From: a virus | Taxonomy: Duplodnaviria; Caudoviricetes | Strand: one strand, 5' to 3' | Length of the DNA stretch: 43,591 nt | IMG/VR virus record: IMGVR_UViG_3300028588_000038 | Location: 1 to 43,591 of that record | In this document: in pieces, positions 1-43,591 of the stretch | Position numbering within the stretch: the first letter of the stretch is position 1 | Layout: every line of letters begins with the position of its first letter | Position numbers and translations under genes: made by a program | Notes under the pieces: generated by a model | Told to the model about the DNA's origin: nothing | Databases searched by the model: none | What the model saw: the letters and a program-made list of their open reading frames with translations, nothing else

Positions 1-179
1 GTCCTTACCGAGGGCCATGTTGCGAAGTTACAACATACCCCCCTGGCGACTTGCCTAAAATTTAATCTGATTAAATTTTAAGCGCCTATTTTTTAATCAG
101 TTTGGAACTTTATACCACGAAATCAAACTATCGAGACAGATTCCACTTTTGCCAGAGCGAGCGATTGTAAGAACTCACC

Positions 180-374
180 CTAATCTGATCCGAAATCGGT
201 TGGATCTCGCATTCCAACATGGGGAGGCGGCGGTGGAGGCACGTACAGGCTATCTCGAACTCGCTGGAACTCTTCCTCTTGCTTTCGTACTGCCTTGAAA
301 GCAGAGGCTCGGCCCATTAGCCAGCCACCTAGCCATAGAAGGATGGCGCCAATGACAAGAAGGAGATCGTTCAT
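180..374 (-). CDS. Small membrane protein with Pro-rich C-terminus
   Basis: N-terminal hydrophobic helix; ATGA overlap with the upstream ORF; AAGGAG RBS. Confidence 0.7.
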   Translation of the reverse strand: MNDLLLVIGAILLWLGGWLMGRASAFKAVRKQEEEFQRVRDSLYVPPPPPPHVGMRDPTDFGSD

Positions 375-532
375 TGCTTGCTCTCCTTAGCCTGACTTGG
401 ATTGCATAGTGCAATCACACCCTTTGCTGTGAACGGATGAGGGAATGGACGACCATCATCGTAGTAGTACTCACCGTCAGCGCCCATATAAAAGCCACTC
501 GGCTCCTGCTTATCTTGGCTCTTGTCGGTCAT
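371..532 (-). CDS. Hypothetical 53-aa protein (MTDKSQDKQEPSGFYMGADGEYYYDDGRPFPH...)
   Basis: Read manually; below the ORF-track cutoff. Fills the gap with 4-nt overlaps to both neighbours. Confidence 0.6.
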   Translation of the reverse strand: MTDKSQDKQEPSGFYMGADGEYYYDDGRPFPHPFTAKGVIALCNPSQAKESKQ

Positions 533-1068
533 AACTTTGCCTTCTGCTTCTGCTCATCGGTGAGCATGGCCCATTGGATCAGGTGCCGTCGGAGGATGAA
601 GTCAGAGTCGCTTGCGAATTGGCGCTGAGCCGGCGAGCACTCTTCATCATTCACCCACACAGCATCCATGTTCGTTGGCTCTGGTTCCTCTGGCGTGTCA
701 AGGTGGACTACCTGGCGAGCGCCGGCGCCTTCCGTTGGTGGGGCCTGTTCAGCATCGCCGCCCATAGCCATGAAGCGAGCAAAGGAGCCATAGCGGCTCT
801 TCTCGGCAGGACTGAGCGCGTTGTAAGCCTGGCGCATTTCTTCGGGCGCAGGGTATGGAACTGCAGACAGATCGATCTCTGGCTCGGCTACGGACTCCTC
901 ACGCATCACCTTCATGCGCTGAGTGATGCCCTCGATATCATCGATCGACAGTGGGATCTCAAAGACCATCACCAGCTCACCGCTATCAGTGAAGCATTCC
1001 TTCTTGCGAATGCTGGTATCGGCTAAGCCGAAGTAGGATGCGGCCGCATCGAGGAAAGCGGCGCTCAT
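529..1068 (-). CDS. Hypothetical phage protein
   Basis: 179-aa ORF translationally coupled to its neighbours. Confidence 0.75.
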   Translation of the reverse strand: MSAAFLDAAASYFGLADTSIRKKECFTDSGELVMVFEIPLSIDDIEGITQRMKVMREESVAEPEIDLSAVPYPAPEEMRQAYNALSPAEKSRYGSFARFMAMGGDAEQAPPTEGAGARQVVHLDTPEEPEPTNMDAVWVNDEECSPAQRQFASDSDFILRRHLIQWAMLTDEQKQKAKL

Positions 1069-1355
1069 TGATGTGCCCCATTATGTATTTCGCTTTCCAG
1101 ATCCCATAACACGACCAGTTCTTCGTGACTCATCGTCTGGAAGACTTCCGTGCTCTCAAGCTCCCACATATGCTTTACATCTTCTTTTTGAACAGCTGTC
1201 ATGTACTTCTTCAGCAGTTCTTTATAATCCACTGCTTCATCAAGCATTTCGAGCTTCTTCATATGGGAGCGATGCTCAAGATCGTCGTATTCCATTTTGA
1301 TTTCCTTGGGAGGGATAAGAGACTTCAGGTTATCACGTACTGTTCTATGGGGCAA
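1065..1355 (-). CDS. Hypothetical protein (true start may be the ATG at 1295)
   Basis: In-operon ORF; AAGGAAA precedes the internal MEYDDL start. Confidence 0.6.
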   Translation of the reverse strand: MPHRTVRDNLKSLIPPKEIKMEYDDLEHRSHMKKLEMLDEAVDYKELLKKYMTAVQKEDVKHMWELESTEVFQTMSHEELVVLWDLESEIHNGAHQ

Positions 1356-2538
1356 TCACTGCAACACGGGCAGGGGCGCCCGACACATTTACCATTGCCG
1401 CCAGTAGAAGCTCTAGGCCAAGCACCGTTGCACTAGAACGCTGCACCAGACGAATGCTAAAGCCGGTGGTGCTTGCAGATACCTTGATCCATACTTGATT
1501 GCCGGCCAGCGGTGGCTCTGGTTGAATCGTAGGTATAGCGGCGAATGGCGTGGCGAATGTCACCGTGTACAGGCCGTTTGCATCGGTAGTTCCGATATAG
1601 GTCTCAATACGTTTAACTGCGGTTGCGTCAGCCTTGGATGCGAGTGCGGCAGACAGCGCGGCATTGGTAACTACATCTGGCTTGCCAGTGAGGCTAGCCC
1701 ACGTGCCATCGAACAGAGTAGGCTTTCCCGTAAGATCTGCATATGCGCCACTGAAGAAAGTGGGCTTACCGCTTACTTGCGCCCAAGTAGAGGGATAAGC
1801 AGAGGGCTTGTCTGCAAGGTCGTTGAAAGATCCCGAGAACAGGCTAGGCTTGTTAATCAGGTCCGAATAGCTGCCACTGAAAAGCGCCGGCTTGTTTGCG
1901 ACCTGCGCCCACGTAGTCGCATAGGTTGCAGGCTTGTTCGTCAGCGAGTCCCATGTGCCATCAAATAATGCCGGCTTACCACTGAGCGATTGCCAAGTGC
2001 CGTCAAATAGCGATGGCTTGTTCGTAAGATCGGCGTAGCTACCCGAAAAGAAGCTCGGTTTATTTGCTACCTGGCTCCAAGTCGTCGGGAAATTCGATGG
2101 CTTGCCCGTTATCGAATCCCACTTCCCGTCAAAAAGCACCGGCAGGCCGCTTAAATCGGCGTATGAGCCAGTAAACTGCGGGGGCGCATTCTTCAGGTCT
2201 GCATAATCGCCCGATGCTGCCACGGCGCTCATAGAAGGCTTGCCAGTAAGCGAACTGTACTTGCCGTCGAATAGCACCGGCACATCAGTCAAATCTCCGT
2301 ACGAACCACTAAATAAACTAGGCTTGTCAGTGATTTGCTGCCACGTGGTTGGGAACGTCGCAGGCTTGCCCATCACCTTATCCCAGGTAGTTTCACCTGG
2401 TGACATCGTGTTTGTCTCGGTCAGTGTCAGCGCCTTATCTGGCGTCACAACGGCAACGGTCTTACCGGCATTGTTCTTGTTGTAGATCGGCAGGCGGTTC
2501 CAAATACGCTTAAAATTCGACAGTGCTTCGGGAGTCAT
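1345..2538 (-). CDS. Fibre-like protein with 17 tandem ~14-aa repeats and a C-terminal beta-rich domain
   Basis: Repeats of TTWxQVxxKP / FSGSYxDLxxKP / FDGTWxSLxGKP, like the SGSYNDLTNKP repeats of phage fibres. C-terminal GLYTVTFATPF motif resembles fibre-tip domains. Confidence 0.7.
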   Translation of the reverse strand: MTPEALSNFKRIWNRLPIYNKNNAGKTVAVVTPDKALTLTETNTMSPGETTWDKVMGKPATFPTTWQQITDKPSLFSGSYGDLTDVPVLFDGKYSSLTGKPSMSAVAASGDYADLKNAPPQFTGSYADLSGLPVLFDGKWDSITGKPSNFPTTWSQVANKPSFFSGSYADLTNKPSLFDGTWQSLSGKPALFDGTWDSLTNKPATYATTWAQVANKPALFSGSYSDLINKPSLFSGSFNDLADKPSAYPSTWAQVSGKPTFFSGAYADLTGKPTLFDGTWASLTGKPDVVTNAALSAALASKADATAVKRIETYIGTTDANGLYTVTFATPFAAIPTIQPEPPLAGNQVWIKVSASTTGFSIRLVQRSSATVLGLELLLAAMVNVSGAPARVAVIAP

Positions 2539-2861
2539 GGAGCCTCCAGCGAGCTAACGAGGAACCACGCCGATTCCGCTTGCAGAAGGCCGTTTTCCCA
2601 CGTCGAGGTTTGGCGCACGAATCGCCCCGACTTATCAGGACCGAAAGTGGCCGAAATCATATTGCCGTCTGCATCGTACTTGTAGCGCGATGGCATCGAG
2701 TTCGTGTCAAAGGTGTATTCCCCGCTTTGATCCGTCACAAGGCCCGAACCTGAAGCCGGCGCGAAACGGTCGGCATAACTGCCATCAGCAAGCTTGACCA
2801 TAGCACGCGTCTTGCCTTGGCCTATGCCAAATAGAATTTTGTCGGGATTGTCGTCTGCCAT
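2535..2861 (-). CDS. Hypothetical protein with one YD-like motif (YKYDADGN)
   Basis: GAGGA RBS; ATGA-coupled to the repeat fibre gene. Confidence 0.7.
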   Translation of the reverse strand: MADDNPDKILFGIGQGKTRAMVKLADGSYADRFAPASGSGLVTDQSGEYTFDTNSMPSRYKYDADGNMISATFGPDKSGRFVRQTSTWENGLLQAESAWFLVSSLEAP

Positions 2862-2902
2862 GGCTTGTCCTCAAGGGGTTGCGATTGAGGGAGGGATACT
2901 CC

Positions 2903-2931
2903 ATTGTAAGGCAGTCAACGATATTTCGGAA
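2903..2931 (-). promoter_or_regulatory. Candidate leftward (late) promoter TTCCGA-17-TACAAT
   Basis: Good -10 and weak -35 that overlaps the palindrome CGGAA-cagc-TTCCG (2927-2940). Confidence 0.4.
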
Positions 2932-2948
2932 CAGCTTCCGGCGAATCG

Positions 2949-2957
2949 TGCTATATT
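2949..2957 (+). promoter_or_regulatory. Extended -10 promoter (TGcTATATT) for a small RNA
   Basis: TGn + TATATT ~7 nt upstream of a short unit ending in a + strand terminator. Confidence 0.5.
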
Positions 2958-2962
2958 CTCGC

Positions 2963-3024
2963 CATCCTTTCTTCACATCTCCCTGTGATGTAATTAGACC
3001 CTCTCCGCGAGGGTCTTTTTTTTT
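2963..3024 (+). ncRNA. Putative two-hairpin anti-Shine-Dalgarno sRNA (resembles the betaproteobacterial 'toxic small RNA' architecture)
   Basis: Hairpin ACATC-TCCCTGT-GATGT followed by terminator AGACCCTC-tccgc-GAGGGTCT-T8. No ORF; oriented opposite to the flanking genes. Confidence 0.6.
2996..3024 (+). terminator. Rho-independent terminator
   Basis: 8-bp stem, 5-nt loop, T8 tail. Confidence 0.8.
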
Positions 3025-3032
3025 CCTATAGC

Positions 3033-3062
3033 CTACGCACCGCCAATGCCTTCGTTTTTCAT
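3033..3062 (-). CDS. Possible 9-aa minigene MKNEGIGGA
   Basis: TAAGGAG 6 nt upstream of the ATG. Confidence 0.3.
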   Translation of the reverse strand: MKNEGIGGA

Positions 3063-3179
3063 GGCTATCTCCTTATCGTTTCTTTTGTCACCTGCCTATG
3101 GGCGGCGGGCAGGCGCCAGATTGGCTTTTATTGGCCGTTTACTGGATAACGCCGTTGCGACCTGATGTCGCGCATTACT

Positions 3180-3503
3180 CTATTCGATGGGCCAGCCATC
3201 CGGCCCGATCTGCGGCTTCGGAGCGTGCTTCTTCTTGCCCTGCTCCTCTTCAGTCTTCACGGCATGGCATGGATCGCAGATGCACTGGCAGTTCGCCTCT
3301 GACTCGGTGCGCTCCTTGCTCCAACCTAACTGCTTTGCGCGTGCGCGGCTAGTGATGTGGTCGACCGCCTGGAAGCGAGTCACGCGGCCTTGCTTTAGGC
3401 AGGGCTGGCACAGGCCTTTGTCGCGCTCGATGACCTTCTTGCGCAGCTTCTCCCAGGCGGCTCCGTAGCCGCGCTCTTGGCGTGTTTTAGGTCCCCAGGG
3501 CAT
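3180..3503 (-). CDS. HNH endonuclease, HK97 gp74-like terminase cofactor
   Basis: RGYGAAWEKLR...RDKGLCQPC...VDHI...NCQCICDPCHAVKT...IGPDGWP is the typical cos-phage HNH pattern. Confidence 0.9.
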   Translation of the reverse strand: MPWGPKTRQERGYGAAWEKLRKKVIERDKGLCQPCLKQGRVTRFQAVDHITSRARAKQLGWSKERTESEANCQCICDPCHAVKTEEEQGKKKHAPKPQIGPDGWPIE

Positions 3504-3600
3504 TTAGCATAATCCGTGAGATCGTTTCGACCATCAAAACCGCTACGGCCAATGCCACCGCAACCATGCAGCCGATGAGCAAAATCACAACGACTCGCAT
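3487..3600 (-). CDS. 37-aa single-pass membrane peptide
   Basis: TAATG overlap with imm; hydrophobic MRVVVILLIGCMVAVALAVAVLM. Confidence 0.5.
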   Translation of the reverse strand: MRVVVILLIGCMVAVALAVAVLMVETISRIMLNALGT

Positions 3601-3779
3601 TACGCCACCTTCTCTTCGTTCGACCGAATAGCCAAGTAAAGCGCCACGACCCACAGAATCATGGTCCAGCCGCCAAAAAGATTGATGACGAACACGCCAC
3701 CACGACGCCCCTTGCGCGCAATCCAAGTTGGCGCAAAGTAAGCGATGAAAATAAGTGCTGCGTAGATAAATGGTTCCAT
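3600..3779 (-). CDS. imm: Superinfection immunity protein, T4 Imm family (59 aa; absent from ORF track)
   Basis: MEPFIYAALIFIAYFAPTWIARKGRRGGVFVINLFGGWTMILWVVALYLAIRS matches the YFxPTxIA...NLFxGWT..W..AL signature; ACAGGGAGA RBS. Confidence 0.85.
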   Translation of the reverse strand: MEPFIYAALIFIAYFAPTWIARKGRRGGVFVINLFGGWTMILWVVALYLAIRSNEEKVA

Positions 3780-3796
3780 TCTTCTCTCCCTGTCGG

Positions 3797-3868
3797 TTAT
3801 TTCTTCTTGCCAGTGACCACGAGGATCACCAGCACTATGGTTACGATAACAATCCCTGCTTCAATCAC
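3797..3868 (-). CDS. 23-aa hydrophobic peptide MIEAGIVIVTIVLVILVVTGKKK
   Basis: GTG start with AAGGA RBS; one TM helix with a basic tail; fills the gap. Confidence 0.4.
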   Translation of the reverse strand: MIEAGIVIVTIVLVILVVTGKKK

Positions 3869-4118
3869 GCTGACGGTCCTTTCGCAGACCCAATGCAAGC
3901 CGTGCTTCTTCGCTGGTGAACTTGTGCGCCTTGCCCAAAGCATGCGTAGCCTTTCCGCCACGCGACGCAATATCTTTCCGCATCTCTGGTGATGCAGCCT
4001 TGAAGAACGGAACCTTGCCGTTTGCGTGCGCTGCCTTGCCGCCCATCGACGCTATCTCTTTGCGACGCTCTGGTGAGAGCGCAGCCATACCGCGAGGCTT
4101 CTTTACTGGTTCATTCAT
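3861..4118 (-). CDS. KGG-repeat (stress-induced, YciG/Con-10-like) protein
   Basis: RGMAALSPERRKEIASMGGKA and SPEMRKDIASRGGKA repeats; AHKFTSEEAR; AGGAG RBS. Confidence 0.85.
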   Translation of the reverse strand: MNEPVKKPRGMAALSPERRKEIASMGGKAAHANGKVPFFKAASPEMRKDIASRGGKATHALGKAHKFTSEEARLALGLRKDRQRD

Positions 4119-4149
4119 CCATGCTCCTGTGCGTGTTTCGATGTACTCC

Positions 4150-4178
4150 ACAATAACAATAACACGCACAGGATGCAA
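4150..4178 (-). promoter_or_regulatory. sigma70-like promoter TTGCAT-17-TATTGT
   Basis: Spacing of 17 nt; overlaps one arm of a 13-bp inverted repeat whose other arm covers the KGG RBS. Confidence 0.55.
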
Positions 4179-4181
4179 GCA

Positions 4182-4355
4182 CTATTGCTCGCTATTTCGC
4201 GCCTCACTCACTTTCCGCACACGCGCCCTTCGATCCTTCCCGCGCCTGCGGTCTTCTTGCGCGCCTCTGCTAATCATGCGGCCAGTCAGCCAGCCTAAAA
4301 GCAAAGATGCTGCAAGCCATGCTAGTGCGTAGTCTGTCCAGGTATCGAAGTGCAT
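4182..4355 (-). CDS. 57-aa membrane protein with basic tail
   Basis: Read manually: MHFDTWTDYALAWLAASLLLGWLTGRMISRG... Confidence 0.55.
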   Translation of the reverse strand: MHFDTWTDYALAWLAASLLLGWLTGRMISRGAQEDRRRGKDRRARVRKVSEARNSEQ

Positions 4356-4372
4356 GTGCGGTCTCCGGGGCG

Positions 4373-4591
4373 TTATGAGGTAGCGAACATCGGGTTCAAT
4401 GCAGTAACCCAGTATCCCGCCGCATTCTTGTCCATCTTCTTGGCGCGCATTTCCTGCTCAGTCATACACCGCCTATCAACGCCAAAATCGCCATGCCGAT
4501 GCTTTTCAAACGCAGCGCTGCTGTTGAACAACTCGTTGCAACCTGTGCATTGATTTCGGTCGCCTGAAACTTTAGCTTTTTCGCGCTTCAT
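4373..4591 (-). CDS. Phage zinc-binding protein (FDxHR-like)
   Basis: CTGC...FNSSAAFEKHR...RRC...W pattern; AGGAG RBS. Confidence 0.7.
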   Translation of the reverse strand: MKREKAKVSGDRNQCTGCNELFNSSAAFEKHRHGDFGVDRRCMTEQEMRAKKMDKNAAGYWVTALNPMFATS

Positions 4592-4604
4592 TCTCTTCTC
4601 CTAG

Positions 4605-5555
4605 TTATTGTGAGAGCTGCTTGATAGTGTCCCGCACATCTTGCATGCCAACTAGCGTCACGCCAGCCCCACGCCGATATACAAGCTTTGCCTTCTCTGG
4701 ATCGCCATACAGCACGGCTGGCAGAATTGGGCGACCGTTTGCGCTGTTGTGCGCGTTAGCCTGCCCTGTAAGCCGTGCTGGATATTCGGTCACTGCTCCG
4801 CGCTGTGCATAGGCGCGGTAACGCTGCTGGAACTCCTTTGCAACGAACGGCCACTCCTTGTCATCCTTGCTACCTACAAGGATCCAGCCGCCCATATCAG
4901 CTAACACGCGATGAATCGTGGCGTCATCAAAGATCACATCGTCCCAAGTCCCACGGACACGAACGGCTTGATCTACCTTACTCCACGCGATCTGTGAGCG
5001 GTCATCCGTACCGCCGTCGATCATCTTGATAATGTCGCTGTTGCGCGGCATCCAGCGGCCTGCTTCATCCGGCAACTGAGTGTGAGCCCAGCACGCTTTT
5101 TCGATTGCCTCATAGCTGTACTGGCGCAGGCCAGCCCAATAGATCGACAGCATCGAGCGCGACAGTTCGGACTTGTAGTAATCGGCCATGTGCGTGAGCA
5201 GGGTAGCGAAACGCTTTTTCTGCTCTAGCGTGTCGTCCATCGGTTCATCGCCAATCCACTGCTTTGCGTTCTCTGCGGTTGCATTGCCGTGCTTTCCAAG
5301 CTGCGGCAGGCCGGGAGCAGCCGATACGCGCTTGCCGTCTTCTTTCGGCACGTAAAGGTCGGTGTATCCATTCACCGTTGAGTTGTCGAGGATTGCCCCT
5401 ACGTCATGACCAGCATCGCGAAACTTTTCCAGATCCTTGATACGCAGTTCCATGGCGCGCAATGTCATCTTCGTCTTTGGCGACCTTGCGCGCATCTCTA
5501 CGTAGCCAGCCCAGGCTTCAGCGGGAATCCAATCCGGCAACGAGAACGCTATCAT
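4605..5555 (-). CDS. Replication protein: initiator C-terminal-like domain fused to a DUF6475-like domain
   Basis: N-terminal LPDWIPAEAWAGYVEMR...ILDNSTVNGYTDLY resembles phage initiator C-termini; AWSKVDQAVRVRGTWDDVIFDDATIHRVLADMGGW resembles DUF6475. Confidence 0.7.
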   Translation of the reverse strand: MIAFSLPDWIPAEAWAGYVEMRARSPKTKMTLRAMELRIKDLEKFRDAGHDVGAILDNSTVNGYTDLYVPKEDGKRVSAAPGLPQLGKHGNATAENAKQWIGDEPMDDTLEQKKRFATLLTHMADYYKSELSRSMLSIYWAGLRQYSYEAIEKACWAHTQLPDEAGRWMPRNSDIIKMIDGGTDDRSQIAWSKVDQAVRVRGTWDDVIFDDATIHRVLADMGGWILVGSKDDKEWPFVAKEFQQRYRAYAQRGAVTEYPARLTGQANAHNSANGRPILPAVLYGDPEKAKLVYRRGAGVTLVGMQDVRDTIKQLSQ

Positions 5556-6409
5556 GGTTGCACTCCTGCTGCCGAGCCAATGAACTGCACACGATACTTC
5601 CCGTGCTTATCTTGATGCTCCTGCGCACAGTATCTACGCATTGCCCCCTCGTGCATTTCTCCTGGCAGCATGTCAATCGCAGTACCCATCACCCCACCTT
5701 TCCACGAGCCTTTTTCAGTGCCAACTTCGGCACTAAAACTAATATCGAGACGCCGACGAATCTTCGACTTGCGGAACATGCTAAGCCATTTGAACCATCC
5801 CTCACCGAACCGCCATTCTCGCTCATCAATGCGAGTCGTGGCGATAACATCAGCGCCATCGTAGTCGCGAATAATGAAAGAAGCCGCTGGACATGCCTTA
5901 GACGCTTTGTACTGATCGGTGAAAGCGGTCATACCCCGAATGTCGTTGCGCTGCCTCTTCTCCCAAAACAAATTGCCATCCAGATCATAAAGGCTGTAAC
6001 GAACATGCCGCCACTGCGTCCAGGGCAGATGCTTGCACCACATTTTTCTAGTTTTACTGGAATCTGTCTGAATACCATGAAAAATCTGAAGAAAACCTTC
6101 GCCGTACTGAAAACCGTACTCCTTGCCAATCTCCTTCCAGTAACCACCTTCAGGCTTCGACCAAGCATACATAGAAGTATCATTCCATTCGCGCCCCGGC
6201 TTGAGCACTCCCGGCGCCTCCATTATCAGGGTCCACTTGTACAGATAGAATCGAACATGGCACTTATCACCATCCTCGCCCGAATCCAGAATGACGCCAA
6301 TCATTCGGGTCGAACTGTCGTCACGCGAGCTAAAGGTGAACGGCCCAAAGTGTTGATCGTTACTGCTCCAGCGCCTTTTTGTAGTTTTGAACCACGAGGA
6401 ATTGAACAT
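5552..6409 (-). CDS. Hypothetical Trp-rich phage protein
   Basis: 285-aa ORF with GGAG RBS, coupled to the replication gene. Confidence 0.75.
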   Translation of the reverse strand: MFNSSWFKTTKRRWSSNDQHFGPFTFSSRDDSSTRMIGVILDSGEDGDKCHVRFYLYKWTLIMEAPGVLKPGREWNDTSMYAWSKPEGGYWKEIGKEYGFQYGEGFLQIFHGIQTDSSKTRKMWCKHLPWTQWRHVRYSLYDLDGNLFWEKRQRNDIRGMTAFTDQYKASKACPAASFIIRDYDGADVIATTRIDEREWRFGEGWFKWLSMFRKSKIRRRLDISFSAEVGTEKGSWKGGVMGTAIDMLPGEMHEGAMRRYCAQEHQDKHGKYRVQFIGSAAGVQP

Positions 6410-6720
6410 TTTTCTTCTCCGTTCTTCTGTTTGATTTGAGCATAAGACTAGCCAAGGGTTTGACCTACCCTCCAGCCACCCTAGATCAAGATTCCGACCT
6501 AGAACTACTGCTGCTATAAGCTACCGATTCAATTTCCAGAGCGCCCTTACGTGGGCTAACCGCCATTCGTCAAACTGTTGCTCTGTTCCTGGGATACCTC
6601 GGTAAAGTTCCACGCGCCGGCTAGTCAATAAGCGCAGACCATCAACTCCAAGCGGGTAGTCTTACTTCCCCTCTGCTATCGGGTGGAGTCCGGTCAATGT
6701 GGAAACTTGAGTCTGAAAAC

Positions 6721-6830
6721 AAAAAAGCCGCTGAGGTTTTCTGCATTCGGACTTGTGGAGGCAAGTAGGGCTTAACCCCTGAATGCAGAAACCTAAGCGG
6801 CTTCTAAACTCGTCAACGCCTCCACATCGA
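6721..6830 (-). ncRNA. C4-like antisense RNA/attenuator no. 1
   Basis: Long closing stem AAGCCGCT..AGGTTTCTGCATTC / GAATGCAGAAAACCT..AGCGGCTT with a U-tail. Two internal hairpins (loops GTTAAG and CCTCCA) are complementary to the upstream TGTGGAGGC-GTTGAC. Confidence 0.65.
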
Positions 6831-6838
6831 CAAAAGTA

Positions 6839-6867
6839 ATTGTAGAGATTACGGAACAATAGATCAA
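6839..6867 (-). promoter_or_regulatory. sigma70 promoter TTGATC-17-TACAAT
   Basis: Near-consensus hexamers with 17-nt spacing, immediately upstream of the structured RNA. Confidence 0.75.
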
Positions 6868-6915
6868 GCGAATTCACACATTTTTTCGATGGATTGGAAC
6901 TTTTTCTGCTGAGCG

Positions 6916-6939
6916 AAAAAAAGCCCGCGAGAGGCGGGC
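6916..6939 (-). terminator. Rho-independent terminator
   Basis: GCCCGC-ctctc-GCGGGC-T7 on the minus strand. Confidence 0.8.
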
Positions 6940-6967
6940 CGTTGGGTGGAGCGTTAAGCATGACAAG

Positions 6968-7288
6968 TCATGCAGGCCCGAACAGCGCAACGTGCAGCGG
7001 ATCGCGTACAAGGTGCGGCGTCCACGTGCTGGTGATGATCTGCTTTGCCCGGTCGATACGCGAACCCATGGACATATCCTTGCCGGTGGCTTCCCAGCTG
7101 GAGAAGCGGCTACCCGGAATGGCTGTCTTGCGGATGCATTCGACGCGCGCCAGGTGTGCCAGCTCACTGCCTGCGGTGCGCTCATCGATGTTGAAGGCTT
7201 TGGCAATCTGTCGTGCGGTCAAGCCGGGGTTGTCCGTAATGTATTGCAGGACCATCGAGCGGCGGCTTTGTTCTTTAGGGAGGGTCAT
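6968..7288 (-). CDS. Winged-HTH protein
   Basis: VLQYITDNPGLTARQIAKAFNIDERTAGSELAHL; C-terminal RDPLHVALFG. Confidence 0.75.
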   Translation of the reverse strand: MTLPKEQSRRSMVLQYITDNPGLTARQIAKAFNIDERTAGSELAHLARVECIRKTAIPGSRFSSWEATGKDMSMGSRIDRAKQIITSTWTPHLVRDPLHVALFGPA

Positions 7289-7290
7289 GT

Positions 7291-7908
7291 TTAGAGTCCT
7301 AGTGCAGAGAAAATGCCTTTCGGCGCAGTGTTCGGTTTGATGCCACGTGCCTGGCGCTGTTCTTCGCGCGACATACGGCGGAAGCTTATGCGTTCCTTGC
7401 TTGGCTCGTTGCCGACCGCGTAGACAGCTGCGCGCGATCCTTTGGGATGTGGCAAGATCCAGGCGCGTACGTGAATCGAGTCTTCTTGCTTAAGCGCGTA
7501 GATAATGAAGCGGGTATAGCTGTAGCTGATACCAAGGCGTTTAGCGAGGTCGTAAGTCGTGCTAGGCAGGAGTAGCGCAGCCAAAACTTTCTCTTTCCAC
7601 ATATCGGCCTTTTTTTCTATCTTGCTCTTTGGCGCCGGCGTGTAGATAGCATCGGGCATGCTCCCAGTGCTATATACCCTTGCAGGCTTGTTGCGGTCTA
7701 CAGGCTGCCAGGCGGCCACGTAGACGCGTTTCTGTTCGTGCAGGATGCTTAGATAGTCGCGCGCTGTATCATGGCTTACATGCATGGTCTGGCTTAGTTC
7801 TTTGGCGGTCATTTGCTTGGCGCTTAGCAGCTCAAGGATGCGTGCAATGCGGCGGTCCATGCGTGGTGTTGCGCGGCTTGCTTGCTCGGGTGTTCGTGGA
7901 TTTCCCAT
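7291..7908 (-). CDS. Tandem winged-HTH DNA-binding protein
   Basis: Two similar units (TAKELSQTMHVSHDTARDYL...VYVAAW and TTYDLAKRLGISYSYTRFII...IHVRAW). Confidence 0.75.
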   Translation of the reverse strand: MGNPRTPEQASRATPRMDRRIARILELLSAKQMTAKELSQTMHVSHDTARDYLSILHEQKRVYVAAWQPVDRNKPARVYSTGSMPDAIYTPAPKSKIEKKADMWKEKVLAALLLPSTTYDLAKRLGISYSYTRFIIYALKQEDSIHVRAWILPHPKGSRAAVYAVGNEPSKERISFRRMSREEQRQARGIKPNTAPKGIFSALGL

Positions 7909-8145
7909 TTATTCCTCAATCTTAAGTTGGCGCGGATCTACTTCCCGCATTACGTAGACAACATCCGTTTCATCGCAACTGCTCATTCCTGCCAGGGCAG
8001 CTAGTTCAACAGCCTTGTTGCAGACAGAGACACGCTGACGCTGAAAGATGCAGGAGCCGCAAGCCCTGCCAGGCTTGGTGATGAAGTTCAGGCTGGCAGG
8101 GTTTAGGGGCTCGTCGTACAGATCAGCCAGGGCTATCATGTTCAT
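7909..8145 (-). CDS. Hypothetical Cys-containing protein
   Basis: CGSC...C...C pattern; in-operon. Confidence 0.65.
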   Translation of the reverse strand: MNMIALADLYDEPLNPASLNFITKPGRACGSCIFQRQRVSVCNKAVELAALAGMSSCDETDVVYVMREVDPRQLKIEE

Positions 8146-8147
8146 GG

Positions 8148-8381
8148 CTAATGCGCACGCTGGCGATTTACGTAAGCCCTCGCCAGCTGGCCAGATGCAT
8201 CGTCATGCGGAATATCGCCACGATCCATCTTTCCATTACGCCAGCCATGCCAAAAGCTTTTGCTCTTATCGCTTCCAGGCTCCGCACCGCCTGCAAAGCC
8301 ATAGCGATATCCGTCAAGGCAATCATCCATATCCAACAAATCGACTTCTTCAATAGTTCTCAGCGGTTGATACTCACTCAC
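8148..8381 (-). CDS. Hypothetical protein
   Basis: GTG start with ACAGGGAGA RBS; GY..G...SFWHGWRNG motif. Confidence 0.7.
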   Translation of the reverse strand: MSEYQPLRTIEEVDLLDMDDCLDGYRYGFAGGAEPGSDKSKSFWHGWRNGKMDRGDIPHDDASGQLARAYVNRQRAH

Positions 8382-8447
8382 TTTGTTCTCCCTGTATAAT
8401 CACTTCCAATACGGCCCCGCCCTCTGCGCAAGCACGGCGGGGTTCTT

Positions 8448-9053
8448 TTATGCCTGCTTAGCTTCTTTGATACGCCGCAGGTAATCCGCTTTCATGGCTT
8501 GCAACTGTTCAACGGTGTATTTGCGTGGCGTCGTGTCTGCTTCTAGCGCCTCGACAGCATCCAGGCCAATACGAGCCACCAAGCCTTTGCGGAACAGGAT
8601 CTGATTCCCGCTAAGATGCACGTTGCACCAGTGGCATTGCCGCGCCAGGTTCAACTCTTCCAGTGCCAGATTCGGACGCGAGCCACGGCTGATGTAGTGG
8701 CCCGCATCGAATTTTTGGCCATGGTCAGAGTGGCCGCAAGAGATACACGGCTTGCCGGCGTCCCGTACTTCACGAATCCACTTGTTGAGTGCTGCTTGCG
8801 TCTCTTTGAAGTAGTCTGCGCGTCGCTTCAGCTTTGCTAGCCCTTCCTGGCGCTCCCTCTTCAGCTTGCGTTCCTTTTCTACTTGCACATGCATCTGCGC
8901 GCATTCCGGCTTGCAAGCCTTGTGCGTCATGCTCATGGGCTGGAAGGGCGTACGGCATACGATGCATTTCCGCATACGCCGCTTTCCTTCCTTGACTGGC
9001 TCGGGCCGTTTGAAGCCGGCTCGCTTCAGCGTGCTAGTACGTTCCAGAGTCAC
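8448..9053 (-). CDS. ninG: NinG/Rap-family recombination endonuclease
   Basis: CIVC..C...C, QAALNKWIREVRD..PCISCG...DAGHYISRG...N...QCHWCN.HLSGN. Confidence 0.9.
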   Translation of the reverse strand: MTLERTSTLKRAGFKRPEPVKEGKRRMRKCIVCRTPFQPMSMTHKACKPECAQMHVQVEKERKLKRERQEGLAKLKRRADYFKETQAALNKWIREVRDAGKPCISCGHSDHGQKFDAGHYISRGSRPNLALEELNLARQCHWCNVHLSGNQILFRKGLVARIGLDAVEALEADTTPRKYTVEQLQAMKADYLRRIKEAKQA

Positions 9054-9517
9054 ATATCACCCCGCGCGCCAAAGCGAACGCCTAGGCTCGCGCCAAACGC
9101 TTCTATCGCTTCCCGGTACTGTGCATGCCCTTTGATGGTCAGTTGCGTAGTAGAGCCGATTAGTACGCGATCACCAGCTGGATCAATCGCCCACTTCGCA
9201 TAGTTTTCCATTGTCAGCTCTGGGTCGAAACTTTCGGGTAGCAGTTGGCGTTTGAAATACTGCGCCCAGACCTCTGGCGAAAACTGGCGTCCATCCAGCC
9301 AAGCCTGCTCGCTAATGTCACGTAGAGGTCCGGCCCATAGAGCGGCGTTCTGATCTGCCTTGCGCGCCTTGACCTCTTCCCGCGCCACCACTTCAACAGG
9401 CCGAAGAGGATCAATAGGCAGGTTACGCACAAGCGCCAGGAGGCTATCGCGCACCTTCTCATCGCGCAGGATGAACTTGCGCGGCTGCATGGCAGGGCGG
9501 TTACTCTTCGCTCGCAT
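9050..9517 (-). CDS. ninB: NinB/Orf-family recombination protein (start may be 9490)
   Basis: R..DQNAALW...DISEQ.W..G...PEVW...FK...GSTTQL...IEAFGA..GVRF. Confidence 0.88.
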   Translation of the reverse strand: MRAKSNRPAMQPRKFILRDEKVRDSLLALVRNLPIDPLRPVEVVAREEVKARKADQNAALWAGPLRDISEQAWLDGRQFSPEVWAQYFKRQLLPESFDPELTMENYAKWAIDPAGDRVLIGSTTQLTIKGHAQYREAIEAFGASLGVRFGARGDM

Positions 9518-9635
9518 ACACGCCTCGTTGTTCTTCCTCGATACCCTGGTGATAAGCCATTACATAGATGCCGAAGCCTGCACCGAAAAGAAAGCCCAAG
9601 GTGATTAGGCTGAATACGATGAGAAAGTCGTTCAT
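9501..9635 (-). CDS. 44-aa membrane peptide
   Basis: MNDFLIVFSLITLGFLFGAGFGIYVMAY...; AAGGAG RBS; ATGA overlap. Confidence 0.6.
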   Translation of the reverse strand: MNDFLIVFSLITLGFLFGAGFGIYVMAYHQGIEEEQRGVYASEE

Positions 9636-9808
9636 TGAGATTTCTCCTTGAAGTAGGTTGCCAGTTTCCGTACCGTCTCAAAGGACGGGCTTTTTTGCTT
9701 GCCAGATGAGATGTTACAGACCGTGCGAGACGACAAACCAACTGCCGCCGCAACCTTCGCCTTGTTCGCGCTTTCCAGCATCTTTAGTACGTATTCCAAG
9801 TCATTCAT
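9632..9808 (-). CDS. Cro-like XRE HTH regulator (58 aa; absent from ORF track)
   Basis: KAKVAAAVGLSSRTVCNISSGKQKSPSFETVRKLATYF; first gene of the leftward early operon. Confidence 0.8.
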   Translation of the reverse strand: MNDLEYVLKMLESANKAKVAAAVGLSSRTVCNISSGKQKSPSFETVRKLATYFKEKSQ

Positions 9809-9837
9809 GGTGGTGGTCTTTCGAGTGGTGATGCGTA

Positions 9838-9867
9838 ATCATAGCGTGGCACAAGAGGAACTGTCTA
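9838..9867 (-). promoter_or_regulatory. Leftward early promoter TAGACA-18-TATGAT
   Basis: Near-consensus sigma70 elements at the strand switch. Confidence 0.6.
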
Positions 9868-9890
9868 GCACTATTTGGTGAAAAAAGAGC

Positions 9891-9920
9891 TTGCAAACGG
9901 TGGTGGAAATATGGGATGAT
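9891..9920 (+). promoter_or_regulatory. Rightward early promoter TTGCAA-18-GATGAT
   Basis: Divergent partner with an A-rich UP-like tract upstream. Confidence 0.5.
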
Positions 9921-9965
9921 TCATCTATGGCAGCGATGAGCGCGGCCAGGTAACCGAGAACTAGG

Positions 9966-10145
9966 ATGAACACTACCAATGCCCAGCCACGCTACTTCGT
10001 CAGCCCATGCGGCAAGAACACTGACTTCTTCTCTGCTGGCCTGGAGCCTGCTGGCTGGACTGACGTTACACATTTGGATGACGCAGCTGTCAGTGATCTG
10101 ATGGTGCGTAGGATGTGGGATGTATCGAAATCTAACGATGTATAA
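9966..10145 (+). CDS. 59-aa hypothetical protein (MNTTNAQPRYFVSPCGK...)
   Basis: Read manually; first ORF after the rightward promoter. Confidence 0.6.
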   Translation: MNTTNAQPRYFVSPCGKNTDFFSAGLEPAGWTDVTHLDDAAVSDLMVRRMWDVSKSNDV

Positions 10146-10188
10146 GCCGTTCGGGCTATACATTTTTGGCTAACTAAAGGGGAATGAA

Positions 10189-10347
10189 ATGAACCGAATC
10201 AGCACTAAGCCCACCCTATGGGAGCGTATGCAGCGCAATCCACCTGTAATGTTTGCAGTGGTGATGATTGCATTCTTTGCCTTCATTGGATTTGCAGAGT
10301 TCGCATCTACCATGCTGGGTGCGGCATTTGATGTTCGTGCGGGGTGA
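10189..10347 (+). CDS. 52-aa membrane peptide
   Basis: AAGGGG RBS; hydrophobic core. Confidence 0.55.
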   Translation: MNRISTKPTLWERMQRNPPVMFAVVMIAFFAFIGFAEFASTMLGAAFDVRAG

Positions 10348-10676
10348 TGATGACTGATCGTGAACTGCTGAAACTGGCTGCAAAGGCAGCCGGAAAAGAT
10401 GTGTGGACGGATGCAGATGGCAACCTCTACACAGATACGCCAATCGGCATAGAGATTACATGGAACCCGCTTACCGATGATGGCGATGCGTTGCGCTTGG
10501 CAGTAAAACTAAATATATGGCCTGTACGTCAGTATGACCGCCCGATGATCGTGGTGCAAAGAGGTGCGGCCTACTTCGATGAGATTGCCGAATGCGAGAT
10601 CGAGGGTGATGAACTGGCAGCAACACGGCGCGCTATTGTTCTAGCTGCTGCGGAACTAGGGAAGGAGATGCCATGA
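10344..10676 (+). CDS. Conserved phage hypothetical protein
   Basis: DRELLKLAAKAAG...WNPLTDDGDALRLAVKL...ATRRAIVLAAAELG is a recurrent phage family motif. Confidence 0.8.
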   Translation: MMMTDRELLKLAAKAAGKDVWTDADGNLYTDTPIGIEITWNPLTDDGDALRLAVKLNIWPVRQYDRPMIVVQRGAAYFDEIAECEIEGDELAATRRAIVLAAAELGKEMP

Positions 10677-10846
10677 CCAACTACAGAGTCGTCATTAACT
10701 TCTGTCGCGGCCCTAGCTACGGCCCTACTGAGGTAAGAGCAAGCGATGAGCAGTCAGCTAAGTTTGCAGCGCTTAGGGAAGCCCAGGGGTATGGGTTTGA
10801 TGAAGTACCGAAGGATTACGAAGTCAGTCAGGAATGGGTAATGTAA
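10673..10846 (+). CDS. 57-aa hypothetical protein
   Basis: AAGGAG RBS; ATGA overlap. Confidence 0.6.
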   Translation: MTNYRVVINFCRGPSYGPTEVRASDEQSAKFAALREAQGYGFDEVPKDYEVSQEWVM

Positions 10847-10889
10847 TGCCGCCCTTCGCGGCACCCGCTAGCTAACTAAGGGAGCGAAG

Positions 10890-11120
10890 ATGAACGATAA
10901 AGAATTGGCAGCAGCATACAAGGCGCAAAGAGATTCTTTGCTCGGGTTTATTCAAAACGCAGACGTATCATCTGGCGTGTGTTGCTGTGGTGACGCCATG
11001 GATAGTCATGGCATGTATTGCGGGCATAACCCGGTTGATATGTGGGACCACAGCGTTCTTTGCTACACAGAAGAGCTTGGAAAGTTCGATAAGTTTCTTG
11101 ACGCAGATCAGCCTGCGTGA
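10890..11120 (+). CDS. Hypothetical Cys/His-rich protein
   Basis: GVCCCGD..DSH...GHNPVD; AAGGGAG RBS. Confidence 0.7.
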   Translation: MNDKELAAAYKAQRDSLLGFIQNADVSSGVCCCGDAMDSHGMYCGHNPVDMWDHSVLCYTEELGKFDKFLDADQPA

Positions 11121-11407
11121 CGTAGAAGCTAGACAGATTAGTTTTAATGAAATGGCTTTTCATGTCCAAAAAGGTATATAGAGCCATCCTGCATGGAAAT
11201 TGATCTGCGTCAAAGATTCAGAAGTTGTGCCATTGAGCCGGCTTATGGTTGTGCGTCACAGTCGAGTCCGCTTAGGATGGTCTTTATAGGCTTTACGCCT
11301 TTAGGGCTACAAGCCTCACGTAACTGCATCGCTCAACCAGCCGCTCAGGCTTCCAGTTTGTATGCCTCAAACCCACTAAAAAATGCAGTACCTACAGGGA
11401 GATTGAA

Positions 11408-11644
11408 ATGAGTGGAGCCCAAAAGATTGAACTCTACCGCCCAAGCAACGGAACAGAAGGTGCCGGATTCATGGCGCATTACTGTGAGAATTGCAAGCAT
11501 GACGATCACGGAGAAGGTTTACGCGTATGTGAGATTATCGGCACAACTATGGTCTACAGCGTTGACGAACCTCAGTATCCAACCGAGTGGCAATACAAGC
11601 CAGATGGCTGGCCGACATGTACAAAGTTTGAGGCTGAATCATGA
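11408..11644 (+). CDS. Hypothetical Cys-rich phage protein
   Basis: YRPSNGTEG..F...C..C...CEI...PTCTKF; ACAGGGAGAT RBS. Confidence 0.75.
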   Translation: MSGAQKIELYRPSNGTEGAGFMAHYCENCKHDDHGEGLRVCEIIGTTMVYSVDEPQYPTEWQYKPDGWPTCTKFEAES

Positions 11645-11725
11645 AGCGCATTGCGCCGCAGGTGAACACCTATTGCACTTTCTGTCTTTATGCTGGCGTT
11701 GAGAAAGTAAACAGGACTGAAGCAG

Positions 11726-11920
11726 ATGGATCAAAGTATTAGACTAAAGACGCCAGAAGAAATTGCAAAAGATCATCAGCGCACACGAATCCTCGCCAAC
11801 TTCAAGAAAGCAACAGAGAAGTGGAGCGGCAAGACGTTCTCGCACTTCGCTACGATTGAGGAATGGAAAGTGCATCGTGAGCAGGTTGCACAAGCTGAGG
11901 CTGAAGGCGCACCGTTCTAG
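11726..11920 (+). CDS. Hypothetical protein
   Basis: 64-aa ORF ending in ..APF, upstream of erf. Confidence 0.55.
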   Translation: MDQSIRLKTPEEIAKDHQRTRILANFKKATEKWSGKTFSHFATIEEWKVHREQVAQAEAEGAPF

Positions 11921-11943
11921 CTAAAGACAAAAGGGAGAAGATA

Positions 11944-12561
11944 ATGGAAGTTTACAAAGCAATCGCAGCCGTGGCCGGCGAAATGGCTCATGCTGGCATA
12001 AGCAAGGCCAAAGAAAACAAGATGCAGGGTTTTAAGTTCCGTGGCATCGATGATGTATACAACGCATTGGCGCCTGTCCTGGCGCGTCACCAACTCGTTA
12101 TCCTTCCGCGCTGCGTGGAGCGTGATGTGGTCGAGCGCGTGACAGCAAAGGGTGGCAATCTGTTCTATGTGACGGTCCGCGCTGAGTTCGATTTCGTCAG
12201 CGCTGTTGACGGAACCAAGCACACCGTTGCAACTTACGGCGAGGCTATGGATAGTGGAGATAAAGCCACCAACAAGGCCATGAGTGCGGCATTCAAATAT
12301 GCGGCCTTCCAATCGTTCTGTATCCCCACCGAGGAAACGGCTATTGACGCCGATGCAGTTACGCACCCGGCGACTACTGCAAAGCCTGTCGATATTGAGC
12401 CTTGGATTGCCAAGATGCTTGCCGCTACCAGCTCCAAAGAGCTTAACAAGGTAGCTCAGGAAGCATGGGATGCGACGCAAGACGAGCGCATCACTACTGA
12501 ACACTCGCGCATCCTGGCTGAGCGTAAGGCCGCTGCAAAGCAATTGGCGGAGCAGGCGTGA
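11944..12561 (+). CDS. erf: ERF-family single-strand annealing protein
   Basis: GFKFRGIDDVYNALAPVLARH...GEAMDSGDKATNKAMSAAFKYA...FCIPTE..DAD. Confidence 0.88.
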   Translation: MEVYKAIAAVAGEMAHAGISKAKENKMQGFKFRGIDDVYNALAPVLARHQLVILPRCVERDVVERVTAKGGNLFYVTVRAEFDFVSAVDGTKHTVATYGEAMDSGDKATNKAMSAAFKYAAFQSFCIPTEETAIDADAVTHPATTAKPVDIEPWIAKMLAATSSKELNKVAQEAWDATQDERITTEHSRILAERKAAAKQLAEQA

Positions 12562-12806
12562 GCACCCTGACCGAAGAACAAACCGCCTTGCTTCGTCAGG
12601 CTCTCGGCCTGACCTCCGAGAATAACGACAATCCAACTAAGAACCGCGTTGACCGCACGCCACAGAACAAGCTAACGATCCACAGCTTGCAGCGTTTGCG
12701 CTATCTGCGCATGACTTCCGGATGCAGCATGTCAGATGGCCGCGTGACTGACTACTACTATGTCACCGATGCTGGCAAGGAAGCTGTGCTAGCTCAGCCC
12801 TGGTAG
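12558..12806 (+). CDS. Hypothetical protein (wHTH-like)
   Basis: LTEEQTALLRQALGL...YYVTDAGKEAV. Confidence 0.7.
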   Translation: MSTLTEEQTALLRQALGLTSENNDNPTKNRVDRTPQNKLTIHSLQRLRYLRMTSGCSMSDGRVTDYYYVTDAGKEAVLAQPW

Positions 12807-12845
12807 TTGCCCGAATGCGAGCCGAGACAGTCGGCCTGTGACACG

Positions 12846-12870
12846 AAGCCGCCTAGTGCGGCTTTTTATT
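12846..12870 (+). terminator. Rho-independent terminator
   Basis: AAGCCGC-ctagt-GCGGCTT followed by TTTATT. Confidence 0.75.
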
Positions 12871-12893
12871 TGCACATATCGTTGCGAATAGTG

Positions 12894-12922
12894 TTGCGCA
12901 TCGCGGCTTGCTTGTGTATATT
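12894..12922 (+). promoter_or_regulatory. sigma70 promoter TTGCGC-17-TATATT
   Basis: Directly after the terminator and before a leader hairpin and RBS. Confidence 0.65.
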
Positions 12923-12970
12923 GGAGTTCATGGGCAGCGCACAGGGCGATGCTAAACAGGGAGATTAACA

Positions 12971-13123
12971 ATGGACGAGAAACTTGTAGAGCTTCTGGAA
13001 GATGCACTTGTTGCTTTAGAAAACAGCAAGCCAGTAATGGAGCACTACGTTGAACCAAATATCAGGCACGTCAAAGCAACGGAAAAAGTTCGCGCAGCAC
13101 TCGCTGAAGCCATTCAAAAGTAA
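12971..13123 (+). CDS. 50-aa hypothetical protein (MDEKLVELLEDALVALENS...)
   Basis: ACAGGGAGAT RBS; read manually. Confidence 0.65.
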   Translation: MDEKLVELLEDALVALENSKPVMEHYVEPNIRHVKATEKVRAALAEAIQK

Positions 13124-13137
13124 AAAGAGTAGCGACA

Positions 13138-13311
13138 ATGCCAACCCCAATCAGCGAAGCAGCCAAGCGCGCCGTAAAGCTTCTGAAGAAGAAGCACCCC
13201 GAGCACCGCTGGCGCAATTACACGATCACAGAAGCCGCCGCAATTGAAGGCGTGTCACGCAGCACAATCTACCGCCACCTTGGCGAGAGCAAACAGGGAG
13301 AAAAACAATGA
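13138..13311 (+). CDS. 57-aa HTH protein
   Basis: YTITEAAAIEGVSRSTIYRHL helix-turn-helix; absent from ORF track. Confidence 0.7.
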   Translation: MPTPISEAAKRAVKLLKKKHPEHRWRNYTITEAAAIEGVSRSTIYRHLGESKQGEKQ

Positions 13312-13640
13312 ACGACAACACTAACCGCGCAGCTGAAGCAGCACAGCCTGCGAGCAGCGTGAAGTCGTGGCAGGAGCGCTGTAGTTGGCAGAGCAACGAG
13401 CCTGCTACAAAGCTGATGGTCGAGGCGATGAAGGCAGAAATAGCTGAACTGCGGGAGGTGATTAAAGCGCGGATAGACGTTGACCGGAATGAGTTTTGGG
13501 ATGGCGTCAATGCTAAATATCCGAACGCCGAGTTGTGCGATTACACCGACTCTTGGGCAAGACAAAACGAGAAACGAAACGCTATGTGGCAAGGTATTGC
13601 GCTTGCTTGCCATGTATTTTCTCGCAGGGTTAGCGCTTAA
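13308..13640 (+). CDS. Hypothetical protein
   Basis: ACAGGGAGA RBS; shares WQER...MKAEIAELR with 18346-18903. Confidence 0.7.
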   Translation: MNDNTNRAAEAAQPASSVKSWQERCSWQSNEPATKLMVEAMKAEIAELREVIKARIDVDRNEFWDGVNAKYPNAELCDYTDSWARQNEKRNAMWQGIALACHVFSRRVSA

Positions 13641-13655
13641 AACAGGGAGAGAAAA

Positions 13656-15455
13656 ATGAGCAACAAAACTGAATCCGGAACCGACCTGCAACAGCTCAAG
13701 GCGCTGGCACTGGCGGCAACGACCGGCGAATGGTTGCATGAGCGCGCCATGGTATCGGCAGTTCATCCGCGAGCCAATGACGCGGACGGCACGACTGTAT
13801 TGGCGCACTTTACCGGCTATTTCGATGAACAGCAGTCCAACGCCGCATTCTGCGCCGCCGCCTCGCCTGCCGTTGTTCTCGACCTGATCGCCCGCATCGA
13901 GCGCGCCACCGCTCCCCATGCTGACCGCCCGCAACAGATCAATCTGCCAGGCGGCGAGACCTTGCGCTATGAGGCGAGAACCACCGGCGAGCCGGGCTGG
14001 CTGCTGTACAACCGGGACGGGAAACTACTTTCGGGCTTGTCCCGCCCCGATGTTGGGATGATCGAGGCAACGATCGACGCAGCGCTCGCCGCTCCCCATG
14101 GAAGCGCAGCGCCTACCGAAGCCGCGCCGACCGATGTTGTCTACGGATACGAATGCCTCCAGCCCGGAGGTCAAGGCATCTGGTGCGAGTTCTTCAGTCG
14201 TCAGAAGCCCGGAAGCGAGGGATCAGAGTGGCTTCGCAATGTTCGCCAATACGCCCCAGCATCCCAGCGCGCCGCAGCGCCGGTATCGGGCGGGGAGCTG
14301 CCGCCTCCTGACGGTGATTGGGATGGTGACGACTGGTACACCAAAGACACTTTGATCGAATACGGCAACCGACACGCAGCAGTATCTGCCTCTCAAGCAA
14401 AAGATGGTTTGGGCATTCCGCACGACGCAGAATACTGGCGCAACGAAGCGGCCCAAGCCCGCTCTCGCGTTCTGGTGATTAAGAAGGAGCGGGATGCAGC
14501 TATGGCCGCCTCTCAAGCTGCGCCGGTAGGGGGCGAGCTGACCGACGAGCAAATAATGAGCATGTACGAAGGCTTCGTGAACGATCCGAGCGCCCTCAAG
14601 TCCGGGGATTATGCCAGCGCGATTAAGCTTGTCCGCGCAGCAGTAGCTGCCGCCAAGGTTCCGACCGAGGAGATTTTTAAGCTGCGAAAACGCATCCAGT
14701 GGCTGGAAACTCTGGCTGATGCTTACGGCCCGAAATCCCTGCAATACGACATCGAGCACCCGAACGATGGGCTGAACGCCGCCGCGCCTGTCGAGCAGGG
14801 CCAGGGCGCAGCGCCGAGCGAGGTGGAAAAAGCCCGCGCCACTCTCCGCCGCTATTGGGCTGATGGAAACTGGAACGAAGCCAGCACCGAAAGCACCGGC
14901 GAAATTCAAGCTGCACTCACGGTCTTGGCAGCCCCTGTGGGCGCAGGCGTAGTGCCTCACCTGAACTCAGACGGTCGCTTGTCGGACGATCTGCGCGACC
15001 TGATCGAAGGTATGTCGGTCTCCATCGACGTGAGCACCGGCGAGCACGATAGTGGGAACCGCCTCTTCGGCGTTGTCAGCGAGGTCATGAACGACAACAA
15101 CGACAAATGCGGCGTCACTTTGCTGGTCTATGACGCGAAGCCGAACTTCACGCAGGGCGCAGGCGTAGTGCCTGAAGCCGATCCTGATGCTTGGATTCGC
15201 AAGACTGACATCACCGAACTTACCGACAGCGAGCCAGAAACCGAAGGCTGGACACCACTCTACGCAGCTACAGCCCATCCTGTAGCGGTAGACGATCAGG
15301 TGCGCGACCAGGCGCTGGAAGAGGCGGCGTCCGCGTGCCTTTGCCTCGTCAAGAACCGCCGGGCTGTCTACGCCAGGGATTGCGCCGACGCCATCCGCGC
15401 CCTCAAGTCTCGCACTACCGCACATGGTGGTGCGCAAGGAGATCGCAATGCATAA
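13656..15455 (+). CDS. Ead/Ea22-like mosaic protein
   Basis: LKALALAATTGEW...NAAFCAAASPAVVLDLIARIE N-terminus; ALEEAA...CADAIRALK C-terminus; Ala/Pro linkers. Confidence 0.8.
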   Translation: MSNKTESGTDLQQLKALALAATTGEWLHERAMVSAVHPRANDADGTTVLAHFTGYFDEQQSNAAFCAAASPAVVLDLIARIERATAPHADRPQQINLPGGETLRYEARTTGEPGWLLYNRDGKLLSGLSRPDVGMIEATIDAALAAPHGSAAPTEAAPTDVVYGYECLQPGGQGIWCEFFSRQKPGSEGSEWLRNVRQYAPASQRAAAPVSGGELPPPDGDWDGDDWYTKDTLIEYGNRHAAVSASQAKDGLGIPHDAEYWRNEAAQARSRVLVIKKERDAAMAASQAAPVGGELTDEQIMSMYEGFVNDPSALKSGDYASAIKLVRAAVAAAKVPTEEIFKLRKRIQWLETLADAYGPKSLQYDIEHPNDGLNAAAPVEQGQGAAPSEVEKARATLRRYWADGNWNEASTESTGEIQAALTVLAAPVGAGVVPHLNSDGRLSDDLRDLIEGMSVSIDVSTGEHDSGNRLFGVVSEVMNDNNDKCGVTLLVYDAKPNFTQGAGVVPEADPDAWIRKTDITELTDSEPETEGWTPLYAATAHPVAVDDQVRDQALEEAASACLCLVKNRRAVYARDCADAIRALKSRTTAHGGAQGDRNA

Positions 15456-16200
15456 AGAGCGCCCAATCCTCTTCAGCGCGCCGATGGTGCGCGCGCTGCT
15501 CGACGGCAGCAAGACGCAGACGCGGCGGGCCTTGAAAGTGCGATGCCAGGAGATCGGCGAGCGCGACGACGGTAGCCGCTGGCCATGGTCCGAGCACCCG
15601 GACAACGCTGGCGACCACTGGCACGCCTGCCCATACGGCCAGCCCGGCGACCGCCTGTGGGTGCGCGAAATTTGGGGCGTCGTCAGCAACGACTGGGACG
15701 CCGACGGCAACCTGGTCGACTGGACGCCCGACCGGCCGGCGACGGCAGTCAACGAGATGCGCTTCGGCCAAGGCTATTACTCGGGCCATGCGATCTACGC
15801 GGCCGACGGTTCGTACGAGTGGGCCGGCGACGACGATGGCGGCGGGGAGCCGCGTTCAGCCTGGCATCCGTCCATCCACATGCCGCGCGCGGCCAGCCGC
15901 ATCCTGCTCCAGATGGTGTCGGTGCGCGTCGAGCGCCTGAACGACTGCAGCAAGAAGGACGCGATCGCCGAAGGCATCCATCGCTACGAGCACGTCTGGC
16001 GCGACGCCGAGTACCCGCTGGAGGACGTCGCCTACGAGCCGGTGAAAGGATCGCCGACCCGCTACTCGTGCCCAGTCCAGGCGTACCAAGCCCTGTGGGA
16101 AAGCATCAACGGTCCCGGCAGCTGGGACGCCAACCCCTGGGTGTGGGTGGTCGAGTTCAAGCGGGCGGCAGCTCCTACCAGCCAGGGAGAGGCCAAGTGA
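15448..16200 (+). CDS. ASCH/PUA-like phage protein
   Basis: ERPILFSAPMVRALLDGSKTQTRR...CPYGQPGDRLWVRE...WHPSIHMPRAASRI...WDANPWVWVVEF. Confidence 0.88.
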   Translation: MHKERPILFSAPMVRALLDGSKTQTRRALKVRCQEIGERDDGSRWPWSEHPDNAGDHWHACPYGQPGDRLWVREIWGVVSNDWDADGNLVDWTPDRPATAVNEMRFGQGYYSGHAIYAADGSYEWAGDDDGGGEPRSAWHPSIHMPRAASRILLQMVSVRVERLNDCSKKDAIAEGIHRYEHVWRDAEYPLEDVAYEPVKGSPTRYSCPVQAYQALWESINGPGSWDANPWVWVVEFKRAAAPTSQGEAK

Positions 16201-16277
16201 GCGACAAGCCGATCAGCGAAATGACCAATGCCGCACCATTAAATAAACCTCCAATGAGCGAGAAGGAGAAAGAATAA

Positions 16278-16520
16278 ATGAGGAAGCTTGGAACCAAAAC
16301 CTTTCAGTCGAGGAAGTCGCAAGCAAATATCGAACGGATCGTCCAAGCCCTGAGGCGACCGATGACGGCAAACAGGGCAGCCGACATGCTTTGCATGACA
16401 CATGGAACGGTAGCGGGATACCTGAGCTATCTACAATGCGACCCGCCGCGAATTCGCATTGTCGGCAACGAAAAGCGGGCGCCCGTTTATCAGTCCATTA
16501 ACGCGGCGAGTCCGAAATGA
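16278..16520 (+). CDS. Small wHTH-like protein
   Basis: AAGGAG RBS; PMTANRAADMLCMTHGTVAGYL. Confidence 0.65.
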   Translation: MRKLGTKTFQSRKSQANIERIVQALRRPMTANRAADMLCMTHGTVAGYLSYLQCDPPRIRIVGNEKRAPVYQSINAASPK

Positions 16521-16681
16521 GCGACATCATAAACCTGCGCGAGACACCGATATTTGCACTGGAAAGCGAAGTGTCCCAACGAGTCAAGGCTCTGCTGCAC
16601 GAATACGACGGGCGGCTGTCGCTAGTCGCTGCGCTTGGAATTCTCGAGGTGGTCAAGAGCGAACTTCTGAAGACACATTAA
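16517..16681 (+). CDS. 54-aa hypothetical protein
   Basis: ATGA overlap; YDGRLSLVAALGILEVVKSEL. Confidence 0.6.
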   Translation: MSDIINLRETPIFALESEVSQRVKALLHEYDGRLSLVAALGILEVVKSELLKTH

Positions 16682-16863
16682 AGATCAATGCCCGCCTCAA
16701 TAAGGCAGCTCTGGCACGGGAATGCTGGGTTTAAAGCACCTAAATCTAGTGGGTGTTTGCCGAATAGATTGGATACCGGGGCGGGCGCCCTATTAAGTCG
16801 CCGGCGCGCTGCACTCGCGCGGCCCACAACGAATGGCTTGCTGCCGAATTTAAGGAATGAACC

Positions 16864-17496
16864 ATGACCACTACCACCCAAGGCGCGAGCGCCGAACTTC
16901 TTCCATGCCCGTTCTGCAAATCAGAAGTGAGCAATTCGGGGAAACTCATGCACGAAATTGATTGCTACATCATGCGCCCGAGCGAAGCGGCCTGGAACCG
17001 CCGCGCCGCCCAGCCTGCCGCCCCTGTAGTACCAGAAGGCTACGTGCTGGTGCCGAAGGAGCCGACCAACGAGCAGTGGCGCGCCGGCATCGATGAGTGG
17101 AATAGCGTGCACGGCACACCAGCTGGAGAGGACGAGCTGCCGAATACTCTCTACCGCGCGATGATCGCAGCCGCCCCACAGGTAGTACCGCAAGCCGAGC
17201 AGGTGGCGAAGGCTGCGTACGGCCCGGTTCACGTTGTTGGCGACTTGGTGCGCAACCTGCTCACGCTCGACCAGTCCGCGCCGATCTACGCCGCATTTCA
17301 TGTGGACTTCGACGGCAGGCGCCGTTGCCGGACGCGCCCCGTTATGACCTCGTGGGAACGTGTCGTAGCTGGCAAGTGGGTAGAAAGCTCACGCATCGAC
17401 GCTCCCTACTCTGTGGTCGTGTGGGCCAAGCCTCAACCGGGCGAAGCTGTCGCCACTCCCGAGCGCGCAGCGGCACCGGAGCATGAAAAGAAATAG
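16864..17496 (+). CDS. Lar-like (restriction alleviation) N-terminal mosaic protein
   Basis: ELLPCPFC...AAWNRRA then VPEGYVLVPKEPT...YRAMIAAAP modules; TAAGGA RBS. Confidence 0.7.
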   Translation: MTTTTQGASAELLPCPFCKSEVSNSGKLMHEIDCYIMRPSEAAWNRRAAQPAAPVVPEGYVLVPKEPTNEQWRAGIDEWNSVHGTPAGEDELPNTLYRAMIAAAPQVVPQAEQVAKAAYGPVHVVGDLVRNLLTLDQSAPIYAAFHVDFDGRRRCRTRPVMTSWERVVAGKWVESSRIDAPYSVVVWAKPQPGEAVATPERAAAPEHEKK

Positions 17497-17530
17497 CTTT
17501 TTCGAAGCCTAACCAGTGATATTATTGATG

Positions 17531-17652
17531 TGTCGGCTTGGTCTCCGATAACACAAACTGGTAAGGCTTCTTGAGCACCCTGGCGGATACCAGTCCGCTA
17601 GACCAACCCCTATCCGAAAAGATGGGGGAGGGTGCTTCAAGAAGCCTTTTTT
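17531..17652 (+). ncRNA. C4-like antisense RNA/attenuator no. 2 with upstream a1/b1-like targets
   Basis: Stem AAGGCTTCTTGAGCACCCT / AGGGTGCTTCAAGAAGCCTT followed by a T-run. Internal TACCAGT and AGACCAA are complementary to upstream ACTGGTA and TTGGTCT. Confidence 0.7.
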
Positions 17653-17666
17653 ATTGGGCGAGCGAA

Positions 17667-18167
17667 ATGCAAAAGAGGACGATTGCACTAGAAAGGTTGA
17701 AGGAAGTTTATTCCTACAATCCGGAAACGGGATTATTCGGTCGCCTGAAAGGGCGCGCAAAGAAGGTGGGCACGATCGAAGATGGGTATGTGGTAATAAA
17801 AATCGACAAGGTAAATCACAGGGCGCACATACTTGCTTGGCTTTACGTTTATGGGGAAATCCCGGCAAAGGAAATCGACCACATAAACAACGAGCGTGCC
17901 GACAACCGGATTGAAAATTTGCGCTTGGCAACGGCAGGACAGCAAATGGCAAATAAGATGCTTTCGAAGCTGAATACTAGTGGTTTTAAAGGCGTCGGCT
18001 TGAGAAAGGGAAGAAAGCCATATGGTGCCACGATCAGTTTCAACAGAAAGCAAATATCGCTCGGCTCATTCGAAACCATAGATGAAGCTGCTCACGCCTA
18101 CAACAAAGCCGCAATCAGGTATTTCGGTGATTTTGCCGTACTGAACCCAATCGGACAAGACAAATGA
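17667..18167 (+). CDS. HNH-AP2 homing endonuclease
   Basis: YNPETGLF...RAHILAWLYVYG...IDHIN..RADNRIENLRLAT...NTSGFKGV...LGSF...EAAHAYNKAA..YFGDFA; AT-richer than its neighbours. Confidence 0.9.
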   Translation: MQKRTIALERLKEVYSYNPETGLFGRLKGRAKKVGTIEDGYVVIKIDKVNHRAHILAWLYVYGEIPAKEIDHINNERADNRIENLRLATAGQQMANKMLSKLNTSGFKGVGLRKGRKPYGATISFNRKQISLGSFETIDEAAHAYNKAAIRYFGDFAVLNPIGQDK

Positions 18168-18349
18168 AACCGCCCCTCCGCTGCCGCCTCGGCTTCCACG
18201 CCTGGCGCTACGTGGGCAATTCACACCGCCACTGCACATGCTGCCCTGCTCGCGAGTTCTACGACCGAGACGAGGACATGGGCTGGGGTGGGCTGTGGGT
18301 TGACGATAACGAGAGCGCCAAGAGTGGCGCACAGAAAGGAATGGAATGA
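18164..18349 (+). CDS. Small Cys/His protein (DUF1660-like)
   Basis: CRLGFHAW...CTCC. Confidence 0.6.
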   Translation: MKPPLRCRLGFHAWRYVGNSHRHCTCCPAREFYDRDEDMGWGGLWVDDNESAKSGAQKGME

Positions 18350-18903
18350 AAACTGCAGCGCAAAAAATGTACGAAAGCTGGCAGCATTCTCACCCAAGCC
18401 GGGGCAGCATCCCGCCATGGGAAAAAGCAGCGCCTGAAGCGCGGGCGGAGTGGGAAGAGCGTGCTGCGCAGCCAGTACCTGAGCGAAGCGAAATGCAGGG
18501 CGAGAGCATCGCAACTTGGCAGGAGCGGGCGCAGGCCGAACTCGGCACCCATTGGCGCGGCTACAAGCCAGACAGTTTCATGAAAGCCGAGATTGCCGAG
18601 CTGCGCGCTGCACTCGCTCGCCGCGCTACCGCAGGCAATGCCGCACCGAGCGCAATTTGCGAGGCATGCGGCGGGGATGGCAGCGTGCAATGCGGTGGAT
18701 TCGGGGATTTACTGGGCAATACCGCACCGACCGAAGCTGTTGAAGGGGGAGCATCCGCCCTGCGCGCGGAACCGGCAGGCCAACACGATGCAAGCGCGTG
18801 CGACCACGATTGGCCTGAGAAGGACGGACAGACCGACATTGACGGCGCGTGCACGAAGTGTGGTCGGTCGTTCCAACGGTACATCCATATGGATTGTCTA
18901 TGA
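18346..18903 (+). CDS. Mosaic hypothetical protein with Zn-finger-like modules
   Basis: CEACGGDG and CDHDW...CTKCG modules; ATGA coupling. Confidence 0.7.
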   Translation: MKTAAQKMYESWQHSHPSRGSIPPWEKAAPEARAEWEERAAQPVPERSEMQGESIATWQERAQAELGTHWRGYKPDSFMKAEIAELRAALARRATAGNAAPSAICEACGGDGSVQCGGFGDLLGNTAPTEAVEGGASALRAEPAGQHDASACDHDWPEKDGQTDIDGACTKCGRSFQRYIHMDCL

Positions 18904-19040
18904 ACACAGGCGCTTACTGGTGCGTAATCTGTGGCCGTGCCATCGAGCCAGAGCGGAAAGACAGCGGCAATGTGTATGTGCATGACGATGTGCCGCATCC
19001 CGAAACCATGACATTTGACGAAGAAAGCAACCCGCAATGA
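18900..19040 (+). CDS. 46-aa hypothetical protein
   Basis: MNTGAYWCVICG...; ATGA overlaps on both sides. Confidence 0.6.
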   Translation: MNTGAYWCVICGRAIEPERKDSGNVYVHDDVPHPETMTFDEESNPQ

Positions 19041-19762
19041 GCACTCAAGAGAATAACCAGAGCGATTCGCAAAAGATGGCACGGGATGCGTCCTTGTATC
19101 GGGCGCTACGCTCGATGCACTGGAACGATGGCAAGCTCGCTGTAATTGAAGCGCGTGATCTGAAGTTAGGTGTGCAAACCTATTCCGGCGATATGCTTGA
19201 TGAGGCCATTTTTCGATTCGCCTCGGTAGCTGAACAGATTGAACCGCTCGACCTAGCCAAGATCAAGAGCGTAGTCATGCGGGAGCGTGCGCAGCATGAA
19301 GTGGTTGTTCAGTTCGGGCGCTCGAATGTTGCCGCTAAAAAATTCCTTCGCCAATTCGGCGGGATGGTGCTAGCAGTAACCGCGACGGCTGAACAGTCCG
19401 AGGCTACCCGGTGCCGCGCGGAGGGCGGCGTTACATGCAACAACGACAGCGCCAATCTTGCCACTGCACCGGGCGAACTGACAGATTCGATCCTTATCGG
19501 CATTGGCTCTGCTATGCAAAACGTCGGGATAGAAGAAGGCTTGCGGCGGGCTCGCAAAGTCCTCGCCAGCACTGCCGGGGCTGTGCCAGTCACGCCGCAA
19601 CATATCGAGCAAATTAAAGACCTGTTGCTGCCTCCAGTCACGGAGGACGACGCCCGCACGGCCCGCGACTTGCTCCAATCGCTGCATTTCGATTTGTCGA
19701 TGGCTCAGCAAGATGCTACCCCATCTAACACTTCGCCAGTAGGCGCAAAGGAGAAAGAATAA
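19037..19762 (+). CDS. Mosaic hypothetical protein
   Basis: RDASLYRALR...LDEAI module; coupled ORF. Confidence 0.7.
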   Translation: MSTQENNQSDSQKMARDASLYRALRSMHWNDGKLAVIEARDLKLGVQTYSGDMLDEAIFRFASVAEQIEPLDLAKIKSVVMRERAQHEVVVQFGRSNVAAKKFLRQFGGMVLAVTATAEQSEATRCRAEGGVTCNNDSANLATAPGELTDSILIGIGSAMQNVGIEEGLRRARKVLASTAGAVPVTPQHIEQIKDLLLPPVTEDDARTARDLLQSLHFDLSMAQQDATPSNTSPVGAKEKE

Positions 19763-19990
19763 ATGAGCGCACTTGGTTTAATTACGATTTATATTGGCAT
19801 GTTGTTATTTGATGCTGCAGTACTTGCCGGGGCAGCCTTTCTAATTGCAGAGCGCGATTGGTCGGCATGGTGGATGCTGGCCGCATTCTTTATCTGCGCC
19901 GGTTCCAATCCTAAAGGCATCATCACAGCTTGGCGGTCCCAGAATGTTTCGGATTCATCGCCAGTAGGCGCAGAAAGGAAAAGACCGTGA
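19763..19990 (+). CDS. Small membrane protein
   Basis: Two hydrophobic segments; AAGGAG RBS. Confidence 0.65.
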   Translation: MSALGLITIYIGMLLFDAAVLAGAAFLIAERDWSAWWMLAAFFICAGSNPKGIITAWRSQNVSDSSPVGAERKRP

Positions 19991-20337
19991 GCCAGGAAAG
20001 CGAACAGTACCGCGTCGGCTTTGAAGCGTGGGCGCGTAGCAACGATATAACTGTGGGGCGCTACAGCGACGGCACGTATGTTGGCATGATCGAATGGGCG
20101 TGGAAATCGTGGTGCGCGTCAAAAAGCGAAGCCAACATTGGTGCTATTGCAGAAGTTCCACCACTGCCACAAGGATTAGGCGGTGGCCGATACATTTCGG
20201 CTGAAGATGCGCAGAAATATGGCGAGGCATGCTATCAAGCAGGATATCGCGATGGCAGTAAATCATGTGGCTTTACAGGCGATCCAACTACCATCCACAG
20301 CAGTACATTTAACCAAGGGGAAGAGAATGCCAAGTAA
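19987..20337 (+). CDS. Hypothetical protein
   Basis: GTG start; FEAWA...AWKSWCA motif common in phage early genes. Confidence 0.65.
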   Translation: MSQESEQYRVGFEAWARSNDITVGRYSDGTYVGMIEWAWKSWCASKSEANIGAIAEVPPLPQGLGGGRYISAEDAQKYGEACYQAGYRDGSKSCGFTGDPTTIHSSTFNQGEENAK

Positions 20338-22411
20338 CGAGAAGATGAGGAAAGCGATGGCAGAGGCTATCGCTGTGCTGCAAGCTGGGCTGGCCGAGGA
20401 TGAGCCGCCGGTGGTGACGCCGCCTGTTGTCGAGCCACCAGCGCCTGTGCCTGTGCCGCCAGTCGTTCAACCGCTGCCGCAGGAAAAGTCCATCACGCGC
20501 GTGATCGTGCAGAGCACCAGCGACAAGGTGCAGACGAACGTGCCGATCACCTTCGGTCAGGTGTTTGCTATCGGCGATCTGCCGGCTGGCAAAGGGCTGA
20601 AGGGCATGCAGTTGGACGTCAAGGCTACGCACCCTGACGGCTCGGTGCGGCATGCGGTGGTGTCGACGATCCTAGTGCAACTGGAGCATGGCAAAGATGT
20701 CACACTAGAGCTAGTTCCAGTGATCTCTGCGGCGCAAAAGCCAAGAAAGCTGATGCCACGGCAGTTTGTACTGGCGCGCTTCAGTGCAATCATTAATGGC
20801 TTCACATACGTCGCGGAAAGCGAGGCTAATGTCGAGAGTCTAGGGTGGCTGGCAGGCGAATTCGTAACCGAACTAGAATCGGCATCGCCCCTGATTGGCA
20901 CCGATGGAAAGCCGCACCCGCATTTGCACGCGAGTTTCGCTACCCGCTGCTACGATGAAGGTCGAGTGCGCGTCGATGTAGTGGTCGAAAACGACTGGGC
21001 CTACGAGCCTGCACCTCAGAACTTTACCTACGACGCCGTAATAGAAGTCGGTGGCAAGGTGGTGTACGAACAGAAGGCGATGAACCACTACCATCACTCG
21101 CGCTGGCGCAAGATTTTCTGGCATGGAGAAGAGCCGCAGGTGCACGTCAAGCACGACACCGCCTACCTGATCGCCAGCCGCGCGCTCCCGAACTACGACC
21201 AGTCCATCACCATTACGGAAAAGACGCTGGCCGACTGGGCTAAGCGTTGGGACAAGGCGCCGAAAGAACCGATGACGGTCGGCTTGTCCGTCAAGGGCAT
21301 GGCCATGACCGGCGGGCGCCCTGACATCGGCATCCTGCCGGCGTGGTCCGCACTGTACCTGCTGTCGATGGACAAGCGGCTCAAAGACGCCATGCTCGGC
21401 ACCGCCGATCTGGCTGGCACGTGGTCAATGCACTACCGCGACAAGAATACCGGCCAGCCGCTGAGTTTGATCGATTTCCCTTATATGACCGAAGTAGGCA
21501 CAAGCGGTGACGCGAAGAACCCGGTGACCAAGAAGTCGGAGAAAGCCCCATCGACAGTCAAGGGGCTTAACAAAACCCCTTTCAGCCACGATACCTCGCA
21601 CCAGCCAGGTTTCGCTTATCTGCCTTATCTTGTGACCGGGGATCGCTACTACCTGGATGAGTTGCAATCGTGGGCCATGTGGAACGTGTTCCAGTCGAAC
21701 CCGGGCTACCGTAAGAACATACAAGGCATCGTGTGGCGCGGCCAAGTACGTGGAACGGCCTGGACTCTGCGCACACTGGCCCAGTCCGCGTACATCACAC
21801 CCGACGGCGACCGTCTGAAGGAACACTTCGCTCGCATAATGAAATCGAACATCGACTATGGCATCGAGACCTTCGTTCGTGCGCCGACCGCAAACAAGAT
21901 CGGCATCTACACTGCGCCGGGTGCTGTGGTCTACCAGGACAAGACCGCCATCGGAACTTTCCAGGATGAGTTCCTGACCGCCGCCCTGGGCTACGTGGTT
22001 GAGCTCGGGTTCACCGAGGCGCTACCGCTGCTGGAGTGGAAAGCCAAGTTCGTCACCGAGCGGTTGCTGGGCGCGGGCACCAACTGGCTGGCTGCGGCCA
22101 ACTACACTTGGCCGGTGAAAGAGACCCCGGACGGGTCTGAGTTCACCACCATCGAGCAGGCGTATAAAGAACTGTATTCGCGTTTGAACGTCGGCACCGA
22201 TAAGGATGATGTAGCCGCTAGGAAGCGCCTCGACAGCGGCGGCAAGGACCTGGGGGGCTATCCGACGTCGCCTGAGGGCTTCCCGGCCAACATGCAGCCG
22301 GCTGCCGCGTACGCCGCCCAGTTCAACCCGGCAGTGTGGGCCAAGTTCGAATCGCGCGATCCGAAGCCCAACTACGGCACAGGCCCACAGTTTGCTATCG
22401 TGCCTCGCTAA
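20327..22411 (+). CDS. Large putative polysaccharide-lyase-like protein (PcRGLX/PL26-YetA-like architecture suspected)
   Basis: VPITFGQVF..GDL...QLDVKATHPDGSVRHAVVS N-terminal barrel; helical C-terminus with HQPGFAYLPYLVTGDRYYLDEL and QVRGTAWTLR; Pro-rich linker; GC-rich codons. Confidence 0.55.
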   Translation: MPSNEKMRKAMAEAIAVLQAGLAEDEPPVVTPPVVEPPAPVPVPPVVQPLPQEKSITRVIVQSTSDKVQTNVPITFGQVFAIGDLPAGKGLKGMQLDVKATHPDGSVRHAVVSTILVQLEHGKDVTLELVPVISAAQKPRKLMPRQFVLARFSAIINGFTYVAESEANVESLGWLAGEFVTELESASPLIGTDGKPHPHLHASFATRCYDEGRVRVDVVVENDWAYEPAPQNFTYDAVIEVGGKVVYEQKAMNHYHHSRWRKIFWHGEEPQVHVKHDTAYLIASRALPNYDQSITITEKTLADWAKRWDKAPKEPMTVGLSVKGMAMTGGRPDIGILPAWSALYLLSMDKRLKDAMLGTADLAGTWSMHYRDKNTGQPLSLIDFPYMTEVGTSGDAKNPVTKKSEKAPSTVKGLNKTPFSHDTSHQPGFAYLPYLVTGDRYYLDELQSWAMWNVFQSNPGYRKNIQGIVWRGQVRGTAWTLRTLAQSAYITPDGDRLKEHFARIMKSNIDYGIETFVRAPTANKIGIYTAPGAVVYQDKTAIGTFQDEFLTAALGYVVELGFTEALPLLEWKAKFVTERLLGAGTNWLAAANYTWPVKETPDGSEFTTIEQAYKELYSRLNVGTDKDDVAARKRLDSGGKDLGGYPTSPEGFPANMQPAAAYAAQFNPAVWAKFESRDPKPNYGTGPQFAIVPR

Positions 22412-22879
22412 CTAGCGCAGCGAATCGTAAGCAGCGTAGCAAGCCCTCAGGGCTTCTCGCTGCTCGTCGGCGTCTCTAGCGATCCCGAGAGCCACTGCTG
22501 CATCCTCTCGGTATAACTCTGCCCCAGTGGCGCCTTGGCAATTGGTGGTGGGACTGGACACTGAACCTGTGCTGGAGGGCCTTGCGGAACGGTTCTGCAG
22601 CCTGGCAATAGCAGCAGCACTGTCAGAGCGAATACGGGCGATTTCATTGGCTTTCTCCTGTTCAATCTGGCCGGCACGAGCAGACAAGCGTTGTTCTTCT
22701 TGGCGCGCGGCGACTTCATCTTTCACGCGCTGCACTTCGCGTTGCCGCAGTTCTTCGTTATACTGCGCCTGAATCTTGTCAATCTTGTGCACGTAGACAT
22801 AGCGCGTGCTCACACCGCCAGCAGCTACCCCGACAGCCAGACAAAGGGCAGCGATTGGCCAAGTTGGAATAATCTTCAT
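22412..22879 (-). CDS. Rz: Rz-like inner-membrane spanin
   Basis: N-terminal TM, coiled coil, C-terminal ADEQREALRACYAAYDSL. Confidence 0.85.
   Translation of the reverse strand: MKIIPTWPIAALCLAVGVAAGGVSTRYVYVHKIDKIQAQYNEELRQREVQRVKDEVAARQEEQRLSARAGQIEQEKANEIARIRSDSAAAIARLQNRSARPSSTGSVSSPTTNCQGATGAELYREDAAVALGIARDADEQREALRACYAAYDSLR
22447..22647 (-). CDS. Rz1: Rz1-like outer-membrane lipoprotein spanin fully embedded in Rz
   Basis: MKSPVFALTVLLLLPGC lipobox, Pro-rich CPVPPP, own AGGAG RBS, alternative frame. Confidence 0.85.
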   Translation of the reverse strand: MKSPVFALTVLLLLPGCRTVPQGPPAQVQCPVPPPIAKAPLGQSYTERMQQWLSGSLETPTSSEKP

Positions 22880-23034
22880 AAGGCCCTCACCTTAACGTGT
22901 TTGATGATCCTCGCAGCTATCTTCTCGCAATCCGGCTCCAACCCATGCAACGCTGCGAAGAAGCCACACATGCGAGCATACGGCATTGCCCACCAGGGGA
23001 GCGACAAGGTAACCGTAATGTTCTTCGCAGCCAT
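22876..23034 (-). CDS. 52-aa hypothetical protein in the lysis cassette
   Basis: MAAKNITVTLSLPWWAMPY...; starts right after the endolysin stop. Confidence 0.55.
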   Translation of the reverse strand: MAAKNITVTLSLPWWAMPYARMCGFFAALHGLEPDCEKIAARIIKHVKVRAL

Positions 23035-23035
23035 A

Positions 23036-23578
23036 TCAAACCCCCACTCGGTTAGCAATCCACCCGTATATGAATGCACGGTTAGCAGGCCGCGTCTCGG
23101 CCAGCTCAAAGTAGCGAGCACCCTGCAAACAATTCAAAGCACGGACCATGACTACTTCCCCCTCCGTGCCTCGGCGATTGAGGAATGACTTAAGGGCCAA
23201 GACGGTAGCTTGGCCTATCTTGCCATCTACGACCAATGGTTGAGCAGCGTCGTTAAAAAGGTTCAGTGCGCGCTGTAGCCACAGACCTGGCACGCCAACC
23301 CCCATGTTCACAGCGGTATCGAACAGCTCTTCGGCAATCGCAACGGAAAGCAGATGGATTTGATCGTACCCCGGCTTGATGAAATACTTGTCTCGGTAGA
23401 TTTTCTCGGCCAACCCGCGCGGAAGGTCTTGCATGCGACCGGTATAGCCGTTCTGGCGTGCGACTGCCTCCGTGATCCCAAAATTGGTGGAGCCACCCTT
23501 GTCGGCGGGATGGTTGCTGTATCCGCCTTCTTTGCGGATTACCTCATCGATCATCTGGTTGATGGTCAAGCGTGGCAT
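23036..23578 (-). CDS. Endolysin, glycoside hydrolase family 108 with C-terminal PG-binding domain
   Basis: EGGYSNHPADKGGSTNFGIT...FDTAVNMG...LQRALN...DGKIG..T...F.YGWIANR. Confidence 0.92.
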   Translation of the reverse strand: MPRLTINQMIDEVIRKEGGYSNHPADKGGSTNFGITEAVARQNGYTGRMQDLPRGLAEKIYRDKYFIKPGYDQIHLLSVAIAEELFDTAVNMGVGVPGLWLQRALNLFNDAAQPLVVDGKIGQATVLALKSFLNRRGTEGEVVMVRALNCLQGARYFELAETRPANRAFIYGWIANRVGV

Positions 23579-24048
23579 TATTGCGGGCTTTCTTCGCGGG
23601 GTGCAGCTGGAGGATCTTGGGTGGCGACAGTGGTATTCTTACCTAGTGCTTGAGCTACTCTAGGGAAGAAACCGTTGTTCAGCACCATATCAATAAATTT
23701 AGCATTACCTGCTCCGCCGAGGATTATGGCAAGGCAAGTTTGTGGCCAAGCCCATTCCCACCAAACTGCCACCAAGAAGAGGATGACACCGGCCAGCAGA
23801 GAGAAAATAACGTCTTTGATAATCTCTCCCCATACATTGATAATGATGACGGCGGGGTTGATTATTTTTGGAAGCGTGGCAGCCATGCCACCGAGAATAG
23901 AAAGTACGGCTACATAGCCAAGTGCTTTCAAAGGAATAGATTCGATACCTTCAGCGAATGAGAGATCGGCGGCGTATGCAATTCCAGCCCAGCAGAATAA
24001 TAGATAGACCCACAGTACGTGGTTTAGCTGGGTTTTCTGTGCCACCAA
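23578..24048 (-). CDS. Putative holin
   Basis: Multiple TM helices directly upstream of the endolysin. Confidence 0.65.
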   Translation of the reverse strand: MVAQKTQLNHVLWVYLLFCWAGIAYAADLSFAEGIESIPLKALGYVAVLSILGGMAATLPKIINPAVIIINVWGEIIKDVIFSLLAGVILFLVAVWWEWAWPQTCLAIILGGAGNAKFIDMVLNNGFFPRVAQALGKNTTVATQDPPAAPREESPQ

Positions 24049-24479
24049 AGTCTCCTTGATCTGTCTCCGGCATCAATAAAGGCGGCGACCATATTAGCTA
24101 TTGCCCACCAGTAGCATATTACCGCGACGGCAACCGGTTGACCAGTGACATCAGCTATTTGTGGTTGTGCACAATAGCAACCTGCAATTCCAACAAAAAG
24201 CCAATGTCGATTTTTCCAAATGTTTTCCCATCCAAGATTAAATGTAGCCTTGCCTAACCTTACACACGGCGGCGTCCAGTCGTTCACAAACAAATCTAGC
24301 CATAGCAGAACGCCAAGTATCCCAACTATCCAAATAATCAGACCGCCATCAGAGGTTCTGGACAATGCATGCAGAGTTGAAGTTGGATTTGACAGGGTGG
24401 TATACCAAGTAACTACTGCTTGGCCCCCAAGAAAGAATCGAACAAACGGCGACCAATGGTCTTGAAGTCTTCGCATCAC
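24024..24479 (-). CDS. Multi-pass membrane protein (lysis-associated)
   Basis: 3-4 hydrophobic segments; overlaps the holin start. Confidence 0.65.
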   Translation of the reverse strand: MMRRLQDHWSPFVRFFLGGQAVVTWYTTLSNPTSTLHALSRTSDGGLIIWIVGILGVLLWLDLFVNDWTPPCVRLGKATFNLGWENIWKNRHWLFVGIAGCYCAQPQIADVTGQPVAVAVICYWWAIANMVAAFIDAGDRSRRLWWHRKPS

Positions 24480-24865
24480 GGCATCCTATTTCGTAAGCTT
24501 GGTAGAAAGCCCTTAGAAAAGATGATGCAAGAGCAAAGCATTGCATATTCACAAAGCTTCACGAGGACACGGTACGGGCTTAACGGAGGGTGTCCGTCTA
24601 TATAGTACGCCATAACGTGCAAAGCGATCAGTACGGCAGCAATCTCAATAACAATTATGCTAGATCGAGTTTGCAGAAACACTGCGCCAACAATCACGCA
24701 TATCTCAGCCATGATGCAGTAGCCATAGAACTCAAAAGCCGAAGATCCTGGAATTGGTACGAATACGTTCGCACCAATTAAGATCGTCAGCGCTAGCATA
24801 CGCCAGTCGCGATAGTTGGCTATCAGGCCGGCACCAAGCAACACGACGTAGCTAGGAAAGAGCAT
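24476..24865 (-). CDS. Multi-pass membrane protein
   Basis: Almost entirely hydrophobic, 4-5 TM; starts 2 nt after the leader peptide stop. Confidence 0.7.
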   Translation of the reverse strand: MLFPSYVVLLGAGLIANYRDWRMLALTILIGANVFVPIPGSSAFEFYGYCIMAEICVIVGAVFLQTRSSIIVIEIAAVLIALHVMAYYIDGHPPLSPYRVLVKLCEYAMLCSCIIFSKGFLPSLRNRMP

Positions 24866-24867
24866 GG

Positions 24868-24981
24868 TTAAGGCTCGATAGGGGTTTGATCGTCGTCTTT
24901 GTTTGGCTCTTTGATTGGAGGTGGATCTTTTGGTGGCGGGTTGCCGTTGCCGGCGTCCGAGAACAGTTTGCGCTTCAGCAT
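24868..24981 (-). CDS. 37-aa polyproline peptide MLKRKLFSDAGNGNPPPKDPPPIKEPNKDDDQTPIEP
   Basis: TAGGAG RBS; follows a consensus promoter; absent from ORF track. Confidence 0.7.
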   Translation of the reverse strand: MLKRKLFSDAGNGNPPPKDPPPIKEPNKDDDQTPIEP

Positions 24982-25011
24982 GTTAGCTCCTAACAGGTTG
25001 GTGAGACTTGG

Positions 25012-25040
25012 ATTCTACGCAAGTGGTTTCTATTGGTCAA
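25012..25040 (-). promoter_or_regulatory. sigma70 promoter TTGACC-17-TAGAAT
   Basis: 5/6 matches at both hexamers with 17-nt spacing, starting right after the tail gene stop. Confidence 0.7.
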
Positions 25041-25544
25041 TTAGGCGTTGCCCCAAGTGATCGATCCTGTGAGCAGAGCTGTGGAAGCCGTAACACCATT
25101 GGCATCAGTTACTGTGCACTTCGCCCTGGCAGTAGCTGTACCGTTGGAATTGGCGTTAATTGTTCTTTCGAAGTTCAATGACGGGCCGTTGGTTTCTGAC
25201 TTCAGAGTCATGCCGTTAGTGACAGCTATCTCGCTCCATGAATAGGTTAAAGGACGGGCACCACCGGTGACAGCAACACTCAGATTTATCGACCCTGTCA
25301 TCTGGTTAGGCACGTTTCCATAGTTTAGATTTGAAGCAGATGGATACAGTGTCATTGGCTGCACCGGGGCCGCAGCACTCTTGCCATACAGATCAGACAG
25401 CGAGATCGGACCGCTCAGTTTTCCAGCCAATGCACGAACGTCAGAATCGCCAAGGCTAATCGGATACGCGCGCCCCGGTGTAGCAATGCGCAGCTCGTTC
25501 ATCACAAGTGTCAAGCTGATCGTGCCGGATGCTGGAAGCGTCAT
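25041..25544 (-). CDS. Putative fibre-tip adhesin/receptor-binding protein
   Basis: MTLPASGTISL...SGPISLSDLYGKS N-terminal motif typical of small proteins following S74-chaperoned fibres; Ig-like C-terminus. Confidence 0.65.
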   Translation of the reverse strand: MTLPASGTISLTLVMNELRIATPGRAYPISLGDSDVRALAGKLSGPISLSDLYGKSAAAPVQPMTLYPSASNLNYGNVPNQMTGSINLSVAVTGGARPLTYSWSEIAVTNGMTLKSETNGPSLNFERTINANSNGTATARAKCTVTDANGVTASTALLTGSITWGNA

Positions 25545-26764
25545 AGCAGACCTTTTTCTTTCATACGGCGCAGTTGAGCCTGCAGAATAGCGAAGTTCAA
25601 GCCGCCGTAATCTACGTGAAGCTTACCGCCGGTCTCGTACACCACCTCGGGGATAATCTTTTGGATGGCCTGGGCCGAACCGCCCGCAGAGCTGCCGCCG
25701 GCAACCCAGTCGAACACTCCGGCCTTCTCCATATCGGCAATGGCGTCGAGCTGTTCGTCTGTAATCTGGCGCCAGTTCGTTTTAAGCCGTTCGTCGGAGG
25801 TTTGCGTGATTTGCACGGTAGAGAACTGGCCGGTGTTTGTCAGGGTCGCCAATACCGTATTTTGTTCAGCGTTCCACCACCGTGTGCCGGGGGAAGCCCC
25901 AAAATAATTTAGCCAGTTATCCCCGCCGATATAAGCGATGTCGATCTCGCCACCACCAGTGTAGCGCATCCGTAAAGCACCGTTGTTGTTGAGAACGAAA
26001 GGCCCCGTCATTCGTCCGCCGGCTGTAGGCAACGCCCCTAGAGTGGCTAAAGCACCCGCCGCCGTTGTTGCGCCAGTGCCGCCATTTTCGATAGGGATGG
26101 TGTCCGAGGAAGCACGTACCCCCAAATTAGAACGCGCACCGGCTGCCGTGGTCGATCCTGTACCGCCGTTTGCAATCGGCATTGTTCCGACTGCGTCTCG
26201 AATCTGCTGCTGAGTGGGGGTGCCCCCTCCCTCGCCCTTATCCCCTCTGAACGAAAAGAACGCAATGAGCTGATCGTTTTGTGCAAAGACATCGCCGGAA
26301 GAACTGCTCGCGCGCACCGTGCCTGTGAAATTAAGGTAGCCCCCTAGCACGCCAATTACGCCCGTAGATACGTCAAAGATAATCCAGCGCGAAACGTCGT
26401 TAAGTGCTTGAAATCGGATGCTTCCTTTGATGTTGTTTGAGACCGCAAGAAGCGCAAGCATGACTGGATACACGTTCGCCCCAGCAGTACTGTAGGTGTT
26501 CATGCGTAAAACAGTCGAAGTTGTTTGTGTCGGTCCACCGAAAGCAATACGGCCTGATCCAGGATCCATATCCCCCGAAGGAACCGACAGACCGTATGCA
26601 AAAGAATTAGCCCCGCCTGCCGACAGAACGCCCAAATCACTTTGAAACGCTGCCAGTTGCGGGATCAGCTGAACTAGCCAAGTCAGAAAAGCATCGACTC
26701 GTTGCGAGAAAGTGGCACGGTCGCCCCGTTGCGGAGCCGGAGGTGGCGGAGTAAAAGCGGGCAT
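25541..26764 (-). CDS. Tail fibre with C-terminal intramolecular chaperone (peptidase S74-like)
   Basis: PIANGGTGSTTAAGARSNLG repeats; TSDERLKTN cleavage motif; AQAIQKIIPEVV...VDYG. Confidence 0.85.
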   Translation of the reverse strand: MPAFTPPPPAPQRGDRATFSQRVDAFLTWLVQLIPQLAAFQSDLGVLSAGGANSFAYGLSVPSGDMDPGSGRIAFGGPTQTTSTVLRMNTYSTAGANVYPVMLALLAVSNNIKGSIRFQALNDVSRWIIFDVSTGVIGVLGGYLNFTGTVRASSSSGDVFAQNDQLIAFFSFRGDKGEGGGTPTQQQIRDAVGTMPIANGGTGSTTAAGARSNLGVRASSDTIPIENGGTGATTAAGALATLGALPTAGGRMTGPFVLNNNGALRMRYTGGGEIDIAYIGGDNWLNYFGASPGTRWWNAEQNTVLATLTNTGQFSTVQITQTSDERLKTNWRQITDEQLDAIADMEKAGVFDWVAGGSSAGGSAQAIQKIIPEVVYETGGKLHVDYGGLNFAILQAQLRRMKEKGLL

Positions 26765-27720
26765 CAGATTAATCCTTTAACAGTTGCATTCAAAGTAGGG
26801 CTGCCGTAGTCGTCGTACTGTAGGCGGGCGCTGAGCAAGCCAAACACCGTAAGAGCCTCGTAGCCCGGCTCCGTGCTGCCTACGACCACTACCGGGACGT
26901 CAAGAAGTTCCTGAACTGTGCCCAATACGGTATTGGCATCTTCGAGATCCATTTTTGCTTGGATCGCCAAACCAGTCGCACTACTGCGTTTTCGAATAGT
27001 AGTATTTCCGAAAGCGTCCGTTGAAACGTAACTATAGCTAACTGGCTCTACACTCGCACCACGTAATGGTGCGCCTAGCGGGCGCAAATCTCCGAGGGCG
27101 ATCATCCCAACCAAGGCATTTCCGCTCGCCTTGCTCAACGTAATTCTGATCTCCGAAGTGCTATAGGGCTCGATGTCGGTGGCGATAAATTTGGTCTGAG
27201 GCTTGAACGGATCGAAGAAATATTCGTAGTAGTCAGCCGGCATTGATCCCTCAAGCGGCGCTGAGTATGTATAGATCGTTTCGCCGGTCGAAGTGTTCAC
27301 CACCAGAATATCCAGATCGTCTGCGTCCAAGCCAAATATAGCTAGGCCGTTGAACGCACCAGGGCGTAGCGTAACCACCAGTGGCCCAGGAGCCGCAGTC
27401 TGCGTTGAAATCAGCGCGTCGAACATCGAATAGCGGTTGGTCGGCCCGATATCGATCCACCAAGTGGTCACGCCGGCGGCGTTGAATTGATTCGACACGT
27501 CGGTCGGATCTTTGTTGAAATTGCCGTCCTTGACGCTCTCGTACACTCGGTGCGTTGAAGCCGCATACACTCGCCCCCCCGCTTCGTATGTCGTAGCGCC
27601 ATTCCATTGCGGATTCGGATCTTCCGGAACAGGCTGGCCGTTTGCCGTCACCGATACGATCATCGAATCGGTTATCGTGATCGGTGCTAGAACGCTAGCA
27701 ATGTCGTCTGACTCAATCAT
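26764..27720 (-). CDS. Tail tip/distal tail protein with CBM5/12-like motif
   Basis: Directly after the tape measure; WNGATTYEAGGRV; GPTNRYSMFD; YSYVSTDAFGN. Confidence 0.7.
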   Translation of the reverse strand: MIESDDIASVLAPITITDSMIVSVTANGQPVPEDPNPQWNGATTYEAGGRVYAASTHRVYESVKDGNFNKDPTDVSNQFNAAGVTTWWIDIGPTNRYSMFDALISTQTAAPGPLVVTLRPGAFNGLAIFGLDADDLDILVVNTSTGETIYTYSAPLEGSMPADYYEYFFDPFKPQTKFIATDIEPYSTSEIRITLSKASGNALVGMIALGDLRPLGAPLRGASVEPVSYSYVSTDAFGNTTIRKRSSATGLAIQAKMDLEDANTVLGTVQELLDVPVVVVGSTEPGYEALTVFGLLSARLQYDDYGSPTLNATVKGLI

Positions 27721-30700
27721 GCAGTTTCCACCAAGAGAGCATTGCCGCCACCTGAGGCTTGATCGAACTGAGTGGCCAACTGAGTGACGGCATTAGCAGT
27801 GCGGTTCATTGCTACTTCCATATTTGCAAATCGGTCGTTGATTGCGGTTTGCTGAGCCATTGCCGCAGCACTGCCACCCATTGTACCGTACTGTTGCGGC
27901 ATGCTAACAACTGGAACAGATGGTTGAGCCAAATTCGGATTTGGATTAGCAACGCTGGTAGGCAGCCCAACGCTTGTGCCTGGCGGTGCGTAGCGGAGTG
28001 CGTCGAGCGCCTCTTCCACGCGCCGTACAGCTTCGGCCACCGAATACACGCGGTCATCAACACCGGTCAGTGCATTAAGCTGTTGCTGCTGGAAACTCAC
28101 CAGAGAATCGAGGCGCAGCAATTCATTTTCGGACGACGTGCGAGCCTGTTCCTTTTGATCTTGCAGTGCGCGTAATTGACGCTCAGCCACGCTCAATTGA
28201 TCGTCGGTCAACCCACCAAGTTCAATAAGTTGGTTATTGGTGCGCGCCACCTCGCGCTGATAGTCGGCCAGAGTGGAGAACTGATCCGATGCATCGCGGC
28301 CAAGAGACGACAGAGCATCGCGCAGATCGTCCGTAGAAGGCAAGACGCCGCTGGCTTTAGCGATAGCTAAGGCAGTGGCGATTTGCGCTTGTGCGGCCTG
28401 TCGTGCAGCGTATGCCTGAGTAGGTGACGAGACAGTGCCGATTGCGCCCTTCAGTGACTCCGACAGATCACGAGTGCGCGAGATCGAATCGTTGACGCCA
28501 TCAATCTGGACTTCAAGCTCAGTCATCGCAGACTGGTACGCTTTCGTTACGATGTCCTTCTGTGCATCCACAGCGCGGCTCAGCGAATCAAGGCGAGTCG
28601 ATGCAAATTCCTTCGATGCCTCTTTGATTTCATTCAGATAGTCGGTAACGGTCTTGAAGCCTGGAGCAAGCGCCATCAACGCCGAATACGTCTTTGCTCC
28701 CTCTTCAGTAGCTAAAGAACCGGAAGCAATCAGCTGGTTCACAGCCAGTTTGAATTGGTCGCCAGTTTTGACACCGGCGTAGCCAAGTGCTGCAAGCTGG
28801 TCATTTACCATACGCTGGATAGGCGCAACTTGCTCCGCACGGCTCAGGAAGTTATTCACGTAAAACTGAGACTGAGAGGCGAATGAATCAATTCCGCCAG
28901 CCAGCGCAACAAGCCGTTCACGCGCTTCGAGACTCGCTACTCCAACGGCACGGAATGCTTGCTCACTGTTCGTGCCTAAAGCAGCCAGGACAGCATCTAC
29001 AGCCTGGAAGCTAACAACTACTCGCTGCAATGCGACCGCTGCCGTTTCGCCTGATTGCTGGAACTGCGCAATGTTCGGCAGCAGACGAACCGCGAGTTCA
29101 TCGCCGATGCCTGCGAACAGGTCAGCGACCATCTTCTCGTTCTCTTCAGCGTTTTCAGTCCACTTCAGCTGAATGTTCTTGCTGTAGCCTTCGATAGCAC
29201 CAGTCTGCACCCCAAGCACATCTCCAAAGGCTTTCACCGAACCCATCATGGCCTGGATCGTGCCCGAGAAATACTGCTGCTGCTCCTTCTCTAGCGCTGC
29301 GGTTTGGGTAGACCATTTGTCACTACGGAACCAGCCGCCCTTTTCCAAGATGTAGGCATAGCTGTTGCCAGAGAAGCCCGAGCCGCTCAGAGTTCCTTGC
29401 AAGCCCTGCTCTTTCACTTCTGGAGCCTTGCGGCCAAAAGCGCGAGCAAAGACAGCCGATCCAGACAGCAGCGATGCAAAGCGATTGTTCACGCCAAGAC
29501 CGCCAAGCAGCTTTTCAAACGAAGCCATGCTTGCCGTCATGATCGCAGTGATGGGCGCAAAGCCGTTACCCTTAAACATGCTGCTTAGCTGCGACTTGAT
29601 GATGTCGCCTGCCTGGCCTTCCAACCTCCAGCCCTGCGCATAGAACTTATCGTTCGCCATCATGCCGGCAACGATTGCACCAGCAATGCCGCCCGCGCTA
29701 GCAGACGACGAAATGCCGCTGCCGAATGATTGCACCGCCCTGCTTCCGAAGGTCGAGCCGAGCTTGCTGATAGCGCCACCGAGGCTGGTAGAAATGCCCT
29801 GGCTAAAGCCCTTAAAGATGTTCATGCCGGCATCGAACAGGCCGGAGAAGCCCTTTTGTTGGAACGTGTCAAGCAGGGATGCACCGCCCGCAGAGGTAGA
29901 ACTCTGAATGTTGATGATCCACTTCTTCAAGGTTTGCTGATAAAGCCAATCGAAGAACGTATTCTTCGCAGTTTCCTTCAGGCGCCGGAATGCATTCTTG
30001 CCGCCATCAGCGATGGAGACGAAAGTATCGTGCGCGGTCTTCTCGATGTCTTCCCAGAAACGCTTGGTCTGTTCCAATTCCTCGCGGTCAGCCACGGCCT
30101 TAGCGCTGCGCTCTTTCAGGGCGATTAGCGTTTCAAGATGCTTGATCTCGGTGACATTAAGATTGTTAGAGTCCTTTTGAGCAAGCTGCTCACGAAGTCG
30201 GGCCAACTCTACGCGCTCGATTTCGGCAGCAGTCATGCCAAAGGTACGCGCCAGCTCCTCGTTCTTCTCGGCTTCATCAGTCGCGCTCTTGATTTGCTGC
30301 TCACGCTCCTTGTCCAAAGTCTGCTGAGCATCAATCAGACCTTCCATATACTTATCGTATTCTTTGCGCTGATTGGCAAGCTCTTGATTCGCTTCGATCT
30401 CTGCGTACTTACCACGCAAATATGCTTCTTCGATAGGAGTAAAGGCTTTTCGATTGGCCGCAATACGCGCATCCAATTCCGCAATCAGCTTTTGGGCTTC
30501 GGTCAACGGAGCTAGGCCAGCAGCTTCCCGCGCAGTCTCAGCCACACGTTTATCAGCTGCGACCTTTAGGTCGTTGTAAGCCTTCAAGCGCGCCTCAGAG
30601 GCCTTCTTTTCTTCTTCGCTGAGTGCTTTGCCACCTTTGCTAGCAGCAGCCAGGGCAGCAGCCATTTCGCCGCCTGCGTCATTCCACACTTCCGATACCG

Positions 30701-31736
30701 AATTGAAAGCGGCTGCTGCGTCGCTAGCAATGCCGCCGTAGACATCAGTGAAAGTCTGTCCGGTTTGTTTTGTGTTGCGTACAGCCTCATTCCATGCGCC
30801 CGTGAAGTCACCAGCGATGACAAGCTTGATCTGTTTGATGAACGAGGTGAAGCCGTTATTGAGCAAGGACAGCATGCCGCCGAACATCTTGCCTAGAGTA
30901 TTAAATGCCTGCCACACGGCCACCCCGGCCGTGTACAAGACTTTCATTGCAATGGAAATAGTGTTAGCAGTCTTGCGGACGCCATCACCCTTCACGATGA
31001 ATTCCAGGAACTGGCCGACGAGAGAGTTCAGAGTTGGCAGCAACTCTTTTGCAACTTGCCGCGCAACGCCCTGCGAAGCCAAGCCGAGGAAATCGAGCGT
31101 GTCGTTGAAGTTACCAGCAGCATCTACGGTATTTTGATCGAACGTCAGGCCGAGCTTATCGGCCATCTCGTTCATTTGACGCAGCCCTTCAGAGCCGCTA
31201 TTGAGAATAGGAAGAAGAACAGCCCCAGATTTTCCAAACAGCTCAAGCGCCTTTGCAGTCTTGGCCGTGCTGTTCTCCATCTTGGAGAAAGCATCGCCAG
31301 AATCCAGAAGAACTTGGACGTTGCTACGTAGAGTCCCATCCGCGTTACGGGTTGCGACACCGATGCTCTTAAATGCTTTCTCGCCTTCGACGATCTGCTT
31401 TGACAGCTTAATCATCGATGACTCAAATTCTCCAGCCTCAGCCCCGCCTATCTGGAACCATAGCTGAAGACCCGCGATTTCTTCGATTGCTACGCCTGTT
31501 CTTTGTGATAGGTCGCTTACAACGTCTGTGGCGTCGATTGCACTTTTGATCCATCCAGCAAAAGCGCCAACCGCGAGACCAGCAGCCAGGCCAGCAAATG
31601 CCGCACCGGCCTTCTTGACCATATCGGTAATGCGATTCATCGCGCCGCCAACCTGCTGGCGGGCACGATCTAAGTCTTGCTGGAGCCGCGCAATGTCAGC
31701 CCGTAACCGAATTTCAATGTCGCTTACGACTGCCAT
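27717..31736 (-). CDS. Tape measure protein
   Basis: 1339-aa helical Ala-rich protein after the tail chaperones; ALELFGKSGAVLLPILN motif. Confidence 0.92.
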   Translation of the reverse strand: MAVVSDIEIRLRADIARLQQDLDRARQQVGGAMNRITDMVKKAGAAFAGLAAGLAVGAFAGWIKSAIDATDVVSDLSQRTGVAIEEIAGLQLWFQIGGAEAGEFESSMIKLSKQIVEGEKAFKSIGVATRNADGTLRSNVQVLLDSGDAFSKMENSTAKTAKALELFGKSGAVLLPILNSGSEGLRQMNEMADKLGLTFDQNTVDAAGNFNDTLDFLGLASQGVARQVAKELLPTLNSLVGQFLEFIVKGDGVRKTANTISIAMKVLYTAGVAVWQAFNTLGKMFGGMLSLLNNGFTSFIKQIKLVIAGDFTGAWNEAVRNTKQTGQTFTDVYGGIASDAAAAFNSVSEVWNDAGGEMAAALAAASKGGKALSEEEKKASEARLKAYNDLKVAADKRVAETAREAAGLAPLTEAQKLIAELDARIAANRKAFTPIEEAYLRGKYAEIEANQELANQRKEYDKYMEGLIDAQQTLDKEREQQIKSATDEAEKNEELARTFGMTAAEIERVELARLREQLAQKDSNNLNVTEIKHLETLIALKERSAKAVADREELEQTKRFWEDIEKTAHDTFVSIADGGKNAFRRLKETAKNTFFDWLYQQTLKKWIINIQSSTSAGGASLLDTFQQKGFSGLFDAGMNIFKGFSQGISTSLGGAISKLGSTFGSRAVQSFGSGISSSASAGGIAGAIVAGMMANDKFYAQGWRLEGQAGDIIKSQLSSMFKGNGFAPITAIMTASMASFEKLLGGLGVNNRFASLLSGSAVFARAFGRKAPEVKEQGLQGTLSGSGFSGNSYAYILEKGGWFRSDKWSTQTAALEKEQQQYFSGTIQAMMGSVKAFGDVLGVQTGAIEGYSKNIQLKWTENAEENEKMVADLFAGIGDELAVRLLPNIAQFQQSGETAAVALQRVVVSFQAVDAVLAALGTNSEQAFRAVGVASLEARERLVALAGGIDSFASQSQFYVNNFLSRAEQVAPIQRMVNDQLAALGYAGVKTGDQFKLAVNQLIASGSLATEEGAKTYSALMALAPGFKTVTDYLNEIKEASKEFASTRLDSLSRAVDAQKDIVTKAYQSAMTELEVQIDGVNDSISRTRDLSESLKGAIGTVSSPTQAYAARQAAQAQIATALAIAKASGVLPSTDDLRDALSSLGRDASDQFSTLADYQREVARTNNQLIELGGLTDDQLSVAERQLRALQDQKEQARTSSENELLRLDSLVSFQQQQLNALTGVDDRVYSVAEAVRRVEEALDALRYAPPGTSVGLPTSVANPNPNLAQPSVPVVSMPQQYGTMGGSAAAMAQQTAINDRFANMEVAMNRTANAVTQLATQFDQASGGGNALLVETA

Positions 31737-32196
31737 TGCGCTTTTCCTTTTCTTCTAAACGATCCCAAGACTTTTCAGCCTGCATGTTGCGGGCTTTCTG
31801 CCACATCAGAGAGCCATCCTCCCATGGGCATTGCGCGTCGGCTTCACGCGCTGCATGCATTTCGGACAGCCACGCTTTAGAGCATTCGATAATCAGATCC
31901 GCTTGCCAAGGAAGCAAACAGATATCTCTGCGCGCCTCCCAAGCCTGTAAATCACGTTCTGTTACCCAAGCCTCACCAATTACGGGGCCGACTGCAAAAA
32001 GCACATTGACTACGTGCTGTACTTCTTCGATCTCCGGCGCAGGAACGTATCCTAGCGCCCTCTCAATCGTCTCCCTCCGTGGTGCGCCTGCCCACGGCTT
32101 GGGATTCTTCTCGGCCTTCTCAGGCGTGGAATTTAGCCATGCGACGTAGCGGACATATTCGACACATCGCCTGGCGATTCCACGCTGAAGTTTCCC
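31714..32196 (-). CDS. Tail assembly chaperone C-terminal extension (gpGT-like) reached by -1 frameshift
   Basis: The -1 frame is open from GGGAAAC (32190-32196) to the stop at 31714. Confidence 0.8.
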   Translation of the reverse strand, partial: GKLQRGIARRCVEYVRYVAWLNSTPEKAEKNPKPWAGAPRRETIERALGYVPAPEIEEVQHVVNVLFAVGPVIGEAWVTERDLQAWEARRDICLLPWQADLIIECSKAWLSEMHAAREADAQCPWEDGSLMWQKARNMQAEKSWDRLEEKEKRNGSRKRH

Positions 32197-32567
32197 CGGT
32201 CGTTGAAGTACTTTTCAACGCCGTCAGCAATGTGACCAAGCTTCAGATTCTTGTACAACTCGACCGGGCCACCAGCATAGCTGAAGCCGTCAAGCGATTC
32301 GGTGATCTCGGCGAGGAATCCCGCACGTTCGCGTACTTCATCATCTTCGGTACGCTTGGAGTTTTTGCCAGCCATTTGACCGACTACACGCGCGCTGCGG
32401 GCTTCATCGCGCTTGAACTGTGCGCGAGTAGCTTTCTTCGTGCCAGGGCTGGTAACGGTGATCGTGATCGGATTGCCTTTGGTGTCGTACTGCGGATCAC
32501 CCTTGGCATTGGTAACGTGGTATTTGCCGGAGTCGGCGATTTCAAGCGAGGTGATATCAAAAGTCAT
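32133..32567 (-). CDS. Tail assembly chaperone (gpG-like)
   Basis: Between tail tube and tape measure; ends ...DRGNF at the slippery site. Confidence 0.8.
   Translation of the reverse strand: MTFDITSLEIADSGKYHVTNAKGDPQYDTKGNPITITVTSPGTKKATRAQFKRDEARSARVVGQMAGKNSKRTEDDEVRERAGFLAEITESLDGFSYAGGPVELYKNLKLGHIADGVEKYFNDRGNFSVESPGDVSNMSATSHG
32190..32196 (-). other. Programmed -1 frameshift slippery heptamer G GGA AAC
   Basis: In-phase XXXYYYZ in codons CGG GGA AAC. Confidence 0.8.
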
Positions 32568-32668
32568 TTCTAGTCCTTGAGAGGGATTTAGCCCGTGCCG
32601 CGCGGGCGCTCCCTCCCAAGGAATGACGCCCGCGCAGTCGGTGCTCGGTTATGCCCTTGCGGGCTTGA

Positions 32669-33148
32669 TTAGGCTACCGTTGGGATAACGGGAGTGGTAG
32701 CCTTGAAAGCTTCAGTCTGCAACAGCAGAGGCATGGTGTAGGTCAGGTTATCGTTACTGCCGCCGCCTGGCTCGGACAGGTTCATGATCTGCGCGGTGAA
32801 GTACAGAACAGCACCCGATTGACGCACAACCGCGAACGAGCAGATAGTTCGATTGCGCATAGCCTCTTCTGCGATCAGGTAGGCTGGGTCATCGTCTTCA
32901 GCGACAAATCCCCACTCCGAATCCGGCAACTGATAGTTACCAAGCTTGCGGCGCACCTGACCCTGGCTCACAACGTCCAGTTCCGAAGTGTTATACGCAC
33001 GGCCCTGGATCGAACCGACTTGGGTAATCGTGAACTCTTCCCAGCCGGTCATCGTCTCAAAAGCCGCTTCCGTGTTATCGGTCGGACGGCCCTCAGCGAT
33101 GAACAGCCGAGAATCGGCATAAGTTTCAAAGTCTGCTGGGAATGGCAT
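32669..33148 (-). CDS. Major tail (tube) protein
   Basis: Position after the tail terminator; 159-aa acidic beta-rich; YFTAQIM motif; AGGAG RBS. Confidence 0.75.
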   Translation of the reverse strand: MPFPADFETYADSRLFIAEGRPTDNTEAAFETMTGWEEFTITQVGSIQGRAYNTSELDVVSQGQVRRKLGNYQLPDSEWGFVAEDDDPAYLIAEEAMRNRTICSFAVVRQSGAVLYFTAQIMNLSEPGGGSNDNLTYTMPLLLQTEAFKATTPVIPTVA

Positions 33149-33213
33149 TTTTTTCTCCTAAATAAAGCCCGCGCGCGGAATGCGATACGGGCGGGCTGAA
33201 GCATTCCGATATT

Positions 33214-33624
33214 CTAGTTTGCTTCGATGAAAGTTACCATAAAATCACGCGATTGCTCGTATATTTTGTCATCACCGGGTGGAATCTCGGGATTCTCGCC
33301 TTCGGGCAATACGCTATTTACTTGGAATCCAACTATCGTGCCTTTGTGTACTCCTCGACCGAGCGAGCAGGCTTTTAGTAGGTTCTTCATCTGCGGATAA
33401 TTGCTCTGCGTATAAACAGTAACCTGAACACGCTCACGGTTCTGCTTTTTAGGATTTAGACGCGCTACCGTCGAAAATTCCTCTGCATATACCGTGCTCA
33501 CGCTAATCGCAGGAAGCTGTGTGCCTTGCGGCGCGATCCCTGCGAATATGCGAGCATTCGGCACGATATCCGTCACTGGCTTATGCGCAGCGAGAAGCGC
33601 GCGGACAATGGCTACTCCACTCAT
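33214..33624 (-). CDS. Tail terminator/completion protein (DUF3168-like)
   Basis: ARIFAGIAPQGTQLPAISV...RVQVTVY...SRDFMVTF. Confidence 0.8.
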   Translation of the reverse strand: MSGVAIVRALLAAHKPVTDIVPNARIFAGIAPQGTQLPAISVSTVYAEEFSTVARLNPKKQNRERVQVTVYTQSNYPQMKNLLKACSLGRGVHKGTIVGFQVNSVLPEGENPEIPPGDDKIYEQSRDFMVTFIEAN

Positions 33625-34121
33625 TCTTGAGGGTCCACAGGAACAGGTGCCGGCGTGTTAATGCCCGCATTAGTCAGACGCTCACGCACCTTAGCCTTGA
33701 CCGCATCAATTGACTTCACGAACGCGGCCTCCGCAGCGGGTCGCATGAACGGGCGAGCACGAATGCCAGGGTGCTGAACTTCTCTGAACGGATTACCAGA
33801 GACATCGAGTGCGCCACCAGCCTTTGCTTTGATAATGTGCGGACGAGTGCCAAATTCCACCATCTGAGCATAGAAGGCAGTTCGGTTGCCCGCCTTTACG
33901 CTGGCCGTGATCTCGCCCTTCTTCGCTTTTGTCGTGATACGCACGCTCTTCGCGAGCGCACCGCTTTTGCGCGGGACTCGCTCTCTTACCTCTTCACGCA
34001 TCACTGCGGCGCCAGCACGAATCGCCGCACGCATAATATTCTTCTCCATCTTTACTGGCAGAGTCTTGAGCAAATCATCTAGCTCACGACCGCCAGAGAT
34101 AGTCGTATCAGTTGTGCTCAC
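33621..34121 (-). CDS. HK97 gp10-family neck/tail protein
   Basis: RAAIRAGAAVMREE...SGAL..S...FYAQMVEFGT...HPGIRARPFMRPA. Confidence 0.88.
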   Translation of the reverse strand: MSTTDTTISGGRELDDLLKTLPVKMEKNIMRAAIRAGAAVMREEVRERVPRKSGALAKSVRITTKAKKGEITASVKAGNRTAFYAQMVEFGTRPHIIKAKAGGALDVSGNPFREVQHPGIRARPFMRPAAEAAFVKSIDAVKAKVRERLTNAGINTPAPVPVDPQE

Positions 34122-34462
34122 GATGAATACCTCGCCACAGTAAATTCTAGCCACTCGCGCCGGCCGATCTCTGCCGGCGTGCTGCTGATCTGGTAGATTC
34201 GGTCGTTCTCATCATGCACGATCACGCGCATATCTGAGGTGATGTCGTTGCGGTAGCGGATGCGGATACGTGCGGGGCTGTTGGACAGACGAAGGCCGTT
34301 CTGCACGCTCTCGGTGTTTCCTGGCAAATCATCCTTCTTGTTGGCAGGGATGCGCAGCGGGAGAAGATCTTCCCATCCGCTATCCTGCGGACCGTAGACA
34401 GGATCCACAACGACAGCAGGCCGCTGGATGGTGATTCGCCTATCGAGCGCGCCGCCCCTCAT
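34118..34462 (-). CDS. Head closure/head-tail adaptor (SPP1 gp16-like)
   Basis: MRGGALDRRITIQ...RIRIRYRNDITSDMRV...YQI. Confidence 0.85.
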   Translation of the reverse strand: MRGGALDRRITIQRPAVVVDPVYGPQDSGWEDLLPLRIPANKKDDLPGNTESVQNGLRLSNSPARIRIRYRNDITSDMRVIVHDENDRIYQISSTPAEIGRREWLEFTVARYSS

Positions 34463-35058
34463 TCGTACACCATGTAAGGCTGCAAGAGCCACTTAAAGAA
34501 TTCTTCAGGGATTGACGTAACGCTCACGCCAGCTGACATTGTTTCGCGGTTCTCGTACATCGTGCCAATTACTAGCAGCATCCACTGAATGATTGGCTGT
34601 GGCACTTGGCCTTCAGGGTATCCAGCCACGTAGCGAACGACGATAGCCTCATCGCTAGGCTGAACAGAAGGAGCCGAGAAGCCGTAAGGCAGCGCAATGC
34701 GCGCAGGTTCTGAACGGCTGCGAACAGCGTAATCTTCAAGGTATTGCTCCTCGCCCGAGCTGTCGATATACGAAAGCGACTCTACCGAAACGAAAGGTGG
34801 CTTGCGCAAAACGATGTTCGTCCAGTTGCAGAATGCGGACTCTCGGACACGTTGCTTGATCGTGCGGTTAAGCTTTCCCTCTGCCATTTCACGCGCTGCG
34901 ACGATAAGGCCGGAGATATACGAGTCTTCGTCGTCGTAGACCACCCGCAGGTGTTGCTTGGCCTGCTCCAAGGTAATAGGCTCTGCTGCCTCAACGGCTT
35001 GTGCTGCCATCAACTTCATGGCAGGCTGTGACGGTACGAGTTTAGTAGCGTTAATCAT
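34459..35058 (-). CDS. Head-tail connector (HK97 gp6-like)
   Basis: EPITLEQAKQHLRV..DDEDSYISGLIVAARE...VP.PI.QWMLL.IG..YENRE...LLQPY. Confidence 0.9.
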   Translation of the reverse strand: MINATKLVPSQPAMKLMAAQAVEAAEPITLEQAKQHLRVVYDDEDSYISGLIVAAREMAEGKLNRTIKQRVRESAFCNWTNIVLRKPPFVSVESLSYIDSSGEEQYLEDYAVRSRSEPARIALPYGFSAPSVQPSDEAIVVRYVAGYPEGQVPQPIIQWMLLVIGTMYENRETMSAGVSVTSIPEEFFKWLLQPYMVYE

Positions 35059-35384
35059 CAGTTCTCAACCTGTTTGAACCAGATCGTCTTGTCGAATTGC
35101 TGATTGTCTTCAGTATCAATCCGGAACGTGCAGAATGGTTGCGAAGTACCTGCAAATGGAACTTTCAACTTCACAGGCAACAATCCATTCAGGTCACCCT
35201 GCGGCTCGCCTTGCTCCATTACCGTAACACCTTCCGTAACCAGCTCAAATGAAGCCGCTGTCGTGTTGGAGTCCTGGAGCCATTGGCGCACATCTGCGAC
35301 ATAATACAACTCGTCGTCAGGGTCAGTGTCAATCGTCCACCTATCTGGATTCGCTGGATCTTTATATGGTAGCCGATTAATCAC
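35058..35384 (-). CDS. Putative fibre adaptor/virion protein
   Basis: DPDDELYYVADVRQWL motif; beta-rich; follows the fibre-like gene. Confidence 0.6.
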   Translation of the reverse strand: MINRLPYKDPANPDRWTIDTDPDDELYYVADVRQWLQDSNTTAASFELVTEGVTVMEQGEPQGDLNGLLPVKLKVPFAGTSQPFCTFRIDTEDNQQFDKTIWFKQVEN

Positions 35385-36595
35385 TCAAACCTCACTATTC
35401 TGTTTCCTCCCTCAAATCTTACCATGCGCTTGCTGCCTTCAAAAGCAACTATGCGAATTGATCCCTCAAATCGCACTGTGCGCGCAAGTGGAACTAGTGA
35501 GGCATCAATATCATCTTCTTGGCCTGCTTCATTTTTAGCTGTCACAAGACCAGATGCAGGATTCGCAAAAACGCCGACGATTATGGCGTTTGATGCACCG
35601 GAGACTACTAGATCTACAGCGCTTGGCTTTGCAGCGACGCCGCTAATTACAGCAGCTCCAGTAGAGCCAGCGCTTATTGCCCCGGCTGCTGGATTAGCCG
35701 ATACGCCAATAACGATAGTGCTAGCACGACCCAATGCCAACGGGATACCAATCCCAGGTACGGCGAAAACCCCTGGAATCTGCGCACTTGAAGCACCGGA
35801 AGCTACAACAGTGCCAGCTGATGGAAAGGCAGCCACCCCGATAAAGATTGCCGACGAAGCACCGGATGCAGACGCAATGCCAGCGGATGGATTAGCACGA
35901 ATACCGGTCAACGCAGCCGAGCTTGCTCCAGATGCAAATATAGTACCGGCCGAAGGAGTGGAAAATGCTCCAAGAACTGAAGCGTCGCCAGGTTGTCCCG
36001 CTGCCTGTGGCGTGTCCACGCTAAAGTTATCCAGCATATAGCGCGAAGCTAAGCCATTTAACGACCTTATGCCCGGCCTGCCAACTTCTGAAATATTGCT
36101 GTCAGTAGCTGAAACTACTAAGACATCATCGACGTAAAAATTAATCGATGTGCCAATCATTTCTAATCTGAGTCGGTATGTCTGCCCATTTATTGTCGTC
36201 GCAGACAATGTTCCCAAAGTACTCGAAGAGCCATTTAGAATACGTTGTAATTGCCAACTACCTGTGCCTGCACCAGCAGAAGTAACCTGCAACCAACGCG
36301 CGCTGTATTGCGTATTAGCGCTTAGTGACGCTCTACCAGTGATGCCAAATGCAGGTCCAGCTGGCACATTGCCGAATGTAATATCAGCACTGACCGAATA
36401 GTCAGGAGAAGATGCAACTATATCCGAACGAAAATACCCAGCAGTTCCGCCTGTTGAGTTGACGGCCACCTTGTCTCCGCCAGAAGTGATTACCATCACT
36501 CCGGTAAGCCCTGGAACAGACACCCACGCGGGGTTATACGTAGACAGCGCTTCGCCTGGATTACCAGTAAAGGTATCGCTGCCGATTTGCGCCAT
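35381..36595 (-). CDS. Putative head/neck fibre: ConA/LamG-like N-domain plus ~22-aa Ala/Gly/Ser repeats
   Basis: SDTFTG...YRLRLEMIGTSINFYVDD...GRPGIR...DNFSV, then about 7 repeats of GVxAxPSAGxIxASGASSA. Confidence 0.65.
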   Translation of the reverse strand: MAQIGSDTFTGNPGEALSTYNPAWVSVPGLTGVMVITSGGDKVAVNSTGGTAGYFRSDIVASSPDYSVSADITFGNVPAGPAFGITGRASLSANTQYSARWLQVTSAGAGTGSWQLQRILNGSSSTLGTLSATTINGQTYRLRLEMIGTSINFYVDDVLVVSATDSNISEVGRPGIRSLNGLASRYMLDNFSVDTPQAAGQPGDASVLGAFSTPSAGTIFASGASSAALTGIRANPSAGIASASGASSAIFIGVAAFPSAGTVVASGASSAQIPGVFAVPGIGIPLALGRASTIVIGVSANPAAGAISAGSTGAAVISGVAAKPSAVDLVVSGASNAIIVGVFANPASGLVTAKNEAGQEDDIDASLVPLARTVRFEGSIRIVAFEGSKRMVRFEGGNRIVRFE

Positions 36596-36997
36596 TTACA
36601 GCTCCATCTGAACCGAAGTAGGCACTAGATTTCCTGAGTTAGCACGGAGGGCAATCGCAGCAAGGATCGCGCCAAAGTTTTCTGCCGTATCTACGATTGA
36701 TTCCCCAATTTGGCGACGAGCCAATGCGGCCCTAAGACTTTGGATTTGTTTTTTGTCAATTTGGCTGACGAGCGTCTCATTTGGAACGTTTGGCAATGCA
36801 TCAATTCGTGGGTCATCCGACAGAACTGATATATCGCCACCTATCGTTTCGAGAAGCATCCAAGCGCCCGGAGCGGTCGCGTCGTAGGTAGTAGCGAGGG
36901 CCTGAAATGAGACAGGGTAATCCATTACAGCAGGATCATAACTCGTCTCGTATTCATTATCGTAGCGAACTACATCGCACAAAAATTTAGGATTCAT
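36596..36997 (-). CDS. Hypothetical protein
   Basis: In-operon 133-aa ORF. Confidence 0.65.
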   Translation of the reverse strand: MNPKFLCDVVRYDNEYETSYDPAVMDYPVSFQALATTYDATAPGAWMLLETIGGDISVLSDDPRIDALPNVPNETLVSQIDKKQIQSLRAALARRQIGESIVDTAENFGAILAAIALRANSGNLVPTSVQMEL

Positions 36998-37004
36998 GGC
37001 AGCC

Positions 37005-37421
37005 TTAGATGCGGATCAGGCCAGCAGCAGCCGTAGGGGCCGGCAGCGTGACCTTGAACGTGTCGTTGGTCGAAGTTACGGTAGCGCCGAAGCTGTGAAC
37101 ACCAATGATCTTGTTTCCCTTGGTCTGGTTCACAATCAGCAGTCCACCAGCCGAGATAGTCGCAGTCGGCCACGAAGGATCAGCAAAGTCGAGCACTGCC
37201 GTATCCCCATCGAGCACCGCAGAATAGCCGGTTAGGGTCTGACCGCCAGTCGTATAGCCATTGCCGCCAGCGACTTCGCCAGTCCCATCGTACACGGTCG
37301 CGCTCTTATCGAAGTTTGCGCTAGGCTGAAGAAGCACGGCTTTAAATACGTCCGTCGAAGCGGCGATAGCCTGGAGCGCTTCCAGTTTGCGCGCGTTAGG
37401 GAATGCGGTAGTGATCGCCAT
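37005..37421 (-). CDS. Putative virion structural protein
   Basis: GEVAGGNGYTTGGQTL...LDFADPSW..ATISA..FG..TSTNDTF is a common phage structural family pattern. Confidence 0.75.
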   Translation of the reverse strand: MAITTAFPNARKLEALQAIAASTDVFKAVLLQPSANFDKSATVYDGTGEVAGGNGYTTGGQTLTGYSAVLDGDTAVLDFADPSWPTATISAGGLLIVNQTKGNKIIGVHSFGATVTSTNDTFKVTLPAPTAAAGLIRI

Positions 37422-37424
37422 GGC

Positions 37425-37655
37425 TTATTCAGCTTTCTTTGCGCGCGATTTGTTGGCTGGGGCGTCGGCCATCTTGTTTTCGGGAGCGTCGGCCATCTTC
37501 GTGTCAGCTTCGCTGGCGTCACCGACGATTTCGACAAGGCCGTTCTTTTCCAGATCGTGAGCAACAGCTTTGCTGAACTGCTCGCTTTCTTCACCGCGCT
37601 TCACTTCGACGTTGCCGTGATAGAAGGTCGATCTTGCTTTGACTTTGACGTTCAT
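37425..37655 (-). CDS. Small head-associated protein
   Basis: Typical post-capsid gene; KMADAPENK duplicated. Confidence 0.7.
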   Translation of the reverse strand: MNVKVKARSTFYHGNVEVKRGEESEQFSKAVAHDLEKNGLVEIVGDASEADTKMADAPENKMADAPANKSRAKKAE

Positions 37656-37664
37656 TTCATTCTC

Positions 37665-38306
37665 CTATGTGGGGAAACTATTGCCCTTTGACTGATTTAG
37701 TGCCGCAGGGATGATGCGTAAATTGTACTCGTTATGCAGTCCGCAAACTAAATCATTTACTAGAGGATAGTAGTGATCCACATGGTGCTTAATTCCTGTC
37801 TCAGCGCTAATACGCCGGCACTCTTTGTAGATTTCTCTTATCTTGTCGCGGTCTGCCCAAATGGGCATAGCCTTCATCTTCCTCGTCTGCCTTGCCCTTA
37901 CATGCTCGGCGCCTCGGTCAGGATTATTCGCGCGGTATAGCTTCTTCGCTGCTCTTCTTTTTTCATTATGCTTCGCCCAGTCGCGGCGGCTGTATTCTTT
38001 CCATCTGTCAGGATCTTTCAACCTACTTAACCGGTGCAGCTCATTCAGTCTTTCTCTATTCGCTTGCGCCCAGGCTTTTGCCTCACGGTTATGTTTTTCT
38101 GGATCTTTCCTGTACCGTTCGCGCATCCTCGCTTTGTGCGTTTCCACGTTTTCCGCATGGTACTTTTTGCTGTGCGCATTTGCACAAGGCCTGCATTCTG
38201 TTCCGAGACCGTCAATCTTCGACTTGTTCTTATTGAACATCGTCAAAGGAAATTCCTCTTTACACTTTGCGCATTTCTTCAATGCGCTATAATCCACTTT
38301 AGCCAT
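37665..38306 (-). CDS. Free-standing HNH homing endonuclease
   Basis: CAKCKE...F...CRPC Zn finger; PIWAD...HHVDHYYPL...VCGLH...NLRIIPA..N.SKGN. Confidence 0.88.
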   Translation of the reverse strand: MAKVDYSALKKCAKCKEEFPLTMFNKNKSKIDGLGTECRPCANAHSKKYHAENVETHKARMRERYRKDPEKHNREAKAWAQANRERLNELHRLSRLKDPDRWKEYSRRDWAKHNEKRRAAKKLYRANNPDRGAEHVRARQTRKMKAMPIWADRDKIREIYKECRRISAETGIKHHVDHYYPLVNDLVCGLHNEYNLRIIPAALNQSKGNSFPT

Positions 38307-38333
38307 CCCTGAACTCCACTTCAGTTAAGGTTA

Positions 38334-38370
38334 AAGAAGCCCAAGCGATTCGTAGTCGCTTGGGCTTCTT
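38334..38370 (-). terminator. Post-capsid stem-loop/terminator
   Basis: AAGAAGCCCAAGCGA-ctacgaa-TCGCTTGGGCTTCTT, a 15-bp perfect stem. Confidence 0.75.
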
Positions 38371-38376
38371 GCTTTC

Positions 38377-39555
38377 TTACGCAGCGCCTGGAGTCAGGTC
38401 GCCGCGAATCAAGGATTGAGGACGATAAACGGCCAGGGCCAAACGCTCCTCTGCGAGGATGGTAACGCGATTTTCCACGAAGTCATTTTCGTTCTCGGTG
38501 GAAACAACAACGTTCGCATCTTCGCGGTCGAAGATTTGCGCAGCCTGACGGAAGTTACCGGCCAGGAAGGTATCAACGTCCATTGCCATCGAAGTGACGA
38601 TACGGCGGCCCCACAAGGTTGCGCCGATCTGGCCGCGCGGGTCGCCAATGATGTAGCGGCCTTGCGTGTCCTTGGTGAGTTCGATGGCCGCCCAATCCGA
38701 AGGGTGAATAACCGCGCCATCAGCTGGGAACAGTGCCAGCTCGGCCTGCAAAAAGGCCAGACGCAACACGTCAATGCGGGTAGCGCCAGCAACTGCGATA
38801 GGCGCAGCGTATGCAGTGGCTTGCGTGTACATGCCATTCAAGTTGTTACCAGTTCCCGAACCCTTCAGCAGTTGCAGGTCTTCCACGAAGTCCAGACCGT
38901 AGCGCAGGCGCTGGTCGATCATCGATTGCAGGCCAGGCGCATCAGCCAGGATCTCGGTGGTCGCTTTGATGAAGTGCGCCAGTTTGATAACCTTCGCGTC
39001 CTGCTGGTCGAATTGCAGGTTCGATTCAGGCTTGCGGGTGCCTTCAGCCACCGGAGCAGCGTTGTTGGTGAAGACGGTCTCGCGGAAATACTGGATCAGG
39101 TTCGATGCAGTACGGCCTGGCGCGATCAGGTCCCGCACGGTAGGCGGACGCTGCGGCAGGGCGATGATGCCTTGCTGACGGTCTGGAGCAATCAGAGTGC
39201 CACCGCTGGAGCCGAGGCTAGTGATCGCTTTCACATCGACGCGCACGTTCTCACCGCGTTGCAGTCGGCCACCGCTTTCGTTCACGCGCTTGAAGGCTTC
39301 AGAAGCGATGAACTTTTCGCCAGCGGTACGAGGCTGATTTTCGTCAGAGCCGCCGCGACGAGCGGCCTTTTGCAGCAGTTCCTGAACTTGTGCGTTCAGT
39401 TCGCCCTGCTTCACCAGCAGTTCATCGACACGCTCTTTCTGACCTTCGGCCATTGCGATGCCTTTCTTGGCTTCGGCGATGGCTTTCTCAGCGTGCTCTT
39501 TGACCTGATCGGAGATTTTCGACAGTTCCTGCTTGATTTCGATTTCGGTGCTCAT
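38377..39555 (-). CDS. Major capsid protein, HK97 family
   Basis: Coiled-coil delta domain; AAPVAEGTRKPES; EILADAPGLQSMIDQRL; DFVENRVTILAEERLALAVYRP. Confidence 0.96.
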   Translation of the reverse strand: MSTEIEIKQELSKISDQVKEHAEKAIAEAKKGIAMAEGQKERVDELLVKQGELNAQVQELLQKAARRGGSDENQPRTAGEKFIASEAFKRVNESGGRLQRGENVRVDVKAITSLGSSGGTLIAPDRQQGIIALPQRPPTVRDLIAPGRTASNLIQYFRETVFTNNAAPVAEGTRKPESNLQFDQQDAKVIKLAHFIKATTEILADAPGLQSMIDQRLRYGLDFVEDLQLLKGSGTGNNLNGMYTQATAYAAPIAVAGATRIDVLRLAFLQAELALFPADGAVIHPSDWAAIELTKDTQGRYIIGDPRGQIGATLWGRRIVTSMAMDVDTFLAGNFRQAAQIFDREDANVVVSTENENDFVENRVTILAEERLALAVYRPQSLIRGDLTPGAA

Positions 39556-39564
39556 GGATTTTCC

Positions 39565-40224
39565 TTAGATAGTGAAGCCGCGAAGTGCGGACAAAAGATC
39601 GGACTCGCCCTTTTTGCCCTCGGCCTCACACCGAGCAAGCAGTTTCGACAGGCCACTACCGGCGATAGCGCGGGCCTGAGTGTTTGAGAACCCTGCCTCA
39701 CACAGGAAATCCTCGAATTCTTTAAGGGACGGCAGTTTGCCGACTTCCAGCATGCTTTTTACGCTAGCAATACGCGCATCATCGTGCATTGGATTGGTCA
39801 CAACGCTGATTTCCACAAGATCCAGCTCGATCAAACGATTTGCGCCGGTCTTCTTATCGTATTCCTCGCGCTTAATGCGATAGCCGATAGACAGGCCGGT
39901 AATCGTCTTGGTCTTCATGCCCTTGTGTGCAATTCGCGCATATGGCGCGTCATCAGTCCACAATTTAGCATCGCCAATCAAGCCATGATCGTCTTCGCTC
40001 AAATCTGCCCAACTGCCGATAGGCTCATCGGTCTTATGCTGCCAGAGAACCGGAACTTGACGCCCATTATCAGCCCATTTCTTCAGGCTTTTGGAGAAGG
40101 CGCCAGGGATAACAATGTCGCCGCCTTGATCTTTGGTATTGAATACTGATCCATAGCCGGTGAAACTACCGTCATCCTTCAGGCTTTTCAGGTCAAGTTC
40201 GACCGACTTAGTTAGCAGATTCAT
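39565..40224 (-). CDS. Prohead maturation protease, HK97 family
   Basis: FTGYGSVFN..D..GDIVIPGAF...LWQH...PIG...GLSIGY...L.EISVVTNP. Confidence 0.95.
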   Translation of the reverse strand: MNLLTKSVELDLKSLKDDGSFTGYGSVFNTKDQGGDIVIPGAFSKSLKKWADNGRQVPVLWQHKTDEPIGSWADLSEDDHGLIGDAKLWTDDAPYARIAHKGMKTKTITGLSIGYRIKREEYDKKTGANRLIELDLVEISVVTNPMHDDARIASVKSMLEVGKLPSLKEFEDFLCEAGFSNTQARAIAGSGLSKLLARCEAEGKKGESDLLSALRGFTI

Positions 40225-41527
40225 CGTTTTCCTCTTCTACTGCGTCGTTTTCTTGTGGAATTGTATCAGTTTGCGTGCCGGGTGTAACCTGTCCCAACTT
40301 ATCGAGCGGAAGCATAGCGCTCTGCATAAATAACTGGTCGCCACCTGGCAGCGGCTCAAGATTTTCAAGAGCGCGGCAGAAATTCGGGGTATAAACACCG
40401 GCCTTAATCATTTTGTCGTAGTAATTGGCTCGGCTACTGCTATCCATGCGCAAACGGCTTTCGCGGCCAAACTCCGCGAAGTAAGTAAGGCGCTCGACTG
40501 GACTCATAAGCCATTTAGCGACGCTCTGCTCGATCATCATCAAGTCAGGGTCCAAAACCTCTTGCAAGAAGCCGAGATTCTGTTGCTCACGTCCAGTACC
40601 CCAATTGGAAACAGCAGTGCCGTGGCCAATCTTTGACGGGGGCATACCAAACCAGCGACAGATATCCTCGACACTGGCGTTCATCTGCTCCATCATCTGC
40701 GCGTCAACAGGGTTGATGGTCAACTGCTGATATTTCGCGCCGCCTTCAAGAAGATGAAGTTTGCCGATTGATGGATCGCCAAATACACCATCAATCAACT
40801 TCTCCTTCATCTGATCGCGCTGCGGTTTATCCAAGATCGCATCGATGGATACGACGCCAGAAGGCCGCATAGCTCCACCAAACAGTCGCAGAGACGCATC
40901 ATTGACGTTACGAGCACGCGCAAGAGAGCGCCAGCCTACACCAATAGGAGAAAGGCCGGTTAATCCGTCTTCACTTGGCCCCATAAGATGCCAAACTTCG
41001 TCCTCGCCATAGACTTTTTGGCCCGTTGGATCGGCATAAACGTATTCGCGCTCACCGTATTGATTGCGGCGAACCGTCATAAGCCACGGGTCCAACGGGT
41101 CTAGAGTCTTGATTACGCCTCGACTTATGCCCTTCAGAGCGTAGAAATTCCCCCATAACGACAGCCGCCAGGAGACTAAACGCCGGAATTCAAAGGCGGT
41201 TTGGTCAGCATTTGGGGAATCGTGAAGCAGGGCATACAGGGGATGTTCTCGGGCGATCCTACGTGTCTCTCTGCCGCCTGTCTCCGTGCGCTCGTAGACG
41301 AACAGAGGCATGGCAGCAATAGAATTGGAGATAAGACGGACGCAAGCCCATACAGTAGAGAGCTGTAACGCTCGATCTACCTTCGGCGAGCAGTCAGTAT
41401 CGGGATAATCTCCGTGTGTGATGTCTCGGTTGCCTGGATCGCGGTCCAGTTCGCGGAATGAGAGTGCGGCTCGGATCGAACCATAGATAGCCTTCAGCGA
41501 AAACCCGCTGGCTTTGTTTTTTGCCAT
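40208..41527 (-). CDS. Portal protein, HK97 family
   Basis: STVWACVRLISNSIAAMPL...SPN..QT.FEF...GLSPI...DAQ..E...DICRWFGMPP. Confidence 0.95.
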   Translation of the reverse strand: MAKNKASGFSLKAIYGSIRAALSFRELDRDPGNRDITHGDYPDTDCSPKVDRALQLSTVWACVRLISNSIAAMPLFVYERTETGGRETRRIAREHPLYALLHDSPNADQTAFEFRRLVSWRLSLWGNFYALKGISRGVIKTLDPLDPWLMTVRRNQYGEREYVYADPTGQKVYGEDEVWHLMGPSEDGLTGLSPIGVGWRSLARARNVNDASLRLFGGAMRPSGVVSIDAILDKPQRDQMKEKLIDGVFGDPSIGKLHLLEGGAKYQQLTINPVDAQMMEQMNASVEDICRWFGMPPSKIGHGTAVSNWGTGREQQNLGFLQEVLDPDLMMIEQSVAKWLMSPVERLTYFAEFGRESRLRMDSSSRANYYDKMIKAGVYTPNFCRALENLEPLPGGDQLFMQSAMLPLDKLGQVTPGTQTDTIPQENDAVEEENDESAN

Positions 41528-43068
41528 TACGCTTCCGCCAAATAGTCGGCCCATGTTCGTTTTTTCTTTTCCGTTTCCTGAGGCATCACCCCAACCGCCA
41601 TCGCCAAGGCAACCATGCCGTCAATGCGGCCGCGTGCTGTCTTTTTGTCGAACTTGCGCGCACCGCTGTCACCAATGACCTTTGCGTTATGGCTGCACCA
41701 GTTCAAGACTGGATGCTTACCATGTTTTAGCTGAGCATTGAGCAATTTTACTTCTAAATCACGCAATGCTGGCGTCATACTAGCAGTTCCTTGCCCAAAC
41801 TCCACGAATTTCTCTATCTCCTGCTCTAAAAAACCAGCTTCTTCAAGCCAAGGAAGAAGAAATTTCATGTTATATCTGTCAAATCCTACAGCCTGGACAT
41901 CATATTTGTCGAACACTGACCGCAAATATTTAGCCACAAACTTGTATTCGATCGCCTTTCCAGGGGTAGTTTGAAGGAATCCTTGCTCCCTCCAGAGCGG
42001 ATATTGAACCCGATCCTTCTCTGCTTTTGCGGTTAAACCATGCTCAGGCAGCCAGAATGTCGGGTGGACACCGCCTTTTTCATCAACTGCGACCAACGCA
42101 GTAAGGTCATTCACGCTGGATAGGTCAAGTCCCATCCAAACCTTCAAGCCAGTAGCATCGCCAGGCGTTTCGCCGTTTGCTTCCCATACCGAACGCGATA
42201 CAAATGGCGAATCCGCTTCAATCCTCTGATTAAGGTAGAGGTTACGAAGCGCCGGTTCGTTGGTCGGAATATCCATGGCGTCCTGCACCAGGTCTTCCAT
42301 GTCTTGCAGGGAGCGGAACACGCCTAGAGCAGGGTTTGATGCCTTCCATGCATCACGGTCATCTAATGCGCAATCCTGCGGCGCTTCGTACACGTGGCAA
42401 ACAGTGCGAGGATTCGGATTGGCACGATGCGCGTCAATCATCCTAGAAAGCAAATCGTTATCGGTCGGTGCCTGCGTGCTAATGACCAGATACAGCGGAT
42501 TCTTATGCGCGCCCTGAGCGGTCTTAACGACGTTGACAAACTCGTTTGTTGGCCCCTTTACCTGCCCCAATTCGTCCATGATGACGAGAATAGGACTCAG
42601 GCCGTGCTTAGTTTTCGCATCAGCAGACAGCGCTTTGTACTTTACATTACGAGCAATGCCTAGAAGCCGCTTGCCAGATGGGAAAATCTTAATCCGCTTA
42701 TCCAACTCGGGATTCATCTTAATCATTAGCGTGGCAAGCTCAAAGACGATAGCCGCCTGATCCAGTGACATTGCGCCACTGACGATCTGTGAGTTCTGGA
42801 TAGCTTCAGGGCCGATTAAGTGCGCGAGAAGAATACAGGCAATCAGAGCCGTCTTGCCATTCTTACGGCCAATGGAAAGAATCCCGGTGCGCGTGCCGGC
42901 ATGGTTGTCATAGATCGCTAAGATCCACTCCCGCTGCCACGGCTCAAGCTTAAGCTTCTTCCCCATTAACTCGCCGTCAGGAACGATGATGTACGTTTCG
43001 ATGAACGCGCATACGCGCTCGCCGCGCGTCATTAGCTTAGGAGTGGCTTGTTTCTTACGGGCGACCAT
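41527..43068 (-). CDS. terL: Terminase large subunit
   Basis: Walker A GRKNGKT, Walker B LVIMDE, ISTQA, GLDLSSVNDLTA, RIDGMVALAMA. Confidence 0.97.
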   Translation of the reverse strand: MVARKKQATPKLMTRGERVCAFIETYIIVPDGELMGKKLKLEPWQREWILAIYDNHAGTRTGILSIGRKNGKTALIACILLAHLIGPEAIQNSQIVSGAMSLDQAAIVFELATLMIKMNPELDKRIKIFPSGKRLLGIARNVKYKALSADAKTKHGLSPILVIMDELGQVKGPTNEFVNVVKTAQGAHKNPLYLVISTQAPTDNDLLSRMIDAHRANPNPRTVCHVYEAPQDCALDDRDAWKASNPALGVFRSLQDMEDLVQDAMDIPTNEPALRNLYLNQRIEADSPFVSRSVWEANGETPGDATGLKVWMGLDLSSVNDLTALVAVDEKGGVHPTFWLPEHGLTAKAEKDRVQYPLWREQGFLQTTPGKAIEYKFVAKYLRSVFDKYDVQAVGFDRYNMKFLLPWLEEAGFLEQEIEKFVEFGQGTASMTPALRDLEVKLLNAQLKHGKHPVLNWCSHNAKVIGDSGARKFDKKTARGRIDGMVALAMAVGVMPQETEKKKRTWADYLAEA

Positions 43069-43547
43069 TATTCGTTAAGCAGGGACGGTTCCTCGTCCTC
43101 TACGATCTCACCGCGCAGTTTGCGAGCTTGCTTCTCAAGATCAGCCGCTTTCTGCATATTGCGCGGGTCAATAGCGACTCGCCCACCAAGCTGCAAAGTA
43201 CGCATGATCGCGCCCTGCATGGTCTTGTAGCGCGCGATGACCTTGATGCGCGGGTTCTCTTCCATCTTGCCGCTGTCTTTGTGGACGATAACGACATCCT
43301 CGCCTTGCAGAATCAATTCCTGGCGCTGAATATCGGACATACAGCGAGCAAGCTGCGCCGCTAGCTGTATGTCGACCTCGCGCCAATCATCACGAGAGCG
43401 TGCGTGCAGAATATCAGTGAAGAATGGAAGCTCGTAATCCTTGAGTGGGTACGATGCAGGGGGGTCATGATCCGGTAGAGCTGCGTTCTGAGCAGCCTTG
43501 ATTGCCGCTTCGCCGCTGTCCGAACGCTGTCTACGAGGTTTTGCCAT
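43068..43547 (-). CDS. terS: Terminase small subunit
   Basis: Immediately upstream of terL; RQRSDS...ENPR motif. Confidence 0.85.
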   Translation of the reverse strand: MAKPRRQRSDSGEAAIKAAQNAALPDHDPPASYPLKDYELPFFTDILHARSRDDWREVDIQLAAQLARCMSDIQRQELILQGEDVVIVHKDSGKMEENPRIKVIARYKTMQGAIMRTLQLGGRVAIDPRNMQKAADLEKQARKLRGEIVEDEEPSLLNE

Positions 43548-43591
43548 AGCAACTAAAGTTTCTGAGTTGTGTGTTAGCGTTGAAAGGAAGG

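Follow-up and report, generated by a model that had tools for sequence, protein, structure and literature searches.

The window analysed here is the whole of the IMG/VR record IMGVR_UViG_3300028588_000038, a linear DNA of 43,591 bp with a GC content of 54% and a CheckV completeness of 100%. Its gene content is that of a lambdoid-style siphovirus, and no integrase or repressor family was recognized among the scanned proteins of the window. Gene starts were taken from a codon-model caller, which returned 79 genes. The main landmarks are as follows.

43.5 kb down to 22.4 kb, minus strand: TerL, portal, tape measure and lysis genes
10.2 to 22.4 kb, plus strand: Erf-containing operon
About 10 kb to 3.2 kb, minus strand: genes for NinB, NinG, an O-like replication protein, an Acb3-family protein, Imm and an HNH endonuclease
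3180 to 3503, minus strand: HNH endonuclease gene, convergent with the sRNA-like unit described below and the landmark for the units of related phages
2903 to 2908, minus strand: TACAAT -10 element ahead of the 108-aa gene, pointing away from the -10 element of the sRNA-like unit, 44 bp apart
2535 to 2861, minus strand: 108-aa gene, the first of the structural block

The closest bacterial homologues of the HNH protein belong to Janthinobacterium lividum, Massilia polaris and Massilia sp. Leaf139 (~60% aa identity). Because these nearest homologues fall in Janthinobacterium and Massilia, the host lineage is likely Oxalobacteraceae, and the virus is likely a phage of soil betaproteobacteria. GenBank phages gave no near match to positions 1-12000 of the window, and a search of the same collection in distant mode returned as sole matches 104-nt HNH stretches from three Burkholderia phages. 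Among sequencing runs searched with positions 2000-5000, 0 RNA runs and 1 full DNA match were listed, the latter probably being the sample of origin.

Between the HNH gene and the 108-aa gene lies a compact unit at 2949-3024 on the plus strand. Both flanking genes are encoded on the minus strand and the unit is thus antisense to its neighbours, as had been noted earlier. It can be divided into the following elements.

2949 to 2957, plus strand: predicted extended -10 element, TG-c-TATATT, read from the sequence, with a poor -35
2964 to 3024, plus strand: predicted sRNA of ~60 nt, placed by fold, terminator scan and alignment to Rfam family RF02278
2965 to 2974, plus strand: CU-rich 5′ tail of the predicted sRNA
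2975 to 2991, plus strand: hairpin 1, stem ACAUC/GAUGU, with the 7-nt loop UCCCUGU at 2980-2986
2978 to 2986, plus strand: seed UCUCCCUGU, the exact complement of ACAGGGAGA, with 7 bases in the loop and 2 in the top of the stem
Between hairpin 1 and the terminator hairpin, plus strand: AAUUA linker
2996 to 3016, plus strand: terminator stem of 8 pairs, then a run of 9 T to 3024, strong in the terminator scan

RNA from 2964 to 3024 folds as exactly two hairpins (-17.8 kcal/mol; z = -5.42; none of 200 shuffles as stable), and the loop bases UCCC are unpaired with a probability of 0.96-1.00 in a calculation that includes intramolecular structure. The earlier note had described the element as running from a promoter to a terminator. 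The terminator is indeed strong, but the promoter is a TG-extended -10 element that must be considered a reading by eye, because a scan for sigma-70 consensus promoters does not list it. This -10 element sits 6 nt before the CU-rich 5′ stretch, a spacing identical to that of the RF02278 genes of candidate hosts. Overall, the unit has the appearance of an sRNA gene complete in itself.

The word complementary to the seed, ACAGGGAGA, has 7 exact sites in the window, against a mean of 0.18 in dinucleotide-preserving shuffles (maximum 2; 0 of 100 reach 7), which bears out the number and positions reported earlier: 2978-2986(-), 3785(-), 8387(-), 11394(+), 12956(+), 13293(+) and 13642(+). One of these, here called the seventh copy, is the complement within the unit itself. 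The other six, earlier described as ribosome-binding sites (RBSs), do lie where such sites would, each ending 5-6 nt before an ATG or GTG, and all six precede called gene starts (6/79). They are given below with the predicted energy of their duplex with the sRNA.

3785 to 3793, minus strand: ACAGGGAGA RBS of the 59-aa superinfection-immunity (Imm) family gene, with a 5-nt spacer to its ATG at 3779; -19.2 kcal/mol, the best predicted duplex
8387 to 8395, minus strand: ACAGGGAGA RBS of a 77-aa gene (phrog_4460) that directly follows ninG, with a 5-nt spacer to its GTG at 8381; -15.4 kcal/mol
11394 to 11402, plus strand: ACAGGGAGA(T) RBS of a 78-aa gene (phrog_13210), with a 5-nt spacer to its ATG at 11408; -17.6 kcal/mol
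12956 to 12964, plus strand: ACAGGGAGA(T) RBS of a 50-aa gene, with a 6-nt spacer to its ATG at 12971; -15.9 kcal/mol
13293 to 13301, plus strand: ACAGGGAGA RBS of a 110-aa gene, with a 6-nt spacer to its ATG at 13308; -8.8 kcal/mol, rank 13/79
13642 to 13650, plus strand: ACAGGGAGA RBS of a 599-aa gene, with a 5-nt spacer to its ATG at 13656; -11.5 kcal/mol

The 59-aa Imm gene matches PF14373 (38.8 bits), and the 599-aa gene has no relatives in viral contigs. The extension of the word to 10 nt, ACAGGGAGAT, is present at 11394 and 12956, as proposed. The additional 8-nt match reported at 16183, CAGGGAGA, was likewise confirmed, but no ORF of at least 30 aa starts at the GTG that follows it. 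Head and tail genes carry AGGAG, AGGA or GAGG-type sites and the 9-mer is found at none of them, in agreement with the earlier description. By a hand count, tagged starts make up 6/43 of the non-structural genes versus 0/36 of the other genes (hand-computed one-sided p ~0.02). Furthermore, ACA precedes 6 of 8 GGGAG-type RBSs, and the triplets before AGGAG-type RBSs are varied. The ACAGGGAGA word behaves as one unit.

Seven related phage records (G001, G002, G004 and G006-G009) were found via the proteins that flank the unit. The start regions of all eight phages show a mild excess of ACAGG (2-3 copies versus ~0.9 expected), and the six-fold occurrence of ACAGGGAGA in the window stands above this general background. 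The commonest start-region 9-mer has 6 copies in the window phage versus at most 3 in each of the 7 relatives, and ACAGGGAGA is absent among the listed commonest start-region 9-mers of all seven. An exact search for the word in G001, G002 and G004 gave 0-2 copies each, and the imm orthologues of G004, G006, G007 and G008 have different RBSs. In three candidate host genomes of 4.5-5.4 Mb, ACAGGGAGA-N4-7-ATG is found in 1, 3 and 5 copies, and by hand arithmetic the full 9-nt target is ~190x denser in the phage. Over-representation of the word is therefore specific to the window phage among the seven relatives and the candidate hosts. The word is used elsewhere as well: in unrelated phages (L281, L243 and L256) 3 genes in a neighbourhood have it as their RBS, and a mirror unit is absent from the surrounding 6 kb. 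A search for two ACAGGGAGA sites ~340 nt apart yielded 73 loci, mostly tandem repeats or chance.

Since the seventh copy lies on the strand of its neighbours, it might itself be the RBS of a small minus-strand ORF, with a merely coincidental terminator on the plus strand. Indeed, a 63-aa GTG ORF (2785-2976) and a 4-codon ATG ORF follow it. The spacers would however be 1 nt for the GTG and 12 nt for the ATG, as against 5-6 nt at the six real sites, and the 63-aa ORF partly overlies the 108-aa gene, matches nothing in PHROG or Pfam and is passed over by the codon model. On the grounds of this spacing and of the missing coding signal the candidate was rejected, and we give it hardly any credence.

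The layout of the unit had also been likened to the betaproteobacterial toxic sRNA family. Among all Rfam families RF02278 matches best, and the alignment spans 2968-3022 over the full model length, but it scores 28 bits where the gathering cut-off is 50; the E-value is 0.0027 in a 1.1-kb local scan and 2.5e-5 genome-wide. No Rfam family reaches its cut-off anywhere in the window. Above the cut-off, the three Janthinobacterium and Massilia genomes have 8, 4 and 3 RF02278 genes, and weaker matches are present too. These host copies begin with UGUCUCCUC, have a CUCCUCC-type loop and carry a CATAAT -10 element six nt upstream; GUCUC at positions 2-6 is invariant in 20/20 of them. A host sub-group scoring 40-44 bits, flanked in two Massilia species by secF on one side and an HDOD gene on the other, has the 7-nt loop AUCCCUA.

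Several traits of the family are present in the window unit. It has two hairpins, the second being a Rho-independent terminator with a U run, laid out as in the folded host copies, and its hairpin-1 loop is C-rich (UCCCUGU, where host loops read CUCCUCC or AUCCCUA). The Rfam consensus loop, CUCCUCcUG, also has U-G at its 3′ side, so part of the window's extra match to the RBS is inherited. The conserved single-stranded 5′ seed UGUCUCCUC (UGUCUCC), on the other hand, is replaced by AUCCUUUCUUC. Because the score lies under the cut-off and the 5′ seed is not that of the family, the unit was not filed as a member of RF02278. A covariance model built from 20 host RF02278 copies ranks the window unit first in 323 kb from eight phage genomes, followed by units of G001 and G009 (22.0 bits), although at 22.3 bits this host-trained model gives it no higher score.

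Comparable units are found in the related phages. In 6 of the 7 records, a hairpin-plus-terminator unit lies immediately upstream of the HNH gene and on the gene strand; stem covariation among the four units of the hairpin-1 type was judged from single folds.

G001 and G009, gene strand, upstream of HNH: unit containing ...CUCUUUCUCCCUAGUUUGGAUUU...
G007, gene strand, upstream of HNH: AAUCCCUAGUUAG
G008, gene strand, upstream of HNH: CACUC-CUCCAGU-GAGUG
G004 and G006, gene strand, upstream of HNH: CACUC-AUCCAG-GAGUG, whose loop AUCCAG is not anti-Shine-Dalgarno (anti-SD)

Applied to 91 HNH loci, the host-trained model identified a unit at E < 0.1 in 16. All 16 units lie 250-950 nt upstream of HNH and are co-oriented with the genes, and 0 lie downstream; Rfam scores three of them at 35.3, 33.7 and 28.9 bits. 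UGUCUCC begins 12 of 18 aligned phage units, and the terminator stems of these units covary, with double changes in 6 of 7 pairs. The terminators of the relatives end ~5-12 nt before the RBS of the next gene, so these units may double as leaders that need read-through. Among all these units, only that of the window is downstream of HNH, inverted and devoid of UGUCUCC. A metagenome scan for the 108-aa protein gave 5 loci (the window, G001, G009, L208 and L209), and in L208 and L209 no unit is present between the HNH and 108-aa genes. The window, G004 (L006), L208 and L209 all keep the TACAAT element, 50-60 nt ahead of the orthologous start. A search of viral contigs for the exact 18-nt hairpin word produced 2 matches, both without a terminator and attributed to chance.

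The window unit may be understood in two other ways. The unit could be a functionless relic, that is, an inverted and decaying leader-plus-terminator cassette, perhaps derived from read-through control of a late operon like that of lambda PR'-tR'; its RBS match would then follow from SD complementarity acquired by descent and from ACAGGGAGA being a common form of RBS. The upstream, co-oriented position in 16/16 related loci with a match, the flipping of the window copy alone, the short distance from the relatives' terminators to the next RBS, where read-through would be needed, the promoter that is weak by consensus and the use of the same 9-mer as RBS by unrelated phages are all consistent with such an origin. 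Decay is nevertheless difficult to reconcile with a hairpin, open loop, linker, 8-pair terminator and 9-T run that are all intact, and with a -10 element that has an upstream TG and lies at the distance usual in RF02278. Moreover, the complement of the window phage's top RBS 9-mer is present in 0 of 26 other seeds tested, which also speaks against a relic. We regard a relic as improbable.

The second possibility is a role in cis, for which lambda OOP RNA, acting as antisense at cII, offers a precedent. A plus-strand RNA could pair along its entire length with minus-strand transcripts reading through from HNH to the structural operon, leading to cleavage or uncoupling, or the hairpin could insulate convergent units. 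The unit is antisense to the spacer between HNH and the 108-aa gene, the terminator scan found no minus-strand terminator between 3180 and 3024, and the promoters of the sRNA and of the structural operon stand back-to-back. An action in cis would, however, leave unexplained why the loop matches the most repeated RBS of the phage; the relatives carry their unit on the sense strand, where it has no antisense partner; and pairing in cis is compatible with action in trans as well. We consider this explanation quite improbable.

The earlier note had interpreted the shared RBS as the barcode of a regulon. The complementarity is real. In a dimer partition-function calculation that includes intramolecular structure, the six sites rank 1-5 and 13 of 79, and the window seed has 6 matches of at least 9 nt to its own start regions, more than any other combination of seed and phage in the comparison. 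The seeds of other phages give no more than 4 such matches on phage start regions, and 20 host seeds tried on the 8 phages at most 3 (mean 0.575). The pairing energies, on the contrary, do not single out the phage's own genes. On foreign start regions the window sRNA attains -18.2 kcal/mol in G007, -16.3 kcal/mol in G001 and -14.8 kcal/mol in G004, and sites at or below -10 kcal/mol number 10/79 in its own genome, 7 in G007, 8 in G001, 7 in G004, 3 in G008 and 1 in G002. Simple duplex energies, which are too permissive, give no advantage to its own start regions. A dedicated regulon is thus an unproven interpretation of a real complementarity.

Nor do the relatives' seeds match their own start regions better than foreign ones. 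The G001 seed has 4 matches of at least 9 nt on window start regions and 4 on its own; it fits both equally well, and no covariation of seed and RBS is therefore seen among the relatives, none of which shares the RBS word of the window. As the loops of the relatives (CUCCAGU, AUCCAG) and their imm RBSs differ from those of the window, seed and RBS word are both derived in the window lineage.

This lack of energetic specificity is also what one would expect if the sRNA were directed at the host. A phage unit copying RF02278-type regulators could hit host SDs for metabolic shut-down or takeover, and the match to phage RBSs would then be incidental or secondary. The cited text on the family relates that the sRNAs used to define it had proved toxic when cloned in E. 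coli and that B. cenocepacia J2315 has four members (PMC4603805), and the portion of a review cited here adds that over-expression of NcS27 attenuates growth on several substrates (PMC10987360); toxic or growth-attenuating effects of this kind favour a mimic. So does the retention of the exact host 5′ seed UGUCUCC in those 12 of 18 related phage units, together with the near-identity of the G001/G009 seed and hairpin to the core Massilia sRNA between secF and the HDOD gene (for G001, 20/24 aligned positions identical by hand reading). In the window unit, by contrast, UGUCUCC has been lost. Its loop 13-mer is found in 9/301 host-family genomes, where several copies look like other-strand RBSs and 0 stand in an sRNA-like setting among the 301, and the ~190-fold density of the 9-nt target in the phage over the three candidate hosts likewise argues against a mimic. 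Mimicry of the host sRNA is in our judgement unlikely for the window unit.

Because of its anatomy, its likeness to RF02278 and the behaviour of sRNAs with C-rich loops towards G-rich SD sequences, we favour a trans-acting anti-SD RNA. We hold it to be about an even proposition, perhaps a little better, that the unit is, at the least, an anti-SD sRNA that is expressed. That it is a phage-borne anti-SD sRNA whose best-matched targets, its own six early genes, are its real targets is a more tentative view, which we put somewhat short of even. According to this favoured reading, a ~60-nt RNA would be transcribed from the extended -10 element, back-to-back with the conserved promoter of the structural block, and would act in trans. 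Its C-rich hairpin loop would likely base-pair with SD regions and thereby block ribosome binding. The main targets, presumably repressed together, would be imm, the 77-aa gene behind ninG and four members of the recombination-side operon that runs rightward. Since the unit adjoins the promoter of the structural operon, the arrangement suggests an early-to-late shut-off, its timing being a guess. Weaker pairing with ordinary GGAG/GGGA sites of host mRNAs would also be expected.

In its strongest form, the proposal is an RNA translational switch in which a 60-nt sRNA, its seed re-tuned from that of a host family, silences as a set six early and accessory genes on both strands that carry one barcode RBS; this we consider doubtful. 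If the RNA is made and active as predicted, the phage would have re-aimed a host-type anti-SD sRNA at a private RBS word, and, if this is true, scattered genes could be placed under coordinated post-transcriptional control without a protein factor. A limited literature search found no phage sRNA aimed at a shared RBS word of the phage's own genes. Regardless of the regulon, RF02278-like units recur beside HNH and late genes in this group of phages, and one phage unit copies a core chromosomal Massilia sRNA. Both findings extend into phages a family known only from bacterial chromosomes.

Among known systems, two sets of RNAs have a build similar to that of the unit. RF02278, which includes Burkholderia cenocepacia ncS03, ncS05, ncS27 and ncS62, shares with it a length of ~60 nt, a CU-rich 5′ part, a C-rich first loop, a U/A linker and a Rho-independent terminator. 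The window unit differs in its 5′ end (AUCCUUUCUUC rather than UGUCUCC), in its loop (UCCCUGU rather than CUCCUCC), in being phage-borne and in having its best 9-10 nt matches at phage RBSs and not at host ones. With the units of related phages (for example L043, L041, L050, G001/G009 and G008) it has in common the position next to HNH and the two-hairpin-plus-terminator plan, and these units are likewise sub-threshold in Rfam (35.3, 33.7, 28.9 and 24.3 bits). They are nonetheless located upstream of HNH on the gene strand, mostly start with UGUCUCC and have a terminator abutting an RBS, whereas the window unit is downstream, inverted and provided with a divergent seed of its own. Leaders of the lambda PR'-tR' or 6S type are upstream of and co-oriented with their genes, an arrangement seen in the relatives' units and not in that of the window, which is antisense to both neighbours.

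Other systems resemble the proposed mechanism without being related in sequence. In the hairpins of Staphylococcus aureus RNAIII and in RsaE/RoxS, a loop UCCC pairs with the G-rich SD and blocks initiation. The UCCC loop is shared with the window unit, but these RNAs belong to another phylum, the Firmicutes, show no sequence relation to it, and are chromosomal and control host regulons, whereas the window unit is phage-borne. The T4 protein RegA represses translation of many early genes through AU-rich sites. One factor would act on many early genes in both phages, the factor in the window being an RNA and its site a 9-nt SD word; the switch, if true, would be an RNA counterpart of RegA. The cited text describes the c4 antisense RNA of phages P1 and P7 as a phage-encoded small RNA that pairs with mRNA and thereby regulates genes of the phage itself (PMC12197685). 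As described there, a single operon (ant) is controlled by c4 by means of dedicated paired sites, and c4 arises by processing of the same transcript; in contrast, the site in the window phage is common to six dispersed genes on both strands.

The RBS word itself is best compared with the start-associated sequences (SAS) of cluster K mycobacteriophages. In the cited sections of the original report, SAS is an asymmetric SD-containing motif found 3-7 bp before the starts of non-structural genes only; it is near-absent from the host genome, has one extra copy in a non-start setting, and a phage RNA or protein was left as a possible binding partner (PMC3203893). Its function, open since 2011, was still so in 2025 according to the passage cited (PMC12699233). 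As far as these descriptions go, ACAGGGAGA resembles SAS in being oriented, in having an SD core, in marking non-structural starts (6/43 vs 0/36) and in being rare in candidate hosts. SAS, however, is 13 bp long, has at least 9 copies per genome and is conserved across subclusters, while the ACAGGGAGA word has 9 (to 11) nt and 6 copies and is not common to the relatives examined. If the favoured reading is true, the window phage would provide a testable model for start-associated sequences. The odd-oriented copy of its word lies within the sRNA-like unit, and SAS, in the text cited, also has a single such copy; a mirror copy of a start-associated motif made as RNA might thus be the missing trans factor for SAS in other phages.

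Besides the RF02278-like unit at 2949-3024, another candidate sRNA is encoded on the minus strand, within a 560-nt non-coding gap and after a separate terminator at 6922-6940 on the same strand. The features of the window considered here are as follows.

3032-3061, minus strand: mini-ORF of nine codons that encodes MKNEGIGGA and has a strong AAGGAGA site
3490-3600, minus strand: hydrophobic 37-aa ORF, uncalled-looking, between imm and HNH
5555-6409, minus strand: gene for a 285-aa protein, matching the CBASS inhibitor Acb3 family (PF25187, 229.5 bits)
6712-6867, minus strand: candidate sRNA, with the promoter TTGATC-17-TACAAT (9/12)

The candidate at 6712-6867 corresponds to an RNA of ~120 nt with a fold of -53.8 kcal/mol (z = -5.8) and a U-run terminator at its end, and one of its inner hairpins is predicted to display the canonical anti-SD sequence CCUCCA in a loop. 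A homologue in the related phage G001 (L022 8445-8580; -60 kcal/mol, z = -7.2) retains the architecture with altered inner hairpins. The candidate was assigned to no Rfam family. Because its PF25187 match is strong, the gene at 5555-6409 is likely to be an anti-defence gene.

Around HNH, the mini-ORF is followed, after 6 nt, by the complement of the 2949-3024 unit's terminator and was not seen in relatives, and the start of the 37-aa ORF overlaps the stop of imm (TAATG). In the related phages G001 and G007 a conserved non-coding block (...cgtaacttcgggataagctgacg...ggtgaaa.tccag..caccaca) is found 3' of HNH (L003 3300-3350 and L031 1636-1690), and its hairpin covaries (ggttgg/ccagcc versus gactgg/ccagtc). 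The window lacks this block, for which Rfam gave no reported hit.

A TACAAT promoter and a C-rich leader precede the 108-aa gene and are conserved in the window (2862-2908, minus strand), in the related phage locus L006 (1822-1878) and in two further loci carrying this protein (L208 1440-1504 and L209 1455-1504). In three of these four loci a 6-bp stem is predicted between an upstream CCUCAA/CUCUCG and the gene's own SD (UUGAGG/CGAGAG); the stems have weak energies and the z-score of the window's is not significant. Separately, in an unrelated viral contig (L241 5851-7955) a 49-50 bp unit that includes ACAGGGAGATAG is repeated in tandem about ten times.

A UGUCUCC-hairpin-terminator unit is present about 250-950 nt upstream of HNH in many related phages, as well as in a Massilia prophage (L041, L043, L044, L047, L050, L064 and others). 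Since its terminator stops about 5 nt ahead of the following gene's GAGGU RBS, the arrangement suggests a leader in which termination would yield an sRNA and read-through a late mRNA. Chromosomal units resembling RF02278 below threshold (40-44 bits) form a sub-group comprising a tandem pair (L200/L203) and L205, located between secF and an HDOD-domain gene, a position conserved in two Massilia species; their seed and hairpin region is nearly identical in the phage unit of G001 and G009.

Follow-up and report, generated by a model that had tools for sequence, protein, structure and literature searches.

Organization of the lysis region

The window, by which we mean the whole 43.6 kb stretch that was analysed, is a complete viral record that encodes a portal, a major head protein, a terminase and a tape measure. 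The best matches of its terminase are at about 53%, and neither an integrase nor a repressor was found among the 34 window ORFs scanned. On the minus strand, the tail region is followed by a promoter-like site, a TAGGAG ribosome-binding site, a 37-aa ORF, two membrane protein genes (TM1 and TM2), a holin gene, a GH108 endolysin gene and spanin genes. The peptide gene (24868–24981) is followed by TM1 (24476–24865, 129 aa), and the start of TM2 (24024–24476, 150–151 aa) overlaps the TM1 stop. TM2 matches phrog_20672 (E = 1e-4), which carries no functional name, and its structural model is poor (pLDDT 48.6, five sequences). The holin (23578–24048) was assigned by its match to the holin family phrog_6384 (E = 1.7e-9), the endolysin (23036–23578) by its Glyco_hydro_108 and PG_binding_3 domains, and the Rz-like spanin (22412–22879), which has an Rz1-like frame embedded in it (22447–22719), by a PHROG match. 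An 81-aa gene on the same strand (22876–23121, phrog_9557) lies between the endolysin and Rz genes and overlaps the end of the former. Converging on the cassette from the plus strand is a 742-aa ORF (20183–22411), large for a phage gene without assignment, which had no match in Pfam, PHROG, NCBIfam or PDB sequences. Two overlapping promoter-like matches on the plus strand within the holin gene (23816–23865; TTGATA-17-GATAAT, 10/12) aim antisense toward TM2 and TM1 and may be due to chance.

Among loci related to this one, the downstream genes vary. In family A, the family of TM1, the third position is held by TM2 in six loci, and most others have there a coiled-coil protein with one TM segment. 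A relative of the holin, in locus L005, matches the LydA-type Phage_holin_3_3 above cut-off. Endolysins are exchanged even among close relatives: L001 (5297–5797) and L002 (5300–5842) have near-identical cassettes with the same holin, followed by unrelated endolysins, as if one module had been swapped cleanly for another where the holin gene stops. In L003 (5288–6060), an insertion of about 770 nt parts the holin from the endolysin, relative to L004.

Promoter and leader of the peptide gene

A sigma-70-type promoter is predicted immediately past the stop codon of the tail-region gene that precedes it (25012–25040, minus strand), where TTGACC (25040–25035) and TAGAAT (25017–25012) are spaced by 17 nt and agree with the consensus at 10/12 positions; the site is also present in L001 and L002. 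The match by itself is at chance level, with 4 such sites found in 10 kb versus 6.0 expected. The promoter call is therefore based not on the match score but on the conservation of the -10-like hexamer among loci: of 33 partly related loci, 20 have it 15–75 nt ahead of the peptide start codon, against 7.3 expected from shuffled sequences, and within the window it precedes only 2 of 25 further genes on the minus strand. In L005 (about 3790–3815) and L006 (about 3775–3800), the last part of the upstream gene contains a promoter-like TTGACC...TACAAT, and the C-terminal sequence that this gene encodes remains similar.

The ribosome-binding site TAGGAG (24987–24992) is placed 5 nt ahead of the ATG at 24981, and TM1 starts at 24865, 2 nt past the peptide stop, with no Shine-Dalgarno-like run ahead of it. 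Because the two terminator-like hairpins of this region, in TM1 (24700–24683) and in the holin gene (23920–23907), are weak 5-pair stems and such hairpins are at chance level (9 found versus 10.7 expected), no convincing terminator precedes the holin and endolysin. The initial annotation had described the same promoter, ribosome-binding site and 37-aa peptide with NPPPK and DPPPI motifs, a membrane gene 2 nt downstream without a strong ribosome-binding site, and the lack of an intrinsic terminator, and each of these was recovered. The leader RNA folds no better than shuffled sequences (z = -0.88). It is C-rich (C/G 1.75 versus a mean of 0.93, equalled in only 2 of 184 late-gene windows), which would fit a Rho site, yet proline codons alone produce such a composition.

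The peptide gene encodes a conserved core

Alignment of 21 peptides showed that G11, N12, G13, P15 and P16 are invariant and that, apart from these, only the start is. The family A core can be written as [AVT]GNG[NDE]PP; in the window peptide it reads AGNGNPPP (residues 10–17, 24931–24954, minus strand), and a six-frame search of the window finds GNG[NDE]PP nowhere else. The initial annotation had stressed the prolines, and this holds for the PP of the core; the full PPP is present in 21 of 26 distinct peptides and absent from five, and the second proline run, DPPPI, is not conserved. In the same 26 peptides, the distance from the last core to the stop codon ranges from 8 to 27 codons, and three carry two cores. 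The flanks are variable, acidic or basic, and conservation is limited to the core. Since core codons differ synonymously between loci, the protein sequence is what is conserved. The core is also found at the C-terminal end of longer ORFs ahead of TM1, in L175 (145 aa) and L177 (87 aa).

The 37-aa peptide had no match in Pfam, PHROG, NCBIfam or PADLOC. Inspection of the 21 aligned peptides by eye revealed no hydrophobic stretch that could serve as a signal peptide, nor is any leader or tail conserved among them, and no protease or exporter for the peptide was identified.

TM1 is a predicted five-helix membrane protein

The AlphaFold (AF2) model of TM1 is a confident helical bundle (mean pLDDT 87) of five predicted hydrophobic helices (residues 3–16, 21–35, 43–64, 69–89 and 97–115). 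Across 124 distant clusters, position 54 is E or D in all, while H83, Y98 and E106 are kept in 118, 118 and 116, respectively. K/R-rich loops lie on the cytoplasmic side according to the positive-inside rule. The mean K/R content is 2.0 in loop 1, 1.15 in loop 3 and 2.9 in the C-terminal tail, as against 0.13 in loop 2 and 0.09 in loop 4, so that P37, F/W46, Y47, H83 and the SPY motif would lie on the periplasmic side. We infer that E54 and E106 are within the membrane and that a polar and aromatic pocket opens on the periplasmic side.

Database searches did not name the protein. TM1 had no Pfam match at E ≤ 0.1, no PHROG, NCBIfam or PADLOC name, and no PDB match at E ≤ 0.001 in the fold search; its best VIA match (Z = 11.2) was to designed helical bundles and is within the chance range for bundles, matches in BFVD were weak (E ≥ 0.06), and a Caulobacter phiCbK fold match was not located. 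The atlas matches of TM1 (0.85) and TM2 (0.89) were unnamed viral clusters. Two candidate active sites were also considered. A cysteine peptidase is disfavoured, as C50 is a cysteine in only 88 of the 124 clusters, and the Cys-Arg-His triad, which is typical of exosortase-like proteins, was rejected because R99 varies.

The peptide gene and TM1 occur as a pair

TM1 homologues were gathered by three protein searches and one full HMM search, the latter yielding the 124 clusters (50% identity, E ≤ 1e-3). The GNG[NDE]PP core was found in an ORF just ahead of TM1 in 35 of the 36 loci retrieved with TM1 queries, some of which are the same contig present in two collections; one of the 35 cores carries an extra N, and the single locus without a visible core begins 3 nt before the TM1 match. 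Searching from the other side with the core DNA pattern, we found that 15 of 21 viral matches were followed by a TM1 homologue at -4 to +5 nt. Among bacterial genomes this was the case for 2 of 120 matches, in a scan that covered 30 of 64 parts and in which 40 loci had only 300 nt flanks. MAG contigs of Ramlibacter and Novosphingobium contain family A cassettes. No match in cultured phages was obtained by tblastn with TM1, an L014 homologue or TM2, which leaves family A without a cultured member in the set searched. Taken together, the peptide–TM1 pair is conserved, and the lysis genes downstream are not.

A probably related family in cultured phages

A weak fold match (TM 0.70, E = 0.12) led to a protein of Edwardsiella phage PEi21. 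In the cassette of this phage, DAGGRGKTR is repeated three times in a 41-aa ORF, and the genes beyond it encode a membrane protein of 143 aa and a holin-like protein of 89 aa. The membrane protein belongs to phrog_15451 (family B), the loci of which share with family A the layout of a short Gly-core peptide gene ahead and a small membrane gene behind. Family B is present in 77–94 records of cultured phages, including phages of Klebsiella, Edwardsiella, Vibrio, Aeromonas and Erwinia, and the peptide gene is often unannotated there. An upstream peptide was found in 12 of the 13 cultured-phage loci examined. Its cores, GG[NRQ]G[KRQ]xR or DAGGxxVK (for example, GGNGKQR and DAGGRGKTR), occur in two to three copies in 7 of the 12 peptides, with one degenerate and one across a frame break, and PPP is absent from all 12. 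In the Iodobacter phage PhiPLPE locus L185, the two cores lie in different frames of the record (about 1340–1460) and two other ORFs are annotated in place of the membrane gene, possibly through a sequencing or annotation slip. The exception is Vibrio phage CP-T1 (L191, 1435–1863), which has the family B membrane and holin-like genes with no peptide upstream; its membrane protein is possibly an orphan receptor. In one clade the third gene encodes a two-TM, holin-like protein with weak holin matches only (E = 8e-4 to 0.03). In PEi21, which has a SAR endolysin, and in AeroV_348 the operon is divergent from the endolysin gene, and several cultured family B phages have no annotated lysis gene within 1.5 kb.

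Profile comparison suggests that families A and B are probably homologous, with moderate support. Their profiles aligned over 66 columns with a probability of 75.5 and a score of 35.8, as against at most 1.3 and 17.5 for the reversed, block-shuffled and TM2 controls, and the alignment matched WY..C..E to YY..A..D, H..G to N..G, and SPY to PP..Y, family B having N or Q at the position of H83. With a widened family A profile, 10 of 13 family B proteins scored above the best of 273 decoys. Single sequences gave little: the window TM1 by itself reached 1.2 bits on the family B profile, with no phrog_15451 signal, A4 against the PEi21 protein alone gave a probability of 0.2, and comparisons of single members gave E values of 0.05–0.24. 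A viral scan with GGNGKQR returned 75 matches, 23 of which precede a multi-TM gene; the 21 distinct genes scored 59–155 bits on the family B profile and at most 8.6 on that of family A. Core type thus goes with the family of the putative receptor.

A candidate ligand–receptor module at the lysis genes

What emerges from these comparisons is an unnamed, widespread peptide–membrane protein module at phage lysis genes, whose function can be proposed from sequence. The core moves, repeats, varies with the receptor family and in family B needs no prolines, which favours a ligand–receptor module. The peptide is thus likely a ligand, the 37-aa product being its putative precursor, and TM1 is likely its receptor. 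This accords with one alternative offered in the initial annotation, a signal and receptor pair, which is better supported than the leader function it had put first. On balance we tentatively favour, while holding it somewhat short of probable, a module that tunes lysis by means of a peptide ligand without a leader, a receptor in the membrane and an effector on the holin side, the ligand possibly being a signal released when neighbours burst.

Such a module might work as follows. A host-type promoter would have the peptide and receptor made early. Since the peptide has no export signal and the conserved face of the receptor is predicted to be outside, the two would meet only once membranes open. 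The peptide could be released by neighbouring cells as they burst, being trimmed until small enough to cross the outer membrane, or could come from the same cell. With its ligand in place, the receptor would influence either the holin or the product of the third gene. The most likely effect is a delay of lysis where bursts among nearby infected cells have already been numerous, although the direction is a guess. Several observations count against parts of this scheme. A peptide of 25–45 aa should not pass porins untrimmed, the homology of families A and B is moderate, CP-T1 carries a membrane gene but no peptide, PP is invariant in family A, and several cultured phages have no annotated lysis gene nearby. 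A further point is that the third gene, through which the output may run, differs by clade (TM2, one-TM coiled coil or two-TM holin-like).

A bolder and rather doubtful extension is that phages of Gram-negative bacteria widely communicate by peptides. The leaderless, often multi-copy peptide would be stockpiled in infected cells and broadcast by lysis, neighbouring cells would read it with a five-helix receptor that faces the periplasm and represents a new family, and would postpone or advance holin triggering accordingly, and the GNGNPP, GGNGKQR and DAGGRGK cores would be family-specific dialects.

TM1 could instead be a membrane enzyme or exporter, in a role like that of AgrB, that cuts, modifies or exports the cores, the sensor being the product of the third gene or a host protein. 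E54, H83, Y98 and E106 could be catalytic or metal-binding, precursors with several cores would suit processing, and an exporter would account for the absent export signal. However, the candidate nucleophile C50 is often replaced, family B lacks the histidine, and the peptides have no conserved leader or tail, so that we regard this explanation as unlikely.

The initial annotation had proposed that lysis timing is coupled to host EF-P and Pro-tRNA status through the leader. In such a cis-acting scheme, a ribosome pausing at the prolines, or an arrest at GNG-PP, would set re-initiation at TM1 or the access of Rho. The invariant PP of family A, the tight gap to TM1, the lack of a Shine-Dalgarno sequence, the C-rich leader and the precedent of mgtL, as described in the available text of PMC12856214, all fit. 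A proline-stalling leader does not need the invariant GNG, however, which this scheme leaves unexplained and which weakens it; nor does it suit the loss of PPP in five family A peptides and in all family B ones, the variable distance from core to stop, the duplicated and mobile cores, the ordinary RNA fold, or operons that diverge from the endolysin. An EF-P leader is unlikely to be the main function, and cis regulation of any of these kinds seems quite unlikely.

Toxin–antitoxin, abortive-infection or superinfection-exclusion activity, in which the membrane is harmed or protected by TM1, or by the protein encoded after it, under restraint from the peptide, would agree with the host-type promoter, the small size of the membrane protein and the strict pairing. 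The cassette had no PADLOC match, though, the peptide is synthesized inside the cell whereas the conserved face is predicted to point outward, the genes persistently adjoin holin-like ones, and CP-T1 carries no peptide; we consider this improbable. Finally, TM1 could be a plain antiholin or holin accessory with the peptide as a fixed subunit or in-cell timer and no intercellular signal, as its position ahead of holin or holin-like genes and the tuning of holins by small membrane proteins in other phages (available text of PMC11657625) might suggest, but repeated cores and family-specific core variants are left unexplained and the probability is low indeed.

Comparison with known systems

The ligand–receptor module can be set against several characterized systems. 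AgrD and AgrB are a short precursor and a small membrane protein encoded side by side, AgrB having an invariant catalytic Cys-His pair. The module likewise combines a short precursor with a small membrane protein bearing conserved His and Cys. In contrast to AgrB, however, TM1 has no invariant Cys-His pair (C50 in 88/124, H83 in 118/124 clusters), and unlike AgrD, the peptide has neither an amphipathic leader nor a thiolactone cysteine. TM1 had no AgrB Pfam match at E ≤ 0.1, and its fold searches gave only generic bundles. No description of the module or its core motifs was found in the literature searched, mostly non-subscription papers without their supplements. The BSPM4 ORF52 protein, a 64-aa single-TM protein according to the available text of PMC11657625, is different from TM1.

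With mgtL-type leaders, as far as the available text of PMC12856214 describes them, the module shares a short proline-containing ORF heading the transcript and C-rich RNA. It differs in keeping a GNG protein motif that is repeated and mobile, in having related systems without PPP, and in that the next gene abuts the peptide stop with no untranslated switch region between; a pause site fixed relative to an RNA switch or downstream start, as in mgtL-type leaders, was not found.

The arbitrium system of Bacillus phages (AimP/AimR/AimX), in the portion of PMC11945551 available, resembles the module in its short phage peptide beside a receptor (a candidate one here), an early-type promoter and family-specific peptide cores. 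Arbitrium and other RRNPP systems differ in that the module peptide has no N-terminal signal peptide and its neighbour is a 129-aa membrane bundle without a Pfam match, not a soluble TPR-type RRNPP receptor; moreover, the hosts of the module are Gram-negative where known, and its neighbours are lysis genes rather than a lysogeny switch.

The proposed outcome is like the lysis inhibition of T4 (RI, RIII and the T holin) and N4, in which the holin is held back in response to phage density. Superinfection triggers that inhibition, and the available text of bioRxiv 10.1101/2025.11.12.688109 mentions no peptide ligand. No protein of the cassette matched the T4 or N4 antiholins in Pfam or PHROGs. 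Even if its action is confined to a single cell, the module would be an unnamed, widespread lysis-linked system for which a core motif is defined and pocket residues are proposed, and since family B occurs in cultured phages it can be tested now. So far, signalling by phage-made peptides has been described in Bacillus phages, and a few phages are known to sense superinfection and to delay lysis according to density. If the ligand–receptor reading is true, the module would unite both, since a peptide and its membrane receptor would be encoded beside the lysis genes in phages of Gram-negative bacteria.
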